A DNA stretch of 64,000 nucleotides from a virus (IMGVR_UViG_3300046167_000801), one strand, 5' to 3'. Counted from the first letter of the stretch, positions 1 through 64,000 are shown. Numbers and translations are program-made. The notes: a model not told the origin generated them from the letters alone.

Positions 1-138
1 TTCACACCAAAGAAGGGGGCAAGGAATTACTGTAGTGTCTCTTGTGCAAATTCAAGGACATTCTCAGTAGAGAGTAGGATAAAGAAATCCATAAAAACCA
101 AGAGAGCTCGAAATCGGGGGGATTACGATCATCTAAAT

Positions 139-750
139 ATGAAAGTCATTAATAATGATAAAGAAAAGATCGATAAGTCTACTCAAACGTGGGTAATCAA
201 TTATGAAAAGAAAAGGGGTGAGGGTTATTTACATTCTTGGGACACTATAAGGAAATATCATTTTATAAAACAAAACCATACCTGTCAAGTATGTGGGTTA
301 AGTGAGTGGATGGGGAAACAGATTCCTTTAGAACTTCATCACATAGATGGTAGAAGAAATAACAACCATGACGATAATCTTCAGGTGATATGTCCTAACT
401 GTCATTCTCAGACGGACAACTATTGTGGAAAGAACATTAATGATCGTCATCCTGTGGATATTAATGAGAGGGAAGAATTGGGGACAAAGATTGAACTATT
501 CACTTATAAAGAGATTTTGGAGGATTGGAAAAATTGTGTGATAAAACCAAAAGGGTATCATAGAAAGAGAGATTATCTAAGTAACAAGTATAAACTATCT
601 GCCGGAACGATCGGTAAGTTAATTTATATTTACAAAAAGGGACCATTATACATAGAGATGTTGGATAGTGACAGTGATCTAAGTATAAACATGGTATACA
701 AATTACTTCATGAAACCAATGAGGACCTTCACAAATATTTTGAGGAATAA
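139..750 (+). CDS. HNH endonuclease (homing-type)
   Basis: CxxC...LELHHIDG..NN..NLQVICPNCH..T zinc/HNH motif. Confidence 0.85.
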   Translation: MKVINNDKEKIDKSTQTWVINYEKKRGEGYLHSWDTIRKYHFIKQNHTCQVCGLSEWMGKQIPLELHHIDGRRNNNHDDNLQVICPNCHSQTDNYCGKNINDRHPVDINEREELGTKIELFTYKEILEDWKNCVIKPKGYHRKRDYLSNKYKLSAGTIGKLIYIYKKGPLYIEMLDSDSDLSINMVYKLLHETNEDLHKYFEE

Positions 751-878
751 ACCAATATAACAAATAAAGAAATGAATAGTAAATTTAGAGTTAGGTCGTT
801 AATAATACTATTGTATGTGTTATTCTGTGTGGCATATACCACAATACAATTAGTACTTATGGTTATTAATTTAATATA

Positions 879-1493
879 GTGAATCTATTCAAGTTCAACT
901 ATACGGTAGGGAGTCTTTTCACAGAACAGGAGTGTAGTGATATTATTAAGGATCTGTCACTACAGGACGATAAGTTTGGTATCACTGGTGACTTCGGTGA
1001 TGAGGATTTATCTGTGTATGAGATTGATTATGATAATTTGGATGATTGCGGGGGTAAAGTTACTATTGATAAAAGGATTAAGGAATTAGAGAATAGGTTA
1101 GGTCTTAGTTATAATGGTGATAGGTTCATTATAAAATATAGGGATGATCGTAGGGAGATGATACCACATTACGATGGTCATTCAGATACTACACTTATCT
1201 ATTTGACTACAGATTTTGAGGGTGGGTCTACTAACTTCCCCATTGCAGGATTGGAACATAAACCACAAGATTATAAACCAGGTCACTACATACATTATAA
1301 CTCGAGACATCCTCATTCATTTCACGGGGGGACAACAGTTAGTAAAGGTGAAAAGATTGTTATAGTACTTAGAAGTTATAAGAACAATATTCTAACTTAC
1401 CTATTACAAATACCATGGGCACTAATACGTTTACTTTATGTTATGGTGTTCTTTAATAAGGGTATAAGGAAGAATCCTAAAAGCGGGGGATAA
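879..1493 (+). CDS. 2OG-Fe(II) oxygenase (prolyl-hydroxylase-like)
   Basis: PHYD (HxD), LIYLTTDFEGGST, FHGG..V..G.K facial-triad pattern. Confidence 0.75.
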   Translation: MNLFKFNYTVGSLFTEQECSDIIKDLSLQDDKFGITGDFGDEDLSVYEIDYDNLDDCGGKVTIDKRIKELENRLGLSYNGDRFIIKYRDDRREMIPHYDGHSDTTLIYLTTDFEGGSTNFPIAGLEHKPQDYKPGHYIHYNSRHPHSFHGGTTVSKGEKIVIVLRSYKNNILTYLLQIPWALIRLLYVMVFFNKGIRKNPKSGG

Positions 1494-1528
1494 ACCAATA
1501 TCAATATAGATGAAAAAAAAATAACATA

Positions 1529-2227
1529 ATGAATAGGGAGAAAATAGTCAATATTTTAAAAAGGGTACCCAAAAGACAGGGTAAACGAAATGATGGTATT
1601 CCATATAATAGATATGGTTTAATAAAAAAATTATTAATGGAGGAAACCAACCTCACATTAACATCAAACACTTCAATTAGGTACTTGGATCGGTTGTTTT
1701 TAAGTGAGGGGTTGGAACATGATATTCTAATAAAAGGATTTTTAAATTATAGGTGGAACTTACAAAGTTGCGTAAGAGTTTTAAAGAGGGGGTTTCTTAA
1801 GAAAGAGTGTGAGAAAAACTCTGATTTGGTAAGGGATATACTTGATGATAAGTACAAAAGCATAGATTCTATTAATGAGGAGTTATCTTCTTTATATAAA
1901 AATCACTCACATTATTCCATTTACTTTATTGGGTTTGAGGATGTTCGTACCAATAATTTTATTGATTATTATAAGTTTGGTCAAACCACGAACATTGAAA
2001 AAAGGTTGTCGAGTTATGATACAAATAATCCCCATAAACCTGTGGTATTAAGAATGTGGGGGGTCACAAAGAATAATTGTTTCCGAATAGAGAGATCGAT
2101 AAAATCGTGGGCGGACTCTAAAGGTTTAAGACATAAAAATGAATTCATTTATTACAGTGGTGATCATCAATACTTAAGTGATTCTATTAATAAAATTATT
2201 CACAACAAACACAATGAAGCGGCGTAG
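1529..2227 (+). CDS. T5orf172/GIY-YIG-like nuclease domain protein
   Basis: C-terminal IYFIG...YKFGQTTNIEKRLSSY.T.NP motif. Confidence 0.6.
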   Translation: MNREKIVNILKRVPKRQGKRNDGIPYNRYGLIKKLLMEETNLTLTSNTSIRYLDRLFLSEGLEHDILIKGFLNYRWNLQSCVRVLKRGFLKKECEKNSDLVRDILDDKYKSIDSINEELSSLYKNHSHYSIYFIGFEDVRTNNFIDYYKFGQTTNIEKRLSSYDTNNPHKPVVLRMWGVTKNNCFRIERSIKSWADSKGLRHKNEFIYYSGDHQYLSDSINKIIHNKHNEAA

Positions 2228-2252
2228 TGAGATATAATCAATAGATGGACAT

Positions 2253-2474
2253 ATGAGAAAAGGTAAGATGTCATCAATAAGGTTAACTTCCAATAGTACG
2301 TATGGTATGTACAATAATGATGGTACGTTAAAGGTTGAGGGGAAGAAAGAACTAAAGAAGTATCTGAAGATTAAAGAACAGGAACAAAAGTCTATAGATG
2401 ATTCCAATAGACCCAAAAGGATCAGGAGGAAGATAGACGGAGTATGGACCGAAATCTCAAATGCGGGGGGATAA
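2253..2474 (+). CDS. hypothetical protein
   Basis: 73-aa ORF co-directional with neighbours, same gene-end signature. Confidence 0.5.
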   Translation: MRKGKMSSIRLTSNSTYGMYNNDGTLKVEGKKELKKYLKIKEQEQKSIDDSNRPKRIRRKIDGVWTEISNAGG

Positions 2475-2687
2475 ACCAATATCAATATAGATAATACTAT
2501 AGATGAAATAGATATAGTTATAGTATATGTTATTCTTAAAACTCATAGGTACTCTAATACTATTCTATATCATAATGAATAGATTCTTCAAATGGTTAGA
2601 TAAGTAGAAATACTCAAATACCATACGTACAAATTAAAAAGTATTATACGTACATACATATAGAATATAGATAAAGAACTATAGTAT

Positions 2688-3158
2688 ATGTATAAGAATA
2701 TAATCCCAACTCTCATAGTAATAATCTCTCTATTAGGTAATAGTCTATATAGTCAAATAGATTGTAGTCCCTATCATAAGATAAAGAACTACACTATTGA
2801 AGAAGGAGTAAAATATAAATTCTCTATAGGGTTATGTCATCATTACAATAGTGGTTCTGTAGACTTAGGTTATAAGAATCATTATGTAAGTCTTATCTCT
2901 ATGACAAGAAAAATATATAGTAGTATGATCCCTATGAATGATGAATTCTATATAGGGTATACGTATGATTATACTATAGGGAAAAAAGGAAATCATCACA
3001 TAGGTTCTACCCTCGCATTTCAGATCCATAATCATGAACCTGTAGTCAGATTCTATATAGATAAAAGAATCTATAAAAGGTTCTTCTTACATGGATCTTC
3101 TATACAGGTTTCTAATAGAATTAACCATTTGATAGGTGGTTTTAAGGTAGTAATATAG
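2688..3158 (+). CDS. secreted/outer-membrane beta-rich protein
   Basis: N-terminal signal peptide, alternating aromatic beta-strand pattern, C-terminal GGFKVVI. Confidence 0.45.
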   Translation: MYKNIIPTLIVIISLLGNSLYSQIDCSPYHKIKNYTIEEGVKYKFSIGLCHHYNSGSVDLGYKNHYVSLISMTRKIYSSMIPMNDEFYIGYTYDYTIGKKGNHHIGSTLAFQIHNHEPVVRFYIDKRIYKRFFLHGSSIQVSNRINHLIGGFKVVI

Positions 3159-3673
3159 TCATACAATTATACCCCCTGATAATCATTTCCAGACCCCCTA
3201 AGAACGTCATACATACTTTGACCGTTAAGTGTCCATAAGTCATACAATAGTGTCTTAAAACGTACCTATTAGGGTACATTTTTGTCGTAGTAAGTTTTTT
3301 AGGTCTCACTACCCCTGTAAACGGTACTTTTCTTAGGTACGTATATATAGGACCTCGTTTTTCCCACTTTCTACCACTTTCCTACACACCGTAGGGTATT
3401 GTGTCGTGTGCGACTCAAAGACACTTTTTCTAAAAATTTATAAATATGATACTGTTATATCGGTCATACACTCCTGAACCCCGTATAATAGTTAAGTCAT
3501 TATACTATAATATGTCATACATTATACCCCCACAATATAAGTGTTATATCGTTATACTCGGATGAGATGTCATACACCCGTATAATGAAAAAATCATAAT
3601 ACAAATCGGGATACCCCCACGGGTATATAATATTATAAATTGTATGACATTATACCCTGACGGGTGTCATACA
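3158..3673. repeat. iteron-like GTCATACA octamer cluster in noncoding zone
   Basis: Copies at 3158, 3206, 3239, 3463, 3514, 3569, 3641 (reverse), 3666; companion ATTATACCC at ~3166, 3521, 3649. Confidence 0.8.
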
Positions 3674-3731
3674 TTTATAGTCTGTGCCAATTAGAATTGT
3701 CCCTGATCAGGACGGTGAAGGGTCGAAATGT

Positions 3732-4402
3732 TTATAACGGTTTTGATCCGAGAATAGGACCCGAGTTTATTTGTGGACGAATCTTATAAGGTTTCATAGA
3801 CAACGCAATTAATGTACCTTTTGTTTCATCGTCTGTCTCAAACTCAAATTCAATCTCTAACTGTGCAACCGAAGAAATCTTTGGGAGTAACGTAAGTTCA
3901 ATATTAATATCCTTAACGTCATACATACGAGTAAGACCTTAACAATCTTGTGATCTCTCTTAAGTTTTGTCATACACTCTTCCTTAGTGGGAAGGTTGAT
4001 GTTCTTAATAGAACTATTCACTATAGTATCTATGTCATTGGTTGGGTCTTCAATGTCTATGACTTGAGATCTACCTGAGGTATTCTTTATGAAGTCCCCC
4101 GTTCTGCCAATTACTATTGTGGATCCTCCTCCTCTGAGTTCATCTTTTATTATTAGATGATTCAGTGATACGAATTCTTGTCCACTCTGTAGGTGTTCAC
4201 TTTTAATTTGGGTAAGTGATTCTGTTAATACTGTTTGTAGTATATCCCCGAATTTTGAAGTTAGTGTGTCGAGGTCACGAATGGTTACATCGATGTCTAA
4301 TAATAGAATGTCGTTGTATCCATAATAATGTGCGGAATAGGTGTAACCTTCTTTCTCGACATCCGCAATATACTTACTCTCATGTAAATCTAATAGTTTC
4401 AT
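3732..4402 (-). pseudogene. hypothetical protein probably split by a 1-bp frameshift (ORFs 3857..4402 and 3732..3926)
   Basis: Overlapping co-directional ORFs; adding one base near 3932 joins IVKVL to RMYDVKDINIEL. Confidence 0.45.
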
Positions 4403-4517
4403 ATGTATAATAAATATTCGGTTATGCCAAATAAAATCTGAGATGGGACCTGATCTGAGACTCGAACGTTTGCCAATTAAAATCGGGACCGTCGGTGATC
4501 AGGAATCTTGACTCTAT

Positions 4518-4551
4518 AAAAAAAGGGTCTACCTTTCGGATGACCCTCTTT
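4518..4551. terminator. intrinsic terminator hairpin
   Basis: AAAAAAAGGGTC..GACCCTCTTT stem with A/T tracts downstream of minus-strand gene. Confidence 0.7.
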
Positions 4552-4588
4552 AAAAAAAAAATAAATCAGATATTAGACAAAACGTTAG

Positions 4589-4783
4589 TTATGCCGCCGA
4601 TTTCTGTTTTAGTAACTGGTTTCTGAATTTGATTGCCTTTGCTTTGTTAGTAAAGTACTCATCGTAAGCCGTCCCTTTAATAGAAACTCTTACTCTGTAT
4701 CTGTTTCCAGAACCATTAGTTACTTGGTAAATGTTATTACCGAGGTTTGTGTAGCTGTAGCTACCAGTAGTTGACTTTGCCAT
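4589..4783 (-). CDS. small AP2-like DNA-binding protein
   Basis: NIYQ...RYRVRVSIKG...YFTNKAKAIKFRN resembles the AP2/integrase-type three-strand-helix fold. Confidence 0.5.
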   Translation of the reverse strand: MAKSTTGSYSYTNLGNNIYQVTNGSGNRYRVRVSIKGTAYDEYFTNKAKAIKFRNQLLKQKSAA

Positions 4784-5304
4784 ATTACTATTATTTAAAT
4801 GTTTATTACACTAAAGTATACGTAATATTATTTGTAAAGTCAACCCCCCATTGTATAAGATGGTCATCCTACATGTGCCATGATGTCAAAGAACTTTTTT
4901 GAAACCATTTTATAACCGATAAAATGTAATGTATTGTTTGCCAATTAAAATTGACCTCCCTTCACGGGATTCGAGTGGAAAAAAAAGATTAGAAGAGTTT
5001 CAGTATGAAGTGGATTAATATTGTTGCCACCAATATCATAAAACTCCAACCAATCATTTTGTAGGAGGTCTCCATTCTTTGAGGGGATCTACCCTGATTA
5101 CTTCTATACTGTCTAAACTTCTTTTCTTTTTCCATAATTTGTTGTTTTATTATTTAACTTTACTTATTTCCAATTGTCTTTGGAAGAAGTACATTAACTT
5201 CTCTTCAGCTCGTTTCATCTGAACTTCATCTTTTACTTTGGCTGCTGTATCCCACCTTTCCATCCAATAGGATATCTTAGGGAGGAAACCGTTCTTATAC
5301 TTTT

Positions 5305-5502
5305 TCATTGATTCTGTTTTAATAAATCATTAACTTCATCGGAGGTTATATCACTCACGTCGTAGTACCCTGCGATTTCGGTGAGATCTATGTCATCACC
5401 CTTTATCTCAATACCTTCTTGTAAGGTGGTACCATCTAAATCAAATACTGCATTTCTAACTTCTACTGTGCCATAATCTTTAGTTTCTACGGTTCTATTC
5501 AT
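5305..5502 (-). CDS. hypothetical protein
   Basis: ORF in minus-strand cassette, overlapping start/stop with neighbours. Confidence 0.6.
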   Translation of the reverse strand: MNRTVETKDYGTVEVRNAVFDLDGTTLQEGIEIKGDDIDLTEIAGYYDVSDITSDEVNDLLKQNQ

Positions 5503-5959
5503 TGATCTTATTTCTTAAAAATGTTTCTAAATCTAACTTGTTAACGAAGAGAGTCTTGTTTTCTATATAGACGTTCCCTTCGAATCCATCTATATTATGA
5601 TCTGCTATACCTTCCGCTACTGTCCAATATGGTTTCACCCGAGGATTATAAGAGATCCTTATACAGTCCTGCCGATTAAAATTCGACAGGTCCTGAGATC
5701 CTGAAGGAAAAGATATCCATGAACATACTGTTTTGTTGGATCCTCCATGAATCTTATTGGCAGTCTTCTGACTGTTATTAAGTTTACCATCTCTGATCGT
5801 GTATTGGAATTCAGCGGGGGAGAAGTACTCAAGTATACCTTCCACTTTATTCCTTAGTTGCCAATTCATGTAGTTCTTACCCTTGGCCAAATGGAACCTT
5901 AACCTATTGTTCTTAGGTAAGGTATCCATAAATCTCCATTCTTTCTCTATATTAATCAT
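5495..5959 (-). CDS. hypothetical phage protein
   Basis: 154-aa ORF, translationally coupled. Confidence 0.65.
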   Translation of the reverse strand: MINIEKEWRFMDTLPKNNRLRFHLAKGKNYMNWQLRNKVEGILEYFSPAEFQYTIRDGKLNNSQKTANKIHGGSNKTVCSWISFPSGSQDLSNFNRQDCIRISYNPRVKPYWTVAEGIADHNIDGFEGNVYIENKTLFVNKLDLETFLRNKINE

Positions 5960-6530
5960 AGTACCCCTCCTCTAAAAGTTCTTGTTCTTTTTCTTCTTCA
6001 CTCTGAAGAAAGGTTACTCTAATCCCGTGAACCATATCGTCCATCTTAGAAACCTCTAACTTGTACATACCATCTCCATAACCTGTTGATGATACAACTC
6101 CTGATTCGTAGGTACCCCACTGTTCTTCTCTTAAGGTACGGTCACACATTTTAACATACCATCCCTCACCTGTTTCTTTAGTTGGTCTGAAGGGGTGATC
6201 ACCAAACGGATCTCCCTTATCAGTTAACCATGGTAGATCTTTTGCTACCTCATCATTACGGTAGGATGTCATACAACAGATACTCATCTGTCCACTGTCA
6301 ACAGCAACACTACCAATGTCTTCCCATATAGGACTCTTTATGATTTCATGTAATACAGTGAGTGATGCAATTCTATCACCCCAATCACCTTCATCAGATT
6401 TTACCACCTGTGTGTCATACATACCAGGTCGCATATTATTAATTTGATTGTTGAACCATCCATCTACGTCACTGTAACATGGATCTGACACAATTACCTT
6501 TTCTCCTAACTTAATTTGATTTCCTTTCAT
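5952..6530 (-). CDS. DUF4241-like protein
   Basis: VSDPCY ... VAVDSGQMSI ... SSTGYGDGMY motifs. Confidence 0.6.
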   Translation of the reverse strand: MKGNQIKLGEKVIVSDPCYSDVDGWFNNQINNMRPGMYDTQVVKSDEGDWGDRIASLTVLHEIIKSPIWEDIGSVAVDSGQMSICCMTSYRNDEVAKDLPWLTDKGDPFGDHPFRPTKETGEGWYVKMCDRTLREEQWGTYESGVVSSTGYGDGMYKLEVSKMDDMVHGIRVTFLQSEEEKEQELLEEGYYD

Positions 6531-6766
6531 GATATTCCTCTTTTTGATTACTATACAAATATACTAGTATTTTTTAGAATATCACAACAAATACTAGTTT
6601 AAGTTTGCCAATTAGAATTGGACCCGGCGGCTGTGATCACCATCCCTTCGGCCAATGATAATAGTGCGGAGTTACACCACCACCTCTATATTGGTCATGC
6701 TCTCTACGTTCCTCTATGGAAACTTTTTTGGGGGAATTGATTTTTACGAACCTCCCTTTAGAATCT

Positions 6767-7078
6767 CTACCGTACTTCATAATCCATTACTTTATAGTTA
6801 ACTTCTAATAATTGGTCTAACATGTATGACATTGTTTCTACATCGATACCATTCATATCGAATTCAACGTCATCACCAATATAGTTTCTACCCGTTATCA
6901 TACCTTCTTCAGATATGCCAACTACAATCCACTCCTCAGGTCCCTTCTGTGTTTCCACATCTACTTTGAACATTCGGTCGAACTCAATCTCCATACCTCT
7001 CAATTCATCTTGGATGTATGTGATTGTTTTCTTTATTAGATTTTCCTTGTACTGTTTTGTTAATGTAATATATGACAT
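6767..7078 (-). CDS. hypothetical protein
   Basis: 103-aa acidic ORF in cassette. Confidence 0.6.
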   Translation of the reverse strand: MSYITLTKQYKENLIKKTITYIQDELRGMEIEFDRMFKVDVETQKGPEEWIVVGISEEGMITGRNYIGDDVEFDMNGIDVETMSYMLDQLLEVNYKVMDYEVR

Positions 7079-7114
7079 AATAGTCAGTTTAAATTAATAT
7101 TACCTACCGTAGAA

Positions 7115-7594
7115 CTAAACGTTGTTCATTAATTTGGTAAGTTCGTTGCGGTTTTCTGCAATTTGTTTGTCCATCGCAACTTGTATGGACCTCTTGGCCG
7201 ATTCCATAAATTGGATATCTTTCTCGAGTAAGTTTAAATCATCACCATCTTCAGATATTCTTCCGACAATGACTCTCACATCTTTAGTACTTGTTCCTTT
7301 TCTAAAGAATGGGGATCTTGCATATATATAATCCCCTCGTACTATAGATAGTTTAATCTCTTTAATGTTTTCCTTAGCTCTTAGTTGAAGAATAGTTTCC
7401 TCAAGTAAGGATACAGTTTCGAACTGCGTCTTCCACTTAGTGACGATATTTTTGTAGGTCCCCGTCATCTTGGACAGTACAGGTGACATTTTGATTGGCC
7501 CATCATTCAAGAATCTCTCAAACTCACTAAGTTGTTTGTTGGTACCAACGATCTCCGTAAAGACCCCATTCACATGTTTTAAATTTCTATTCAT
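7115..7594 (-). CDS. hypothetical protein
   Basis: 159-aa ORF in cassette. Confidence 0.65.
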   Translation of the reverse strand: MNRNLKHVNGVFTEIVGTNKQLSEFERFLNDGPIKMSPVLSKMTGTYKNIVTKWKTQFETVSLLEETILQLRAKENIKEIKLSIVRGDYIYARSPFFRKGTSTKDVRVIVGRISEDGDDLNLLEKDIQFMESAKRSIQVAMDKQIAENRNELTKLMNNV

Positions 7595-7673
7595 TTTTTC
7601 ATTGTTTTATATTGTTAATATTACTATTCACTGCCAATTACTATTGCTGAGCTCACCCTTCACCTTTTTGAAG

Positions 7674-8303
7674 TTAAGCTGAGGTCGTAGCAAGTTCTTT
7701 TTTTAATTCATCTACACATTCCATTATTTCTGATTCCTTAAGGAAATGGTAATTATCTTTTATTACTTCTACTAAGTCTTCACTTTTGTCTCCGTGTTCA
7801 AAATCATCTACAATATATTCTAACCCACTATTAATGAATTCTCTGTCGAACCATTCATCAAACCCTTCAAATTGGTAGATACCTTCTTGGTAATCATAAT
7901 CCTCTTCGTGGACATTACCAGATTGTATTGTTGCCTTTCCACAGAAGTCTGCGCCAGGTTCTTCGTAATACATCTTTACACTAACGTCATACATTGTGGA
8001 TAGAATTCTCATTCCCTCAATAGGTGGTGACCAAGCTGACTCAGTGTTAAGTACCATTGAATCCTTATCTACCACAATGTCATCATACGATATGTCCCAC
8101 TTAGTTCCATACCTTTCTATGTTATGATTATACCATCCCCCATTTTCCAAGGATTCGGTAGTTTCTTTCTCGTCCACACCAATTAGTGATTCAAAGAAGT
8201 TATCTTTTTTCTTGTTACTTGCAGCATCTAACATTGCTGACATTCTTTTGATGACCTTAGGTTCACCAAGTATTTCGATATTGTTGTAACACCAGTTTGG
8301 CAT
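7674..8303 (-). CDS. Api92/YubB-like ferredoxin-fold (DUF1281-related) protein
   Basis: MPNWCYN start, YGTKWD, TESAWSPP, YYEEPG motifs. Confidence 0.7.
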   Translation of the reverse strand: MPNWCYNNIEILGEPKVIKRMSAMLDAASNKKKDNFFESLIGVDEKETTESLENGGWYNHNIERYGTKWDISYDDIVVDKDSMVLNTESAWSPPIEGMRILSTMYDVSVKMYYEEPGADFCGKATIQSGNVHEEDYDYQEGIYQFEGFDEWFDREFINSGLEYIVDDFEHGDKSEDLVEVIKDNYHFLKESEIMECVDELKKELATTSA

Positions 8304-8351
8304 AATGATTATAATTTAATAGTTGTACAAAGATATAACATTTATTTTATT

Positions 8352-8762
8352 TTACCACCAGGAGCTGTAATAAACATCATACCCCTTTCTAATTGCAGTT
8401 AGAGATTCCTCTACAAATTGTAGGTCTTCTTCTCTATATTCTTCAGATGAGTCATCCCCGAAAATGAATCCACAGGTTTCAGGTAATGAACCATCTTTAA
8501 TATCCTTCTCAAGGTTCTCCAAATCCTCCCAAGTTAATTGAACATTTACACAATTAAATTCAGGTGACTCACCACCCTTCTCATAATAGAGTTCCCTCAT
8601 CCACCCTTGGAGATGGGGATGTTTTCTCCAGTAATGGAGTTCCTTCTTATCACACAGTATCTCGGTCTCTTTAGTTTCCTCGTTATACTGTTCTGTGTTA
8701 AAATCTACTGGTTCTTTTATGAACCCTTTTTTTACTCGGTATGCAAATTGGTCTAATCCCAT
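8352..8762 (-). CDS. conserved phage hypothetical protein (MGLDQ...YWRKHPHLQGW family)
   Basis: Recognisable phage family motif, C-terminal YYSSWW. Confidence 0.7.
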   Translation of the reverse strand: MGLDQFAYRVKKGFIKEPVDFNTEQYNEETKETEILCDKKELHYWRKHPHLQGWMRELYYEKGGESPEFNCVNVQLTWEDLENLEKDIKDGSLPETCGFIFGDDSSEEYREEDLQFVEESLTAIRKGYDVYYSSWW

Positions 8763-8989
8763 TGTTTATTCTTTATTGATTACTATACAAATATAAGGAT
8801 TATTTTGTTATACCCAATTACAAACGGATAAATTTCTTTGCCAAATAGAATACGTACTGGTCCGGCGCTGTGGCAAAACTGGTTTACCTGGCAGATCACC
8901 TGGCGAGTCTCCAGGTCAATTCTATTTGGCACATGCCAATTAAAAACAAACAGGTGATCTGCATGCATAATAATTTCACAAGCAGGCAT

Positions 8990-9018
8990 AAAAAAACCCC
9001 ACCATTTCTGATAGGGTT
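8990..9018. terminator. intrinsic terminator (near-identical copies at 10293-10323 and 15021-15054)
   Basis: AAAAAACCCC(C)ACCATTTCTGAT(A/G)AGGGT in three cassettes. Confidence 0.7.
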
Positions 9019-9043
9019 CATGAACTTTCTTTTTAGGTTTTTC

Positions 9044-9571
9044 TTAAGTGTGCATATCCACATACACTATATACCTTTTATTCGTTGGGTCGTCATCTTC
9101 TAATTGAGAGCCATCTAAATGTGTAACTCCACATTCCCCTAACTCCCAATCATAGTAGTAGTCTTGTAATACATCAAACTCTCGACCCTCTTTTTCTAAA
9201 CGGACTTTAGACATTTCGATTTGAAACATATCCTCACAGTATTTCTTGGCACCATACCAATCGAAAGGACTTTTATGTTTACCCTCACTACATTTGGTAA
9301 AGTTATCTTTATAGTAGTCATCTACTTTCATCCACTCACGAACTTGCCGATTAATATCCTCGACGGTGGTCCCTTCCTTAGGACACCACCTCGAATTACC
9401 CCATTCTTTTTCTTTGTCATACGTGGAATACACTTCGTTATCCGCACTGACACATCCACCAATGGTTCTCCAATTATTTTCAGTTCCCCATTCTGAGATT
9501 TCCGTTTCAACGGTATCACATGCCTCTTCGGGGGAAGAGGCAGTTACGATACAAAAATGTAGATTATGCAT
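9044..9571 (-). CDS. hypothetical protein
   Basis: 175-aa ORF coupled to upstream gene. Confidence 0.65.
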   Translation of the reverse strand: MHNLHFCIVTASSPEEACDTVETEISEWGTENNWRTIGGCVSADNEVYSTYDKEKEWGNSRWCPKEGTTVEDINRQVREWMKVDDYYKDNFTKCSEGKHKSPFDWYGAKKYCEDMFQIEMSKVRLEKEGREFDVLQDYYYDWELGECGVTHLDGSQLEDDDPTNKRYIVYVDMHT

Positions 9572-10043
9572 ATTTTTCTTTTTTCATTTTACAACCTTCC
9601 TCACCAAACAACTCTACTTTGAGTGCTTGTCGTTCTTCATTCCAATCGGAATGGTTACTACGTTTCCAATCGTCATAAAAGTTTTGTTTCCACCAACTAT
9701 CATCACATAGAGCTCTAATCACATCAAAAGATATGTCGGTAAAGTTTTCTTCACAGTAGGAATATAAATTCTCCTTACTGTTTTTCTTGGGTACGAATTT
9801 ACCCTCATCAGCATAATCTCCTGTAATTACAATGTTATCACCGGCCCAAGAACCAACGATTGGGTTTTCACTTCTCAAATCTCCACCCCCACGATTATTT
9901 CCGTCTGCCAATAAGATACCCAAACCTTGCATGACAGACATTCCGTCTGATGTAAATTCCATTAACTTTGCACCACTCCCAAAAGCGTGAGGGGTTAGTG
10001 TCTGTCCTTTTGTAGTGTTTACTACTTTAAAATACTGTCCCAT
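9564..10043 (-). CDS. conserved phage hypothetical protein (MGQYF family)
   Basis: MGQYFKVVN...GSWAGDNIVITGDYAD motif, promoter upstream. Confidence 0.65.
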   Translation of the reverse strand: MGQYFKVVNTTKGQTLTPHAFGSGAKLMEFTSDGMSVMQGLGILLADGNNRGGGDLRSENPIVGSWAGDNIVITGDYADEGKFVPKKNSKENLYSYCEENFTDISFDVIRALCDDSWWKQNFYDDWKRSNHSDWNEERQALKVELFGEEGCKMKKEKYA

Positions 10044-10395
10044 AATTAAAATGTTTAAATGTTATTAAATGATTACACTACAAATATAATAATATAAACG
10101 TTATCTACAAAACATTATGAGGTTTTTTATTTGCCAATTAAATTAAGGGATTAAACTGTGCAGTTACAGTGCACACATTTTACAGTTAATCGGAGAAATA
10201 TGCATGGATCCTGAACCCGGCCCGAATTTTAGTTGGCACGTGCCAAATAGAATTTACAGTGCATGATAACTATAGTCTACATTTTGTGCATTAAAAAACC
10301 CCCACCATTTCTGATGAGGGTCTTCGTAGTAATCACTTGTAACATATCATGAAATTACAAGACTACAAATGTAATACAATTATATTACATTATAC

Positions 10396-10590
10396 CTATA
10401 AGGTTACGTCGATTGATGCGTTGAAGTTGTTTTGTAATACATCGGGAGAGATGACTCTATTAATGGTGTTTGCAATTTTCTCGTACTCTGCGGGAGTAAC
10501 ACTCAAACCTTTAATGTGAATCTTTCCATCTAATACTCTAAACTTAACTCTAATTTTTTTCTTACTCATTTTTAATAACTGACTGAACAT
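10396..10590 (-). CDS. hypothetical protein (start probably MSKKK at ~10569)
   Basis: Short ORF in operon. Confidence 0.5.
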   Translation of the reverse strand: MFSQLLKMSKKKIRVKFRVLDGKIHIKGLSVTPAEYEKIANTINRVISPDVLQNNFNASIDVTL

Positions 10591-10759
10591 ATTCTAATTT
10601 GTTTATGGTGTCGACGTGTTGGGAACCCCTAAACCGATTTTGGGACTGAATGATGTTGACTATTACACCACCCGTTGGTGTATACCCCTCGGCAACATGA
10701 CCATTCACTTTTTCTGTTAGTCCTTGTGGACTTGAACTACTTAATACTTTATATTCCAT
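10562..10759 (-). CDS. small DUF1737-like protein
   Basis: MEYKVLSS....L...VN..VAEGYTPTGGV pattern. Confidence 0.5.
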   Translation of the reverse strand: MEYKVLSSSSPQGLTEKVNGHVAEGYTPTGGVIVNIIQSQNRFRGSQHVDTINKLEYVQSVIKNE

Positions 10760-10770
10760 GATATTGAATT

Positions 10771-10986
10771 TTATAAATAAAACTTATTCCATTGAGTATG
10801 AGCTTCATTCTCATATCTCCTTTCCTTGTCTACATTAACAAGAGTCTCTGTCTTCCTACATGTAGGACAAGCTTCAACTTCTTGTAGTTGTTTATCTTGA
10901 GGGTTGTGCCGATTACTTTCCAAGATGGTGATCACCTCCTCCGAAGTTCCTTCCCACATACAATTATAACATTCGTACTTATCCAT
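10771..10986 (-). CDS. small zinc-ribbon protein
   Basis: CYNC ... CPTC pairs. Confidence 0.55.
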   Translation of the reverse strand: MDKYECYNCMWEGTSEEVITILESNRHNPQDKQLQEVEACPTCRKTETLVNVDKERRYENEAHTQWNKFYL

Positions 10987-10988
10987 AA

Positions 10989-11261
10989 TTAAAATGTTAC
11001 TTTAGTTGATACCTCATTAACAATAGAATAGGATGACTTATTGATAGTCTCTTTTATTCTATTAGTAAATTCTTCTTTCGTTTCTTCCTCGTGAAGTTTG
11101 TCAATAGGTAAGGTGATACCTAAGTTGGATACTGCAAATGAAGTCCCACTCGAAGAGTGTCCTCCATACAATGAATACCTAATTGAACCTTCTGTTAACC
11201 TACAAACTAATGTTTTAGGGTTTCCGTAGACATCTTTAAGATGTAAATGTGATAATTTCAT
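10989..11261 (-). CDS. hypothetical protein
   Basis: 90-aa ORF downstream of promoter. Confidence 0.55.
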   Translation of the reverse strand: MKLSHLHLKDVYGNPKTLVCRLTEGSIRYSLYGGHSSSGTSFAVSNLGITLPIDKLHEEETKEEFTNRIKETINKSSYSIVNEVSTKVTF

Positions 11262-11435
11262 GATTACTTGTTTTATGATTACATTGTAAAGATACGAAAA
11301 TTATTGTATAAAACAAATACTTTTATACAAAAAACTAAATAAATTCCCGATTCTGGGTATCCCAGGAATGATTTTATTTGGCAGAGAGTGCCGATTAAAA
11401 TGTGAGATGGACGGTGAACCTTCGGGTGTAGACAT

Positions 11436-11463
11436 AAAAAAACCCCTTACATTGTAGGGGGTT
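11436..11463. terminator. intrinsic terminator (near-copy at 15812-15840)
   Basis: AAAAAAACCCCT(T)ACA(T/A)TGTAGGGGGT hairpin. Confidence 0.7.
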
Positions 11464-11488
11464 AGTTAAATTAAAAATAAAAGTTCTA

Positions 11489-11734
11489 CTATTCGTGTAT
11501 CTTATCTATTACACTTCTAAACTCATTCAACCTATCATTGTATTCCCAATAACATGTTCTTGGAAATTCAATTTTGTATTTCTTCTCGAACTTTGGTATG
11601 GTGGGATGTTTATAGTTACCTGAAAATATATGAGCGAATACTTCCACCATTTCGTCAGTCCATAATATTGTTTTTTTTTCCGTATTGAAAGTTGACACAT
11701 CCGGCGCCAATACCTTCTGATTATTTTTTATCAT
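11489..11734 (-). CDS. hypothetical protein, mosaic (N-terminus like 15860..16324, remainder paralogous to 11997..12314)
   Basis: VL.P.VSTFNT shared with 15860 ORF; WTDEMVEVF and FEKKYK shared with 11997 ORF. Confidence 0.6.
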   Translation of the reverse strand: MIKNNQKVLAPDVSTFNTEKKTILWTDEMVEVFAHIFSGNYKHPTIPKFEKKYKIEFPRTCYWEYNDRLNEFRSVIDKIHE

Positions 11735-11996
11735 ACTCTAAAGATAAAACAATTATATTATTATACCAAATAAACCTTTGCCAAATAAAATACGGATACG
11801 TCTTCAGGATCACCAACAGTTCATCCTGATCTGAACCGTGGCCCGGGTAACATTCTATTTGGCGTTGTAATATACATGCCAACTAAAATCGGGGCGACAA
11901 GGTTGTCGACTTCACCTTCACATATAAAAAAACCCCCACTAACTAAAGTGAGGGTATTTGTTAATTTACCAAATTAACAACCAAACAAAACACAAA

Positions 11997-12314
11997 TTAT
12001 ACTTCTACCATATTACTAAAATCTCTACGTATATCTATGGGAACTTCAAAAGTTCTATCATCCTTTTTCCATATCTCAACTTCCCCACAATATTTTTCTT
12101 CTAAGAATTCTAAACCTAAGGAATTTCTTTCTCTATACATCTTACGTATTACATACTTAAAGTTCCCCATTTTTTCGTTCATCTTCTTACCCACAAAGTC
12201 GTCATAGTTAAATTTAACTTTGTATTTCTTTTCAAACTCTCGTACACATCCTGCACTAAAGTTACTTGAATATACTTGAGTGAATACTTCCACCATTTCA
12301 TCAGTCCATTCCAT
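11997..12314 (-). CDS. hypothetical protein
   Basis: MEWTDEMVEVF paralog. Confidence 0.6.
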   Translation of the reverse strand: MEWTDEMVEVFTQVYSSNFSAGCVREFEKKYKVKFNYDDFVGKKMNEKMGNFKYVIRKMYRERNSLGLEFLEEKYCGEVEIWKKDDRTFEVPIDIRRDFSNMVEV

Positions 12315-12316
12315 AA

Positions 12317-12550
12317 TTAATCAGTTACATAAATTACATCCGACGTTTTTTCATCTTGGTAGTACATCGACCCACCATCGTTACCCTCATCATCTGACTG
12401 AGGAATCAAGATTGTCCCATCAGTAAATTTTATTACTACGGGTCTCTTATACCACATAAGGTTTTCCATATCCTTATCTCCCAACCAAGTTACTTCCTTG
12501 ATTGTTTTACCTTTAAGGTACTTGTTGAATTGTTTTAAATGTTTATCCAT
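12317..12550 (-). CDS. hypothetical protein
   Basis: LKGKTIKEV...DDEGNDGG phage-type small protein. Confidence 0.6.
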   Translation of the reverse strand: MDKHLKQFNKYLKGKTIKEVTWLGDKDMENLMWYKRPVVIKFTDGTILIPQSDDEGNDGGSMYYQDEKTSDVIYVTD

Positions 12551-12555
12551 GACTT

Positions 12556-12798
12556 TTAGTTTATATCATTAGTGTTACACAATATTACATTTCCGACGAT
12601 TGGGTGTCCACACATACCCGTAGCTTCGTGATTTAAAGGTAGTCTATGTATTAGACCTTCTTCATTCACGATTAAAACTCTACCTTCGTTTATGTGAACT
12701 AACTCTATAAGTCCACCGACTAACTCTTGTTTTCTTTTAAGAGTGTCAATGTTTACGTTTACTTCTCGTGTTCCATCCGTTTTTAATAATGTTGCCAT
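12556..12798 (-). CDS. DUF3846 family protein
   Basis: QELVGGLIELV...LIVNEEG..LPLN.EAT....IVGNVIL. Confidence 0.75.
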   Translation of the reverse strand: MATLLKTDGTREVNVNIDTLKRKQELVGGLIELVHINEGRVLIVNEEGLIHRLPLNHEATGMCGHPIVGNVILCNTNDIN

Positions 12799-13260
12799 CT
12801 GACTAATGATTTATGATTACTATACAAAGATATAAAAATTATCTTATTATACAAATTTATTTACTTTCTTTTCTGCCATTTAAAATTTGGGATCTCTTCA
12901 GGATCTCCTCTTTGAATTCTTCTACCATACATTCTTCATCTATAACAATCCTATCTTCCTCATCAAAGAAATAGTAGATTGGAATTGTGATGGGTTTGTA
13001 TTCCGTTTGTTTATTAGTTGTTTCTTCCATAATACAAATATAACAATATAATGTGTATCAACCAAACATTAATAGGTTTTTCTTTCTCCCCCGACGTCTG
13101 TGTGGCCCGGGTAACATTCTATTCGGCATTGTAATACACATGCCAATTAAAATTGCCCAGTTTGTGCTGTCCAAATCCCAATATATTTTATTGTTTTGTC
13201 AACCTCATCGCATAAAAAAACCCCTACTAAAAGTAGAGGTTATTTGTGTGGTGTATTACA

Positions 13261-13485
13261 TTATCTATAAAGAGTCACATAATCTCCGAATTCACTATCG
13301 AAATAATTAACTAAGTTGTCATAGTCTCCCGATGTCATACGTTTGATGTTACTTTCAACATCTTCTTTAGTGTGTCCTAATTGTTTCCACAATTTCTTAG
13401 CTGTGCCGATTAAATAAAACGCATTTCCCTGTGGTCCCGTTAAATCGATTACGATTCCGTTTTGTTTTGGTTTATCTACTATCAT
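13261..13485 (-). CDS. conserved phage hypothetical protein
   Basis: IDLTGPQGNAFYLIG...MTSGDYDNL motif. Confidence 0.65.
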   Translation of the reverse strand: MIVDKPKQNGIVIDLTGPQGNAFYLIGTAKKLWKQLGHTKEDVESNIKRMTSGDYDNLVNYFDSEFGDYVTLYR

Positions 13486-13799
13486 TATCTTTTATTTAAA
13501 TTATCTAATTTAATCCAACCTTCCTTTATTCCTTTTCTACATTCCGCTACACCGAATCCTAAGAATTCATTTCTGTATTTACTTGTAGTCCTTGAATAAT
13601 CCCAATAGTTCTCATCAAAAACATATTGAGGTCTTTTAACACCTTGGATGTCATATCTCTTGTCTGTCTTGTAACAAATCTTTGTACCATACGAAACGAA
13701 CATCGATCCGTTATCATCTGATAAAATTTGTTGATTTGCGAGAGGGTTTCCACCTCTTGATTGCATCGGCTCTAACGATACGAATTTCATTATTCTCAT
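13485..13799 (-). CDS. conserved phage hypothetical protein
   Basis: FVSYGTKI...WDYSRTTSKYRNEFLG motif. Confidence 0.65.
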   Translation of the reverse strand: MRIMKFVSLEPMQSRGGNPLANQQILSDDNGSMFVSYGTKICYKTDKRYDIQGVKRPQYVFDENYWDYSRTTSKYRNEFLGFGVAECRKGIKEGWIKLDNLNKR

Positions 13800-13915
13800 G
13801 ATTACTGTTTTTATTGATTACTAATACTCAAATATAACACTTTTTTTATTATAACCAACATAAAAAGATAACTTTGTTTGCCGATTAAAATACGGGATGG
13901 GCCCTGAACCTTCCG

Positions 13916-14137
13916 TTACAAAATCTGTTCTTGAAGTTCCTTTACCAAATCTTTAACTTGGGATTGTGTAAGTTGTACGTGTGCGAACATACGATTATGG
14001 TCTACATCGGGGTCGATATTCATTTGAACCATAATACCATTCTCCCCACCACTAAAACGAGTTAATTTGATTTCACTTTCCTTATTACCAAATTCGGTTT
14101 CTTTCCGACACTTGATTGATTTCAATTCTGTTGACAT
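13916..14137 (-). CDS. hypothetical protein
   Basis: 73-aa ORF with own promoter. Confidence 0.55.
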   Translation of the reverse strand: MSTELKSIKCRKETEFGNKESEIKLTRFSGGENGIMVQMNIDPDVDHNRMFAHVQLTQSQVKDLVKELQEQIL

Positions 14138-14553
14138 AATTTCTATTGTTTAGATTATAAAGATATAACAAATAATTGGTTATACCAAATCTAAGATTGC
14201 CAAATAGAATTAATTTATACCATCCGGGTGTTTTTGCCAGGTAAACCAGTTTTGCCACAGCGCTGGACCAGCAGGTGATTTTAATTGGCGAGATCGATAG
14301 GCAAAAGAAAAGGGGTTACTTACCACGGTAACCCCCTTTTTACTTTCACATTTAAGTTGTAAACCAACCATATCTTGTTTAACAACATGACAAATATATT
14401 AAACAAACACGTATTCAACAAGTTAAAGATTGTTATTTTAATGTTAATAGAGGTGCCAATTAAAATTACCTCCAGTGCTGTGCAACTTCATTACACACCT
14501 GGCATAAAAAAAACCCCTACGTTAATAAGGGTTTTTGGTTAGTGTGTGAAAGT

Positions 14554-14835
14554 TCAAGGGGGTGAAGTCAAACTATATCTGTTTAAGTGGTAAAGTTCAA
14601 AATCGATAAACCCAAGTTTATCTACGATATACTGACCTACACAATTGGTTTCTTGTAATACATTTTCGTAGGACTTACCTAATGTACGTTTACAAAATTT
14701 CTTTAAGTTCCGAATTACAAATCGGTGGGGTACGTTTCCGTTATCCTTAATGGTTAATACCCATTTGTCGGATGTTTTAGTTAAATAACCTTTCATGATA
14801 TAAAGTTTTATGATTACCCTACTAATGTAATACAA
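14554..14835 (-). CDS. hypothetical protein (start probably MKGYL at ~14796)
   Basis: Short ORF between terminator and promoter. Confidence 0.5.
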   Translation of the reverse strand: MYYISRVIIKLYIMKGYLTKTSDKWVLTIKDNGNVPHRFVIRNLKKFCKRTLGKSYENVLQETNCVGQYIVDKLGFIDFELYHLNRYSLTSPP

Positions 14836-15070
14836 TATTTCGATATAACCAAATTAATATAATATTTATTTTGTTGAGTCGGAGTGACGGTGGTGATCAA
14901 GAAATTTTATTTGGCAATGTAAAACGAACTGAAGGTTCGTACGTCCTTGCGTTTCTATTTGGCAGATGCCAATTAAAATACGATTCACCATGTGTATTCT
15001 TCTTGGAAAAAAGTTAGACAAAAAAAAACCCCCACCATTTCTGATGAGGGTTTCTTCGACTAAAACAAAA

Positions 15071-15556
15071 TTAAACTACTTCATATCTAACTCCTTTGTA
15101 AGAAATCTTTTTGATGTTGTCCGTTCTCATTGTGAAAACTTGTACCTCTCTCTCGTTGTAGGTTGGTAAGAAAGGTTGGATAACTTGTTTTTCAATAGTT
15201 TCTCCGTTGTGAATGTACTCGTTACGGATTGACTGATTTTCAAAAGTTTCATACATAAAGTATGTGTTGTCGTTGTTTCGGTGTTTAACTACACAAGGAC
15301 TGATGTGTTCAAACCAATTTGGTTTACTCTCAAACTCTTGATTGTTAGTTTTTTTCTTCATACGATTTTCGTAATCGGGTAAACAACGAACATTTTTACT
15401 TGACTTTTTTACTACTGAATTGTAGTAGGGGTTGTTTGTCTTTTTCATTTTTACATTTGTAACACTCTCGATGTTTACAAATTCCCCTTTTTCGACTTGT
15501 TGTAAGATATTGACTAAAGTATCTTTGTCAATTCTTTGTGGTGTTTGATTTTTCAT
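15071..15556 (-). CDS. hypothetical protein
   Basis: 161-aa ORF with own promoter and terminator. Confidence 0.65.
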   Translation of the reverse strand: MKNQTPQRIDKDTLVNILQQVEKGEFVNIESVTNVKMKKTNNPYYNSVVKKSSKNVRCLPDYENRMKKKTNNQEFESKPNWFEHISPCVVKHRNNDNTYFMYETFENQSIRNEYIHNGETIEKQVIQPFLPTYNEREVQVFTMRTDNIKKISYKGVRYEVV

Positions 15557-15859
15557 ATCCGATGAAATTTAAATGATTAATAATACTCAAATATAATACT
15601 ATTACTATTATAAACCAAACATTTAGTAAAAAACTTTGAACTTTGTTTGCCGATTAAAATGTGGGATACGTCACACGGGACACGAACTTTTTTCTAATGT
15701 TCCAAATTTTTCATCAACTTTTTTTGGATACGGGTGATCCAGTTCCTATTCTAATTGGCGAGTGCCAAACAAAATGTTACATGGGCCCTGATGGAGGTTG
15801 AGTGTGGATATAAAAAAACCCCTACAATGTAGGGGGTGTTAAATTAAAAAAAATAAAGT

Positions 15860-16324
15860 TTACAAGTTCAGTGACTGAAGATGTTTTAGTCTCGCGTTGT
15901 ATTCATCCTCATCGTAATAATCTTCATCATCATCATCATCATCCTCGATCATCATTTCTAAACCACTAATTACTTCTTTACCCTTTTCATTGATTATGGT
16001 AAATCTATAAGATGGCCCATCCAAATCGGGGGAAGCATGATGAAAAGTAACTTGAATCAGATTATTCTCACACACTAAAGTGAAATAAGTTCTACAATCA
16101 TCATTAATAAAATCTTGTATAGAATTAATTTCTCCCATGATTTTATCACAAATAGAGTCCCAGTCTTTAGACCAATCTAATTCTGATGATTCTGTTCCCT
16201 CAAAATAGTCAATTTCCAAATCTTCAAAATCTCCTTGATTGAAACCAGCGTTAAACTCCGTTTTTGTTTTCGTATTGAAAGTTGACACACCGGGTGTCAA
16301 TACTCTCGGTTTATTGATATACAT
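15860..16324 (-). CDS. acidic hypothetical protein
   Basis: D/E-rich C-terminus; leader shared with 11489 ORF. Confidence 0.6.
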   Translation of the reverse strand: MYINKPRVLTPGVSTFNTKTKTEFNAGFNQGDFEDLEIDYFEGTESSELDWSKDWDSICDKIMGEINSIQDFINDDCRTYFTLVCENNLIQVTFHHASPDLDGPSYRFTIINEKGKEVISGLEMMIEDDDDDDEDYYDEDEYNARLKHLQSLNL

Positions 16325-16702
16325 ACCCTAAAGATAAAACAATTATATCATTATACCAAATAAACTTTTGCCAAATAGAATACCAAATCCTGAGATGGTA
16401 ACTTCGACTCTATACCTCAAGAGGAAGGTTATGTTACGACGTGCACCTTCAAACATTTTAATTGGCGAGATCTTGCCAAATAGAATAACCGAAGACTTTC
16501 CCGCGGGAGGAAGGGTTAGTGCATAAAAAAACCCTAACTAATTAAAGTGAGGGTTGTTGTTCTTGATTAGTGTTTCTTTATATATCCCAAATGATACCTA
16601 CTGAAAACCTAATTACAAAATAAGAGAAAGATAAAATAATGATTCCATATTGTAGACGTTCTCCATTTTTACTATCTAACCATTTAAAAAACTTTTCCAT
16701 AA

Positions 16703-16882
16703 TTAAAGTTTTATAAAGTTAGACCTTAACTTATTGATGTTCTTCATAATGAAACTATGAACTCCCATTACAATAACATAACTGACAACTGAAACGAAAC
16801 CGATTAAACAAGTTGCCCAAAAACCGAACAACAATGTCATTCCTACATCCATTCCACTAATAACGTTTAATAAATTTTCCAT
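16703..16882 (-). CDS. small membrane protein (59 aa, below ORF-track cutoff)
   Basis: Translated by hand: MENLLNVISGMDVGMTLLFGFWATCLIGFVSVVSYVIVMGVHSF..., promoter at 16926. Confidence 0.5.
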   Translation of the reverse strand: MENLLNVISGMDVGMTLLFGFWATCLIGFVSVVSYVIVMGVHSFIMKNINKLRSNFIKL

Positions 16883-17198
16883 GATACTTTTTTTTTGTTT
16901 TGTTTATTACTAATTGATTACATAACAAATATAATAATAATTCTATTATATACAATACTTTATTACAAGTTTGTTTGCCAATTAAATTAAGGGATTAAAC
17001 TGTGCAGTTACAGTGCACACATTCAGCAGTTTCTTTGAGCGCTAGATGAGCGCAACAGCAGGTGGATTTTAATTGGCGGGATCGTGCCAAATAGATTAAG
17101 GGAGGATGCATGTAAACTTCGGGGGGAATTATTACAAAACAAAAAACCCCACCTCAATTAAGAGATAGGGTTTATCCATTGTTATCAGTAATCAACAA

Positions 17199-18023
17199 CT
17201 AAACACGAATGAATATCTTCTTGTCGTTTCGACGTTTATAATTATAGATATCCTCAATCATTCTAACATAATCAGATTGATTACCACAAATCTTGAAATA
17301 GTGGGGAATGATTTCAGATTTCTTTATGAACTCATTTGTATTAAACTCATTCTCATACTTGTTTAACACACTTAACATACTACGTACAAAAATAGTACGT
17401 GAATATCCTTCGGGGAAAAACTTTTGTAGTGAAGTTATAAACTCTCCCCATTGTACCGCTTTACTATAACTACTTATCTTGAATTGACCATTGTTGAATT
17501 GGTCTTTACGAGTGTTAGTAAAAGTACCATTGGTTAAAAGGAACATACTATCAGTTAAACTAAAATGGGGGAATACCTCCATATATTGTTTCAACTTAAT
17601 ATAGTTACGATTACCTTTAGATACATAGAACTCCAAGAAATCTCTACGTGACCAAGAGGCTGAATTGGTATTAGACCTAATTACCTCTTTTTCTCCATAG
17701 TTGTTTACTTGAAGATAGTAAATACCTTTACCACTCATCTTACTCGCGTGGTATCGGTGTTGTCCGTCAATAATTTCCATTTTCTTATTGACTACGATAG
17801 GATTTACAAGAAGTCCCTCATTGGACATACTCTCATAAATTTTCTTAACTCGACTCATATTAACTGGTCGGTTGTTTTCCATTAACTTGAACATATCCAA
17901 GTTAGTTGTGTACTTGACAGTCATGTCACTTTTCGGTTTCATTGTTCTACTCGACATAATAAAGTTGTTCGGTATTATCTCCCCGTCCTCGGTTTTAGTT
18001 ATTGATTGAGTACAAACATACAA
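17199..18023 (-). CDS. ParB/Srx N-terminal-domain protein
   Basis: NRPVN...V..I..SM...GLL.NPIVVN...EIIDGQHR.HA motif. Confidence 0.75.
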   Translation of the reverse strand: MYVCTQSITKTEDGEIIPNNFIMSSRTMKPKSDMTVKYTTNLDMFKLMENNRPVNMSRVKKIYESMSNEGLLVNPIVVNKKMEIIDGQHRYHASKMSGKGIYYLQVNNYGEKEVIRSNTNSASWSRRDFLEFYVSKGNRNYIKLKQYMEVFPHFSLTDSMFLLTNGTFTNTRKDQFNNGQFKISSYSKAVQWGEFITSLQKFFPEGYSRTIFVRSMLSVLNKYENEFNTNEFIKKSEIIPHYFKICGNQSDYVRMIEDIYNYKRRNDKKIFIRV

Positions 18024-18205
18024 ATACTTTTTTTAATATCCAAATATAATTGTAAATACTTTTTATTATTCCGCCAAATAGATTTTAAAATGAAGAGATC
18101 CTCAAGTAGAAGTTATGATCAGGATCCTGAGGTGAATCAAACTTTAGTTGGCACCACACCCTATGATCACAGACGACGGTGGGACCTGTTGTATTTTATT
18201 TGGCA

Positions 18206-18360
18206 CCCTCCCCACTATATAGGGGTATGGGGGGACCCCCCTGCAGTACCCCCTCCGGTATCCCCCCTTTAAAAAGGGGTTTTTCGGTGTCTGTACAGGG
18301 GGCTCAATGCCCCGTCCCGGATTTTTCCGGAATTTTTTGGAAAATTCGGTTTTTTTTTCG
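18206..18360. other. GC-rich homopolymer/palindrome zone at strand switch
   Basis: GGGGGGACCCCCC, CCCCCC/GGGG runs, CCGGATTTTTCCGG, followed by long T and A tracts. Confidence 0.6.
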
Positions 18361-18379
18361 TATATTATAAAAAAAAATT

Positions 18380-19507
18380 ATGTATAAAAATACAAAAATT
18401 CATAGAATAGATCACGAAAAAATAATAGAACGTTATAAAGAACTTGGAAGTGCAAAAAAGACCGCGTTGGAATTCGGTTTATCAGGACCGACAGTTTTAA
18501 AAATTATTAGATTACATGGTGTTGAGGTTAACCGTGAATTTAAAAAATATAGTGATGAATATGTTATATCCAAATATTACGAATTTGGAACTGCGGAGAA
18601 AACGGGTATTGAGTTGGGAATGGGGGACCAAAGGCTACGTGACATATTGGACAGAAATAACATCAAGAGAAAAACAATAAAACACGTATCAGTCGGAGAT
18701 GTGTTCAATAAGTTAACTGTGATAGAATTTGTGGGTTATCGTGGTACGAAAAATAAACATAGGGTATTCTTATGTAAATGTGAGTGTGGGGGTACAAGAA
18801 AGGTTGACACTCGTAAATTAACTACTTCACAAAAACCCATAAAAGACTGTGGATGTGGGTGGAAATTAAAAAGAGAAAGGGCGGAGTTAAAACGTAAGGA
18901 AAAAGAACGAGCAAGACAACTACGGTTAGAAAAACGTATCGAACGTGAATTAAAAAATAAACTCAAACGTAAAAAATACGAATCCAATAAAAAATATAAA
19001 GTAGGGTCTAAACATAATAGATTAACCATTATATCTGTAGTTGGTAAAGGTGAAAATAAGGTTCTTACTGTGGAGTGTGAATGTGGGACAATTAAAGATA
19101 TTAAAAAACATTCAATTTATACCACAAAATCTTGTGGGTGTCTCCAAAAAGAAAGATCTACAACCCATGGTATGGTATCTAAAGATAGAAAGAAATATGA
19201 TAGGTGGAGATCAATGATTAGCAGATGTCATAATCCAAAATCTAAATCATATCATAACTATGGGGGTCGTGGAATATATGTGTGTGATAGATGGAGATTA
19301 CCAAATGGTGAGGGATGTAGAAACTATTTAAGGGACATTAAAAAACATTTAGGACCCAAACCCGAAGGTAATTATTCTTTAGATCGTATAGATAATGATG
19401 GTCCTTATGAGATTACTAACTTGAGGTGGGCAGATGCGTCAACTCAAACGAAAAACCAAAGAAGATTTGCAAAGGTTGATAAAGACCAATGTAAAATAGA
19501 TTTTTAG
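18380..19507 (+). CDS. HNH homing endonuclease with repeated N-terminal DNA-binding modules
   Basis: Two LT.I....CxCECG...SCGC modules; WRSMISRC.NP...Y..YGGRGI.VC.RW ... LDRIDNDG.Y...NLRWA. Confidence 0.85.
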   Translation: MYKNTKIHRIDHEKIIERYKELGSAKKTALEFGLSGPTVLKIIRLHGVEVNREFKKYSDEYVISKYYEFGTAEKTGIELGMGDQRLRDILDRNNIKRKTIKHVSVGDVFNKLTVIEFVGYRGTKNKHRVFLCKCECGGTRKVDTRKLTTSQKPIKDCGCGWKLKRERAELKRKEKERARQLRLEKRIERELKNKLKRKKYESNKKYKVGSKHNRLTIISVVGKGENKVLTVECECGTIKDIKKHSIYTTKSCGCLQKERSTTHGMVSKDRKKYDRWRSMISRCHNPKSKSYHNYGGRGIYVCDRWRLPNGEGCRNYLRDIKKHLGPKPEGNYSLDRIDNDGPYEITNLRWADASTQTKNQRRFAKVDKDQCKIDF

Positions 19508-19583
19508 GGGTAAAACCTTTATAGGGTAAAAGGGGGGTAAATCAGAAATAAAAATTTTGCCAATTTTTTTGAAAAATGGGAAA

Positions 19584-20504
19584 CTATAGTAATCGTTGTG
19601 GCGGTGGGGTAAGTGTAGTTCTTGTCCACTTATAACCATACATTTCATAAACCTCTATATTATCATCACAATATTCTCTCATTAAGGGGGAAGTATATCT
19701 CCAAGGATATTCTAATGGAGTTTCATTAAATATATTAACCTGTGAGGTCGTACTAAAGATATAATCAGGATCGGTGGTATCTTCATGTAACCACTTACCA
19801 ATTATATGACCTTTCTGTTCTATAAGGGAAAAGTAAGGGGAATATACATTTGTGAATTGGTTTGACATTTTGGGACCTACATATTCCAAGTAAAGATCTA
19901 CAGGCATCTGTAGTTTATAATTGTTTGTTAATATGGGGATGTATGTATTGGTCAAGATATATGAATGTGCTCCTATACCTAAATGTGGGTGAGGTACTTG
20001 TATCATATCATCAATAGGGGAACCCGCTATTTGAGAGGTCGTTCTTCCAATCCATATAAGGTGGGAATAATACTTATGTATTTTTTCGAGGAATAATTTA
20101 TAGGTACCGTCATATATGTAATCAATAAGATTATTACTTGGACGGGCATCATCCTCAAGTATAAGGAATTTATCACCTATTGTCTTATGTGCAAGTTCCC
20201 ATACCTTTTTATGTGCAAGTCCAATACCTATCATATTCTCCGTAAGACCCGGCTGAGAACCCTTACCTTGTTGAAGATCGTGCCATTCACCCATCATCTC
20301 ACCACTTCTAAGTAGTTTACCTATATCAAAGTGACCTTTCTTATAATTTACTGAATCAATAAATTCATAATTAAAACCATCGAAGTATTTCCAATCGTCA
20401 ATAAAGGATTGTCTTCTCTTAATATTATCAGGATCACTGATAACGAATATTCTATCACATCCAAAGTTGTGTAAATCTATCTTTTTGTGTACGTACATAC
20501 CCAT
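19584..20504 (-). CDS. glycosyltransferase family 25
   Basis: IGLAHKKVWE ... LILEDDA ... GAHSYILT ... PVDLYL. Confidence 0.75.
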   Translation of the reverse strand: MGMYVHKKIDLHNFGCDRIFVISDPDNIKRRQSFIDDWKYFDGFNYEFIDSVNYKKGHFDIGKLLRSGEMMGEWHDLQQGKGSQPGLTENMIGIGLAHKKVWELAHKTIGDKFLILEDDARPSNNLIDYIYDGTYKLFLEKIHKYYSHLIWIGRTTSQIAGSPIDDMIQVPHPHLGIGAHSYILTNTYIPILTNNYKLQMPVDLYLEYVGPKMSNQFTNVYSPYFSLIEQKGHIIGKWLHEDTTDPDYIFSTTSQVNIFNETPLEYPWRYTSPLMREYCDDNIEVYEMYGYKWTRTTLTPPPQRLL

Positions 20505-20588
20505 AAATATAATACGTATAAAAGTTTTTAGGTAGGGTTTATGGTTAAATAATAATTTCCTAATATTTATATAGAAACATAATATAAG

Positions 20589-21623
20589 ATGAAGAAAATT
20601 AAACTTACCGAATCACAGGTAGCAAAACTTTTAAACGAGGATTCTTTTAAATCCATTAAAAATATATTTTGGCATTCAAGAAATTCACTTAAATCAGGTA
20701 ACGGTACTCTTGATAGAAACACAATAAGAAGTATCGCTAACAATTTATATGATGCAATGAAAGGTGCGGGTACTGATAATGATGCTATTACTGATAATCT
20801 TGAAAAATGTAAAAACTTACACGATTTTAAAAATGTGAGATATAAGTTCTACAAAATGTATAACGAAAAGTTACTTACTTGGTTAGATGGTGATATTGAT
20901 GGTGACGGTGAGTGGACTACAACAGTACTAAGACCACTACAACGTATTTATGATGTATCTAAAGCTGCGGGACATTTCAATCCACCTAAAAAAGTTAAAA
21001 CAAGTGAACTTGAAAAAGAAATAATGAAAACATTAGGATGTTTAAAAGATACACCTGGATATGAGTTCCAAAAAGACTCTTCTGATGGAAAAGGTATTTT
21101 CTTTAAATCAACTGAAGGTGAATTCTTCCTCTTTAAAGATGGAACGTTAGCTAAAAAGAAAGAGAATAGTAGGAAATACGATTATTTTAAAAATAAAACA
21201 GAGTGTACGGATTCGAAGTACATCTCAACCATTAATCAAAGGGATGGTGAGGTTACAGAAACTGATTCCCTTATGGAAAAGTCAGGTTTAAACTTAAACC
21301 CTGATGGGGTAGTCGGTTCTAAAACTGAACCAGAAGTAAAGTCAACAAGTACTACTAATAATACAACCACTACAGGAGATACAAAAACTAAATCAACCGT
21401 TGCAACAGCGGTAACTGCAAATGCGGGTGGATCCGTATCGGATTTCCAACAAAAACTGAAAGATGCAGGGTTTGGTAATAGTTTAGGTGCTGTAGATGGA
21501 AAATTAGGACCAAAGACAGCGAGAGCGGCTATGGAATTCATTAAATCAAAAGGTTTATTATCTGAAACTGATGAGTTACCACTAAATGAACAAATAAGTC
21601 AAAACTTTAAAAGATTTCTATAA
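20589..21623 (+). CDS. putative virion/ejection protein with annexin-like repeat and C-terminal peptidoglycan-binding domain
   Basis: LYDAMKGAGTDNDAI...F...Y...L...LDGD; FQQKL...GF...VDGKLGPKTARA. Confidence 0.65.
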   Translation: MKKIKLTESQVAKLLNEDSFKSIKNIFWHSRNSLKSGNGTLDRNTIRSIANNLYDAMKGAGTDNDAITDNLEKCKNLHDFKNVRYKFYKMYNEKLLTWLDGDIDGDGEWTTTVLRPLQRIYDVSKAAGHFNPPKKVKTSELEKEIMKTLGCLKDTPGYEFQKDSSDGKGIFFKSTEGEFFLFKDGTLAKKKENSRKYDYFKNKTECTDSKYISTINQRDGEVTETDSLMEKSGLNLNPDGVVGSKTEPEVKSTSTTNNTTTTGDTKTKSTVATAVTANAGGSVSDFQQKLKDAGFGNSLGAVDGKLGPKTARAAMEFIKSKGLLSETDELPLNEQISQNFKRFL

Positions 21624-21988
21624 TGAAGAAAATCAGACTTACAGAAGAACAATTAAATAGACTTGTAGAAACTACTACAGTCTTTAAAGACGAACACAAA
21701 ATGAAAGAAGATGTTGATTCGGAATTAGGTGAACAAACACAAGCCATAATGAAAGCAATTAAAAAGGCTGAAGAAGATAGTAAGAAATGTGAATGTGGAT
21801 GTGTTAAAGGTGAATGCAAGTGTGGACCTGATTGTAAGAAGTGTGACTGTGGTAAAGAAAAAGAAACTAAAGAGGATTGGAATCCTAATGCATCGGTAGG
21901 TACACAACCTGGTGGGTTAATGCAAGGAGCACACTTTCCTAAGTGGATACAAGAAAATAAGAATAACTTTAAAAGATTAATTAAGTAA
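21623..21988 (+). CDS. hypothetical protein with Cys-rich cluster
   Basis: MKKIRLTEEQ N-terminus; CECGCVKGECKCGPDCKKCDC. Confidence 0.65.
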   Translation: MKKIRLTEEQLNRLVETTTVFKDEHKMKEDVDSELGEQTQAIMKAIKKAEEDSKKCECGCVKGECKCGPDCKKCDCGKEKETKEDWNPNASVGTQPGGLMQGAHFPKWIQENKNNFKRLIK

Positions 21989-22311
21989 TGAAAAAAATAA
22001 CTTTAACAGAGGAACAATACAACAGACTATTTGAATCTAAGGTAGTTTCAGAACAAAATGAATCAGCGTGGACATCTATGGATGATGATGAGAAAAGAGA
22101 GTATCTTCAGAGTTTCACATCTGATGGAGATAAAATAGAACAAATGTTACGTAGTCCTGAGGATCCTACAAAAGAATTTGAAGGAATGAGTGATGATGGT
22201 TCAATAGGTGACATCTCTGTTGAAAGATCAACTTCAGAAATATTAGATGATATGGATGGAGATATAGATGAATTAAAAAGATCAATATCCGTGATTAAAT
22301 CACGTATGTAA
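21988..22311 (+). CDS. acidic hypothetical protein
   Basis: MKKITLTEEQ N-terminus. Confidence 0.65.
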   Translation: MKKITLTEEQYNRLFESKVVSEQNESAWTSMDDDEKREYLQSFTSDGDKIEQMLRSPEDPTKEFEGMSDDGSIGDISVERSTSEILDDMDGDIDELKRSISVIKSRM

Positions 22312-22341
22312 AAAATAAGGGACTTAGTTGTCCCTTTTTTT
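22311..22341. terminator. intrinsic terminator
   Basis: AAGGGAC-loop-GTCCCTTTTTTT. Confidence 0.75.
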
Positions 22342-22488
22342 ATGCAATAAAAAACACAATTGTATTATGCAAACTATTATAGTATCGGGGTTAGTAGTAG
22401 GTTCAGTAACTTACATAGTATATTATATGTTGAATAGACATAATAAATGCGGGTGTGGAACCTGTGTATGTTCAGGTCGATATAGAAA

Positions 22489-22621
22489 ATGATTTATAAA
22501 GTAAAAATAACTTACTTCAACAATGAGTCCTCTATAGAGGAATTTGATACGTCAGATATACAGTGGACTATGGAAGAATACCAAAGAAACAGAAAACCCT
22601 TTTCAATGGGAGATCCTTTAG
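22489..22621 (+). CDS. small hypothetical protein (likely true end ...KPFQWEIL*; extra T at ~22600)
   Basis: Removing one T in a T4 run ends the ORF at ~22621 and removes a 75-bp overlap with the minus-strand gene. Confidence 0.4.
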
Positions 22622-23442
22622 GTAACGGCTCTACCCTTCATCTGTTCCCAATCCCTTACAGTACGTACTTCATCATTAGTCGTCTCAGCTGAACTCAACA
22701 CGAAGTTATTTGTTCCGAGTTCATAAGTGAGTCTAATTATTGCTGATAAGTCCTTAGGGAAACAATGACCCCCAAATCCAAAGTCTCCATCATGTCCAGG
22801 TACTGACCAATGAGATTGACCTAATCTCTGATCTATAGTAGCATATTCTACTACCTTGTCATAATCAATCTCCAACTTATTACATAACTCGTACATCTCG
22901 TTTGCAAAGGAGACCTTTACAGCGAGGAACGTGTTCGTTAGGTACTTGACCATCTCGGCGTGTGTAGAACTCGTTTTAATGATCCGTGAGTTAGGGAACA
23001 CTTTAGAGAAGATCTGTTTTAGGTCGGTAGTATGTGGTCGGTCACCACCGAGAATTATTCTGTCTTGATTATCATAATCTTTTACTGCATTCCTCTCTGT
23101 TAGAAACTCAGGATTAAAGACTATATTAAGAAACTCATATTTTAGGTTTAGTTTTTCTGTGGTCCCACATATAACTGTAGATTTTAAGACGATAGTCTTA
23201 GGTGAATCAGTTATTTGGTTGACCTCTTCTAAAACCTCTTCTATAATGTCTATATTACAACTCCCATCAGTATTCATAGGAGTTGGTAGACAGACAAATA
23301 TATACTTAGAGTTTAATATTAAGTCTCTTAAAGTTGAGTTGTGATCCGATTTATATTTATCGTACGTTAGTACGTCATAATGGTTCTTAAATTTTTGGTA
23401 TACTGCATTTCCGACAAACCCTTGTCCTATTACTCCTATCAT
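22618..23442 (-). CDS. UDP-glucose/GDP-mannose dehydrogenase family protein
   Basis: GVIGQGFVG, VCLPTP, KSTV, FNPEFL, AEMVKY..NTFLA.K.SFANE, GFGGHCFPKD. Confidence 0.9.
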   Translation of the reverse strand: MIGVIGQGFVGNAVYQKFKNHYDVLTYDKYKSDHNSTLRDLILNSKYIFVCLPTPMNTDGSCNIDIIEEVLEEVNQITDSPKTIVLKSTVICGTTEKLNLKYEFLNIVFNPEFLTERNAVKDYDNQDRIILGGDRPHTTDLKQIFSKVFPNSRIIKTSSTHAEMVKYLTNTFLAVKVSFANEMYELCNKLEIDYDKVVEYATIDQRLGQSHWSVPGHDGDFGFGGHCFPKDLSAIIRLTYELGTNNFVLSSAETTNDEVRTVRDWEQMKGRAVT

Positions 23443-24365
23443 ATGTAATCTTTTGTTTCTAAATAATCTTTTAAGTTTATTGTTGTAAAATCTTCCCCTA
23501 CTACTCTGTGTAGTTTTGAGGAGTCTAATCCGTAACGTCTATCGTGTCCTAATCTATCAGGTACATTATTGAACTGTACGGGTTTCTTTAATATATCCCC
23601 TATCATACGTAATATTGATTTATTCGTATATCGATCCCCCGATCCGATATTCCATATACCGTACTCTTCTTTCATTAGTTTGAGTATCATCTTTACGTTG
23701 TCTTCCACCCAAATCCATTCTCTTACCTGAGACCCGTCTCCATAAAGTGGTACAGGTATCTCTTGATAGATACATTCCATTACCGTAGGTAAGAACTTTT
23801 CTAAGTGTTGATGGTCCCCATAATTGTTACAGGTCCTTGTGATAAGGTATGGAATACCATACGTCTTATTTGCCGATATTACTATTTGATCCGCCGAAGA
23901 TTTTGAGGCGGAATAATAAGACGATGGTTTACATACGTCCCCCTCACGAGATAAATGGTTTAATCCATAATGACTCTCCGTTAAATCTCCATAAACCTCA
24001 TCCGTTGATATTTGTACGAACTTCTTCAGTTTACTCATCCTACGTGCAATTTCTATTAAATTATACGTACCTAATATGTTTGTTTGTATAAATGGTGAAC
24101 CATCCTCTATAGAATTATCTACATGTGACTCCGCCGCAAAGTTTACAATGTAATCTACATCTCCTATCTCTTCGTACGTAATCTCACATATGTCCCGCCG
24201 AACGACCGTGACCCCTTCGGGGAGTCTTTCAGGGTTGGATGCATAAGTCATTTTATCTACCACGATAATTTCATGGTTCGTCTTGTTTGTGTGGTTACGT
24301 CGGTATAATAGATTTACAAATGATGAACCTATAAACCCCGCACCTCCTGTGACGAGTATTTTCAT
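23439..24365 (-). CDS. rfbB: dTDP-glucose 4,6-dehydratase
   Basis: TGGAGFIGS, NFAAESHVD, ISTDEVYG, YSASK, RTCNNYG, DRLGHDRRY. Confidence 0.9.
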   Translation of the reverse strand: MKILVTGGAGFIGSSFVNLLYRRNHTNKTNHEIIVVDKMTYASNPERLPEGVTVVRRDICEITYEEIGDVDYIVNFAAESHVDNSIEDGSPFIQTNILGTYNLIEIARRMSKLKKFVQISTDEVYGDLTESHYGLNHLSREGDVCKPSSYYSASKSSADQIVISANKTYGIPYLITRTCNNYGDHQHLEKFLPTVMECIYQEIPVPLYGDGSQVREWIWVEDNVKMILKLMKEEYGIWNIGSGDRYTNKSILRMIGDILKKPVQFNNVPDRLGHDRRYGLDSSKLHRVVGEDFTTINLKDYLETKDYI

Positions 24366-24448
24366 TTAATTAAAAAATTACGTTGTAAACTACAAAACAT
24401 ATATAACCACCGAATATGGTAAGTAATATCACGTTCTCTAGTTTTATC

Positions 24449-25177
24449 TTATTCTTCATAGGATAATTTATTAAGGTTTAAACTAAAGTCTTTTTCTTGA
24501 TCTAAAGTTGTACTCTTTACATTGGGATTTCTTTTAATTGCATAATCGTACGTACTCTTTCTTTCAGTACCTACGTTGATTACCCCCTGAATATTATTAT
24601 TAATCGATACGTTCATTATAAGTGGTGATATGACATCTACATAATCCTTTGAGGTATATAGGTTGTCATAACCATACTCGTATGGGAATTTATCTTTACC
24701 AAAACTCGTACGGATAATTAAATGGTCTTTTACAAACCTTACACTACATTCTCCCCCAAGTTTACTCCACGCATATAAATTATATGGATTCACAGGATCT
24801 TCTTCAGAATGATTACCTGTTCCATCATAAACATAGTCTGTGGAAATATAGACTAATCTCTTATCGTAACCTATACAGTAGTTGGATATATTGGAAGTAC
24901 CAATGATATTGGTTGTAATAAAATCAATTTCATTATCACTAACCTTATTATTGTCTATAAGAGCCGCAGTATGAATAATAATATCATAAGTGTCTAATAA
25001 TTTAAAAGAAGATGGTTTAGTAATATCCACCTGATCTTTAGTAAATAATTTTATGTTGGGATTACATACCTTTAACTGTTTGGCAAGTAAACCTCCACCA
25101 CCTAAAACCGCAATATTCTTAATTCCGTCATTCATATAAACGAATATGTCTCCTGGATAAATTCTACGTATCGACAT
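24449..25177 (-). CDS. rfbD: dTDP-4-dehydrorhamnose reductase-like SDR
   Basis: LGGGGLL, YISTDYVYDG, P.NLYAWSKLGGE. Confidence 0.75.
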   Translation of the reverse strand: MSIRRIYPGDIFVYMNDGIKNIAVLGGGGLLAKQLKVCNPNIKLFTKDQVDITKPSSFKLLDTYDIIIHTAALIDNNKVSDNEIDFITTNIIGTSNISNYCIGYDKRLVYISTDYVYDGTGNHSEEDPVNPYNLYAWSKLGGECSVRFVKDHLIIRTSFGKDKFPYEYGYDNLYTSKDYVDVISPLIMNVSINNNIQGVINVGTERKSTYDYAIKRNPNVKSTTLDQEKDFSLNLNKLSYEE

Positions 25178-25292
25178 CTATCCTTAATATACGTATTATA
25201 TTTATGAAAGTCCACCCCCCGACCGAAAAAAACCTCTCCTGACCCCTTCGGGGAGTGAATTTGTATATATTTATAATAAACATTTATTACCG

Positions 25293-26183
25293 ATGAAAAA
25301 AAAGACACTATTAGAAGACCTTAAAAGGATACACACCCTAACTTATGGTGATCATAAGACAAATATGATTGTTGAAGGGTTGTTTGACGGTGATGACACC
25401 AAAGCGGACGAGGTTTCTGATGATGTTAGTGAATTCATGGATAATTTAAAACAAAGTTCTATTAGTGGGTTATCCCAAGAAGAAAAGGGTGACATGGAAT
25501 ACAAGAAAAGTGTCGAATCCATGCAAATTTCGTTAGTTTTATTAGGTTATGAGTTACCTGTACATGGTATAGATGGTTTATTTGGTCCTGAAACTGCAGG
25601 TGCGGTAAAACAATTCATGAATGACAACCAAATAGAGGTTGGTAATGAGGAAATGTTATTAGTTACCCCCGAAGTAATGGATTTATTAACTAAAAAGGTA
25701 CAAGAAAAGGGTATTAATAGTGAAGATCTTAAAAAACACGTAAATAAACCCTTAAAACACGATGGTTCAATGGGTGAAAAGACCGATGGTGTAACAATTG
25801 CCACTTATTTAATGAAAAAACGATATTCTAAATCACAAGCGGCAGGAATTGCGGGTAATTTGTATGTAGAATCAGGTTATAGAACTGGTGTTATAGGGGA
25901 TAACGGTACTTCTTATGGTTTAGCTCAGTGGCACAAGACAAGATGGGAACGTTTGAATGAATTTTGTGAATCTGAAGGGTTAGACCCATCAGAAGCGGAG
26001 TCTCAACTAATATATTTGGATTGGGAACTACGTACACGTGAAAAAAGAGCGTATAAAGAGTTAATGAAGACCGATACTCCTTATGATTCTGCATATGCAT
26101 TTGCAAAATACTTCGAAAGACCACGTAGAATAAATCCTAAGAGAATGTCTAAAGCCGAAGAAATCTATAACCGTTTACCATAG
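25293..26183 (+). CDS. peptidoglycan-binding domain + phage tail-type lysozyme
   Basis: GIDGLFGPETAGAVKQF; QAAGIAGNLYVESG...GDNGTSYGLAQW...RW. Confidence 0.8.
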   Translation: MKKKTLLEDLKRIHTLTYGDHKTNMIVEGLFDGDDTKADEVSDDVSEFMDNLKQSSISGLSQEEKGDMEYKKSVESMQISLVLLGYELPVHGIDGLFGPETAGAVKQFMNDNQIEVGNEEMLLVTPEVMDLLTKKVQEKGINSEDLKKHVNKPLKHDGSMGEKTDGVTIATYLMKKRYSKSQAAGIAGNLYVESGYRTGVIGDNGTSYGLAQWHKTRWERLNEFCESEGLDPSEAESQLIYLDWELRTREKRAYKELMKTDTPYDSAYAFAKYFERPRRINPKRMSKAEEIYNRLP

Positions 26184-26191
26184 GTCATAAC

Positions 26192-27199
26192 ATGGATGTA
26201 AGGGTATATGATGAATGGAACATGGGGTGGTGGATCAACAATATAGTTGATGTAATAAAAACCATTTCGGAAAAACACATAGTATTTAAACAACCACAAG
26301 AATATGATTTTACAAATAATAATTTATCCTTATATAGTGAAATAAACGATTTATTAGTAAAACACGGTAAAAAATTAACGATTTATACGGGTGCTGAGTT
26401 TAATATAAAAATTAACCAATACAATTCGAATATAGAAGTAGAAATGTGGGACGGAATTCATTGGTTTATAAGAACAAATCAGTATGAACACACGGATTAT
26501 ACCAACATATCAACAAAACCACCCATACCAAACACATTATTCACCTCATTAGTGGGTTTAAAGATAGGTAGAGACCACCGTTTCTATATAATGAATGAAA
26601 TTTTCAAACATAATTTAAATGAGGATCTAAATTTGGCGGTAACCACGGATATAACCAAAGAGAACTTAAAGAACATCACAATATGTGATTATCCTTTGGA
26701 AAATGACCCAACTTATGTACCTATAGAACTAACACACTTTGAACCTAAGGAAATAATCCTTCCAAGTGAGGTTGGTAATAGGAATCAAGTCGAAATACCA
26801 ATAGAATATAAGAATTCTTCATTTGATATTGTTTTTGAAACAATATATGACTATTTTTTCGCTACAGAGAAGACACTTAGACCAATTTTTGATAAAAAAC
26901 CGTTTATGGTGTTTGCGTCACCTAATTTCCATAGTAAATTACAAGAAAACTATGGTTTTAAACTATTTAATAATATAATTGATTACTCGTTCGATAGTAT
27001 TGTGAATACCCGAGATAGATATGATGCCCAAATTCAACAATTAGTGAAGATTAGGGATAATTTTACCCCACGTGAGGTTTTTAACATGACCAAAGACATT
27101 TCACAATATAATTATAATAAAGTATTGGAGATGAAATCACTTAGAAGTAGTAAAATACCGAATAAGTATAAAGAATTTTTAAATGATAAGTTAGTATGA
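26192..27199 (+). CDS. glycosyltransferase-like hypothetical protein
   Basis: IVFET...FATEKTLRPI....PF.VF...GF..F...DYSFD motif common in phage glycan clusters. Confidence 0.5.
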   Translation: MDVRVYDEWNMGWWINNIVDVIKTISEKHIVFKQPQEYDFTNNNLSLYSEINDLLVKHGKKLTIYTGAEFNIKINQYNSNIEVEMWDGIHWFIRTNQYEHTDYTNISTKPPIPNTLFTSLVGLKIGRDHRFYIMNEIFKHNLNEDLNLAVTTDITKENLKNITICDYPLENDPTYVPIELTHFEPKEIILPSEVGNRNQVEIPIEYKNSSFDIVFETIYDYFFATEKTLRPIFDKKPFMVFASPNFHSKLQENYGFKLFNNIIDYSFDSIVNTRDRYDAQIQQLVKIRDNFTPREVFNMTKDISQYNYNKVLEMKSLRSSKIPNKYKEFLNDKLV

Positions 27200-27396
27200 G
27201 GGTAATTATAACCGAAAATCAACTAAAAAACATCATTTTAGAGAAAAAAAAGACTAAAAAAGAGGAAAAAGAGGACAAATTTGACCGTATTTCCTTCTAT
27301 TTGGACTTTTATAAGAACTTAACGCCTGATGAATTTGACATATGTAAGAAGGGTGATGAGATTATCATAACAATACCGCATAAAAAAGAGGACTAA
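27196..27396 (+). CDS. small hypothetical protein
   Basis: MRVIITENQL N-terminal motif. Confidence 0.6.
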   Translation: MRVIITENQLKNIILEKKKTKKEEKEDKFDRISFYLDFYKNLTPDEFDICKKGDEIIITIPHKKED

Positions 27397-27430
27397 TGTC
27401 CTCTTTAATATAAAAAATAACCTTTTTCAG

Positions 27431-27769
27431 TTATTTCTTTGATTTAGGTTTCCTACCTTTTCTTGGTTTACCTTTTACGGCATCGACCACGTCTCCTGTT
27501 TGATTTGTTAAGTTTCTCGCCGCATCAGCAACATCACCTAATTCCTCTTTTACCCGTTTAGCTCTACGCTTAACTTCTTTAACAGTGTCTTTCACATCTT
27601 CGACTTTGTCTTCGACAACATCAGGGATATAGTCATTATCTTCATCCTTAATCTTACCTTTCTTGATAAGGACAACTATTACTCCCGCTCCAATTGCTAA
27701 TAGCAATAAAATAATTAAAAGTGTTTTCATAAACTTGATTTTTATAATAAATACAGATAAATTATTCAA
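27431..27769 (-). CDS. membrane-anchored coiled-coil protein (start probably 27730)
   Basis: N-terminal TM helix, charged helical repeats. Confidence 0.6.
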   Translation of the reverse strand: MNNLSVFIIKIKFMKTLLIILLLLAIGAGVIVVLIKKGKIKDEDNDYIPDVVEDKVEDVKDTVKEVKRRAKRVKEELGDVADAARNLTNQTGDVVDAVKGKPRKGRKPKSKK

Positions 27770-27851
27770 ATGTAAAGTCTAAACATAAAATACCAACCGA
27801 CTTATAAATAAATTATATTATTTAATATGTAAAATACTAATATTTATTAAT

Positions 27852-28775
27852 ATGAGAAACTTACTAATATTAATATTTGCGTCATTACTCACATCATGTG
27901 GGTCCACCTATAAACTTTCAACATTAAATCACGACCCAAACTACCACATCGAAGGTACTGATGTTCAGGTTGATGTTATTGATAATGATTTTGATTTGGC
28001 GAGAAAGTTTAGGACTGACGATTCTTTCAGATGGGACTTTGCCAGATTCGCAATGAGACAAGACATGAGATGGCATTACGATTTTTATTGGGATAATAGA
28101 ATGTTTAGAAGAAGTCCGTTTGGTTCACCATTTAACTATTATTGGAACTCTCAACAGTATTGGTGGAATTGGGCAAGTAATTCACACTTCGGTATGGGAT
28201 TCAATCATTGGGATCCATTTGGGTTTAACAATTATGGTTGGGGTAGTAGATATTATGGTTATGGATACGGATGGAACAATGGTTATTACGGTAATGTTTG
28301 GGGATGGAGAAACAGAATGAATGACTATGCATGGAGTAATAGGTATAGAACTAATACCGTTTACGTAAATGGTAGAAGAGGTAGTACCATGAGTAATCAT
28401 GATAGGATAGGACAAGCGTCAATGATAGAATCTACTAAACGTAGAACTAACACGAGAACCAATAGAAGAGTCGTTGTTGATAAGGATATAGTTATTGATA
28501 AAACAATTATTAAACTTAGGAGGAGTAATAATAATATCAGAGTTTACGAAAACCCTAATAACGTCCCTAACAATATTAGAACTAACCCAATAAATTATAA
28601 CAGACCTGAAAACAATAGTAGAACTATTAGAAATTACAACAGACCCGAAAATAATAACAACACAAGATCAAATAACAATACGAGACCTACAAGAACGTAT
28701 ACACCTCCACCGACCAATAGAAATAACACAACGGTAAGATCGACGAGATCAGGAACAGTCAAACGAAATCGATAG
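27852..28775 (+). CDS. lipoprotein with W/G/Y-rich and N/R/T-rich low-complexity regions
   Basis: Lipobox LLTSC; NYNRPENN repeated twice. Confidence 0.65.
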   Translation: MRNLLILIFASLLTSCGSTYKLSTLNHDPNYHIEGTDVQVDVIDNDFDLARKFRTDDSFRWDFARFAMRQDMRWHYDFYWDNRMFRRSPFGSPFNYYWNSQQYWWNWASNSHFGMGFNHWDPFGFNNYGWGSRYYGYGYGWNNGYYGNVWGWRNRMNDYAWSNRYRTNTVYVNGRRGSTMSNHDRIGQASMIESTKRRTNTRTNRRVVVDKDIVIDKTIIKLRRSNNNIRVYENPNNVPNNIRTNPINYNRPENNSRTIRNYNRPENNNNTRSNNNTRPTRTYTPPPTNRNNTTVRSTRSGTVKRNR

Positions 28776-28777
28776 GT

Positions 28778-29125
28778 ATGGTTAGTCGATCCGTTTTGTG
28801 TGTGTTATTAAGTTTATTACCTTTTATTGTAAGTGGTCAAATGTGGAAAGAAAAAGATAAACATTACCATTATGGTGCGGGTGTTGTTGTGTCCACACTA
28901 ACATATGAATATGTTTACAGAAAGACTGAAGATAAAAAGAAGGCCCTCTTATATTCTGTAACCTCCGCAGTACTAGTTGGTACTTTAAAAGAATTGGTTG
29001 ATCATAATCAAAAGGGAAATCGATTTGATGGTAGGGATTTATTAGCAACCACTTATGGTGGACTAACCGTCGGACTTACATTTAGTTTATTTAGAAAAAA
29101 CAATCGTTCTAAACAGAGAAAATAG
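28778..29125 (+). CDS. YfiM/DUF2279-like membrane protein
   Basis: DK..HY..GA ... GTLKEL.D ... FD.RDLLAT..GG. Confidence 0.6.
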   Translation: MVSRSVLCVLLSLLPFIVSGQMWKEKDKHYHYGAGVVVSTLTYEYVYRKTEDKKKALLYSVTSAVLVGTLKELVDHNQKGNRFDGRDLLATTYGGLTVGLTFSLFRKNNRSKQRK

Positions 29126-29137
29126 ATATTTATTAAT

Positions 29138-29398
29138 ATGAATGTAACTATAACGGAAAAACAACTCAAAAACCTGACTCAAGGATTATCTGAAGATTTG
29201 GACTATCATAAAGTCAGTGATGCATCACCTGAAAAAGACAACTATATTATGTCTCAAAAAAACGAAGAAGATGATGTAGATGAGGGTAGTCGAACACTCG
29301 CAAGAACACGTAAGAAAAGATTATTTTCTAAGGCGGAGATTATGGCAAACCCTAATAGATACAAACTACACGATAAAAAATTAAAAGGACTTAAATAG
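29138..29398 (+). CDS. hypothetical protein
   Basis: MNVTITEKQL N-terminal motif. Confidence 0.6.
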   Translation: MNVTITEKQLKNLTQGLSEDLDYHKVSDASPEKDNYIMSQKNEEDDVDEGSRTLARTRKKRLFSKAEIMANPNRYKLHDKKLKGLK

Positions 29399-29888
29399 AA
29401 TAGGTAATTACACTTATTTCTTTTACAATAATGTTACCTTCAGAATCATTAACTAACTCCATTTCAACATCTTCATCGATACCGATCATACCTTTTGGTT
29501 CCTCGTTTTGATAATTAGTTGAATCCCAATCAACCTTAATTGTAATATACTCTTCAGTAGGGTCTTCACTACCTTCAGGGTAATAAACAACCTCAACATC
29601 AAGTTCTTCAGGACCTTGTACGTCATAAACTGACATATTTTTAATACCCCAACTACGATGTTCTTGATCTATCCTAAAACTTAATGTGTACTCTAAACCA
29701 TACCCAATATCTTCTATTTCTTGACCTTTAAATTTTAAATCAGAGGAGTAATTGAAATCAATCTTACATTTCATTTCATATCTATCATCATTAACCCCCT
29801 CATTAATTTCTTCTTGAGTTGTTTCTTCAGTAGATACGTATTCACTTATTTTATCCATCTGTTCCGTAGTTAAGACTATTTTTTTCAT
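29391..29888 (-). CDS. acidic hypothetical protein
   Basis: MKKIVLTTEQ N-terminal motif. Confidence 0.65.
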   Translation of the reverse strand: MKKIVLTTEQMDKISEYVSTEETTQEEINEGVNDDRYEMKCKIDFNYSSDLKFKGQEIEDIGYGLEYTLSFRIDQEHRSWGIKNMSVYDVQGPEELDVEVVYYPEGSEDPTEEYITIKVDWDSTNYQNEEPKGMIGIDEDVEMELVNDSEGNIIVKEISVITYSI

Positions 29889-30034
29889 TTCGTGTTAGTA
29901 TTTTATTATAAATATCTAAGTTTTAGTATTTATTCTATGAACTTGTTATCTGATTAGAATACGAATATAAAAAAAATTATTTGGATATTACAAAAATATT
30001 TTATTATATTTGTTGACAACAATTTATAAAAACG

Positions 30035-30349
30035 ATGAGTTATATAATTGGTAAATCTTGTGTAAGTGTTTGTGATACCGCCTGTGTTGAGGTATGTCCT
30101 GTTGATTGTATACATGGACCCATAGACATAAACGGTACAGGTTCCGAAGTAACTCATATGTCTAAAGAAGATCTTATAGACAAACAACTATTCATAAATC
30201 CAGAAGAATGTATCTTATGTGGTGCTTGTGTACCTGAATGTCCTGTCGATGCAATATATGAAGATGAAGAAGAGACTATATCGATAGAGGGTAATGACGC
30301 GTCAGTAATAAAAAACTACGAATTCTTCGGACACACTTTCACTAACTAA
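30035..30349 (+). CDS. fdxA: FdxA-type dicluster ferredoxin
   Basis: CVSVCDTACVEVCPVDCI ... INPEECILCGACVPECPVDAIY. Confidence 0.85.
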   Translation: MSYIIGKSCVSVCDTACVEVCPVDCIHGPIDINGTGSEVTHMSKEDLIDKQLFINPEECILCGACVPECPVDAIYEDEEETISIEGNDASVIKNYEFFGHTFTN

Positions 30350-30359
30350 CATCAAAATT

Positions 30360-30962
30360 ATGAAGTATTTAAAATTAAAACTTGCATTAATATCTGTTTT
30401 TGTATTGGTTGCATCTACCTCATTCACCGATAACAGTATGGTCGTTGGACAGACAGAAACTATTATTACTTTACCGATCAAAGGTATTGAAGAAATGGAA
30501 TTAGATTATATTGAACCCGTACTAATTGAGATTATAGAAACGGATCAAACTGAGGATTTTTTAAATGCCGTTGGTTTTAAGGAATCGGGTAACAGGTATG
30601 ATATAGTCAATAAGTTTGGTTATATGGGTCGATATCAGTTCGGTAGAGGGACTTTAAAGGGTTTGGGGTACAAAGTAACCCAAGAGGAGTTTTTAAACTC
30701 ACCAGAGATTCAGGAAAGGGCCATGATGGATCTTTTAAAACATAATAAAAAGAAACTACAAAAATACATAGACAAATATGAGGGTCAAACCATACATGGT
30801 ATCTATATAACAGAGTCGGGTGTTTTAGCTGCGGCTCATTTAGGAGGTCAGGGTAACGTAAAAAAATTCTTTAGACGAGGTAAAAAGTTTAAAGATGGGT
30901 TTGGTACAGGTATAACAACCTATATGGAAAAATTTGCGGGATATGATCTTGATTTATATTAA
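30360..30962 (+). CDS. secreted lysozyme-like/transglycosylase protein
   Basis: Signal peptide; A.GFKESG.RY...N.FGYMGRYQFG; AAHLGG. Confidence 0.7.
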   Translation: MKYLKLKLALISVFVLVASTSFTDNSMVVGQTETIITLPIKGIEEMELDYIEPVLIEIIETDQTEDFLNAVGFKESGNRYDIVNKFGYMGRYQFGRGTLKGLGYKVTQEEFLNSPEIQERAMMDLLKHNKKKLQKYIDKYEGQTIHGIYITESGVLAAAHLGGQGNVKKFFRRGKKFKDGFGTGITTYMEKFAGYDLDLY

Positions 30963-32662
30963 GAAATAGGACCTGTAGATTTATCATCTAAACTATCGTA
31001 ATCCTTGTCGAAATCTATATCATCACTATCTAAATCTATCCATGCGGGTTCTGCTTGAGTTTTCCATGTATTGTGTGAGAATATTAGAACACCTGAACTT
31101 CCATCACCTGGATCAAGAACATAGAAATTAGTATTATCGTCGACACTTTGACTTTTAGAATATACTCCAAGAAGGTATTGAGGAGGTAGATCACCTGAAC
31201 TTATTTTAGATGAGCCATCTTCACTATCTTTATTAAAATCAAATACACCATAACCTTGTTCAGCTGTTATCTCAAAATAATCAGGACCATAGGTGATGTT
31301 GTTAAGTTTTGACCAACTACCTCTTTTAGCGTCGAATATACCGACCTTACCTGAATTATTATCCTGTACGACTTTAATATCTTTATCTTGTTGAGATATA
31401 AAATTAATACTGAAAGTACTTAACATTAGTGATGTTAGTATGTCACCCACACTAGATCCCGATCTCTCAAGTCTCTGAACTAAATAATCACTAACCGACT
31501 TACTTCTTTTCTTTAACAAATAAACAAAAGTGTCGTACTCTTTAATGACATCAGTTGGGTTACCTTGATCTAAATGTACTTCAAAATATAATCTTACATC
31601 TTGATCAGACAGTGAATTAAAAGAACGTATTTTGTGAAGTTCATTACCTCTATTGATATATGCCCTTTTAAGTTCAGGGTCTTGAATAACGAAATCGTAT
31701 TCACTATTGGGTTCCTCAGTTATTCTACGTATTTTTCTATCTAAATCATCAACCTTAAGGTCCATTTCTTTAGACTCATCAAATGTTTCAAAACTTAGTT
31801 TATCTAATGCACCCTCCGCCCTCAATTGTGGGTATATATGTAATAAAGATTTCGCCTCGTCATCAGGATCGTCAATTGAAATTAACTTATCGTGATTCGT
31901 ATTTGATCCATTTGTAAGTCTGAAAGGGAAACCATTTTCCGAATTCTCTAATTTCTGTAATGCACCTAAATGAAATTCGTTGTCCGCTGATTTCGTTTCG
32001 TCAATAACGAAATAGAATGTTCTTGCGGGTGTACGACTTCTATAACTTTGCCAAAGATTGGACATACTGTCCGTACCTTTAAAATTTGTTACACACCATT
32101 TATTAGAAGTACCAAAATTTTCAGCAGCTAACGAATATTGATAGAATCCAAAAGAAACTGCGTCTCTTTGTGTCTTAGGTTTATATATCCTAAAACCATT
32201 TCCATCATCATATATCTTAAATTGGTCACCGAACCACAAGTTTTTGGATTCTTCAACCCATTCTTTTTTACCCTTTTTAGGATCTTCAAAAAAGTATGAT
32301 TTTTTCTTAGTACCAACACCTATCCCAAACTGAGCAAATAGAGTACTAATTTGTGGAAAACTATAAGCGACAATGTCTTTAAGTTTATTTGGTAGGAATT
32401 CGTCTCTCCCATTTTGACCATTGTACTTTTGAAGAAAAGATACTATTTCAGGTCTTTTAAGACTATTTAATTGGTCCTTTAAAGGTTTAATTCTATTTCC
32501 TTCATCATCAGTACCACCCATAAATCTACTAAATATAAATTCAGTTATTTCGGGAGTAACTCTATCATCTTGACTATTCCACTTTTGGTGTAGAGCATTA
32601 AGAAGTTTTTTGTTTTTAACTTCTTCGACAATTAGGTCGTACATTATACTTTTAAAATCCAT
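30959..32662 (-). CDS. large hypothetical phage protein
   Basis: 567-aa ORF, KWCVT...WQSY..FYFVID motif, upstream TATTTATA. Confidence 0.7.
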   Translation of the reverse strand: MDFKSIMYDLIVEEVKNKKLLNALHQKWNSQDDRVTPEITEFIFSRFMGGTDDEGNRIKPLKDQLNSLKRPEIVSFLQKYNGQNGRDEFLPNKLKDIVAYSFPQISTLFAQFGIGVGTKKKSYFFEDPKKGKKEWVEESKNLWFGDQFKIYDDGNGFRIYKPKTQRDAVSFGFYQYSLAAENFGTSNKWCVTNFKGTDSMSNLWQSYRSRTPARTFYFVIDETKSADNEFHLGALQKLENSENGFPFRLTNGSNTNHDKLISIDDPDDEAKSLLHIYPQLRAEGALDKLSFETFDESKEMDLKVDDLDRKIRRITEEPNSEYDFVIQDPELKRAYINRGNELHKIRSFNSLSDQDVRLYFEVHLDQGNPTDVIKEYDTFVYLLKKRSKSVSDYLVQRLERSGSSVGDILTSLMLSTFSINFISQQDKDIKVVQDNNSGKVGIFDAKRGSWSKLNNITYGPDYFEITAEQGYGVFDFNKDSEDGSSKISSGDLPPQYLLGVYSKSQSVDDNTNFYVLDPGDGSSGVLIFSHNTWKTQAEPAWIDLDSDDIDFDKDYDSLDDKSTGPIS

Positions 32663-32696
32663 ATAAGAAATGTTTTCTTATATAAATATATGGGTT

Positions 32697-33065
32697 TTAA
32701 CTTATAGTCGACGGTAATTGGGTCGAGATTGATAATTTAATACTATCAATTTCCTCTAATGCCGTTTTAAGAGTTCTTTCCACTAACATGAGTTTCATAA
32801 TGACCTCCGCGTTTGGGTTTGAGTGTTCACTTATAAGATTATTTAAAACCATATTCTTAACCACTTCCTCATTATGAGAAACCTTAAGTCGATTCTTCTT
32901 TCTTTGATGATATTTTCTTGAATTTTCTTTAGTACAGGAGACACAATAGATACTATGACCATCGTTCATTCTCTTGTTCTTGTAAAACTCTGTTAGTGGT
33001 AAATCTTCTTGACAACCACTACATTTTTTCATACCTTTTTTCATATTCTTTATTATAATATTCAA
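32697..33065 (-). CDS. zinc-finger protein (endonuclease VII-like N-terminal Zn module)
   Basis: CSGC...LTEFYKN......YCVSC. Confidence 0.55.
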   Translation of the reverse strand: MNIIIKNMKKGMKKCSGCQEDLPLTEFYKNKRMNDGHSIYCVSCTKENSRKYHQRKKNRLKVSHNEEVVKNMVLNNLISEHSNPNAEVIMKLMLVERTLKTALEEIDSIKLSISTQLPSTIS

Positions 33066-33114
33066 AATTACTTTTACAAAAGTATGTATTAATTAGGATA
33101 TAGCCAAATACATT

Positions 33115-33681
33115 ATGGAAAAACTTTTATTTAAACAAGGGTATTATTCAGTATATGAAGTAACTGTCAGGAGTAAAACTAAGTATAGGGTCGATAGTGG
33201 GAAGACATTATTTGTCGCAAGATTTAATAAGTATATTCCAAATCCATATCGTGATATTAAAGATTTCACATCATTAACTAAGGCCAAGGAATATGTTTCT
33301 AAAAAATTAAAGAAGAGTAAATCGGTAAAGAAAAAGAAATTAGATAAAGTACCTAAGTCTTTGTATTTGGTTTTGTTAAAAGAAGAGAAGTCAGGTAAGA
33401 CATTTGTTAAAGTGGGTATCACCTCAAAAAGATTTATAATGAGACGATTCTCCAAAAAATACGGGTATGAAGGATATACCTTAGAATCTATACTTCGTAG
33501 GTTAGACACCCCTCGAGCGGAAAGATTGGAAGAAAGTATAAAACTTACTTTAAAAAAGAAAAGATCTGTAAAAAGTTACAGACCTCTTTTGGAAAGTTTT
33601 GGTGGTTACACTGAATGTTACGAATATGGTTCTTTAGAGACCATATTAAAAGTATTTGATTCGGCAACTAAAAATGTTTAG
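33115..33681 (+). CDS. GIY-YIG/T5orf172-like nuclease
   Basis: LYLVLL.....FVKVGIT...RF...GGYTEC. Confidence 0.55.
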   Translation: MEKLLFKQGYYSVYEVTVRSKTKYRVDSGKTLFVARFNKYIPNPYRDIKDFTSLTKAKEYVSKKLKKSKSVKKKKLDKVPKSLYLVLLKEEKSGKTFVKVGITSKRFIMRRFSKKYGYEGYTLESILRRLDTPRAERLEESIKLTLKKKRSVKSYRPLLESFGGYTECYEYGSLETILKVFDSATKNV

Positions 33682-34028
33682 CCTATACCTAACCAATTTA
33701 GGAATTTATCAATGATATCACCGTGTTCGGATCTACAAGATTTCATAATCTTGACTTCCTTATCTGTTAATTTTGATGCCGTGTTTGGTCCCCACACCCC
33801 ATCTACAGGGTATAATTTTTTCTTACTTTGGAAATTTTCAATGGCCTTTCTTGTACCATCACCATGTAAACCATCTACTTTTAGTTTAGCTCCCATAGTT
33901 TTATTTAAAAAACATTGTACCGCCTTTTTAAAATTTAACTCGGATGTCTGTTCAGTTACTAATTTTTCCTCAACGACGTTGTCGAGAATTTTCTTTACTT
34001 GTCCCTCTGTAAAAATGTATTTTTTCAT
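33678..34028 (-). CDS. peptidoglycan-binding domain protein
   Basis: VQCFL...LKVDGLHG..TRKAIENFQ....VDGVWGPNT. Confidence 0.75.
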   Translation of the reverse strand: MKKYIFTEGQVKKILDNVVEEKLVTEQTSELNFKKAVQCFLNKTMGAKLKVDGLHGDGTRKAIENFQSKKKLYPVDGVWGPNTASKLTDKEVKIMKSCRSEHGDIIDKFLNWLGIG

Positions 34029-34040
34029 ATTATATAAATA

Positions 34041-34661
34041 TTAGTTTAAAAAATTTGATAGATATCCACCGATACGTTCCGCACGTTGGTTAAGGAGTGA
34101 TAACTCTTTTTTAGATAATTTATTCTTCTTAAGGTAATCAATACCGATAGTCCCTATACATTTATTAGTTCCGATATCATGTAATGCAACTGCGTATGTG
34201 GAAATAGTTCCTGTACTTTCGGCAGCCCCTTTAAGTCCGTACGTCGCCACTTTAGGGTCGTTGAAGTCTGGTATATATAAATTACCATGTTCCATTAATT
34301 GGTGTGTAGATCTTTGATATAAACTTATAGGTATATTTGAGAAGATGTGACCTACGTTACTAACCCCTGGAGAACAACTCTCATACATAACAGAGAATTT
34401 CTGAATAGACTTATTGGTAAGTAGAAAATGACCCCCATTGTGGTACATTTTTACCCAAACTCTATCTGATTTTAATCTTTTTCTAATGTCATCTAACTCA
34501 TCCAAAATAGTTGCTGATTGTACAACTTCATTCTTGATGGGGTCAATTGTTACCTTCTTTCTTAACTTTGCTTTAACGATCTCAACGATTGTTGGACCTA
34601 ACACTGCGGTGATAACCGCCACTATAATAATTCCGATCATTTCTAATGTATGTGAATCCAT
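34041..34661 (-). CDS. TM + GAF-like domain protein (T4 holin T-like architecture)
   Basis: One N-terminal TM helix followed by DRVWV..YHNGG....KFS domain. Confidence 0.45.
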   Translation of the reverse strand: MDSHTLEMIGIIIVAVITAVLGPTIVEIVKAKLRKKVTIDPIKNEVVQSATILDELDDIRKRLKSDRVWVKMYHNGGHFLLTNKSIQKFSVMYESCSPGVSNVGHIFSNIPISLYQRSTHQLMEHGNLYIPDFNDPKVATYGLKGAAESTGTISTYAVALHDIGTNKCIGTIGIDYLKKNKLSKKELSLLNQRAERIGGYLSNFLN

Positions 34662-34856
34662 ATAAATTTATATATTAATAAATACACCATAAAACAACCT
34701 TTTTCAATAAAAAAATAATTTTTTAAAACATAAATCTACAAAGTACTAATAAAACTAGCTCAGACGTTCGATAGTGTTGATAACGATCTTTATTTTTCTT
34801 ATATTTTATGTAAATCATATTTATCATATGAATATGTTTAATAAATTTCCCAACTA

Positions 34857-35393
34857 ATGACTAAAATAATAAATCTTTTCGGAGGACCCGGAATAGGTAA
34901 GTCCTCAATATCTGCAGGGTTACTATATAGATTGAAGAAACAACATATAAGTTGTGATAACCCCTATGAGTTCCCTAAATTATTAGCATGGGACGAAAAC
35001 CATTCTGCGATAAGAGATCAATTATTTGTTTTAGCTAACCAACATAGAGGTATAGTTAAGTCATATGGTAAGGTTGATTATATTATATTAGATTCACCAA
35101 TCATTCTATCGTTAACTTATAAAAACAAGTACAGATCTCAGGAGTATCCTGCAACGCTATATGGGGATACGTTCGATAAAATGTTATTAGAGATTCATAA
35201 TCAATATGAAAATATAAACATAGTATTAGACAGAAGTGAGGGTATTCATAATAGTAATGAAAGGTACCAAAATCTACAGGAATCAATAATATTAGACGAA
35301 GTCATTGAAAATTCGTTAGTACAACATGATTTACCATATCACAAAATAAAAGTGGATGACAACACAGTAAACAATATTTTAAAATTATTATAA
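34857..35393 (+). CDS. NadR/AAA_28-type P-loop kinase
   Basis: INLFGGPGIGKSS; ILDSPIILS. Confidence 0.75.
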   Translation: MTKIINLFGGPGIGKSSISAGLLYRLKKQHISCDNPYEFPKLLAWDENHSAIRDQLFVLANQHRGIVKSYGKVDYIILDSPIILSLTYKNKYRSQEYPATLYGDTFDKMLLEIHNQYENINIVLDRSEGIHNSNERYQNLQESIILDEVIENSLVQHDLPYHKIKVDDNTVNNILKLL

Positions 35394-36004
35394 TGTATCA
35401 AAGAATAAACAAACTTATTATTATTTGTCTCTTTATTGCGACACAATCTGTTTTCGGTCAGGTCAAAACCTATAAAGGAGAATTATATACCGTAGTCTAT
35501 TCTGAAGATTATGAACAACCATTACAGGTAACTTATAGAGTTATGTGTCCTACAGGAGAAATTAGTAGGGACGGTATGGATTTTTGGAAACCTTCTGGTT
35601 GGAATACCTCAGATAATGGAGATTATAAAGCAAACGTATACGACAAGGGACACATGGCACCTGCCGCGGCATTTAATTGTTTTGATAAACAAACACTTAA
35701 AGAAACATTTAACTACTTAAATTGTGCATTACAACACCAATCGTTGAATAGAGGACCTTGGAAAGAATTGGAAAGGTTTGAAAGGGACCTATCAAAAGTA
35801 TTTGAGAATGTTGAGGTAAGTATCACCATTCACTTTGATAATGAACCTACGTTTGTTGATGGCGGTGCTCAAATTCCAAGTGGGTTCACAAAAACTATAG
35901 TTGTTGGGAAAAACAAATGGACGTTCTATTTCGACAACATAAATTTGAAGGGTAGAGATTGGAGTGATTTCCAAATACCTAACAAGAGACCCGAATCCGA
36001 TTAA
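35393..36004 (+). CDS. secreted DNA/RNA non-specific endonuclease
   Basis: Signal peptide; YDKGHMAPAA, LN.ALQ...LNRG.W..LE. Confidence 0.85.
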   Translation: MYQRINKLIIICLFIATQSVFGQVKTYKGELYTVVYSEDYEQPLQVTYRVMCPTGEISRDGMDFWKPSGWNTSDNGDYKANVYDKGHMAPAAAFNCFDKQTLKETFNYLNCALQHQSLNRGPWKELERFERDLSKVFENVEVSITIHFDNEPTFVDGGAQIPSGFTKTIVVGKNKWTFYFDNINLKGRDWSDFQIPNKRPESD

Positions 36005-36010
36005 TAATTA

Positions 36011-36217
36011 ATGAGGTATCCCTCCAATAGAAGAAAGTGTGAATACATAAATGGTGAACTATATATAGTTCATGCAAAATACCCCCAAAACAGGGTTAAA
36101 AATGTCTTAGGGGTAAAAGAATGGTTAGGGGTAGACCACGTATTTAAATCTCATAGAGATAATACATATGTTTTTTGTGATCTAATAGAGTGTATTGAGT
36201 GGGAGGAGATTATTTAA
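36011..36217 (+). CDS. hypothetical protein
   Basis: 68-aa ORF. Confidence 0.5.
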   Translation: MRYPSNRRKCEYINGELYIVHAKYPQNRVKNVLGVKEWLGVDHVFKSHRDNTYVFCDLIECIEWEEII

Positions 36218-36641
36218 CACTAATCTTCCTACTTCTTTTTTTAGGTTTAATGGAATTATAAATACTATTAAAATTTTCCATGATGTGTTTAAAGATTGCG
36301 GCCATCTCGTAATTTTCAGACTCTTCATTCTTTTTCCATAGTATAGTAACTAAACTAAGTAATTCATTTTCGGTTATTTTAATCTTACCCCCTATTGTTG
36401 TATTAACAACTTTAAGTGCTACGTAAGATAAACCTCGTTTTTTGTCTTCCGTTAAACTGAAATATCTAGTAACTTCAATAGTCTGACTAACTTTATTACT
36501 GATTTTGTCGATTAGTTGTACGAACGACGGATGATTGATATCTACATTAATTGCCATAAGTTCCTCGTTTATTAATAAATATCTGTTAATTATGATTACT
36601 TTTAGTGGTTTAAAGTTATTTTCCCCACTTTCCCTCTGCAA
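36210..36641 (-). CDS. hypothetical protein (start probably MAINVD)
   Basis: ORF, helical. Confidence 0.5.
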   Translation of the reverse strand: MQRESGENNFKPLKVIIINRYLLINEELMAINVDINHPSFVQLIDKISNKVSQTIEVTRYFSLTEDKKRGLSYVALKVVNTTIGGKIKITENELLSLVTILWKKNEESENYEMAAIFKHIMENFNSIYNSIKPKKRSRKISVK

Positions 36642-37005
36642 CTATCTGGCAAATGATCCCATAAACTGATAAATCTTGGTAAGTATCCTTCACTGATTCA
36701 CCCACGTTGTCTTTGTTACCTAATAGAACTAATTGTTTTAGTCTTTGGATTTTATCATTCATTCTAAACCATAAACCCATTTGAGACATCTTGCGATCTT
36801 CTTTCTTCTCTAATGTAGTTCCCAATGAAATATTATCAGGGCCGTAATTAGATTGTTTTAGACAAAATAATTCATATTGTTCTTGCATGATGTTCTTAAA
36901 CATCTGAGTTGTTTCGGGGTAGTTAGATTCAACCTCAGACACAACATCCGATGTTACCACTTTTGTTACTAATTGTTCTTCCATATTAATTTTGTTGTTT
37001 GACAT
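36616..37005 (-). CDS. DUF1599/Nmad1 nucleotide-modification-associated domain protein
   Basis: KQSNYG ... RMNDKIQRL ... DTYQDLSVYGII. Confidence 0.75.
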   Translation of the reverse strand: MSNNKINMEEQLVTKVVTSDVVSEVESNYPETTQMFKNIMQEQYELFCLKQSNYGPDNISLGTTLEKKEDRKMSQMGLWFRMNDKIQRLKQLVLLGNKDNVGESVKDTYQDLSVYGIICQIVAEGKWGK

Positions 37006-37085
37006 ATTTTAATCTATTTATAGTTTATATAAAATATACATAAAAAAACTGGTTATATCAAATATTTATAATTAAACAACAGATT

Positions 37086-37322
37086 ATGGCATCTAAAAAA
37101 TCAAAAGAGGTAAAAAAACCTGAGAAGTCTCAAAAACCAAAAAATCAACAATTAATTCAAATGTTATCATTTAGAATTGTACCCGCTTATTTCAAAGAAA
37201 TTGAGAAGGTGGCAGATAAAAAAGACATGACGGTCTCTAAATTGATTAGATCATACATTAAAGACGGTATGCATAGAGATAAAGACTTTACCGCAGATGA
37301 CAAAGGGTTTAATATAGGTTAA
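37086..37322 (+). CDS. ribbon-helix-helix DNA-binding protein
   Basis: LSFRI......IEKVADKKDMTVSKLIRSYI. Confidence 0.6.
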   Translation: MASKKSKEVKKPEKSQKPKNQQLIQMLSFRIVPAYFKEIEKVADKKDMTVSKLIRSYIKDGMHRDKDFTADDKGFNIG

Positions 37323-38357
37323 TTATTTGTCGAACCTCTTAAATGAGTTTTGACTTATCACATTTGTAACTACTCCTCCAATAAAACGGGGGAGTATTTT
37401 TTTGTCCGTATAACTCATAGCGGATCTCAAATACGATGTAAAATTATCAACCCAACCTTCTAATGTGTATTCTACCTTATTACGTCTAACAACCCCTTCC
37501 GATGTTTTTAAATTTTCCTTACCTAAAGATTTTTGTACTTCTTTGGTACTCATACCTCTGAATACTTTATATAGTGGAATATCTGAGTTAAAACATTCTT
37601 TTGCGAATTTACTATATTGGTCGATACGTTCATCTCCCTTATTTGTTGTTTCACCACAACTCTCTAATGACTTATTGAAGACAGAACCCAACATAACATA
37701 GTCAGCCCCCAATGCAAGTGCTTTGATAATATCTGCGTATGTTTTGAACCCTCCATCGGCAACTATTTTACAGTCAAGATGTCTATTTCTCTTTTTAATC
37801 TTATTACATTCGTAAATTAAAGATGCCATTGGGTAACCAACACCTGTTTGAACGGTTGTTAAACATCCCCCACCATTTCCAATACCAATCCTTACATAAT
37901 CCGCACCTGCAAGACAGTAGTGGTAAAAAGTATCGGGATTTGCAACATTACCCACCATCAACTTTAACCTGTTTTGATGTTTTGATTTTGCGGTACGACA
38001 CGAACTCAGTAAGTCTGACATATGACCATTAGCCACGTCAATGAGTGCATACACGACCTTACCTTTAGGAATTTTAAAATTCTTATTTAAGAATATACTA
38101 TCAAATTCGGTCAGACTATAGGATAAAAAATGTTCGTCACTAATATGGGTATCATCAGGATTCTTAATGCGGGGTAAAACCACCGTTATACCTAAATTAC
38201 TGAAGTAATGATGGTTTTTCTCATCAACAACGGTATCCATAGGTGCTGTCATCAAAGGTAATTTGTCTTGATCGTAATAGGGAGTTACCTGTGATCTTGA
38301 TCTCACAGATGTAGTAGGCGCAGGCTGAATTAATATATCATTAAAATCGTACAACAT
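37323..38357 (-). CDS. IMP dehydrogenase/GMP reductase family protein
   Basis: APMDTV, IDVANGH, GNVAN, RIGIGNGGGCLT, ADGG, KALALGADYVMLG, FRGMS. Confidence 0.85.
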   Translation of the reverse strand: MLYDFNDILIQPAPTTSVRSRSQVTPYYDQDKLPLMTAPMDTVVDEKNHHYFSNLGITVVLPRIKNPDDTHISDEHFLSYSLTEFDSIFLNKNFKIPKGKVVYALIDVANGHMSDLLSSCRTAKSKHQNRLKLMVGNVANPDTFYHYCLAGADYVRIGIGNGGGCLTTVQTGVGYPMASLIYECNKIKKRNRHLDCKIVADGGFKTYADIIKALALGADYVMLGSVFNKSLESCGETTNKGDERIDQYSKFAKECFNSDIPLYKVFRGMSTKEVQKSLGKENLKTSEGVVRRNKVEYTLEGWVDNFTSYLRSAMSYTDKKILPRFIGGVVTNVISQNSFKRFDK

Positions 38358-38369
38358 GTTTAAGAATTT

Positions 38370-38777
38370 TTAGTTTTTTAATTTTTTGGCAATCTGTTTA
38401 CCTTTCTTAGTCAAGAAGAAGTGTTCTTTAGTGTTATCATCTTCATAGGACTCCATGATACCTTCGTCTTTTAATTGATACATGATTGATCCCGTAATTA
38501 TTTTTTTTAGAATAGAGTCGAATTCATCCTCACTCCAAAAGAAATCTAATTCAAGTGAGGGTTCTTCAACGTACTTATCAGTCACCAATTGGATAAGGTA
38601 TTTAGTTGCATATTCTTCCCCTATTTTATAATCATCGAAGAAAAACGATTCTCTCAAACCCTCCAAAATATTTTCTACATGGTGTAGAACTACTTTAGGT
38701 GCATTATATGTATTACTGAGTGACATACTTATAAGATACATAAAAATAATATTCAAGTCAACCCCCCTCATAAACAC
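38370..38777 (-). CDS. hypothetical protein
   Basis: ORF, start uncertain. Confidence 0.5.
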   Translation of the reverse strand: MFMRGVDLNIIFMYLISMSLSNTYNAPKVVLHHVENILEGLRESFFFDDYKIGEEYATKYLIQLVTDKYVEEPSLELDFFWSEDEFDSILKKIITGSIMYQLKDEGIMESYEDDNTKEHFFLTKKGKQIAKKLKN

Positions 38778-38832
38778 TTTCTTTTTTTAAAAAAATTACT
38801 TATATTTTATTTTAAAACAAGTAATTACTATT

Positions 38833-40086
38833 ATGGCAAAAAACGGAAAAATATTTATTCAGATCGCATCCTATAGAGATCCAGAACTGATTAACACCTT
38901 AGATGATTGTATTGATAAGGCAGACAAACCTGAAAAGTTGGTATTTGGTATTTGTTGGCAACACTCTGATGAAGATGAGTGGGACAATATAGACAAATAT
39001 AAAGATGATAAAAGATTTAAAATTGTTGATGTCAATTATAAAGACTCTAAAGGTGCGTGTTGGGCAAGAAACACACTACAACAAGAATATACAAACGAGG
39101 AGTATACATTACAGTTAGATTCCCACCACAGATTTATTGAGGGTTGGGATACTGAACTTATAAAGATGTTGAAGGGGTTACAAAAGAAAGGACATAAAAA
39201 ACCTTTATTGACTTCTTATATTTCATCTTATAATCCAGAGAACGACCCTGAAGGAAGAGTTAAAGTTCCATGGTTAATGAACTTTGATAGGTTTATACCT
39301 GAAGGTGCGGTTTTCTTCTTACCCGCAACAATACCGGGTTGGGAAAAGATGACAGAACCAATACCTGGTAGATTCTACTCGGCACATTTTGCATTTAGTT
39401 TAGGTAGTTTCGTTAAAGAAGTACCTCACGATCCCGAGTATTATTTCCACGGTGAAGAAATAAGTATTGCGGTAAGATCGTACACCCATGGTTATGACTT
39501 ATTTCACCCACACAAAATTATCGCTTGGCACGAATATACTCGTAAAGGTAGAACCAAACAATGGGATGATGATAAAACTTGGGGTGATAGAAATACTAAC
39601 TCTCATTTACGAAATAGGAAGTTATTTGAAATGGATGGTTTAGAGAAGGATATAGATTTTGGGATTTATGATTTCGGTACTGAAAGAACTTTAGAGGATT
39701 ATGAAAGATATGCGGGTGTCAATTTCAAAAAGAGATCCGTACAGGAGTATACAAAGAAAAATAATTTTGCACCAAACCCACCTCTATATGGTGAGGAATA
39801 TGAATCATCTTGGACGAGATCATTTAAACATTGTATTAATATACATAGGTCTTCCGTTACTGAAAAAGACTACTCATTTTGGGCGGTTATTTTCGAAGAT
39901 GAGGATGGTACACCTATACACAGAGAAGATTTAAATAAACAACAAATAGACACTTATCTTAACAGTTCAAAGGACACATTTAATGTGTGGAAAGAATTTG
40001 AAACTGTTAGACAACCTCAAAAGTGGATTGTTTGGCCACACTCGGAATCTAAGGGTTGGTTAGAAAAAATAGAAGGTAAATTATGA
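38833..40086 (+). CDS. GlcNAc-transferase (GT60/Gnt1-like)
   Basis: IFIQIASYRD, GACWARN, LQLDSHHRF, FHGEEI, G.DLFHP. Confidence 0.75.
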   Translation: MAKNGKIFIQIASYRDPELINTLDDCIDKADKPEKLVFGICWQHSDEDEWDNIDKYKDDKRFKIVDVNYKDSKGACWARNTLQQEYTNEEYTLQLDSHHRFIEGWDTELIKMLKGLQKKGHKKPLLTSYISSYNPENDPEGRVKVPWLMNFDRFIPEGAVFFLPATIPGWEKMTEPIPGRFYSAHFAFSLGSFVKEVPHDPEYYFHGEEISIAVRSYTHGYDLFHPHKIIAWHEYTRKGRTKQWDDDKTWGDRNTNSHLRNRKLFEMDGLEKDIDFGIYDFGTERTLEDYERYAGVNFKKRSVQEYTKKNNFAPNPPLYGEEYESSWTRSFKHCINIHRSSVTEKDYSFWAVIFEDEDGTPIHREDLNKQQIDTYLNSSKDTFNVWKEFETVRQPQKWIVWPHSESKGWLEKIEGKL

Positions 40087-40911
40087 AAAAAGTATTAACA
40101 GGATTTAGTAATAACATATCCCAACATAAAAATAAAATTAAATGGTGGGTAGAAAGTTTTAGAAAACATTCAGACGCGGAGATTGTTTTAATTGCCTGCA
40201 AATACCACAGATGAAGATAGACAAGCACTAGAAGATCTTAAGGTAAAATATGTGGAGGTTATTGAGGAGGACACATGGAGAATTAACCACCAAAGACTAA
40301 TTCACACAAGAAATTTTATAGAGTCTTATGATGCTGATTTATTTTTAGCTACAGATGTATTTGACGTTTTATTTCATTCAGATCCTTTTGAGATGTTAGA
40401 TACCGATAATCATGATATATGGTTTAGTAGAGAAGGTATTTTAGTTAGGGAAGAACCGTGGAACGCGGATGTATTAAAAAAGACATTTCCTAATGAAGTA
40501 CAATCATGTATGAATACTGAGATAGTTTGTTCGGGTATAATGGCGGGTAAGAAAGATGCATTTGTAAAGTTGTACGATAAAATGTATGAAATGTGTGAAA
40601 ATAGTGAAGACGGACATAATATTAAAGATCAGGCGGCACTAATCGTTTTAGTTAAAGATCAATGGATTGAGAATCTAAGAATCTTTGATTTAGATGAGGG
40701 GTGGGCAATGCATTGTGCAACGTCGGGACCAACACAGTACTTTACTCAATGGGGTATGAAAAACAACATTATAGGTAAGGGTTATGGAATACCCGAATTA
40801 AAGGAAGACGGTTTCGTTTATAATAGTAAAACAAATAATAAATACACCATGGTTCACCAATTCAATAGAATTGAGGAGTGGTCAAATATTTTAACAAAAG
40901 AGTATGAGTAG
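40083..40911 (+). pseudogene. glycosyltransferase-like protein with 1-bp frameshift at ~40197
   Basis: ATG 40083 reads MKKVLTGF...EIVLIA then stops at ~40214; removing one base joins it to ORF 40192..40911 (ANTTDEDRQ...TDVFDV). Confidence 0.6.
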
Positions 40912-41665
40912 AAATATTGCATGTATGTGTACGATGTCACATCAACACAATAGGTTAGATACCGATTGGTTACCTCTTATAACCAAAGATAATTATGATA
41001 AGGAATTAATTGTTGATGTTACAAAAGACCAGTCATTTAAACCCGGTTTTCACTTTACCGAGGATGAGGTTAGAACAAATCTTAATTTTCCACATAATGT
41101 AAGTAAGAGACATTATTGGAATAGTCATGGTAACAGGAACATCATTTGGTTTCATGCACATTTACGTATGTTAAATTTTTACTTATCTAATCCTGATTAC
41201 GAATATTATTGGTTTTTCGATGATGACGTAAGAATAGATGATTGGAATTCATTTTTAACTCAGACAGATACAGATGATTCCGATTTCATATCATATTTTG
41301 TATTTAAAAAAGATGGGGTTAATAGTCAACCTAATGTCCCTGTGATAGATAATAGAACAACATCATCACACATGTGGTTAGAGAGATTCCCTGGTGACGG
41401 GGATACACTACCGGATGGTATTACAGAATGGTTTGGTTCATTCTTCCCTACAGTAAGGTATTCTAACAGGGCAATGAAAAAATTATTAGAATTAAATAAT
41501 CAAGGTTACCATGGTTATGGTGAAGGGTTTGTACCGACAGTCTTAAATCAATGTGGTATGAAAATAACAAGTTTAATTACTTCAAATGATGATTCTAATT
41601 TATTTGATTTTGGAAACAATAAAATTTGGCACAAAAACACAATTGTAGATTGGGCATGGATATAA
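40904..41665 (+). CDS. glycosyltransferase-like protein
   Basis: YEYYWFFDDDV DxD motif in glycan cluster. Confidence 0.55.
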   Translation: MSRNIACMCTMSHQHNRLDTDWLPLITKDNYDKELIVDVTKDQSFKPGFHFTEDEVRTNLNFPHNVSKRHYWNSHGNRNIIWFHAHLRMLNFYLSNPDYEYYWFFDDDVRIDDWNSFLTQTDTDDSDFISYFVFKKDGVNSQPNVPVIDNRTTSSHMWLERFPGDGDTLPDGITEWFGSFFPTVRYSNRAMKKLLELNNQGYHGYGEGFVPTVLNQCGMKITSLITSNDDSNLFDFGNNKIWHKNTIVDWAWI

Positions 41666-43008
41666 AGAACACTACTATAGTTACCGCAATATTTGATATT
41701 GGTAGAGATGAGTGGGACAACTTCACAATGTCTTACCACACCTACTTAATGTGGATGAGAAACATTCTTTTTTTAGATACCAATATGGTAATCTACACTG
41801 AGGAAAAATTTAAAAAACAGATCATTGATTTTAGGAAAGAGGTTGATCCAACATTAGAAAAAACAATTATTGTTATTGAACCATTAGAAAATATCATTGG
41901 TTATAAGAAGTTCTTTAATCCTCTCAATACTTTAATGTCTAGTGAGTCCTTCAAATCTAAAATACAATTTCAAGTACCTGAAATGACTAAACCACTTTAT
42001 AACGTGGTTATGTTTGCAAAACTTTTTTACATATTAGATGCACATAAAAGAAACTTATTTAATACTGATTTATTTGTGTGGGCGGATGCGGGTGTACTAA
42101 GAAACGATAAACCTGAATTAGGTATTAGTTGGCCCGATACACAGAAAATAAATGAATTAGATAATAATAAAGTAACCTTCTTTTGTCACCATCCTTATGT
42201 TAGGGTTGGTGAGGATCATTATGAACAACATGCATTATCTCAAATGAGATATATACAAGGTGGTTCCATTTTCGTACCTAAGAAGTGTGTTGATGAGGTA
42301 TGTGAGATATTTGAAGATGTTGTGAAAGAGTCTGTAGAAGGTGGGTACGTTGGTAGTGACGAAAAAATGTTTGACTTCTTATACTTGAGAGATCCAAATA
42401 AGTATAACCTAATACAATGTGGTTGGAGGGAGTATATAGATTTATTTACAAGTGATAAGGATTTGAAAGTAGTTGTGTCAAGATACGACGAAGATACTTC
42501 TTGGACCAATAAACTAAATTATGAATCAATTATATTCAATAAAAATGAATCGGATAATCACCTGTATGAAAATAATTTACCTAATGTTGGTAGAGAAACT
42601 CATACATTCATGTCATATATAATTGACAATTATGATAACCTACCTAATTACGTTGCATTTGTCCAAGGTAATCCATTTGATCATTGTAATGACGTAATAA
42701 ATGATATCAACGGATTTGATTTCAAGAGTGAATTTTTACCTTTAGGTAGAGTGAATAGATATAATATGGAATATGAGTCTATTGATGATCAGATGAGATC
42801 TTTCGGTGAAACTATGGGTATCAACATAACTTTCCCTTCATATAACGTACCGGGTGCACAACACATAATCAGTAGAAGGTTAATTAGAAAACACCCTATT
42901 GAGTTTTATAAAAAAATACATTCTTTAGTTAATACTGAACTATATCCTTTCTCATGTTTGGATTTTGAGAAGACTTTATTTCAAATATACGGAATATATA
43001 ATGTTTGA
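41626..43008 (+). CDS. HtrL/YibB-family domain fused to DUF3431 domain
   Basis: TTIVTAIFDIGR...YNVVMFAK...WADAG; VVSRYDED..W ... NVGRE.HT...I..NYDNLP....F.QG.PFDH. Confidence 0.7.
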   Translation: MAQKHNCRLGMDIKNTTIVTAIFDIGRDEWDNFTMSYHTYLMWMRNILFLDTNMVIYTEEKFKKQIIDFRKEVDPTLEKTIIVIEPLENIIGYKKFFNPLNTLMSSESFKSKIQFQVPEMTKPLYNVVMFAKLFYILDAHKRNLFNTDLFVWADAGVLRNDKPELGISWPDTQKINELDNNKVTFFCHHPYVRVGEDHYEQHALSQMRYIQGGSIFVPKKCVDEVCEIFEDVVKESVEGGYVGSDEKMFDFLYLRDPNKYNLIQCGWREYIDLFTSDKDLKVVVSRYDEDTSWTNKLNYESIIFNKNESDNHLYENNLPNVGRETHTFMSYIIDNYDNLPNYVAFVQGNPFDHCNDVINDINGFDFKSEFLPLGRVNRYNMEYESIDDQMRSFGETMGINITFPSYNVPGAQHIISRRLIRKHPIEFYKKIHSLVNTELYPFSCLDFEKTLFQIYGIYNV

Positions 43009-44083
43009 TTATCTAATAGTTGGTAGTGGATTTTTTGGGTCTATTTGTGCTAGAGAACTTACTGACAAGGGCAATAAAGTTTGTGTAATTGAAAATAGGA
43101 ACCATATCGGTGGTAACTGTTACACATCAAATAGAGACGGTATAAATGTTCATGACTATGGTCCTCATATTTTTCACACCTCAAACGAAGAGGTATGGAA
43201 ATGGATAAATCAATATGCGGACTTTAATAATTTTACTTTAAGACCAGTTGCAAATTACGAAGGTGAGGTTTATTCCTTACCATTTAATATGTGGACATTC
43301 TCCAAATTATGGGGAGTTACTCATCCTTATGAAGTTAAAGAGATAATTAAACAACAAAGTTCTCATATTAATAATCCAAAGAATTTAGAAGAACAAGCAA
43401 TTAAACTCGTTGGGGTTGACGTATATGAAAAGTTAATAAAGGGGTATACGGAGAAACAGTGGAGAAAAAATGCAACTGACCTACCTAAAGAAATAATTAA
43501 AAGATTACCTGTTAGATTTACATACGATAACAATTACTTTAATGACAAGTACCAAGGAATTCCCGTAGGTGGATATACTCAAATATTTGAGAAACTTTTA
43601 GAGGGTATTGAAGTTAGGTTGGAGACTGATTTTTTTAAGAGTAGATTACCGAAACATAAAAAAGTAATTTATACGGGACCCATTGATAGGTATTTTAATT
43701 ATGAGTTTGGTGAGTTGGAATATAAGACTACAGAGTTTCATCACAAAAAGATGGGGACCGACAATTATCAAGGTGTTGTAATGATGAACTATACTGAAAA
43801 GGATATTCCCTACACTAGAACTATTGAACATAAACACTTTGAAGACATAGAGTCTGAAAATAGTTGGGTTACATGGGAATACCCCACCGAATATAAGGCG
43901 GGTTTAACAGAACCTTACTATCCTGTTAACGATAAGGAGAATACTAAAATCTATAAGAAGTATAAAAATTTAGCTGATAAGGAAAAGGATGTTTACTTTG
44001 GTGGTAGATTGGCGGAATACAAATACTATGACATGCATAAGGTAATTGAGTCCGCACTTAATTTTATAAAAAAAACCCTCTGA
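43001..44083 (+). CDS. glf: UDP-galactopyranose mutase
   Basis: MFDYLIVGSG, HIGGNCY, YGPHIFHT, YTEKQW, PVRFTYDNNYFNDKYQGIP, GRLAEYKYYDM. Confidence 0.93.
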   Translation: MFDYLIVGSGFFGSICARELTDKGNKVCVIENRNHIGGNCYTSNRDGINVHDYGPHIFHTSNEEVWKWINQYADFNNFTLRPVANYEGEVYSLPFNMWTFSKLWGVTHPYEVKEIIKQQSSHINNPKNLEEQAIKLVGVDVYEKLIKGYTEKQWRKNATDLPKEIIKRLPVRFTYDNNYFNDKYQGIPVGGYTQIFEKLLEGIEVRLETDFFKSRLPKHKKVIYTGPIDRYFNYEFGELEYKTTEFHHKKMGTDNYQGVVMMNYTEKDIPYTRTIEHKHFEDIESENSWVTWEYPTEYKAGLTEPYYPVNDKENTKIYKKYKNLADKEKDVYFGGRLAEYKYYDMHKVIESALNFIKKTL

Positions 44084-44230
44084 TTAGGAGGATTTTTCTT
44101 CTTTCTTAGGTGCTTGTATACCTTTCTCACTTTCGGCCTTCTTAGCCAAGTGATTCTTAATCTCAGTTTTATGTTGTGATGAGATCTTTTTTCTTTCGTC
44201 TTCCGACATTCCAAATGGTCCTGACATAGT

Positions 44231-44518
44231 TTAAATATTTAATATTTTTATTATTTTCTCTTTCTTTTTGGTGAGGACAATACATCTCTCGTATTCTTCT
44301 CTCTCTTCATAAATATCCACTAATGCGGTTACAATTTCAAGACACAACTCTAAATCAGAATCGTAAGAAAGAATTGTCTTAGAGGTAAGATAATGAATTA
44401 ATATCGTTTTGTCAACCTTTGACATAAACTTATAAATCATTTCTAATTCGTCTTCATCGTAATTACCAACGTGAAGAATTCTTGTGGATTGTAATAAAAA
44501 GTTTACCGATAGATCCAT
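44231..44518 (-). CDS. hypothetical protein
   Basis: EEYERC motif, 95 aa. Confidence 0.55.
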   Translation of the reverse strand: MDLSVNFLLQSTRILHVGNYDEDELEMIYKFMSKVDKTILIHYLTSKTILSYDSDLELCLEIVTALVDIYEEREEYERCIVLTKKKEKIIKILNI

Positions 44519-44839
44519 TTATAATAGTACAAAATTGTTTAATGTTTTAAAACAACTCATGAACCCTTCAATCTCTACCTCTTCTCTTGAAGACATGGAG
44601 GTCTGTCTAGGACATATTATCGTTCCATCACCTAATGATATGGTATACAACCATTGATTTGGTCCAATCATTTCTATTGTTAGATAAATCTTATACTTAT
44701 CAAAAAAATAGTATAATCTTTTAGATTCAAACAGATCTAAAGTGGACACACTTAGCACACCCACGTATGGAAACATCGTGCCAACAAACCTTTCATACGA
44801 AAGAGGATACTCATTTTTTATTTTCTTCCAGTTTAACAT
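44519..44839 (-). CDS. hypothetical protein
   Basis: 106-aa ORF. Confidence 0.55.
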   Translation of the reverse strand: MLNWKKIKNEYPLSYERFVGTMFPYVGVLSVSTLDLFESKRLYYFFDKYKIYLTIEMIGPNQWLYTISLGDGTIICPRQTSMSSREEVEIEGFMSCFKTLNNFVLL

Positions 44840-44882
44840 ACTAAAAAGTACACATTTAATATAAAATTGTATATTTATTAAT

Positions 44883-45494
44883 ATGAAATTTATTCTAAAA
44901 GAGTCTCAACTTATAAATATCTTCAAATCTGAGTTCGGTGTAACACTTAATGAAAATGTTATCGCTAAGTTTCTGGATATATATGGTAAGGCCATGTCAG
45001 GTGACGGTAATTCTTCAGGATATAGTGGTGGTTTTAACCCTAATTTTGACTATCAGGGTCTTCCACCCGAAAATTTTAATCAAATTGATATATGGCCAGT
45101 AAATGGGGCACGATTAACAAGTGGGTTTGGTCCAAGGAATATTGGTGGTCGTGCAAGTAAAAACCATATGGGTTGTGATTTAGGTGTACCATCAGGGACA
45201 CCCGTATATGCCGTCGCAAATGGAAAAGTAAAAGCGGCAAGAGACACTTCACCAAATGGATGTGGTGGTTTTGTTAAAATACAACACAAAGATTATTCAA
45301 CTAAGTATTGTCACTTGAAACGGTGGGATGTAAAAAAGGGAGATGAGGTCTCTAAAGGACAACAAATAGGATTAAGTGGTGGTGCGAGTAATGACCCTTT
45401 TAAAGGTAATTCTATGGGTGCTCACCTACATTACGAGGTCTTAGATGGTGAAAGACATATAGATCCTGTTAAGGTCCACGGAAGACTTTCGTAA
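44883..45494 (+). CDS. M23 family peptidase
   Basis: TSGFGPR, HMGCDLG...GTPVYA..G.V, YCHL, G.SMGAHLHYEV. Confidence 0.88.
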   Translation: MKFILKESQLINIFKSEFGVTLNENVIAKFLDIYGKAMSGDGNSSGYSGGFNPNFDYQGLPPENFNQIDIWPVNGARLTSGFGPRNIGGRASKNHMGCDLGVPSGTPVYAVANGKVKAARDTSPNGCGGFVKIQHKDYSTKYCHLKRWDVKKGDEVSKGQQIGLSGGASNDPFKGNSMGAHLHYEVLDGERHIDPVKVHGRLS

Positions 45495-45530
45495 AGTTCC
45501 AAGTAATTATAGTTTATTATACTATAATTT

Positions 45531-45764
45531 ATGGAAATCATTGAATTTTATTACAACGAATCAGAACAAATATTAGAAATTACATTTACCGCCGAATCTG
45601 ACGGTGATTATTTAAATGTAGAATTAAGTTTAGACGATGCTAAACTACACTCCCCAATAATTCTTGAAGAAGAAGATTTAGATGATGCCGACTTTGACTT
45701 GTTAGTTGATATATTAGAGTCATACTATTATGAGAACGAATTACCATCTGAAAGTTTTTTCTAA
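45531..45764 (+). CDS. acidic hypothetical protein
   Basis: 77-aa ORF. Confidence 0.55.
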   Translation: MEIIEFYYNESEQILEITFTAESDGDYLNVELSLDDAKLHSPIILEEEDLDDADFDLLVDILESYYYENELPSESFF

Positions 45765-45805
45765 ACCTTTTGGTGTATACTTCTTAAACCATAGTATTTA
45801 TTAGT

Positions 45806-46178
45806 ATGAGTTTCTTAAATGATAATGATAAGGGTAGAATTGTAGAATTTGTAAAATTCGTTAGAGACGAATTGGGTCTAAAGGTTACACCTACAATAAA
45901 ATTACTAAATGGTAGAGGAGAACTCAAGACAACTGCACATTACAATTATTCTAATCCCAGAAAAAATCATAAAAGTAAATTCTAAAAACAGACACATTGT
46001 TGATATTATGAGGAGTATCGCACACGAAATGGTACACCACTTACAATATGAACAAGGTCGTTTAGACGGTCCTAAACCACCCGATATTGGTGGTGAGATA
46101 GAAGATGAAGCAAACTCAAAAGCGGGACAGTTTATTAAATTGTACTCGAAGATGGATAGTACAATTTATGATGAGTAG
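45806..46178 (+). pseudogene. HExxH zinc-metallopeptidase-like protein with 1-bp frameshift at ~45957
   Basis: ATG 45806 frame stops at 45985; removing one C of CCC joins TTAHYNYSNP to EKIIKV...RSIAHEMVHHLQ. Confidence 0.6.
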
Positions 46179-46218
46179 ATCACCATTCATCATATAAACC
46201 ATTACAATATTTCTTGAC

Positions 46219-46440
46219 ATGAAAAGAAAATTAATTGCAATGATGTTATGTAGTATATTTTTATTTGGTAGTTGTGCCTCTAATAAACCTAGTTGGGAAC
46301 GTAAAAAACCCGTGGTAAGTTTATTAGATTCATTAAGTGTTAAAAATAACCCTAAAGTGACTCAAAATGATCACACCTTTTTAGGACTTTTATTATCAGG
46401 TATGATACTTTTTACCCTACATACATTTACAACAAGGTGA
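46219..46440 (+). CDS. small lipoprotein/membrane protein
   Basis: LFGSC lipobox, C-terminal TM. Confidence 0.5.
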   Translation: MKRKLIAMMLCSIFLFGSCASNKPSWERKKPVVSLLDSLSVKNNPKVTQNDHTFLGLLLSGMILFTLHTFTTR

Positions 46441-46452
46441 TTTTATAGTTCA

Positions 46453-46827
46453 TTAAAACGTAGTACTAACTTCGTAAACTCTTTTAAGAACTTTATCACA
46501 CATATTTCGATACTCCCTATCAAATTGGTAATTATCTTTATGGGATTTATTTGAGTGCATGATCGTTGCGTGATTCCTCTCAATCAATCTACCTATTTTA
46601 CTGTAAGAGAAACCAAATTTTTCTCTCATAATGTAACAGAATAATTGTCTTCCACTTACGACTTCCCTATGTCTAACCCTTGATATAATACTCTCAATTG
46701 AGATAGATTGTTCTTCAGATATTATATTTAATATCTCGTCAGTATTGACATAGAGTTTTTTAGATGATCGTATTCTTGTTTTGATGTTGGTTTCTAAACC
46801 GACAAACACGTATGGGTGTATTTTCAT
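46453..46827 (-). CDS. stand-alone DnaA C-terminal (domain IV)-like HTH protein
   Basis: IISRVRHREVVSGRQLFCYIMRE...SYSKIGRLIERNHATIMHS. Confidence 0.7.
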   Translation of the reverse strand: MKIHPYVFVGLETNIKTRIRSSKKLYVNTDEILNIISEEQSISIESIISRVRHREVVSGRQLFCYIMREKFGFSYSKIGRLIERNHATIMHSNKSHKDNYQFDREYRNMCDKVLKRVYEVSTTF

Positions 46828-46828
46828 T

Positions 46829-47398
46829 TTAAAATCTGTGTAAAGTTATTTCTAAGTGTGATTCAATTGCCTTATCATATTGATTACCCCCAATTAGAAT
46901 ATTAGTAAAGAATCCTTGGGAAGTTAACTTAAGTGTATTTGATGGCATTGCACCGTACGTATCAATACTAAATGTATAACGAGTTTTTTCACCCATATAA
47001 TCAGTTTCTATAATTGTTTGTTCTGTACAATACGTACATGGGAAGTCAATAGGTATCCATTCGTCACTAACATCGTCGGTAATCCTAAGGTCATAATAAT
47101 CAAACTCCCATTGAGTTGTTGATTCATCAAATCTACGATTAATAATTGTACTCTCAAAATCCTGAGATAATAGTAGGTTACCGTCATTATCGACACCTGT
47201 AACATAGAAAGTACCAACTGTTGCTCTGTCATCATCTAAAACAATAACTTCACTATCGTAATTCACATTATCAATTACAACATCCACTTGTACGACATCC
47301 CATCTACCATTTAGGTTAAGTTGGGGGTTACTAATCTCTTCGTACTTTTCACAACCGAATAGGGTAATTATCCCTATCAAATAAATTATTTTTTTCAT
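46829..47398 (-). CDS. lipocalin-like lipoprotein
   Basis: Lipobox LFGC; LNGRWDVVQ. Confidence 0.5.
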   Translation of the reverse strand: MKKIIYLIGIITLFGCEKYEEISNPQLNLNGRWDVVQVDVVIDNVNYDSEVIVLDDDRATVGTFYVTGVDNDGNLLLSQDFESTIINRRFDESTTQWEFDYYDLRITDDVSDEWIPIDFPCTYCTEQTIIETDYMGEKTRYTFSIDTYGAMPSNTLKLTSQGFFTNILIGGNQYDKAIESHLEITLHRF

Positions 47399-47479
47399 AT
47401 CAAATCAATTTTATACAAATATAGTATTTTTTTTGATATACAAACTAATTTCAAAAGATTTTTTTGATATTTATAAACT

Positions 47480-47722
47480 ATGAAGATATGCGTAACTGAG
47501 AAACAGTTAGATTTAATTGTCTCAAATCAAACTGAATTTGTTGAACAGGAAGATGGAACAGAAACAGGTACCGGCGATGCATCAGGTGGTGGAACAACCG
47601 CGGGGAGTAAACAATGGGAGAGTGGAGTGACAAGAGGTCCTGACAATCAAATAGGTGTTACTAAGTGGTCTGATGTAGTTGGATCAAAAATAACTAGAGG
47701 CAAGGCAAACCCACTATATTAA
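47480..47722 (+). CDS. hypothetical protein
   Basis: MKICVTEKQL motif; internal W.SGVTRG/W.D...TRG repeat. Confidence 0.6.
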   Translation: MKICVTEKQLDLIVSNQTEFVEQEDGTETGTGDASGGGTTAGSKQWESGVTRGPDNQIGVTKWSDVVGSKITRGKANPLY

Positions 47723-47724
47723 TT

Positions 47725-48942
47725 ATGGTATTACAAAAAACAGGTTTAATATTAGAAAGACATAATAGTATCTTAGACTATAATGGACATACAAACCAAA
47801 CTAAAGATTTAATTAGGACGGACAAAGTACTATTTGAGGCGTTTATTACAGTTGACGAAAGGTATTTCGTAATGAACGATCATGTTATAGACATACAAGA
47901 ACAAACTAACTTAGGTTATTTATGGGACTCATTGGATGTCTTTAAAAAGATATTCGGTAATGTACAGGTAGATGATTCCGAATATAGAGAAATACAAGAG
48001 GGTATCTCAACATTACCTTTACTTGAGAATAAATCAGATTTATATTTAATACGTGACATCCTAATAGAGGGATTTTGGAGTTCTGTGGGAGATGGTCTTG
48101 CGGACTTTGGAAATTGGGCTAAGGATAAGGTTGTGGCGGCAGGAAAAGGCATCGCAAATTTCGCAAGTAGTGCGTGGAATAACATAAAGAAGTTTGGTAT
48201 CGCAATATCAGAACTTGACTTCAAAAAAGTCTTATCTATGATTGGTAAGGGTGTATTATGGGTTCTAAGAAAATTTAAGGACGCGGCGTACTCTACGGTA
48301 GGTATTATTGTAGATGCAATTTTGGTGGCTACAGGTATTGGTAAACCCGTACAAGCTGTGTTTTGGGGATTAGTTACAGGTTTAGATGTATACCAATTGG
48401 CAAGTGGTGATTGGGAACCAAAAGGAACCCCAACTTGGGAGAAATGGTTAGACCTTGTTTGTGATATAATCGGACTATTAGGTGCGGGTGTTGCTGCTAA
48501 AGGTGCAAGAGGTTTAGTAAAAGGAATTAAGTCCGCAACTCAAATACCAAAATTTGTAAAAAAGAACAAGGCAATAATGAATATCATAATTAAACTAAAA
48601 AATGGGGCATCATGGGTTATCAGTAAAATAACCTCAGTCTTAAAAGGTTTAAAAGGAAAATGGAAACCTTTAGATAAGTTTATTGATAAGATTCTTTCTT
48701 TTTGTAAGAAGATATTCACAGGTTTAAAGAATTTCGTTAAGAAAATATTCCCCGATCCGGTTAAACTTACAGGAAAACAAAAACTTAAGAGAGGTGTAAA
48801 AGCGGGGGGTGCCGCGACAACTATCATGTACGGTATTGATAAATACTCTGAAAAAAAGGGTAAAGAATCCGCATTGAAAGTAGATCAGGCAATAGATAAC
48901 ATTGATTTGTCAAGCGCAGAGTTTGACTACGACGAGATTTAA
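47725..48942 (+). CDS. putative virion/ejection protein with hydrophobic segments
   Basis: 405 aa; central ILIE|GFW site, hydrophobic IIVDAILVATGIG..FWGLV. Confidence 0.55.
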   Translation: MVLQKTGLILERHNSILDYNGHTNQTKDLIRTDKVLFEAFITVDERYFVMNDHVIDIQEQTNLGYLWDSLDVFKKIFGNVQVDDSEYREIQEGISTLPLLENKSDLYLIRDILIEGFWSSVGDGLADFGNWAKDKVVAAGKGIANFASSAWNNIKKFGIAISELDFKKVLSMIGKGVLWVLRKFKDAAYSTVGIIVDAILVATGIGKPVQAVFWGLVTGLDVYQLASGDWEPKGTPTWEKWLDLVCDIIGLLGAGVAAKGARGLVKGIKSATQIPKFVKKNKAIMNIIIKLKNGASWVISKITSVLKGLKGKWKPLDKFIDKILSFCKKIFTGLKNFVKKIFPDPVKLTGKQKLKRGVKAGGAATTIMYGIDKYSEKKGKESALKVDQAIDNIDLSSAEFDYDEI

Positions 48943-48975
48943 AGAAAAATAACTATTTATATAAAAAATTAACGA

Positions 48976-51090
48976 ATGAAATTAATTGACATTATACAAG
49001 AATCACCAATAGAAGGTGGTGAACAACAGGTAGGTGAACAAGTAGCGGCACTGAAAGGTTTTCTAAAAGGGGTTACTAACCTAACTATTAAATCTGTAAG
49101 AGCAGCAAAACCCGTATTAGCAAAGGACTTACAAAAAGTTTTTAATGCCAAGTCAATTCAAGGTATTAATAAAATAGATGATTTAGTTGTTGCGTTAGGT
49201 AAAGGTACTTTGAAGGGTAAGGCTTTAGGTGATGTTACTATTGGTTTTATGAAAACTAAAGGGGTAAGTTCTAACTATATTGCCAGATTGGCTCCTGAGT
49301 TTGTAAACACACCATCTTTCATTAAGAAATATGCAAAAGACGGTAAGAAACTTACTACTGCATCTTTAAAATCAAGTGGTTATACCGATAATGCGATAAA
49401 GGAGATACTGAAGGCGTCTAAGGGTAGTAATAAATTCCAAAACGCATTGAAATCGTCTAAGACTATTGGAACAACTACTAAGACCGTCGGAACAACTACT
49501 AAGACCGTTGGAACTACCTCTAAGACTGTAGGACAGGCGGCAGTTAATTTAGGTAAGAAGGTTGTTCAAAAAGGTAAAAAATATATAACACCAATTTCAA
49601 AGAGACCTGGAGGAATTATTAAAACGGCCGCCAAGGGAGTATTTAGATTGGGTAAGGGTATAGTAGGTTTAGGTTTACTTAAACTTTTACTTATTTGTGG
49701 TGTAGGTTACATTGGTTATAAATGGTGGACTAGAGTAAAAGGAGATCTACCTGAGTTTCCATCAGATAGTGATTTAGAAGCTACAAAGAATTGGATGGAG
49801 TGTATAGTTAATGCACTTGAAGGGGATGAAAGAGCACACGATATTGTAATAGGTGAAAATAAAAATAGTATTCAATATGATATTGATAGATTCGCTGGTG
49901 AAGATACAGGTGGTTATTTGACCTTCTATGACGATTATACAGTTAAAAGTAAAAACGGTAAAACAGGTAAGTGGGATTGTAATGTTACAAAAAACTTAAA
50001 AGAACAATCAGAGGGTGAGGTTACGAGTCAAATGATTAGTTCAGCAATCACACAATTAGATGATCAATTAAGTGGTGATTTCTTTGAGGGTGATTCTTCT
50101 GATATGCAAGATGCATATAAAATACTTAAATCTTTAGAAGGTACCACCTATAAAGGAAAAGACACAATACAAGTTATAAAAAATAATTACCCTAAAGTCA
50201 CGGGGAAGAAATTGTCAAGTCATATAGGTAATCTAACTAATTTAGATTTTTCCGCAATTGAATTACGTGATGAAATGTTAAAAATGATAGGATCTTCACC
50301 TAAGAAAAAAGGTGGTGGTTCACAAGGAGATTCGGATGACAAGGGAGGATCAAAAGATAATGATAATCTTAACCATTTAACAGTAGTTTGGGACAAGTCT
50401 GAAGGTGGTGGAGGATCTAAAGGATCTAAATACAAACAATGTGATGATTTCCCATTAAACTTATATTGTATATCTGATAAGATTAAAGAAGTACAAAAAT
50501 GTTTAAACCCGACCGCTAACTTAAAGGTGGATGGTTATTACGGTCCTTTGACATTAAAGGCAATGAGGGATAGTTCATTATTTGCAGATGATAAAAAGGA
50601 TGATACTAACATCACTAAAGTAATATATGACAGAATCATAGATAAATGTAACAAGGCTAAAGATGCGGTCAAAGACGCCGACGGTAAAGCGGTTAGACCT
50701 AAAGTAGAACCTATAGAAAAATTAAAAATAAAACCTATAGAAATAGTAAAATTAGACCCTATCAAAATGATTGATACACACGGTGTAGAAAATTTATTGG
50801 ATCAAACTAAGAAGAGGATTGATGGTGAGAGAATCTCGGCCATTATAAGTGATAAAGTAAAGTTCCGTGGAGGAAGATATGTACTTAAAATGGACAACGA
50901 ACTGACAGAGAAACAATTAAAAGTTATAAATCAGGTCATGGCAGGTAGAGGTTTTAGTTTAGATAAGAAGAAAGAGACGTTGAAAGACAATAAATACGTG
51001 TGGACCACTAAAGATAGAGATTCAAGAAAGATTGCACGTAAACAGAATTCAATAGACAACATAAGATCGAAAAACGATGATAAAAAATAG
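48976..51090 (+). CDS. large putative virion protein with TM segment and peptidoglycan-binding domain
   Basis: GLGLLKLLLICGVGYIGY TM; IKEVQKCL...VDGYYGPLT. Confidence 0.6.
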   Translation: MKLIDIIQESPIEGGEQQVGEQVAALKGFLKGVTNLTIKSVRAAKPVLAKDLQKVFNAKSIQGINKIDDLVVALGKGTLKGKALGDVTIGFMKTKGVSSNYIARLAPEFVNTPSFIKKYAKDGKKLTTASLKSSGYTDNAIKEILKASKGSNKFQNALKSSKTIGTTTKTVGTTTKTVGTTSKTVGQAAVNLGKKVVQKGKKYITPISKRPGGIIKTAAKGVFRLGKGIVGLGLLKLLLICGVGYIGYKWWTRVKGDLPEFPSDSDLEATKNWMECIVNALEGDERAHDIVIGENKNSIQYDIDRFAGEDTGGYLTFYDDYTVKSKNGKTGKWDCNVTKNLKEQSEGEVTSQMISSAITQLDDQLSGDFFEGDSSDMQDAYKILKSLEGTTYKGKDTIQVIKNNYPKVTGKKLSSHIGNLTNLDFSAIELRDEMLKMIGSSPKKKGGGSQGDSDDKGGSKDNDNLNHLTVVWDKSEGGGGSKGSKYKQCDDFPLNLYCISDKIKEVQKCLNPTANLKVDGYYGPLTLKAMRDSSLFADDKKDDTNITKVIYDRIIDKCNKAKDAVKDADGKAVRPKVEPIEKLKIKPIEIVKLDPIKMIDTHGVENLLDQTKKRIDGERISAIISDKVKFRGGRYVLKMDNELTEKQLKVINQVMAGRGFSLDKKKETLKDNKYVWTTKDRDSRKIARKQNSIDNIRSKNDDKK
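49459..49532 (+). repeat. 21-bp in-frame tandem repeat (KT[IV]GTT[TS] x3.5)
   Basis: aagactattggaacaactact / aagaccgtcggaacaactact / aagaccgttggaactacctct. Confidence 0.85.
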
Positions 51091-51769
51091 ACAACACATG
51101 AAATCAAATTTAATCAGTTCTTTAGTAAACAAAGAATTAAATGAAAGATTTAATTTAAATAATGATTTAAGACTCTTTTTAGAGAGTATGGAAGGTCAAG
51201 ATGATGTAGAGAACGACGAAAAGGATATAAAGACCTTAGACACGATTATAGGTGTGTTAGACAAGGTTAAGGATACTGACATGTCTGATGAAGAAATAGA
51301 ACAAAGTATGGACGAAGGAATTCTTGATTCTTTGGGTTCTTTATTAGGTTTAACGGGAGACGTTAATAATCCAGGTGAAGGTGGTGTTGGGGACATTGCC
51401 TCAGGAACTGCAATGACACAAATGAAAGAATGGTTGATACGTAAATTCTTAATAAATTTCATGGGAATGGATAGTGGAAAATTAGTCAGTTTCCTTTCAG
51501 GTTCTTTATCCGAACTTAGTGTATCCGCATTACTTTCAATTGCTCAGGGAACAACTAACTGTAAGGAACATAGTGACGAAATTGCAGATGCATTTATGAT
51601 CGGTATATCAAGAATGATAATGGGAGATGCGGAACGAGATTCTATGGGTTATAATGTATTGAAGAATGTAATGGATGAATTCCTTAAAAATTCTAATGCT
51701 GGAGAATATATTTCCGAGAAAGTATGTTCATTTGACCTTAGAGGTTCTATAAAATCTTCATTTTCATAA
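51077..51769 (+). CDS. hypothetical protein
   Basis: 230-aa ORF continuing the operon. Confidence 0.65.
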   Translation: MIKNRQHMKSNLISSLVNKELNERFNLNNDLRLFLESMEGQDDVENDEKDIKTLDTIIGVLDKVKDTDMSDEEIEQSMDEGILDSLGSLLGLTGDVNNPGEGGVGDIASGTAMTQMKEWLIRKFLINFMGMDSGKLVSFLSGSLSELSVSALLSIAQGTTNCKEHSDEIADAFMIGISRMIMGDAERDSMGYNVLKNVMDEFLKNSNAGEYISEKVCSFDLRGSIKSSFS

Positions 51770-51922
51770 AACTAAAAAAAAATGTTAATTAACCTCACAA
51801 ATGTGGGGTTTTTTTATGACTAAAAGATATTTATAGTTATGAGGTCAGTACTTTGGTCGGTACTTGATTGATAAACGAAAATAAACGAAAAGGAGGTGAA
51901 TTAATAATCTCGACAAAGGGGT

Positions 51923-52234
51923 CTATCGACCTCTTTGTTTGTTTACAATACTTTGTAATTCATTAAGTGTTTGTTTCTTCTGACTATCAATCTTAGTAAT
52001 TCTCTGAGTCTCATATTTTTTCATGTATTTCTCCTCAAATGTACTACCCACCCCTAATTCTACTATAGTTGCTTCATCAGGAATTAAAGGTTTTCTTTTT
52101 TTGGTTGTAATAATATCATCCACATAGACATTTTCAAATACTTTTAAATAATATTTGTCTTTCTTTCGGTATGTTATTTTATAAACTACAACAACAGGTA
52201 TCTTCATATTTTTGATCATAAAAAAAGGGACCAC
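51923..52234 (-). CDS. hypothetical protein (start probably MKIPV)
   Basis: ORF downstream of tmRNA. Confidence 0.5.
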   Translation of the reverse strand: MVPFFMIKNMKIPVVVVYKITYRKKDKYYLKVFENVYVDDIITTKKRKPLIPDEATIVELGVGSTFEEKYMKKYETQRITKIDSQKKQTLNELQSIVNKQRGR

Positions 52235-52257
52235 TGAGGATCCCTTTTCACACTTAG

Positions 52258-52640
52258 TGGAGGTGGAGGGTTTCGAACCCTCGTCTTGCTCGTCCCAACC
52301 ATAGAGGACTACACGTTTAGGTCAATATCGATTCTCAATATTCCGAAATATGTGATTGAATTTTTACATCCTCCATCACCAATAGATGTACGACTCGATT
52401 TAAGGTTCAGTCGTTTTTCTACCTTTGTAAGACTTCTGTTCCTAGGTTATATGTCCCGACCCGTTGTAGAGATAACCTTAGGCTACCGCTACTTTAGAAT
52501 CAACAGATACAAGACCCATTAATCCCATTTGTGAATAAACGTCTCCGTCTAAAAAACATCTCCATAGATTTAAGTGATAGGAAATATCTCACTACGTGCC
52601 CTGTTATAATTGACTACGCCAATCAATTCCAGTCACCCCC
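52258..52640 (-). ncRNA. ssrA: tmRNA
   Basis: 5' GGGGGTGACTGGAATTGATT pairs with 3' CACCTCC-A including G3.U70; T-arm GAGGGTTCGAAACCCTC; internal ORF ending GTAGCGGTAGCC TAA. Confidence 0.9.
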
Positions 52641-52645
52641 ATTAA

Positions 52646-52882
52646 TTACTTAACTTCTTTCAAAGAGGGACCATCACCTTTTGAAGGTTTTCTTCTTGGT
52701 TTTCTTCTTGGTTTCTTCTTAGGTTTTGTAAAATCCTCTTCGAATTTTTCAAACTTTTCGACCTTAGGTTTTCTCTTTGGTCTTGGTTTTCTCTTTGGTT
52801 TAGGTTTGGAAACCTCAACAGGTTTCACTTCTTCCTTTTTAACTCCGAAAAGTTTCTTAAAAAAATCTATAATTTTTCTCAT
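52646..52882 (-). CDS. basic K/P/R-rich small protein
   Basis: KPKPKRKPRPKRKPK repeats. Confidence 0.55.
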   Translation of the reverse strand: MRKIIDFFKKLFGVKKEEVKPVEVSKPKPKRKPRPKRKPKVEKFEKFEEDFTKPKKKPRRKPRRKPSKGDGPSLKEVK

Positions 52883-52934
52883 AATTTATTGTTTATAGGT
52901 AAATATACCTCTATTAGTGTAAAATGTAAAGGTT

Positions 52935-53612
52935 TTATTCTTGAGTTGTGCAATCCAACGGAAAATTTTTCTCATACAACGCCTCAAAGAACAGTTTGTT
53001 TTTTAACCATTTCTTGTCAGTTTCTCCGATAGATTTATGATAAAGTTTAATTTTGGTGGTTACTCCCACTTTAACACCTTCTAAATGATTGAGTACACAT
53101 ATTGGTAAATCATAGAAATGAAAACCTTCAAAACGATCATCAAAGTTTTTCTTAATCCTATTTTTATTTATCATCATGAATAATCCGTCAATGATCACGA
53201 CCTCCTTTATATTGTCCCCAAAAGATTTTGAATATTTTGACATGTATTTTTGTGGACCATTAATATGACCTACCTGTCCTTGCATATTTTCTCTGTGTTG
53301 CCACCATTGACCTGATACTAATTTATCAGTACCCGCAAGACCTAAAATACCATAATCGGGGTTTCTATCGAATAATTTTATGATTTTAGGTGTAAGGTTT
53401 TTAGTTTCAAACTCTAAATCATCATGTATAAAAACAACAATATCATTTTTAGATTTCTCTAAACCTTCATTATATATGTCGGTTAAAGATCTATCCCCAT
53501 TGTTCTCATAGACTAAATATTCATTTTTAGGGTGAGAAAAGAACTTCTTTACGTGATCTAAATAATTTTGTTCTATTTTACGTGTTGAATAAACTACAGT
53601 TATTGTATTCAT
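52935..53612 (-). CDS. glycosyltransferase family 2-like protein
   Basis: YN.GLE.SKNDIVVFIHDD ... IDGLFMM ... FEGFHFYD. Confidence 0.75.
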   Translation of the reverse strand: MNTITVVYSTRKIEQNYLDHVKKFFSHPKNEYLVYENNGDRSLTDIYNEGLEKSKNDIVVFIHDDLEFETKNLTPKIIKLFDRNPDYGILGLAGTDKLVSGQWWQHRENMQGQVGHINGPQKYMSKYSKSFGDNIKEVVIIDGLFMMINKNRIKKNFDDRFEGFHFYDLPICVLNHLEGVKVGVTTKIKLYHKSIGETDKKWLKNKLFFEALYEKNFPLDCTTQE

Positions 53613-53995
53613 AAAAGGTGTTTTCAGGAAGTGTAAAATGAAATATAAGTAAAATTAATTATTTAATCAAGTGTGTTTAAAATTTCTTCCAATGCTCGTT
53701 GGTATAGAGGTACCATCATATCACTTGTTTTTATTTTAGGTTGGTCCATTTTAGAAACGTGATTACGTAATCTTTCTGTAAGTCCCAATTTATGGGCCCT
53801 ATAGAATATCTCCTCTATTTCGTCACTACTTGACCAACTCATTACTTATAACTGTCTATTTTTTGTTGTAATTTCTGAATCTGTTTTTTTATCTCTTTAG
53901 TTTGTTGTTTAAACTTAAGTTTTAAAATCTCAGAAATAACTCTTTTTTTATCTATGAACCCCATATTAATAAGTATGTCAATTTATTGAAATTTA

Positions 53996-54072
53996 TGGTG
54001 GACCTTGATGGGCTCGAACCATCGACCTATCCGTTATGAGCGGAGTGCTCTAACCAACTGAGCTAAAAGTCC
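53996..54072 (-). tRNA. tRNA with CAT anticodon, probably Ile2 (lysidine type)
   Basis: GGACTTTTAGCTCAGTTGGTTAGAGC...CTCATAA...GGTTCGAGCC...TCCACCA. Confidence 0.85.
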
Positions 54073-54088
54073 TTTATTTAACACTTTG

Positions 54089-54162
54089 TGAACCCGGTAG
54101 GATTCGAACCTACGACCGTCTCCTTAGAAGGGAGATGCTCTATCCAGCTGAGCTACGAGTCC
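54089..54162 (-). tRNA. tRNA-Arg(TCT)
   Basis: Cloverleaf, anticodon loop CTTCTAA, TTCGAATCC; CCA not encoded. Confidence 0.9.
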
Positions 54163-54166
54163 ATTT

Positions 54167-54255
54167 TGGTACCTCGGGCCGGGGTCGAACCGGCACGGAC
54201 ATTACTGTCCACAGGATTTTAAGTCCGGCGTGTCTACCAATTCCACCACCGAGGC
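54167..54255 (-). tRNA. tRNA-Leu(TAA)
   Basis: Long variable arm, loop CTTAAAA, encoded CCA. Confidence 0.9.
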
Positions 54256-54366
54256 ATGGTGTAAATGTAAGAACGAATATTAATAAAATCAACCCCCTAC
54301 CCCATATAAACAAAAAAACCCCACATTTCTGTGGGGTTTACTATCATTCTTTAACGTTTATTTTGA

Positions 54367-54690
54367 CTAATCAGTCAATACTTGTTTAGATGTTTTTACG
54401 GGTTCACACCCATCCTTATCGATCTTAGTTATCCTATTCTCGAATTTATCAAACCTACTATCGATATGTCGATATAGGTCATCTACTCGGTCTTCAAGGT
54501 TCTTAACCTCTTGATCCACTCTAAGGTGAATCTCTCTTTGATTATTATCTAAATCTAATTGTGTTCCATTTATGACTTCCTCGAAATCATTAGAACGTTG
54601 TTTAACCTTAACTATACCTACTATAGCGTACCCTAAACCGAACACACCAATTGCTGTAAGCATACCTAAAACGAATTCTAAATTTTCCAT
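54367..54690 (-). CDS. membrane-anchored coiled-coil protein
   Basis: N-terminal TM, heptad pattern. Confidence 0.6.
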   Translation of the reverse strand: MENLEFVLGMLTAIGVFGLGYAIVGIVKVKQRSNDFEEVINGTQLDLDNNQREIHLRVDQEVKNLEDRVDDLYRHIDSRFDKFENRITKIDKDGCEPVKTSKQVLTD

Positions 54691-54733
54691 AATTTTTAAT
54701 TTTAATTTAGTTTATGTCAAAGAACGATAGTTG

Positions 54734-54805
54734 TACTCCGTAGGAGAATCGAACTCCTATTACCAGGATGAAAACCTGGCGTCCTAACCGTTAGACGAAC
54801 GGAGC
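54734..54805 (-). tRNA. tRNA-Glu(TTC)
   Basis: Loop TTTTCAT in CCAGG/CCTGG stem, GTTCGATTC. Confidence 0.9.
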
Positions 54806-54995
54806 TATAATCTCCAAATCCTCACTTTTTTAAGTGGTAGCCAGAGTCGTATTGTTTTCAAAATAAGGTATTCCTTAAATCTTCTAACCATACTTTATAA
54901 ATAATACGATTTTTTTTTCATTTAATCAAATGTAAATAACAAAGTATTTATAGTAAGGTCAAGTGATTGACCCATAAAAAGTAAAAATTAAAGTT

Positions 54996-55229
54996 ATGGC
55001 ATTTAAAGACTTATTTAAAGATGAAAACGACATCAACGAAAAATCAGTTGTAGGTTTTCTGTCATTCGCGATAATGGTTTTATTCGCGTTTGCTGATTTA
55101 CTTACAGGGTACTTTGGTAAGGACCTTGTAATTAATGAGTTTATTTATAACTCATTTGTAGTTATTACATTAGGTTCTTTTGGTATTGCTGAGGTTGGTA
55201 AGATCTTCGGTAAAAAAGGACAGGAATAA
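54996..55229 (+). CDS. putative holin (2 TM)
   Basis: Two hydrophobic helices, charged termini, directly upstream of amidase. Confidence 0.5.
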   Translation: MAFKDLFKDENDINEKSVVGFLSFAIMVLFAFADLLTGYFGKDLVINEFIYNSFVVITLGSFGIAEVGKIFGKKGQE

Positions 55230-55241
55230 AAAAATAAAATT

Positions 55242-56123
55242 ATGATTTTAAAAATTGGATCAAGAGGGAAAGAAGTCAAAGAACTTCAAGAATTTCTTGA
55301 AATCGGAGCGGATGGTATCTTCGGTTCAGGAACTGACTCATCAGTTAAAGAATGGCAGTCCAAAAATGGTTTGGGGGTTGACGGTATTGTCGGTCCTGCC
55401 ACTTGGGACGCTATGGGTCTTGCTACTACTGATAATTCAGAAAAAACGTATGAAACGGAAAACGGTTTGATAATAAACCGACATTTCTTACCTGTTGGTG
55501 AGTACAAACAAGGACCCACAAATAAAGAATACGCTTTTATACATCACACAGCGGGGTGGCATAACCCATACAATTGTATTGACCAATGGTCGAGAGATAG
55601 TAGGGGTGCAGTCGCAACCGAATTCGTATTAGGTGGTCAATCGGTTAAAGGAAATGACACTAAATATGACGGTGAAGTTGTACACGCGTTCCCTGAAGGA
55701 TCGTATGGTTGGCATTTAGGTAAAAACGGATCTCAACACATGCACACTCACTCGGTTGCTATTGAGGTATGTAACTTCGGTTATGTGAAAGATGGTAAAA
55801 CATATGCAGGTACAAGAGTTGCGGAAGATCAGATAGTTACATTATCACAACCATTCAGAGGTTACAAAGATTGGCATAGATACTCTGACAAACAAATTGA
55901 ATCACTACACAAATGGATTCTTTGGATATCTGAGAGAGATAGTATTGATGTACGTAAAGGTCTACCCGATCTTATTCGTAAGATAGGTGTATCTGCCTTT
56001 GAATTTCAAGAAGACGCATATTACGGAAGAGTTAAAGGACTATGGACACATACAAATACACGTAAGGATAAATCTGATATGTTCCCACAACAGGAACTTA
56101 TCGATATGTTGTTAAGTCTATAA
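55242..56123 (+). CDS. endolysin: peptidoglycan-binding + N-acetylmuramoyl-L-alanine amidase
   Basis: ADGIFGSGT...VDGIVGPATW; FIHHTAG, AWHLG-like GWHLG, AIEVCN, THTN.RKDK.D. Confidence 0.85.
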   Translation: MILKIGSRGKEVKELQEFLEIGADGIFGSGTDSSVKEWQSKNGLGVDGIVGPATWDAMGLATTDNSEKTYETENGLIINRHFLPVGEYKQGPTNKEYAFIHHTAGWHNPYNCIDQWSRDSRGAVATEFVLGGQSVKGNDTKYDGEVVHAFPEGSYGWHLGKNGSQHMHTHSVAIEVCNFGYVKDGKTYAGTRVAEDQIVTLSQPFRGYKDWHRYSDKQIESLHKWILWISERDSIDVRKGLPDLIRKIGVSAFEFQEDAYYGRVKGLWTHTNTRKDKSDMFPQQELIDMLLSL

Positions 56124-56144
56124 TTAAACTATATAGGTTGGTGT

Positions 56145-57344
56145 ATGAAAAATTTAATAAGATTTATCGTATTCTCTATTTTATGCACCAATGCGTATGG
56201 TCAAACTACTACAGTAAACATAAGGTCACTTAAGACTCATTACGGTGGGAATCAATCAGGTCAATATTATACAGGTAATGCTAATTCGCACTCAGAATTT
56301 GACGCTATGGTTAATCTTGCCGATGGCGGTACTACACTCTATACAGAAGGACCTGTAGATATAACAAGTTATCAAGGTCCAAGAGGTGGTAATCATACTC
56401 CTTATCAACTATGGAACCCACCAAGATGGAGTACTAATAGTGGAAGGTATGCAATTATTTATTCTGGTTGGTTTAAACCTAACAAATCAGGTACATATCG
56501 ATTTAGAACTTTCACAGATGACTCACATGAGTTTATGATTAAAGGTATTGGTAAGACTAATGATATAGTTACTAAACATTATGGTTGGAATGTATGGGCT
56601 TATGGTACGGCAACCCTAGATAAAACTGTATGGTATGAATTTGAATATAGAATACAGAATTTTGGTGGTATAGGTGCTGCAAATTTCCAATATGAAATAC
56701 CCGCTAACTACAATACAGGTCAATTTAATCAACTCAGTCCTAGTCATCCATTTGCAGAATGGTCTGCTACCGACCCTAACGCTGTACCAATCACGGCAAG
56801 TGGTTATATTAAAGGGGGAGAAGAACAAGGTATTGGAGGACAAACAGTTTATCTAAAGACACAGAATAAAAATCAAGTCGGTTTTTCATATACGACTCAA
56901 GCAACAACAACAACAGATTCAAATGGGTATTATTCTTTTAATACCACATTAAATTACAACGATTACGATTTTACAATAGATATTAATCCGTCATTAGGAA
57001 CACTTATAACCACAGATATAAATTGGTTTCAAGATAGATTATTATCAGACACATTCAGTTCAAAAGATTATTGGAGAATGGATGTGAATAATACAGGTTC
57101 GTTTTCTGTCTCTGATATCTATCTAATGCACCAGAGGAGACACGGTAACATTTCTAGTTACCCTGGTGGGGGACAAGAAATATGGAACACAAATTCTTGG
57201 CAAAACCCAACCATTTGGCCGGCAGTTGCTGCGGATTCAGACGATAAAACGATATACGTTGGTTACGGATCATGGTCTCTATTTGATTTAGCCAATGGAA
57301 ATCAGACAACATTCTATTTATTAAGAGTAGGACATAAAAATTAA
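56145..57344 (+). CDS. secreted PA14-domain protein with dockerin-like C-terminus
   Basis: Signal peptide; YSGWF.P..SGTYRF.TFTDD; DVNNTGSFSVSDIYL. Confidence 0.65.
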   Translation: MKNLIRFIVFSILCTNAYGQTTTVNIRSLKTHYGGNQSGQYYTGNANSHSEFDAMVNLADGGTTLYTEGPVDITSYQGPRGGNHTPYQLWNPPRWSTNSGRYAIIYSGWFKPNKSGTYRFRTFTDDSHEFMIKGIGKTNDIVTKHYGWNVWAYGTATLDKTVWYEFEYRIQNFGGIGAANFQYEIPANYNTGQFNQLSPSHPFAEWSATDPNAVPITASGYIKGGEEQGIGGQTVYLKTQNKNQVGFSYTTQATTTTDSNGYYSFNTTLNYNDYDFTIDINPSLGTLITTDINWFQDRLLSDTFSSKDYWRMDVNNTGSFSVSDIYLMHQRRHGNISSYPGGGQEIWNTNSWQNPTIWPAVAADSDDKTIYVGYGSWSLFDLANGNQTTFYLLRVGHKN

Positions 57345-57362
57345 AAAAGTAAAAAAAAAACG

Positions 57363-58457
57363 ATGAAACTTAAAAACATTTTTCTAACACTATCTTTGCT
57401 AATTGGTACGATGACTGTCTTCGGGCAGACGACTTCACCTGACGCAACTAAACCTTATATTATCTTTGATTCAACTTACACTTTAGAATCCACCTCATCA
57501 ACCTCAAACACAACATTTGACATTTATTACGATAATACGTCGGGTAATGATGTTAAAGGTATTCAGTTTTCATTTAATTATGATAACACGGTATTTGATG
57601 AACCCACTTTAACATATAACAATACATCTGGCCCTGCCGGGTATTTGTCTTATGATGTCGATTCAACAAGTGGAGTTATAAAAGTGGTATGGGTTTATTC
57701 AGGATCATCTACCACTTTCGATATGATTGCGGGTAACATGTTTACAGTAAATGCCCCTTTTCTTTCTAACTATACAAACTCGGCAGTTGCGGACGTAGAT
57801 TTTACTACCGACCTTACCGCTTATTATGTAAAGTCTGATGGGACTGATGGGGTATTGGGTACACAAGATAATGGTGGTAATTTTATAGAACCGGCATTTG
57901 ATTATACCGCCACAATTCTAAATAGTGGGACAAATCCAGCAGACTCTATTGATGTAATATTACAAAAATCGTCAGATGGTTCGTCTTGGACAGATGTTAC
58001 CACAGTAACAACCAACTCGAATGGGGAGTCGGTGTTCTCAGAAAATTTAGATCAGGATTATTGGCAAATTAGACTCAAGATTGCAAGTGGTTTAGATGCG
58101 AGTACCGCACTATCAACTGCAGATGCTAATATGATCGCACAAATTGCTGCGGGGGTACAATCACCATCAGGAATTCAGTTCTATACTGCGAATACAAATC
58201 AAAATAATGGAATTACCGCATCGGATTCATATATGGTATTCTCTAGATTAGCACAAGGTAACTCAAGTTATTCTTCTAATCCAGATGTATTGTTCTTTAC
58301 TGAAGCACAGTATACTACTATTAGTAGTGCAACATCAGATCAGTCTAGTTCTATACCGGGTCTAACGGAGTTTTTATCTCCATTAATTAATAACACAACT
58401 ACGGGTAACTTCTACTTATTAATATTAGGAGATGCCAATGGAACAGGTTTAAATTAA
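57363..58457 (+). CDS. secreted cohesin-like + dockerin-like protein
   Basis: Signal peptide; KGIQFSFNYDNTVF; LSTADA..IAQ ... NTNQNNGITASDSY. Confidence 0.6.
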   Translation: MKLKNIFLTLSLLIGTMTVFGQTTSPDATKPYIIFDSTYTLESTSSTSNTTFDIYYDNTSGNDVKGIQFSFNYDNTVFDEPTLTYNNTSGPAGYLSYDVDSTSGVIKVVWVYSGSSTTFDMIAGNMFTVNAPFLSNYTNSAVADVDFTTDLTAYYVKSDGTDGVLGTQDNGGNFIEPAFDYTATILNSGTNPADSIDVILQKSSDGSSWTDVTTVTTNSNGESVFSENLDQDYWQIRLKIASGLDASTALSTADANMIAQIAAGVQSPSGIQFYTANTNQNNGITASDSYMVFSRLAQGNSSYSSNPDVLFFTEAQYTTISSATSDQSSSIPGLTEFLSPLINNTTTGNFYLLILGDANGTGLN

Positions 58458-58458
58458 T

Positions 58459-59196
58459 ATGAGATTATTATTACTGACATTAGTATTAATATTCACAACA
58501 AGTGCACAATCTCAGGTCGTATTTAATGTACCTGAGATTGAAGTACCTGTAAGTGATTACATTAATCTACCCATAGAAATTGAAACTGAGGGTGAGATTG
58601 TCGGTAGTCTTGAATTTGCATTGAATTACGATCCAAACTATTTAGAGTTTGTGTCAATTACGGTGACACCCAAGGCACAGGAGTGGTTAACCTATACAAT
58701 GGACTGGGAAGGCGAAACTGTTAGATGGGGAGGTTATGATCCCTCCTTCGGTAATTTTACCATAATCAATACAACAGAATTATTTACGGTAAGATTTAAA
58801 GTTACTGATCAAAATTGGACAGAAATTCCAATTACAATAGGTAGGAAAACTGCGGGTACCGAATTAGGTTGGGATATTGAAGTTGAAAATACGGATGGGT
58901 ATGTTAATAAACGATCAATGCCTTTCGATACTAGACCTACTGACGGTATTTATGGGATTGTTTATCCAGTCCCAACTAAAGGTCCCATTACGTTCGACCT
59001 GACAGTACCAGATAATGGAGATTATATTATTAGAGTATTAAACTATGGGGGATTAGAATTTTTAAAAGAGAGGAAGTCTTTTTTCGCGGGATGGGTACAA
59101 TTTCAAATGGACTTATCTTCATTACCACAAGGTGTTTATCTCTTACATATTACTAACGGACAATTTGTAAAAACATTTAAAACAATAAAACAATGA
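58459..59196 (+). CDS. cohesin-domain protein with T9SS (Por) type A sorting domain
   Basis: Signal peptide; GSLEFALNYDPNYLEF; IVYPVPT ... DLSSLPQGVYLLHI.NG....FKTIKQ. Confidence 0.75.
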   Translation: MRLLLLTLVLIFTTSAQSQVVFNVPEIEVPVSDYINLPIEIETEGEIVGSLEFALNYDPNYLEFVSITVTPKAQEWLTYTMDWEGETVRWGGYDPSFGNFTIINTTELFTVRFKVTDQNWTEIPITIGRKTAGTELGWDIEVENTDGYVNKRSMPFDTRPTDGIYGIVYPVPTKGPITFDLTVPDNGDYIIRVLNYGGLEFLKERKSFFAGWVQFQMDLSSLPQGVYLLHITNGQFVKTFKTIKQ

Positions 59197-59450
59197 GTAA
59201 AAATAAAGGATTTTTTTCAGAAATTAAAAACCAAATAGTAACAGGTATTGGTTTAGTTATAACGGCGGGTTTCGGACTATTAATTGCTAACATGCAATCT
59301 GTATTTGAACCTAAAGAAGAAAAGGTAAATTTACCTGTCATGGAACAAAAAATAAATACCCCAAGTAGTATAAAGGATACTTTGGTAATAACTAAAACAA
59401 TTGTTATACCTCCTAAGAAAGAGAAAAAAGAAGAAGACATAACATGGTAA
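59193..59450 (+). CDS. small single-TM protein
   Basis: IVTGIGLVITAGFGLLIA helix. Confidence 0.6.
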   Translation: MSKNKGFFSEIKNQIVTGIGLVITAGFGLLIANMQSVFEPKEEKVNLPVMEQKINTPSSIKDTLVITKTIVIPPKKEKKEEDITW

Positions 59451-60148
59451 GAATATTTTTAATTATATCGTTACTATTAAGTTTTACAGTTAAGGCTCAA
59501 TTAGGTAAAACAGAGACCGAAAATTATAAAGGTAAGTTTGAACAGGATATTGATATAGATGAGGTATCTGATTATATGTTAGATTACCAATTACCAATCC
59601 AAGTTTTAAATATTGGTTTTACACCGGAGTTATATGAATTTTACCCCGAATTAAGAGAAAATAGGGTGGGATTAGGTGTTAGTAACATAACTCTATCTTA
59701 TTTGGAATGGACTGATAGATTTTTATTTACGGAAGATAAAGAAGAAATTAAACAAAGAATGGTTAAACAACATAAGGCAGCTGCAAAAGGAATATCATCT
59801 AACGATATTAAGGTTGTGGGTAATGTTGTTTTAGCGGAGTATTTTGTTTATGTCGAAATATATGATTATTCGGTATCTGAAGAAGAGGAAGTTACAATTG
59901 ACGGGGTGAAGACCGTACTAAAAACTATTATTGGTATGCAGGTAAGATTTGTTAATGCTGAGAACGGTACCATTTTTACAGGAAGTGGAAGTGGTGAGGC
60001 GGTCACAATAAAAAGAACTAAAATTGGTTCCGTTAATGATGTAAAGTTCAATAAATCAACAATTGGTATTGCAACTAAAAAGGCGTTGGAATCTGGAACG
60101 GCTCGTATTGTAAAAAGAATGATTAAACGTGGGATATTTGAAGAATAA
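59444..60148 (+). CDS. CsgG-like secreted protein
   Basis: Signal peptide; GLGVSNI...TDRF; AEYFV...I.D ... MQVRFVNAE.GTI..GSG.G; IG.A.KKALE. Confidence 0.6.
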   Translation: MVRIFLIISLLLSFTVKAQLGKTETENYKGKFEQDIDIDEVSDYMLDYQLPIQVLNIGFTPELYEFYPELRENRVGLGVSNITLSYLEWTDRFLFTEDKEEIKQRMVKQHKAAAKGISSNDIKVVGNVVLAEYFVYVEIYDYSVSEEEEVTIDGVKTVLKTIIGMQVRFVNAENGTIFTGSGSGEAVTIKRTKIGSVNDVKFNKSTIGIATKKALESGTARIVKRMIKRGIFEE

Positions 60149-61478
60149 AATAATTGCGGTAATATTATTTTTATTACCATTGGTTGGTTACGGTCAGTGG
60201 TCCTACACGTTTACAGATCCCTGTACTTTAAATCAACAAACAATTCAGATGGGTTCAAGTGATGAAATTGTTCTGAATTATTTTGGTAACGTACAGACAT
60301 TCACACAGCTCGATTTTACTAATGGTACTTTTGATTCGTGGATGAACATAGTTACTCAATCTAACTCTTCAAACCCATGTCAAGAAATATCCCAAATAGT
60401 TACTAATAATACAAATGCAGTGATAGTTCAAAATACTATCACAGTAATTACAAATATAATGAGTGTTTTGGGTGGGGACATGTTACCACAGGCACTATCA
60501 TCATCAGGTGTCCCCGTGGCGGAGGCCATCGATAACGCATCAAAAAAGAAGAAGAAAAGAAAGAAGGGGAAGAATAATACTAAAACCGAAAATTCTAAAG
60601 AACAATCCGTAGGATCCAATAACAAAAGCGAGAATAGGGGTGAATCTAACAATAGTTCTGAACAGTCTAACGAATCAGGTTCTAATGAAACTAACGGTAG
60701 TCAAGGTAACACTAACGAAAACGGTACATCGACAGAAGGTAGTGAAACTGCGACTGAAGAGGAATCAAAAGAAGGTGGGTTAACCATGTCTTTGGCAAAT
60801 TCAGTTTCTAATGCAATAGATGGTGGAGAGTCAGACAATAAAAATAGAGGTTCACTAATAGCATCAGGAGATATCGTGGTTATTGATAACCAAGACAATT
60901 CGAATGGTCGACAAATAAAAGTGGTAGGATCTATTACAAGTGCGAATACAAAAAAGAGTAGAGTCCAAGGTGCGTTATTTACATACACAACCGTAACTAA
61001 TGATTTTAGTTTAACTTTCTACAAATCATGGATAAACCCAAATAGGACATTTAATTTAGTGGGTGCAAACACCACGATGACCAACTTTGATCAAAACCAT
61101 TTAAATACAACTACTGTTTTAGAATCATTTAAGTTTGGTAAAAAGAAATTTACGGGTATGGTGGGTGCTAATTTTACAATAGGTAAATTAGGTAAAAGAG
61201 AATTACAAAATCTATCCGCAGTCAGTGGTATTCATAGAAACTTTAGAGTAACTCCGAAGATCACAACATCGGCTCTAATATTGGGGGTGTATTCTCCATT
61301 CACACAGTATTATGAGGGTCAGTGGTGGGACCCTGGATTATTAATAGTACCATTTAGTTCTTGGGATATTCAAATCACAAAAACATTTAAATATAACATC
61401 AGTTTTACGGGAGTTTGGCAATCGGGAGGTAATGCATTAAACTATCAAGTTCTGACTGGTGGTAAAATCAGATTTTAA
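60129..61478 (+). CDS. secreted/outer-membrane protein with N/S/E-rich linker and beta-rich C-terminus
   Basis: Signal peptide; C-terminal GGKIRF. Confidence 0.55.
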   Translation: MGYLKNKIIAVILFLLPLVGYGQWSYTFTDPCTLNQQTIQMGSSDEIVLNYFGNVQTFTQLDFTNGTFDSWMNIVTQSNSSNPCQEISQIVTNNTNAVIVQNTITVITNIMSVLGGDMLPQALSSSGVPVAEAIDNASKKKKKRKKGKNNTKTENSKEQSVGSNNKSENRGESNNSSEQSNESGSNETNGSQGNTNENGTSTEGSETATEEESKEGGLTMSLANSVSNAIDGGESDNKNRGSLIASGDIVVIDNQDNSNGRQIKVVGSITSANTKKSRVQGALFTYTTVTNDFSLTFYKSWINPNRTFNLVGANTTMTNFDQNHLNTTTVLESFKFGKKKFTGMVGANFTIGKLGKRELQNLSAVSGIHRNFRVTPKITTSALILGVYSPFTQYYEGQWWDPGLLIVPFSSWDIQITKTFKYNISFTGVWQSGGNALNYQVLTGGKIRF

Positions 61479-61480
61479 TT

Positions 61481-61918
61481 ATGAAAAATTTACTAATACT
61501 CTTATTATTCCCAACCCTATTATTTTCACAGGTTGATTGTTATTCTATTAAATCAGTAACCACTGAAATTGAAATGGAAGAAATCAGTAAAAGAAGGATT
61601 ACATTCGGTATAAAACAGATGATGGAAGACATTATCTCAGATAAATACAATTTATGTATGGATGGTAAACCGATTGATGTTATTGTACAATCAATAGAGT
61701 CCCCTCAAACAGGGATCCAACTTGGTCCATGGACGAAAGTGAGTAAAAAAACAATTGTTACTTTACTGATCTACATGGACGGGGAAGTGATTGAGGTGGA
61801 AGGAAGAGCCAAATCTACGGTAGAGTCCACATTTATAGATTTACAAAATGATGATATACCTTTTGATAAGACAACATTTTCATCCGCTGTTAAGAAGGCA
61901 ATAGAAAAGGGGATATAA
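61481..61918 (+). CDS. secreted hypothetical protein
   Basis: Signal peptide, last gene of operon. Confidence 0.6.
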   Translation: MKNLLILLLFPTLLFSQVDCYSIKSVTTEIEMEEISKRRITFGIKQMMEDIISDKYNLCMDGKPIDVIVQSIESPQTGIQLGPWTKVSKKTIVTLLIYMDGEVIEVEGRAKSTVESTFIDLQNDDIPFDKTTFSSAVKKAIEKGI

Positions 61919-61948
61919 AAAAACCCCAACAAGGTTTGCTGGGGTTTT
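61917..61948. terminator. bidirectional intrinsic terminator
   Basis: AAAAAAACCCCA..TGGGGTTTT. Confidence 0.75.
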
Positions 61949-62063
61949 AGGTCTATACTGGTTTCAACACCAATAATTTAACGAGAAAAAACGAAAAGGT
62001 ATTCGACAAAGAGTACCTTTGATGTATAAATATATATATTTTTTAAAAAAGTCAAGTTTTTAG

Positions 62064-64000
62064 TTAAATCAGGGGAATATTTTTTGATAATTCCATGTTT
62101 CCGTCTTTAATTTTTAAGATGAAATCGGAATTCTCCGTAATCTCACCTTCTAAAATCTTATCACTTATAAAATCCTCACACAGGTTTTGTATGATTCGTT
62201 TTATTGGTCTCGCACCATACTCTTCTTCAGAATTTCTATTTAAAACTTCTTGACTTACACTACGATCAAATTTTATTTTGTAATCACTCTCGATAAGTCT
62301 TTTTGATAATTTATTTAACTCGATAGTGATAATTTTTTTAAGTGACTTATCTTGTAGTTTATTGAATACAATAATATCATCGATTCTATTTAAGAATTCA
62401 GGACTAAATTTTTGTTTCAATGATTTTTTAATGATTGAGTCTTTTACTTTAGCCCTATCACCGTCAGATGTAAAACCTACACCCCCACCAAAATCGGCAA
62501 CTTTCTTAGCACCGACGTTCGACGTCATTATTATCAAAGTATTAGTAAAATTTACTTTCCTACCAAATGAATCTGTTAACCTACCCTCATCCAATATTTG
62601 AAGTAGGATATTGAAGACATCTTTATGTGCCTTTTCTATTTCGTCAAATAAGACAACTGAAAATGGATTATTCTTAATTTTCTCGGTTAACTGACCACCT
62701 TCTTCAAATCCGACATAACCCGGAGGAGACCCAATTAGTTTGGAAACATTGTGTTTTTCCATGAATTCACTCATATCTACCCTTATAATCTTGTCGGGAT
62801 CTCCAAATAAGGTATTGGCTAATGTTTTTGCTAAGTGTGTTTTACCCACACCAGTAGATCCTAAGAACATGAAAGAACCAATAGGTTTATTATGACCCTT
62901 AACACCAACCCTATTTCTTCTTATTGATTTTGATATGATCTCAACGGCATCGTCTTGTCCAATAACATTTTTGGATATTGTTTTCTCTAAAGATAATAGT
63001 GATTTGGTTTCCTTAGTATCTAATTTATTAATTGGTACCCCTGTGATGTCGGTAATAATATTATAAACATCGTCCACTGAAATAGGTTTCTTATTTAGTT
63101 GTTGTTCTTTATTCCATTTTTTCTTTTCATTATCTAATTTCTTGAGGATCTTTCTTTCTTGATCTCTAAGGTTTGCTGCCTTTTCGTAATCCTGATTCTT
63201 TACAACTTCTAATTTTTTAATTCTAATAGATTCACAACTTTTTTTCAGTTTCTCTATAGATTCTGGTATCTTAATATTTATTTTTTTCTGTGATCCTAAT
63301 TCATCCAAAACATCGATAGCCTTATCAGGGAATTGTTTGTCCGTAATAAATCGTTTACATAACTTCACAATAGTTTCAATTACGTCTTTTTGATAATCGA
63401 CTCTATGATAGTCCTCATAAGAATCTTTTAAATTCTTTAAAATATCGATAGTTTCTACCGTTGTCGGTTCTTCTAATATAATCTTTTGGAATCTTCTTAC
63501 AAGAGCACCGTCCTTCTCAATATTTTTCTTATACTCATCGAAAGTGGTTGCCCCTATACATTGTATCTCACCTCTTGCAAGTGCCGGTTTAAGTATGTTA
63601 GCGGCATCCATAGAACCCGAAGCGTTACCCGCACCAACCATGGTGTGTATCTCGTCAATGAAAATAATCACATTAGGTGCGTCTTGTAGTTCGTTTAGAA
63701 TTACTTTAATTCTTTCTTCAAATTGACCTCTATATTTTGTCCCCGCAACTAAAGACGTTAAATCCAACGACATAATCCTTTTATCTAAAAGATTGGTAGG
63801 ACAGTTACCCGCACTTATAAGTAGTGCAAGTTTTTCCACTAATGCGGATTTACCAACTCCCGCTTCACCAACAATGACAACATTGTTTTTCTTTTTACGA
63901 GATAATATTTGTGCAATACGATGTACCTCTTTATCTCTACCAATGATAGGATCGATATCCCCATCTAATGCTAATTGTGTTAGGTCTCGTGAAAAATTAT
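62064..64000 (-). CDS. ClpA/B/C-family AAA+ ATPase (5' end beyond window)
   Basis: DPIIGRDKE, GEAGVGKS, AGTKYRGQFEER, FIDEIH, GQDDA, FLGSTGVGKT, DMSEFMEKH.VSKLIGSPPGYVG, YGARP. Confidence 0.93.
   Translation of the reverse strand, partial: NFSRDLTQLALDGDIDPIIGRDKEVHRIAQILSRKKKNNVVIVGEAGVGKSALVEKLALLISAGNCPTNLLDKRIMSLDLTSLVAGTKYRGQFEERIKVILNELQDAPNVIIFIDEIHTMVGAGNASGSMDAANILKPALARGEIQCIGATTFDEYKKNIEKDGALVRRFQKIILEEPTTVETIDILKNLKDSYEDYHRVDYQKDVIETIVKLCKRFITDKQFPDKAIDVLDELGSQKKINIKIPESIEKLKKSCESIRIKKLEVVKNQDYEKAANLRDQERKILKKLDNEKKKWNKEQQLNKKPISVDDVYNIITDITGVPINKLDTKETKSLLSLEKTISKNVIGQDDAVEIISKSIRRNRVGVKGHNKPIGSFMFLGSTGVGKTHLAKTLANTLFGDPDKIIRVDMSEFMEKHNVSKLIGSPPGYVGFEEGGQLTEKIKNNPFSVVLFDEIEKAHKDVFNILLQILDEGRLTDSFGRKVNFTNTLIIMTSNVGAKKVADFGGGVGFTSDGDRAKVKDSIIKKSLKQKFSPEFLNRIDDIIVFNKLQDKSLKKIITIELNKLSKRLIESDYKIKFDRSVSQEVLNRNSEEEYGARPIKRIIQNLCEDFISDKILEGEITENSDFILKIKDGNMELSKNIPLI

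What the first reader, a model, noticed from the sequence alone, without database searches (positions are those of the whole stretch)
56145..61918. Phage-encoded secreted surface complex: PA14-dockerin, cohesin-dockerin, cohesin-T9SS cargo, CsgG-like
Seen: seven contiguous genes after the endolysin, six with signal peptides. They carry a PA14-like sugar-binding domain with a dockerin-like Ca-loop (DVNNTGSFSVSD), cohesin-like plus dockerin-like domains, cohesin plus a T9SS type A sorting domain, a CsgG-like protein and an outer-membrane-type protein. Established: cohesin-dockerin pairs assemble modular complexes, and the T9SS exports and anchors CTD proteins in Bacteroidota. Inference: the phage uses the host T9SS to display a scaffolded adhesin or shield on the infected cell (superinfection exclusion, particle attachment or grazer avoidance).
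Basis: partly seen in the sequence, partly recalled or inferred. Interest (0 to 1): 0.8.

Follow-up and report, generated by a model that had tools for sequence, protein, structure and literature searches.

The report
Phage envelope cassette with swappable lectin
A large marine phage of Flavobacteria carries, next to its lysis genes, seven exported proteins that look built to hang an exchangeable sugar-binding protein on a cohesin scaffold at the infected cell's outer envelope; the block is widespread in phages, not found in sampled host genomes, and its purpose is untested.

Summary
Seven tightly packed + strand genes (56145-61918) follow a holin-like gene and an amidase endolysin. Six have signal peptides and one is a single-pass membrane protein.

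Domain calls:
- g3 is a cohesin plus a T9SS type A sorting domain (Pfam and TIGR04183 above cut-off).
- g2 has a structural cohesin (AlphaFold pLDDT 87; Z 14.8 to a C. thermocellum cohesin) in a cohesin-X-dockerin-like layout like CipA Coh9-X-DocII.
- g1 has a PA14-like head on the same X/dockerin-like tail.
- g5 is a divergent CsgG-family protein, shown through intermediate homologues. g7 is a shorter relative.
- g6 looks like a stalked outer-membrane barrel, at lead level only.
- "Dockerin" fails Pfam in the window proteins: one good Ca loop, the first loop degenerate.

The block is syntenic in the cultured Flavobacterium phage immuto and in over 100 viral contigs. Its heads swap (C-type lectin, LamG, GEVED, PA14) and none is an enzyme. 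I found it in no isolate genome and not in 300 sampled genomes of the same family. It usually sits beside lysis genes.

The surface-display reading is partly supported. How the CTD-less g1 and g2 cross the outer membrane, and what the phage gains, remain open. This scan has already noted the same cassette on other DNA (at least 79 genomes). I found no paper describing it.

The parts
54996..55229 (+). holin-like 77-aa protein with two hydrophobic helices; a recurrent neighbour of the cassette
   Evidence: homologues lie directly beside the cassette in L005, L017, L019-L026, L034, L040, L041, L044. No Pfam family.
55242..56123 (+). endolysin (PG_binding_1 + Amidase_2), 21 nt upstream of g1
   Evidence: 52.5 and 34.2 bits, both above cut-off. 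An RNA-library contig bridges endolysin and g1 (X17 55122-56307).
56145..57344 (+). g1: signal peptide (aa 1-19), PA14-like head (aa ~22-215, nt 56208-56789), prealbumin/X-like sandwich (aa 217-290), dockerin-like helices with Ca loop DVNNTGSFSVSD (aa 313-324, nt 57081-57116), conserved C-terminal subdomain
57363..58457 (+). g2: signal peptide (1-21), cohesin (27-178), X/prealbumin-like sandwich (179-240), three-helix dockerin-like module (241-300; loop NTNQNNGITASD aa 277-288), C-terminal subdomain ending in invariant GDANGTG
   Evidence: AlphaFold2 pLDDT 87.1, pTM 0.77. VIA Z 14.8, rmsd 2.7 A, 139 of 142 residues to cohesin 3UL4_A. Foldseek best hits are CipA Coh9-X-DocII, 4FL4/3KCP. hhalign to g3 E 1.7e-4.
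58459..59196 (+). g3: signal peptide, cohesin (aa 22-128 by Pfam), T9SS type A C-terminal sorting domain (aa 168-245, nt 58960-59193)
   Evidence: all above curated cut-offs
59193..59450 (+). g4: small single-pass inner-membrane protein (TM aa 14-34), kept between g3 and g5 in the loci inspected
   Evidence: cluster c20, 17 members, including immuto gp016
59444..60148 (+). g5: exported divergent CsgG/LpoB-superfamily protein without a lipobox Cys
   Evidence: The profile search finds 282 representatives. 18 of 38 full-length homologues hit Pfam CsgG (best 63.7 bits) and 9 hit LpoB. Atlas look-alikes are CsgG/HfaB clusters at 0.94.
60129..61478 (+). g6: signal peptide, conserved N-domain with invariant Cys32/Cys84 (aa 23-135), hypervariable S/N/G/T/E/K-rich linker (aa ~136-240), C-terminal ~210-aa probable outer-membrane beta-barrel ending ..GGKIRF
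   Evidence: No Pfam or PDB sequence match.
61481..61918 (+). g7: exported 145-aa protein with invariant Cys20/Cys59; its C-terminal half is related to that of g5
   Evidence: hhalign E 5.8e-5, probability 66%. No Pfam family.
61920..61948 (.). 13-bp-stem hairpin with T runs on both sides: a bidirectional terminator that closes the operon and the convergent Clp ATPase gene

Best explanation
This is a conserved, phage-specific envelope cassette that is expressed with the lysis genes. It sends seven proteins out of the cytoplasm. Shown: six carry Sec signal peptides and one is an inner-membrane anchor. Inferred assembly: g3 (cohesin + type A CTD) is passed through the host type IX secretion system and forms the base at the cell surface. 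g2 (cohesin-X-dockerin-like) plugs into it as an adaptor. g1 (lectin head-X-dockerin-like) plugs into g2. The result is a non-covalent base-adaptor-tip chain whose tip binds a glycan. Phages exchange the tip as a cassette (PA14-like here; C-type lectin, LamG or GEVED elsewhere) and it is never an enzyme. The second half, g4-g7, is inferred to form a periplasm/outer-membrane sub-assembly: inner-membrane g4, the CsgG-family g5 and its short relative g7, and the g6 barrel with a disulfide-bonded periplasmic head on a long disordered tether. This sub-assembly either anchors the scaffold or gives the CTD-less g1 and g2 their way out. Most likely purpose, inferred and untested: to coat the infected cell and its debris with a strain-matched glycan binder around the time of lysis. 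That coat could mask receptors (against superinfection and loss of progeny on debris) or hold neighbouring host cells close.
For: Domains: (see parts). The g2 architecture matches CipA Coh9-X-DocII end to end (VIA: model 30-301 aligned to chain 8-307 of 3KCP_A, 240 residues). An independent BFVD model of the immuto orthologue agrees with mine (TM 0.81). g1 and g2 share the X/dockerin-like/C-terminal half. In one clade g2 and g3 are a single 633-643-aa protein, a natural fusion that argues they work together. The components co-occur in conserved order wherever the contig covers them: 39 viral contigs plus immuto. Head census of 38 non-redundant g1-type proteins: Lectin_C 12, Laminin_G_3 8, GEVED 7, PA14 2, no catalytic domain. 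Contigs of a seawater DNA run break at the head borders, 56202 and 56790. Phage-specific: only 6 of 185,579 species genomes carry it, all on MAG contigs, and none of 300 further genomes of the family of MAG G001 does. Linked to lysis cassettes with two different endolysin types. Mature g1-g3 lack Cys, while the g6 N-domain and g7 keep invariant Cys pairs. RNA-library contigs from three studies match parts of the endolysin and of g1, g2, g3, g4, g5 and g6, most at 99% identity or more (weak, since DNA carry-over is not excluded).
Against: No binding, localisation or phenotype data exist. The dockerin-like modules get no Pfam hit in the window proteins, and only 15-19 bits (cut-off 22.9) in 4 of 50 relatives. 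Their profile finds no PDB dockerin, and the first F-hand loop is degenerate. g1 and g2 lack a CTD, and no known route takes folded CTD-less proteins across the Bacteroidota outer membrane. In the fused clade the dockerin-like module is kept although g2 and g3 are already covalently joined, so it may do something other than bridge them. In Flavobacterium many type A CTD proteins are released rather than anchored (my own knowledge).
Confidence: 0.5

Rival explanations
1. Lysis accessory. The cassette, or at least g4-g7, is an outer-membrane-breaching or lysis-timing device that stands in for spanins. Inner-membrane g4, the long periplasm-spanning tether of the g6 barrel and the CsgG-family proteins would link or perforate the two membranes once the endolysin has cut the wall.
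For: The cassette lies directly beside the holin-like and endolysin genes in most clades, although gene order and endolysin type differ (Amidase_2 in the window, L005, L021, L041, L030-L039, L046; GH19 + Phage_holin_4_1 in L022, L026, L036). No spanin-like pair is visible next to the window's lysis genes. g4 is a bitopic inner-membrane protein, and g6 has a barrel plus a 100-250-aa disordered linker plus a disulfide-bonded N-domain. A lysis-timing role has been proposed for phage CsgG in Melnitz (PMC9004378).
Against: Seven genes with lectin heads, two cohesins and a T9SS tag are not needed to fuse or puncture membranes. The swappable glycan-binding head points to an external ligand. There is no outer-membrane lipoprotein (no lipobox Cys) and no coiled-coil i-spanin. 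In immuto, L027 and L029 the cassette is not adjacent to lysis genes. Adjacency may only reflect shared late timing.
Confidence: 0.15
2. Periplasmic complex. Only g3 leaves the cell. g1, g2 and g5-g7 stay in the periplasm, where the lectin binds peptidoglycan or lipopolysaccharide/capsule precursors and alters envelope biogenesis.
For: g1 and g2 have Sec signals but no CTD. The g6 N-domain and g7 carry conserved Cys pairs typical of periplasmic proteins. The LpoB/CsgG-fold domains of distant g5 relatives are fused to kinases or caspases, so they can act as soluble extracytoplasmic modules rather than pores.
Against: In the fused clade the g2 part is carried out with the CTD of g3. The head families (C-type lectin, PA14, LamG, GEVED) are typical of surface adhesins. 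Cohesin-dockerin systems are extracellular and Ca-dependent in all studied cases (my own knowledge).
Confidence: 0.12
3. Virion decoration. The secreted lectin/cohesin proteins bind released virions outside the cell and act as add-on adhesins.
For: Head swapping resembles receptor-binding-protein swapping. The window also encodes sugar-nucleotide and glycosyltransferase genes that could glycosylate a partner.
Against: No virion protein with a cohesin or dockerin partner was identified. The cassette lies away from structural genes. Extracellular assembly onto virions has no precedent. No PHROG structural family matches any of the seven proteins.
Confidence: 0.04
4. Artefact or passenger: a misassembled bacterial fragment, or a recently captured host operon with no role for the phage.
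For: g3-type cohesin + CTD proteins and CsgG-family lipoproteins exist in bacteria.
Against: The same junctions occur in independent assemblies and in a cultured phage. 14 DNA runs hold the stretch almost completely. GC content is level with the rest of the window. The cassette was not found in 300 sampled genomes of the same family, nor in any isolate genome. It is conserved down to 25-55% identity across phage clades with order kept.
Confidence: 0.02

Closest known systems
Anchoring end of the Clostridium thermocellum cellulosome (CipA CohI9-X-DocII with anchoring scaffoldins; PDB 3KCP, 4FL4), and non-cellulosomal cohesin-dockerin pairs in general
   Same: g2 has the same order of modules: cohesin, Ig-like X module, helical dockerin-like module. 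These entries are its best Foldseek hits (E 5e-9 to 1e-7). The g2 and g3 cohesins are type-I-like by fold or HMM. The base/adaptor/tip logic matches anchoring scaffoldin, adaptor and dockerin-bearing subunit.
   Different: It is encoded by a phage of a Gram-negative host. The anchor is a T9SS CTD, not SLH or sortase. The plugged-in subunits are lectins and never enzymes. The dockerin-like module has one canonical Ca loop, is followed by an extra conserved ~65-aa subdomain, and fails Pfam Dockerin_1. No binding has been shown.
Phage-encoded T9SS cargo of 'Cryophage' (Bellas et al. 2020, PMC7468147)
   Same: A phage of Bacteroidota encodes proteins with type A sorting domains, among them a PA14 protein. 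These genes are hypervariable between variants and were proposed to hijack the host T9SS.
   Different: There the cargo are single proteins (an endoglucanase, a GH39 enzyme, a PA14 protein), each with its own CTD. That paper does not use the words cohesin or lectin, and it reports no dockerin, CsgG-family or barrel partners in the passages I read.
CsgG/CsgF 'curli' genes of pelagimyophages and Methylophilales phage Melnitz (PMC7029224, PMC9004378)
   Same: A marine myophage carries a CsgG-family gene in a small operon of exported proteins that the host lacks. Its function is unknown, and both 'sibling capture' and lysis timing have been proposed. Melnitz also encodes a tmRNA, as this window does.
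   Different: Those are recognisable CsgG + CsgF of proteobacterial type. Here g5 is reachable only through intermediates, has no lipobox, no CsgF/CsgE/curlin was detected, and it is embedded in a cohesin/lectin/T9SS cassette of Bacteroidota phages.
Receptor-masking lipoprotein Llp of phage T5 (my own knowledge)
   Same: A phage-encoded envelope protein that blocks the receptor on the infected cell and its debris. This is a possible pay-off for a glycan-binding coat made near lysis.
   Different: Llp is a single small lipoprotein that binds FhuA. There is no homology, and the analogy is functional and untested.

Membership tests
Cohesin (PF00963) | HMM match above the gathering score | tested here: met
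   g3: 37.5 bits vs GA 24.1, aa 22-128. The window's g2 has no hit, but 13 of 50 members of alignment A8 (g2 relatives plus g1 tails) match Cohesin at E <= 0.1, six of them fused forms.
Cohesin (PF00963) | nine-stranded jelly-roll beta-sandwich superimposable on solved cohesins | tested here: met
   g2 aa 27-178: Z 14.8, rmsd 2.7 A, 139 of 142 residues (3UL4_A). The first 48 VIA rows are all cohesin entries. The model has pLDDT 87. g3 was not folded.
Dockerin (PF00404) | HMM match above the gathering score | tested here: not met
   No hit in g1 or g2. The best relatives score 15.3-19.1 bits vs GA 22.9. A profile of the shared tail finds no PDB dockerin at E <= 10.
Dockerin (PF00404) | duplicated F-hand: two 12-residue Ca loops, each followed by a helix | tested here: not met
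   Only the second loop is canonical (g1 DVNNTGSFSVSD; N at position 3 and D at position 12 are invariant). The first loop lacks ligand residues, although its position-12 Asp is invariant in A1 and nearly so in A12. The model does show the loop-helix, short helix, loop-helix topology (H252-262, H270-276, H286-298).
Dockerin (PF00404) | Ca-dependent binding to a cohesin | not testable with these tools
   No complex prediction or assay was available.
T9SS type A cargo (TIGR04183 / PF18962) | C-terminal sorting domain at the extreme C-terminus, above cut-off, plus an N-terminal Sec signal | tested here: met
   g3: TIGR04183 28.9 bits (cut-off 23), aa 168-245 of 245; PF18962 32.0 bits (GA 27); signal peptide. 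g1 and g2 have none.
T9SS type A cargo (TIGR04183 / PF18962) | secretion depends on the host T9SS | not testable with these tools
   SprA is present in 2 of the 3 MAGs that hold such phage contigs. This is indirect evidence only.
PA14 (PF07691) | HMM match above the gathering score | tested here: inconclusive
   g1 scores 16.5 bits vs GA 24. Its family profile's five PDB hits are all PA14 proteins (RsgI3 E 6.3e-4, Epa9, Epa1). The alignable head of L027 scores 29 bits, and the G-x-Y-x-F-x4-DD motif is conserved.
CsgG/HfaB family (PF03783) | HMM match | tested here: inconclusive
   g5 itself has no hit. Full-length homologues found with the g5 profile do pass: P0156 (E 4.5e-32 to g5) scores 27.2 bits and P0187 63.7 bits vs GA 20.8, covering model positions 9-191 of 210. 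18 of 38 homologues hit CsgG. So membership holds at superfamily level through intermediates.
CsgG/HfaB family (PF03783) | N-terminal lipobox Cys (outer-membrane lipoprotein) | tested here: not met
   g5 and 12 close relatives have no Cys at the signal-peptide cleavage site and end in A/G/S|Q. The distant homologues do have a ..GC.. consensus.
CsgG/HfaB family (PF03783) | nonameric 36-strand outer-membrane channel | not testable with these tools
   The monomer model was poor (pLDDT 50). CsgG 6LQH_A appears at Z 7.5 with 133 residues aligned, among unrelated folds of similar Z.
Curli / type VIII secretion system | CsgA/CsgB curlin repeats and CsgE/CsgF partners | tested here: not met
   No such Pfam hits in any of the seven proteins or in g7 relatives. 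The g6 linker is low-complexity and hypervariable in length, not repeats.
Outer-membrane beta-barrel protein | C-terminal barrel with a terminal aromatic beta-signal; match to a known OMP family | tested here: inconclusive
   g6 ends ..LTGGKIRF, with conserved G, hydrophobic and terminal F/L/I. Look-alikes are Tsx/OmpK, NfrA_C, KdgM and YaiO at 0.92-0.93. No Pfam or PDB sequence match. It was not folded.
Two-component spanin | inner-membrane protein with a periplasmic coiled coil, plus a small outer-membrane lipoprotein | tested here: not met
   g4 is bitopic but only 85 aa. No helix or coiled-coil prediction was run on it. None of the six signal peptides has a lipobox.

The most novel reading that the evidence does not exclude
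The phage brings its own outer-membrane machine. A lipid-free CsgG-family ring (g5, with g7) is docked to a stalked barrel (g6) and an inner-membrane partner (g4). This machine exports the Cys-free, CTD-less g1 and g2 unfolded. They fold with Ca outside the cell and polymerise by cohesin-dockerin contacts on the T9SS-delivered base g3, forming a non-covalent fibre with an exchangeable lectin tip. Made together with the lysis proteins, the fibre masks strain-specific glycan receptors on debris or captures neighbouring hosts. That would be a new kind of phage-built cell-surface organelle.
Probability: 0.2. Interest if true: 0.85.

Novelty: new variant of a known kind. Interest (0 to 1): 0.65.

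Why it matters
Cohesin-dockerin scaffolds are known as bacterial and archaeal devices for building extracellular enzyme complexes. Phage-encoded T9SS cargo and phage CsgG genes have each been reported once or twice, without a function.

Here all three are combined in one conserved block with a plug-in lectin. The block is spread over hundreds of phage contigs of aquatic Bacteroidota, major degraders of algal carbon, and it sits beside the lysis genes.

If the block re-dresses the infected cell's surface, it is a new way for lytic phages to control what happens at and after burst: receptor masking, host capture or particle attachment. It could also shed light on how Bacteroidota phages deal with the outer membrane.

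It can be tested directly, because the cultured pair immuto and Flavobacterium sp. LMO8 carries the same seven genes.

Tried and rejected
- **DNA search:** megablast of 48000-64000 against GenBank phages found nothing.
- **PHROGs:** no useful family for the seven proteins.
- **NCBIfam and Pfam:** nothing for g4-g7, nor for 19 relatives each of g6 and g7; only low-complexity noise.
- **Profiles against PDB sequences:** the g1/g2 tail gave no dockerin, best E 0.15 to an unrelated EF-hand-like loop. g6 gave nothing. The broad g5 profile A7 was spoiled by fused kinase rows, and CsgG reached only E 0.8.
- **AlphaFold2 of g5:** with 13 close sequences it gave pLDDT 50. The fold search on that model is a mix of common alpha/beta arrangements, with CsgG and LptE among them but not decisive. 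That spent one of two prediction jobs, so g1, g6 and g7 were not folded.
- **T4-type late promoter word TATAAATA:** 19 matches against 15 expected, so no timing claim is made from it. The sigma-70 scan is not informative for Bacteroidota.
- **Considered and rejected:**
  - The C-terminal subdomain of g1/g2 as a hidden T9SS CTD. It is internal in the fused clade and has no CTD HMM hit.
  - g6 as a classical autotransporter. The invariant Cys pair in the N-domain argues for periplasmic folding.
  - A cellulosome-like enzyme display. No catalytic head appears in 38 non-redundant variants.
- **RNA-library contigs:** they show presence only. Parts without cover mean nothing.

Full report
**What is there**

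Between 56145 and 61918 lie seven + strand ORFs, packed from a 20-nt overlap to an 18-nt gap. A 13-bp-stem hairpin with T runs on both sides closes them at 61920-61948.

Directly upstream are a 77-aa two-helix holin-like ORF (54996-55229) and a PG_binding_1 + Amidase_2 endolysin (55242-56123). A Clp-type ATPase converges from the minus strand (phrog_4871, 793 bits).

The window is phage DNA:
- It carries four tRNAs and a tmRNA (Rfam RF00023, 65 bits), an HNH endonuclease, and many short ORFs without family.
- Its closest relatives are IMG/VR viral contigs.
- GC content is level across the region.

**Export signals**

g1, g2, g3, g5, g6 and g7 have N-terminal h-regions ending in G/A/S followed by Gln. 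This is the pattern of Bacteroidota signal peptidase I substrates (my own knowledge). g4 has one TM helix at aa 14-34 and no cleavable signal.

The mature parts of g1, g2, g3 and g5 contain no cysteine. The g6 N-domain (C32, C84) and g7 (C20, C59) each keep an invariant pair across all relatives. I read this as follows (inference): the g6 head and g7 fold in the oxidising periplasm, while g1-g3 are built for the outside.

**Domains, gene by gene**

*g3.* This is a cohesin (37.5 bits, GA 24.1) followed by a type A T9SS sorting domain at the extreme C-terminus (PF18962 32.0 bits, GA 27; TIGR04183 28.9 bits, cut-off 23).

*g2.* It has no Pfam hit.
- A 50-row alignment gave an AlphaFold2 model with pLDDT 87.1 and pTM 0.77.
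- Residues 27-178 superimpose on solved cohesins: Z 14.8, rmsd 2.7 A, 139 of 142 residues of 3UL4_A. The first 48 rows are all cohesin entries.
- The best Foldseek hits are not single cohesins but the CipA CohI9-X-DocII fragments 4FL4 and 3KCP (E 5e-9 to 1e-7). VIA aligns model 30-301 to 3KCP_A 8-307.
- So g2 has the cohesin, Ig-like X module, helical module order of a scaffoldin end.
- Sequence agrees weakly: hhalign to the g3 family gives E 1.7e-4, and the two best PDB sequence hits are cohesins (E 0.025 and 0.099).
- An independent BFVD model of the immuto orthologue matches mine at TM 0.81.

*The shared tail.* The helical module has the dockerin topology of loop-helix, short helix, loop-helix (g2 aa 241-300: H252-262, H270-276, H286-298).
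- g1 and g2 share it, together with the preceding prealbumin-like sandwich and a following ~65-aa subdomain.
- Only the second loop is a good 12-residue Ca loop (g1 DVNNTGSFSVSD at 57081-57116; g2 NTNQNNGITASD). Positions 3 (N) and 12 (D) are invariant.
- The first loop is degenerate.
- Pfam Dockerin_1 does not hit the window proteins. It reaches only 15-19 bits (cut-off 22.9) in four of 50 relatives, mostly from the clade with the more canonical DVNGD loop. A profile of the tail finds no PDB dockerin.
- I therefore call it dockerin-like, not a dockerin.

*g1 head (aa ~22-215).* The head is PA14-like.
- Pfam gives 16.5 bits against a cut-off of 24.
- All five PDB hits of its family profile are PA14 proteins (RsgI3 E 6.3e-4, Epa9, Epa1).
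- It aligns with the head of L027, which passes Pfam (29 bits), and shares the G-x-Y-x-F-x4-DD motif.

*g5.* It has no direct family hit.
- Its profile, run against 1.8 billion representatives, found 282 proteins.
- Of 38 full-length ones, 18 match Pfam CsgG and 9 match LpoB. For example, P0156 (E 4.5e-32 to g5) scores 27.2 bits and P0187 scores 63.7 bits, over model positions 9-191 of 210.
- Language-model look-alikes beyond the viral clusters are CsgG/HfaB clusters at 0.94.
- Unlike CsgG, g5 has no lipobox. Its distant relatives are lipoproteins or are fused to kinase or caspase domains, so the fold need not be a pore.

*g7.* Its C-terminal half is related to that of g5 (hhalign E 5.8e-5).

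*g6.* It has a conserved two-Cys N-domain, then a linker of 60 to about 250 residues rich in S/N/G/T/E/K and hypervariable in length. A ~210-aa C-terminal region follows, which I read as alternating (barrel-like) by eye, ending GGKIRF. Its look-alikes are small outer-membrane barrels: Tsx/OmpK, NfrA_C, KdgM and YaiO, at 0.92-0.93. No HMM or PDB sequence match exists, and I could not fold it.

**Conservation**

- The whole block is syntenic in the cultured Flavobacterium phage vB_FspM_immuto (gp013-gp019). g2, g3 and g5-g7 are 42-59% identical; g4 matches only weakly (37% over 43 aa). In g1 only the tail is conserved, and the immuto head is a C-type lectin.
- It occurs in 39 IMG/VR contigs found with g5 (contigs up to 168 kb). 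138 viral stretches were found with the g1 tail (contigs up to 373 kb).
- g2 has 333 relatives in the protein collection, all unnamed.
- Among 185,579 species genomes only six contigs carry it. All are in MAGs of Flavobacteriaceae, Bacteroidetes or Sediminibacterium, and one is a 248-kb contig 97% identical to the window.
- None of 300 further genomes of the family of MAG G001 has a g5 relative.
- In one clade g2 and g3 form a single 633-643-aa protein and the g1-type gene sits after g7. UniProt has such a fused form from an uncultured phage.
- g4 keeps its place between g3 and g5 in the loci inspected.

**The head is a swappable cassette**

Close relatives that are 70-89% identical in g2-g7 carry GEVED instead of PA14, with homology resuming at aa ~215.

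A census of 38 non-redundant g1-type proteins gives Lectin_C 12, Laminin_G_3 8, GEVED 7, PA14 2 and Ig_7 1, and no catalytic domain.

In a seawater DNA run that is not the likely source, contigs break at 56202 and 56790. These are the borders of the head.

**Link to lysis**

The holin-like gene, an endolysin, or both lie next to the block in most clades, in different orders and with different enzymes:
- Amidase_2 endolysin upstream in the window group.
- Holin-like + GH19 (33.7 bits) + Phage_holin_4_1 (28.6 bits) after g7 in L022 and L026, and about 3 kb upstream of g1 in L036.
- Amidase directly after the block in L030-L039 and L046.

In immuto the endolysin is about 6 kb away.

RNA-library contigs from three studies match the endolysin, bridge endolysin to g1 and g1 to g2, and touch g3, g4, g5 and g6, most at 99% identity or more. 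This is weak evidence of expression, because contigs cannot exclude DNA carry-over.

**How it most likely works**

Shown:
- The export signals.
- The cohesin folds.
- The CTD on g3.
- CsgG-superfamily kinship of g5.
- Co-inheritance of the seven genes.
- Head swapping.
- Restriction to phages.
- Lysis-gene neighbourhood.

Inferred: g3 goes out through the host T9SS. g2 and g1 plug on through cohesin/dockerin-like contacts to give a lectin-tipped chain. g4-g7 form an envelope sub-assembly that anchors the chain or provides a route for the CTD-less g1 and g2. The coat acts near burst.

The weakest link is how g1 and g2 cross the outer membrane. Three options remain:
- Piggy-back on g3 through the T9SS.
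- Passage through a g5 ring.
- No passage at all.

The second weak link is the dockerin identity. Rivals are a spanin-like or lysis-timing role (0.15), a purely periplasmic complex (0.12), virion decoration (0.04) and an artefact (0.02).

**Comparison with the literature**

- Phage-encoded T9SS cargo, including a variable PA14 protein, was reported once, for 'Cryophage' (PMC7468147).
- Phage CsgG/CsgF operons of unknown function are known in pelagimyophages and in Melnitz. 'Sibling capture' and lysis timing were proposed for them (PMC7029224, PMC9004378).
- Searches for phage with cohesin, dockerin and T9SS, for Flavobacterium phage with cohesin, and for Por_Secre_tail with phage found no description of this cassette. 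The papers that mention immuto concern other topics.
- The GenBank record only labels gp013 as 'lectin C-type' and gp015 as 'cohesin domain-containing'.

**Earlier notes of this scan**

The scan's notes describe the same cassette on other DNA: look-alikes of g5 in 59 windows of 40 genomes, and 106 notes in at least 79 genomes. Their follow-ups reach similar readings. I treated them as leads. I took from them the pointer to the two CsgG papers, which I then read, and the spanin-slot idea, which I list as a rival.

**Verdict**

This is a real, widespread, phage-specific envelope cassette. It is a new variant built from known parts: cohesin-dockerin-type scaffolding, T9SS cargo, and a CsgG-family protein with a barrel. 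Its function is untested and a cultured system is available to test it.

Noticed in passing
window 52255-52640 (-), with tRNAs at 53996-54255 and 54733-54805 (-): A phage-encoded tmRNA (Rfam RF00023, 65 bits vs 47) sits beside four tRNAs (Met, Arg, Leu, Glu), about 3.5 kb upstream of the cassette. Melnitz-type marine myophages also combine a tmRNA with CsgG genes (PMC9004378).
   Followed up: partly
window 37323-44083 and 23439-24365: A block of sugar-nucleotide and glycan genes: a UDP-galactopyranose mutase-like ORF (42965-44083; 54-57% identical to Glf in phage records), a glycosyltransferase (phrog_24687, 598 bits), a dehydrogenase and a nucleotide-sugar epimerase. They could alter host surface glycans, the likely ligands of the lectin heads.
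   Followed up: no
window 62064-63998 (-), runs off the window end: A ClpA/B-type AAA+ ATPase (phrog_4871, 793 bits) converges on the cassette and shares its terminator. The same neighbour is found in L002-L005, L021 and L041.
   Followed up: no
L022:10733-12017, L026:5490-6786, L036:884-2187: In a sister clade the cassette is flanked by a different lysis set: the conserved holin-like gene, a GH19 endolysin (33.7 bits) and a Phage_holin_4_1 holin (28.6 bits). The holin-like gene travels with the cassette more faithfully than any endolysin does.
   Followed up: partly
L030, L033, L035, L043, L046 (e.g. L030:8702-9049); L036:10206-11015; L043:11513-12334: Divergent versions of the cassette hold extra small exported or membrane genes: a 115-190-aa family between g4/g5 and g6, and a ~270-aa family before g7. 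Neither has any Pfam family.
   Followed up: no
L044:4572-6699: A 589-aa cohesin protein is followed by a separate 118-aa ORF with a weak Por_Secre_tail match (20 bits). This is possibly a fused g2-g3 gene split by a frameshift or an assembly error.
   Followed up: no
proteins P0205, P0207, P0216 (caspase-type) and P0210, P0225 (kinase-type): Distant bacterial relatives of g5 have the CsgG/LpoB-like domain fused to Peptidase_C14 or Ser/Thr kinase domains. In those proteins the fold seems to serve as an extracytoplasmic module, not a pore.
   Followed up: no
window 56202-56790 in DNA run X12: Contigs of a seawater metagenome end or diverge exactly at the borders of the PA14-like head of g1. Variants at 90-95% identity lie inside it. 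This suggests co-occurring head variants in one sample.
   Followed up: partly
window 20589-21623 (+): A second ORF has weak endolysin PHROG matches (E 4e-7 to 7e-6), far from the lysis cassette.
   Followed up: no
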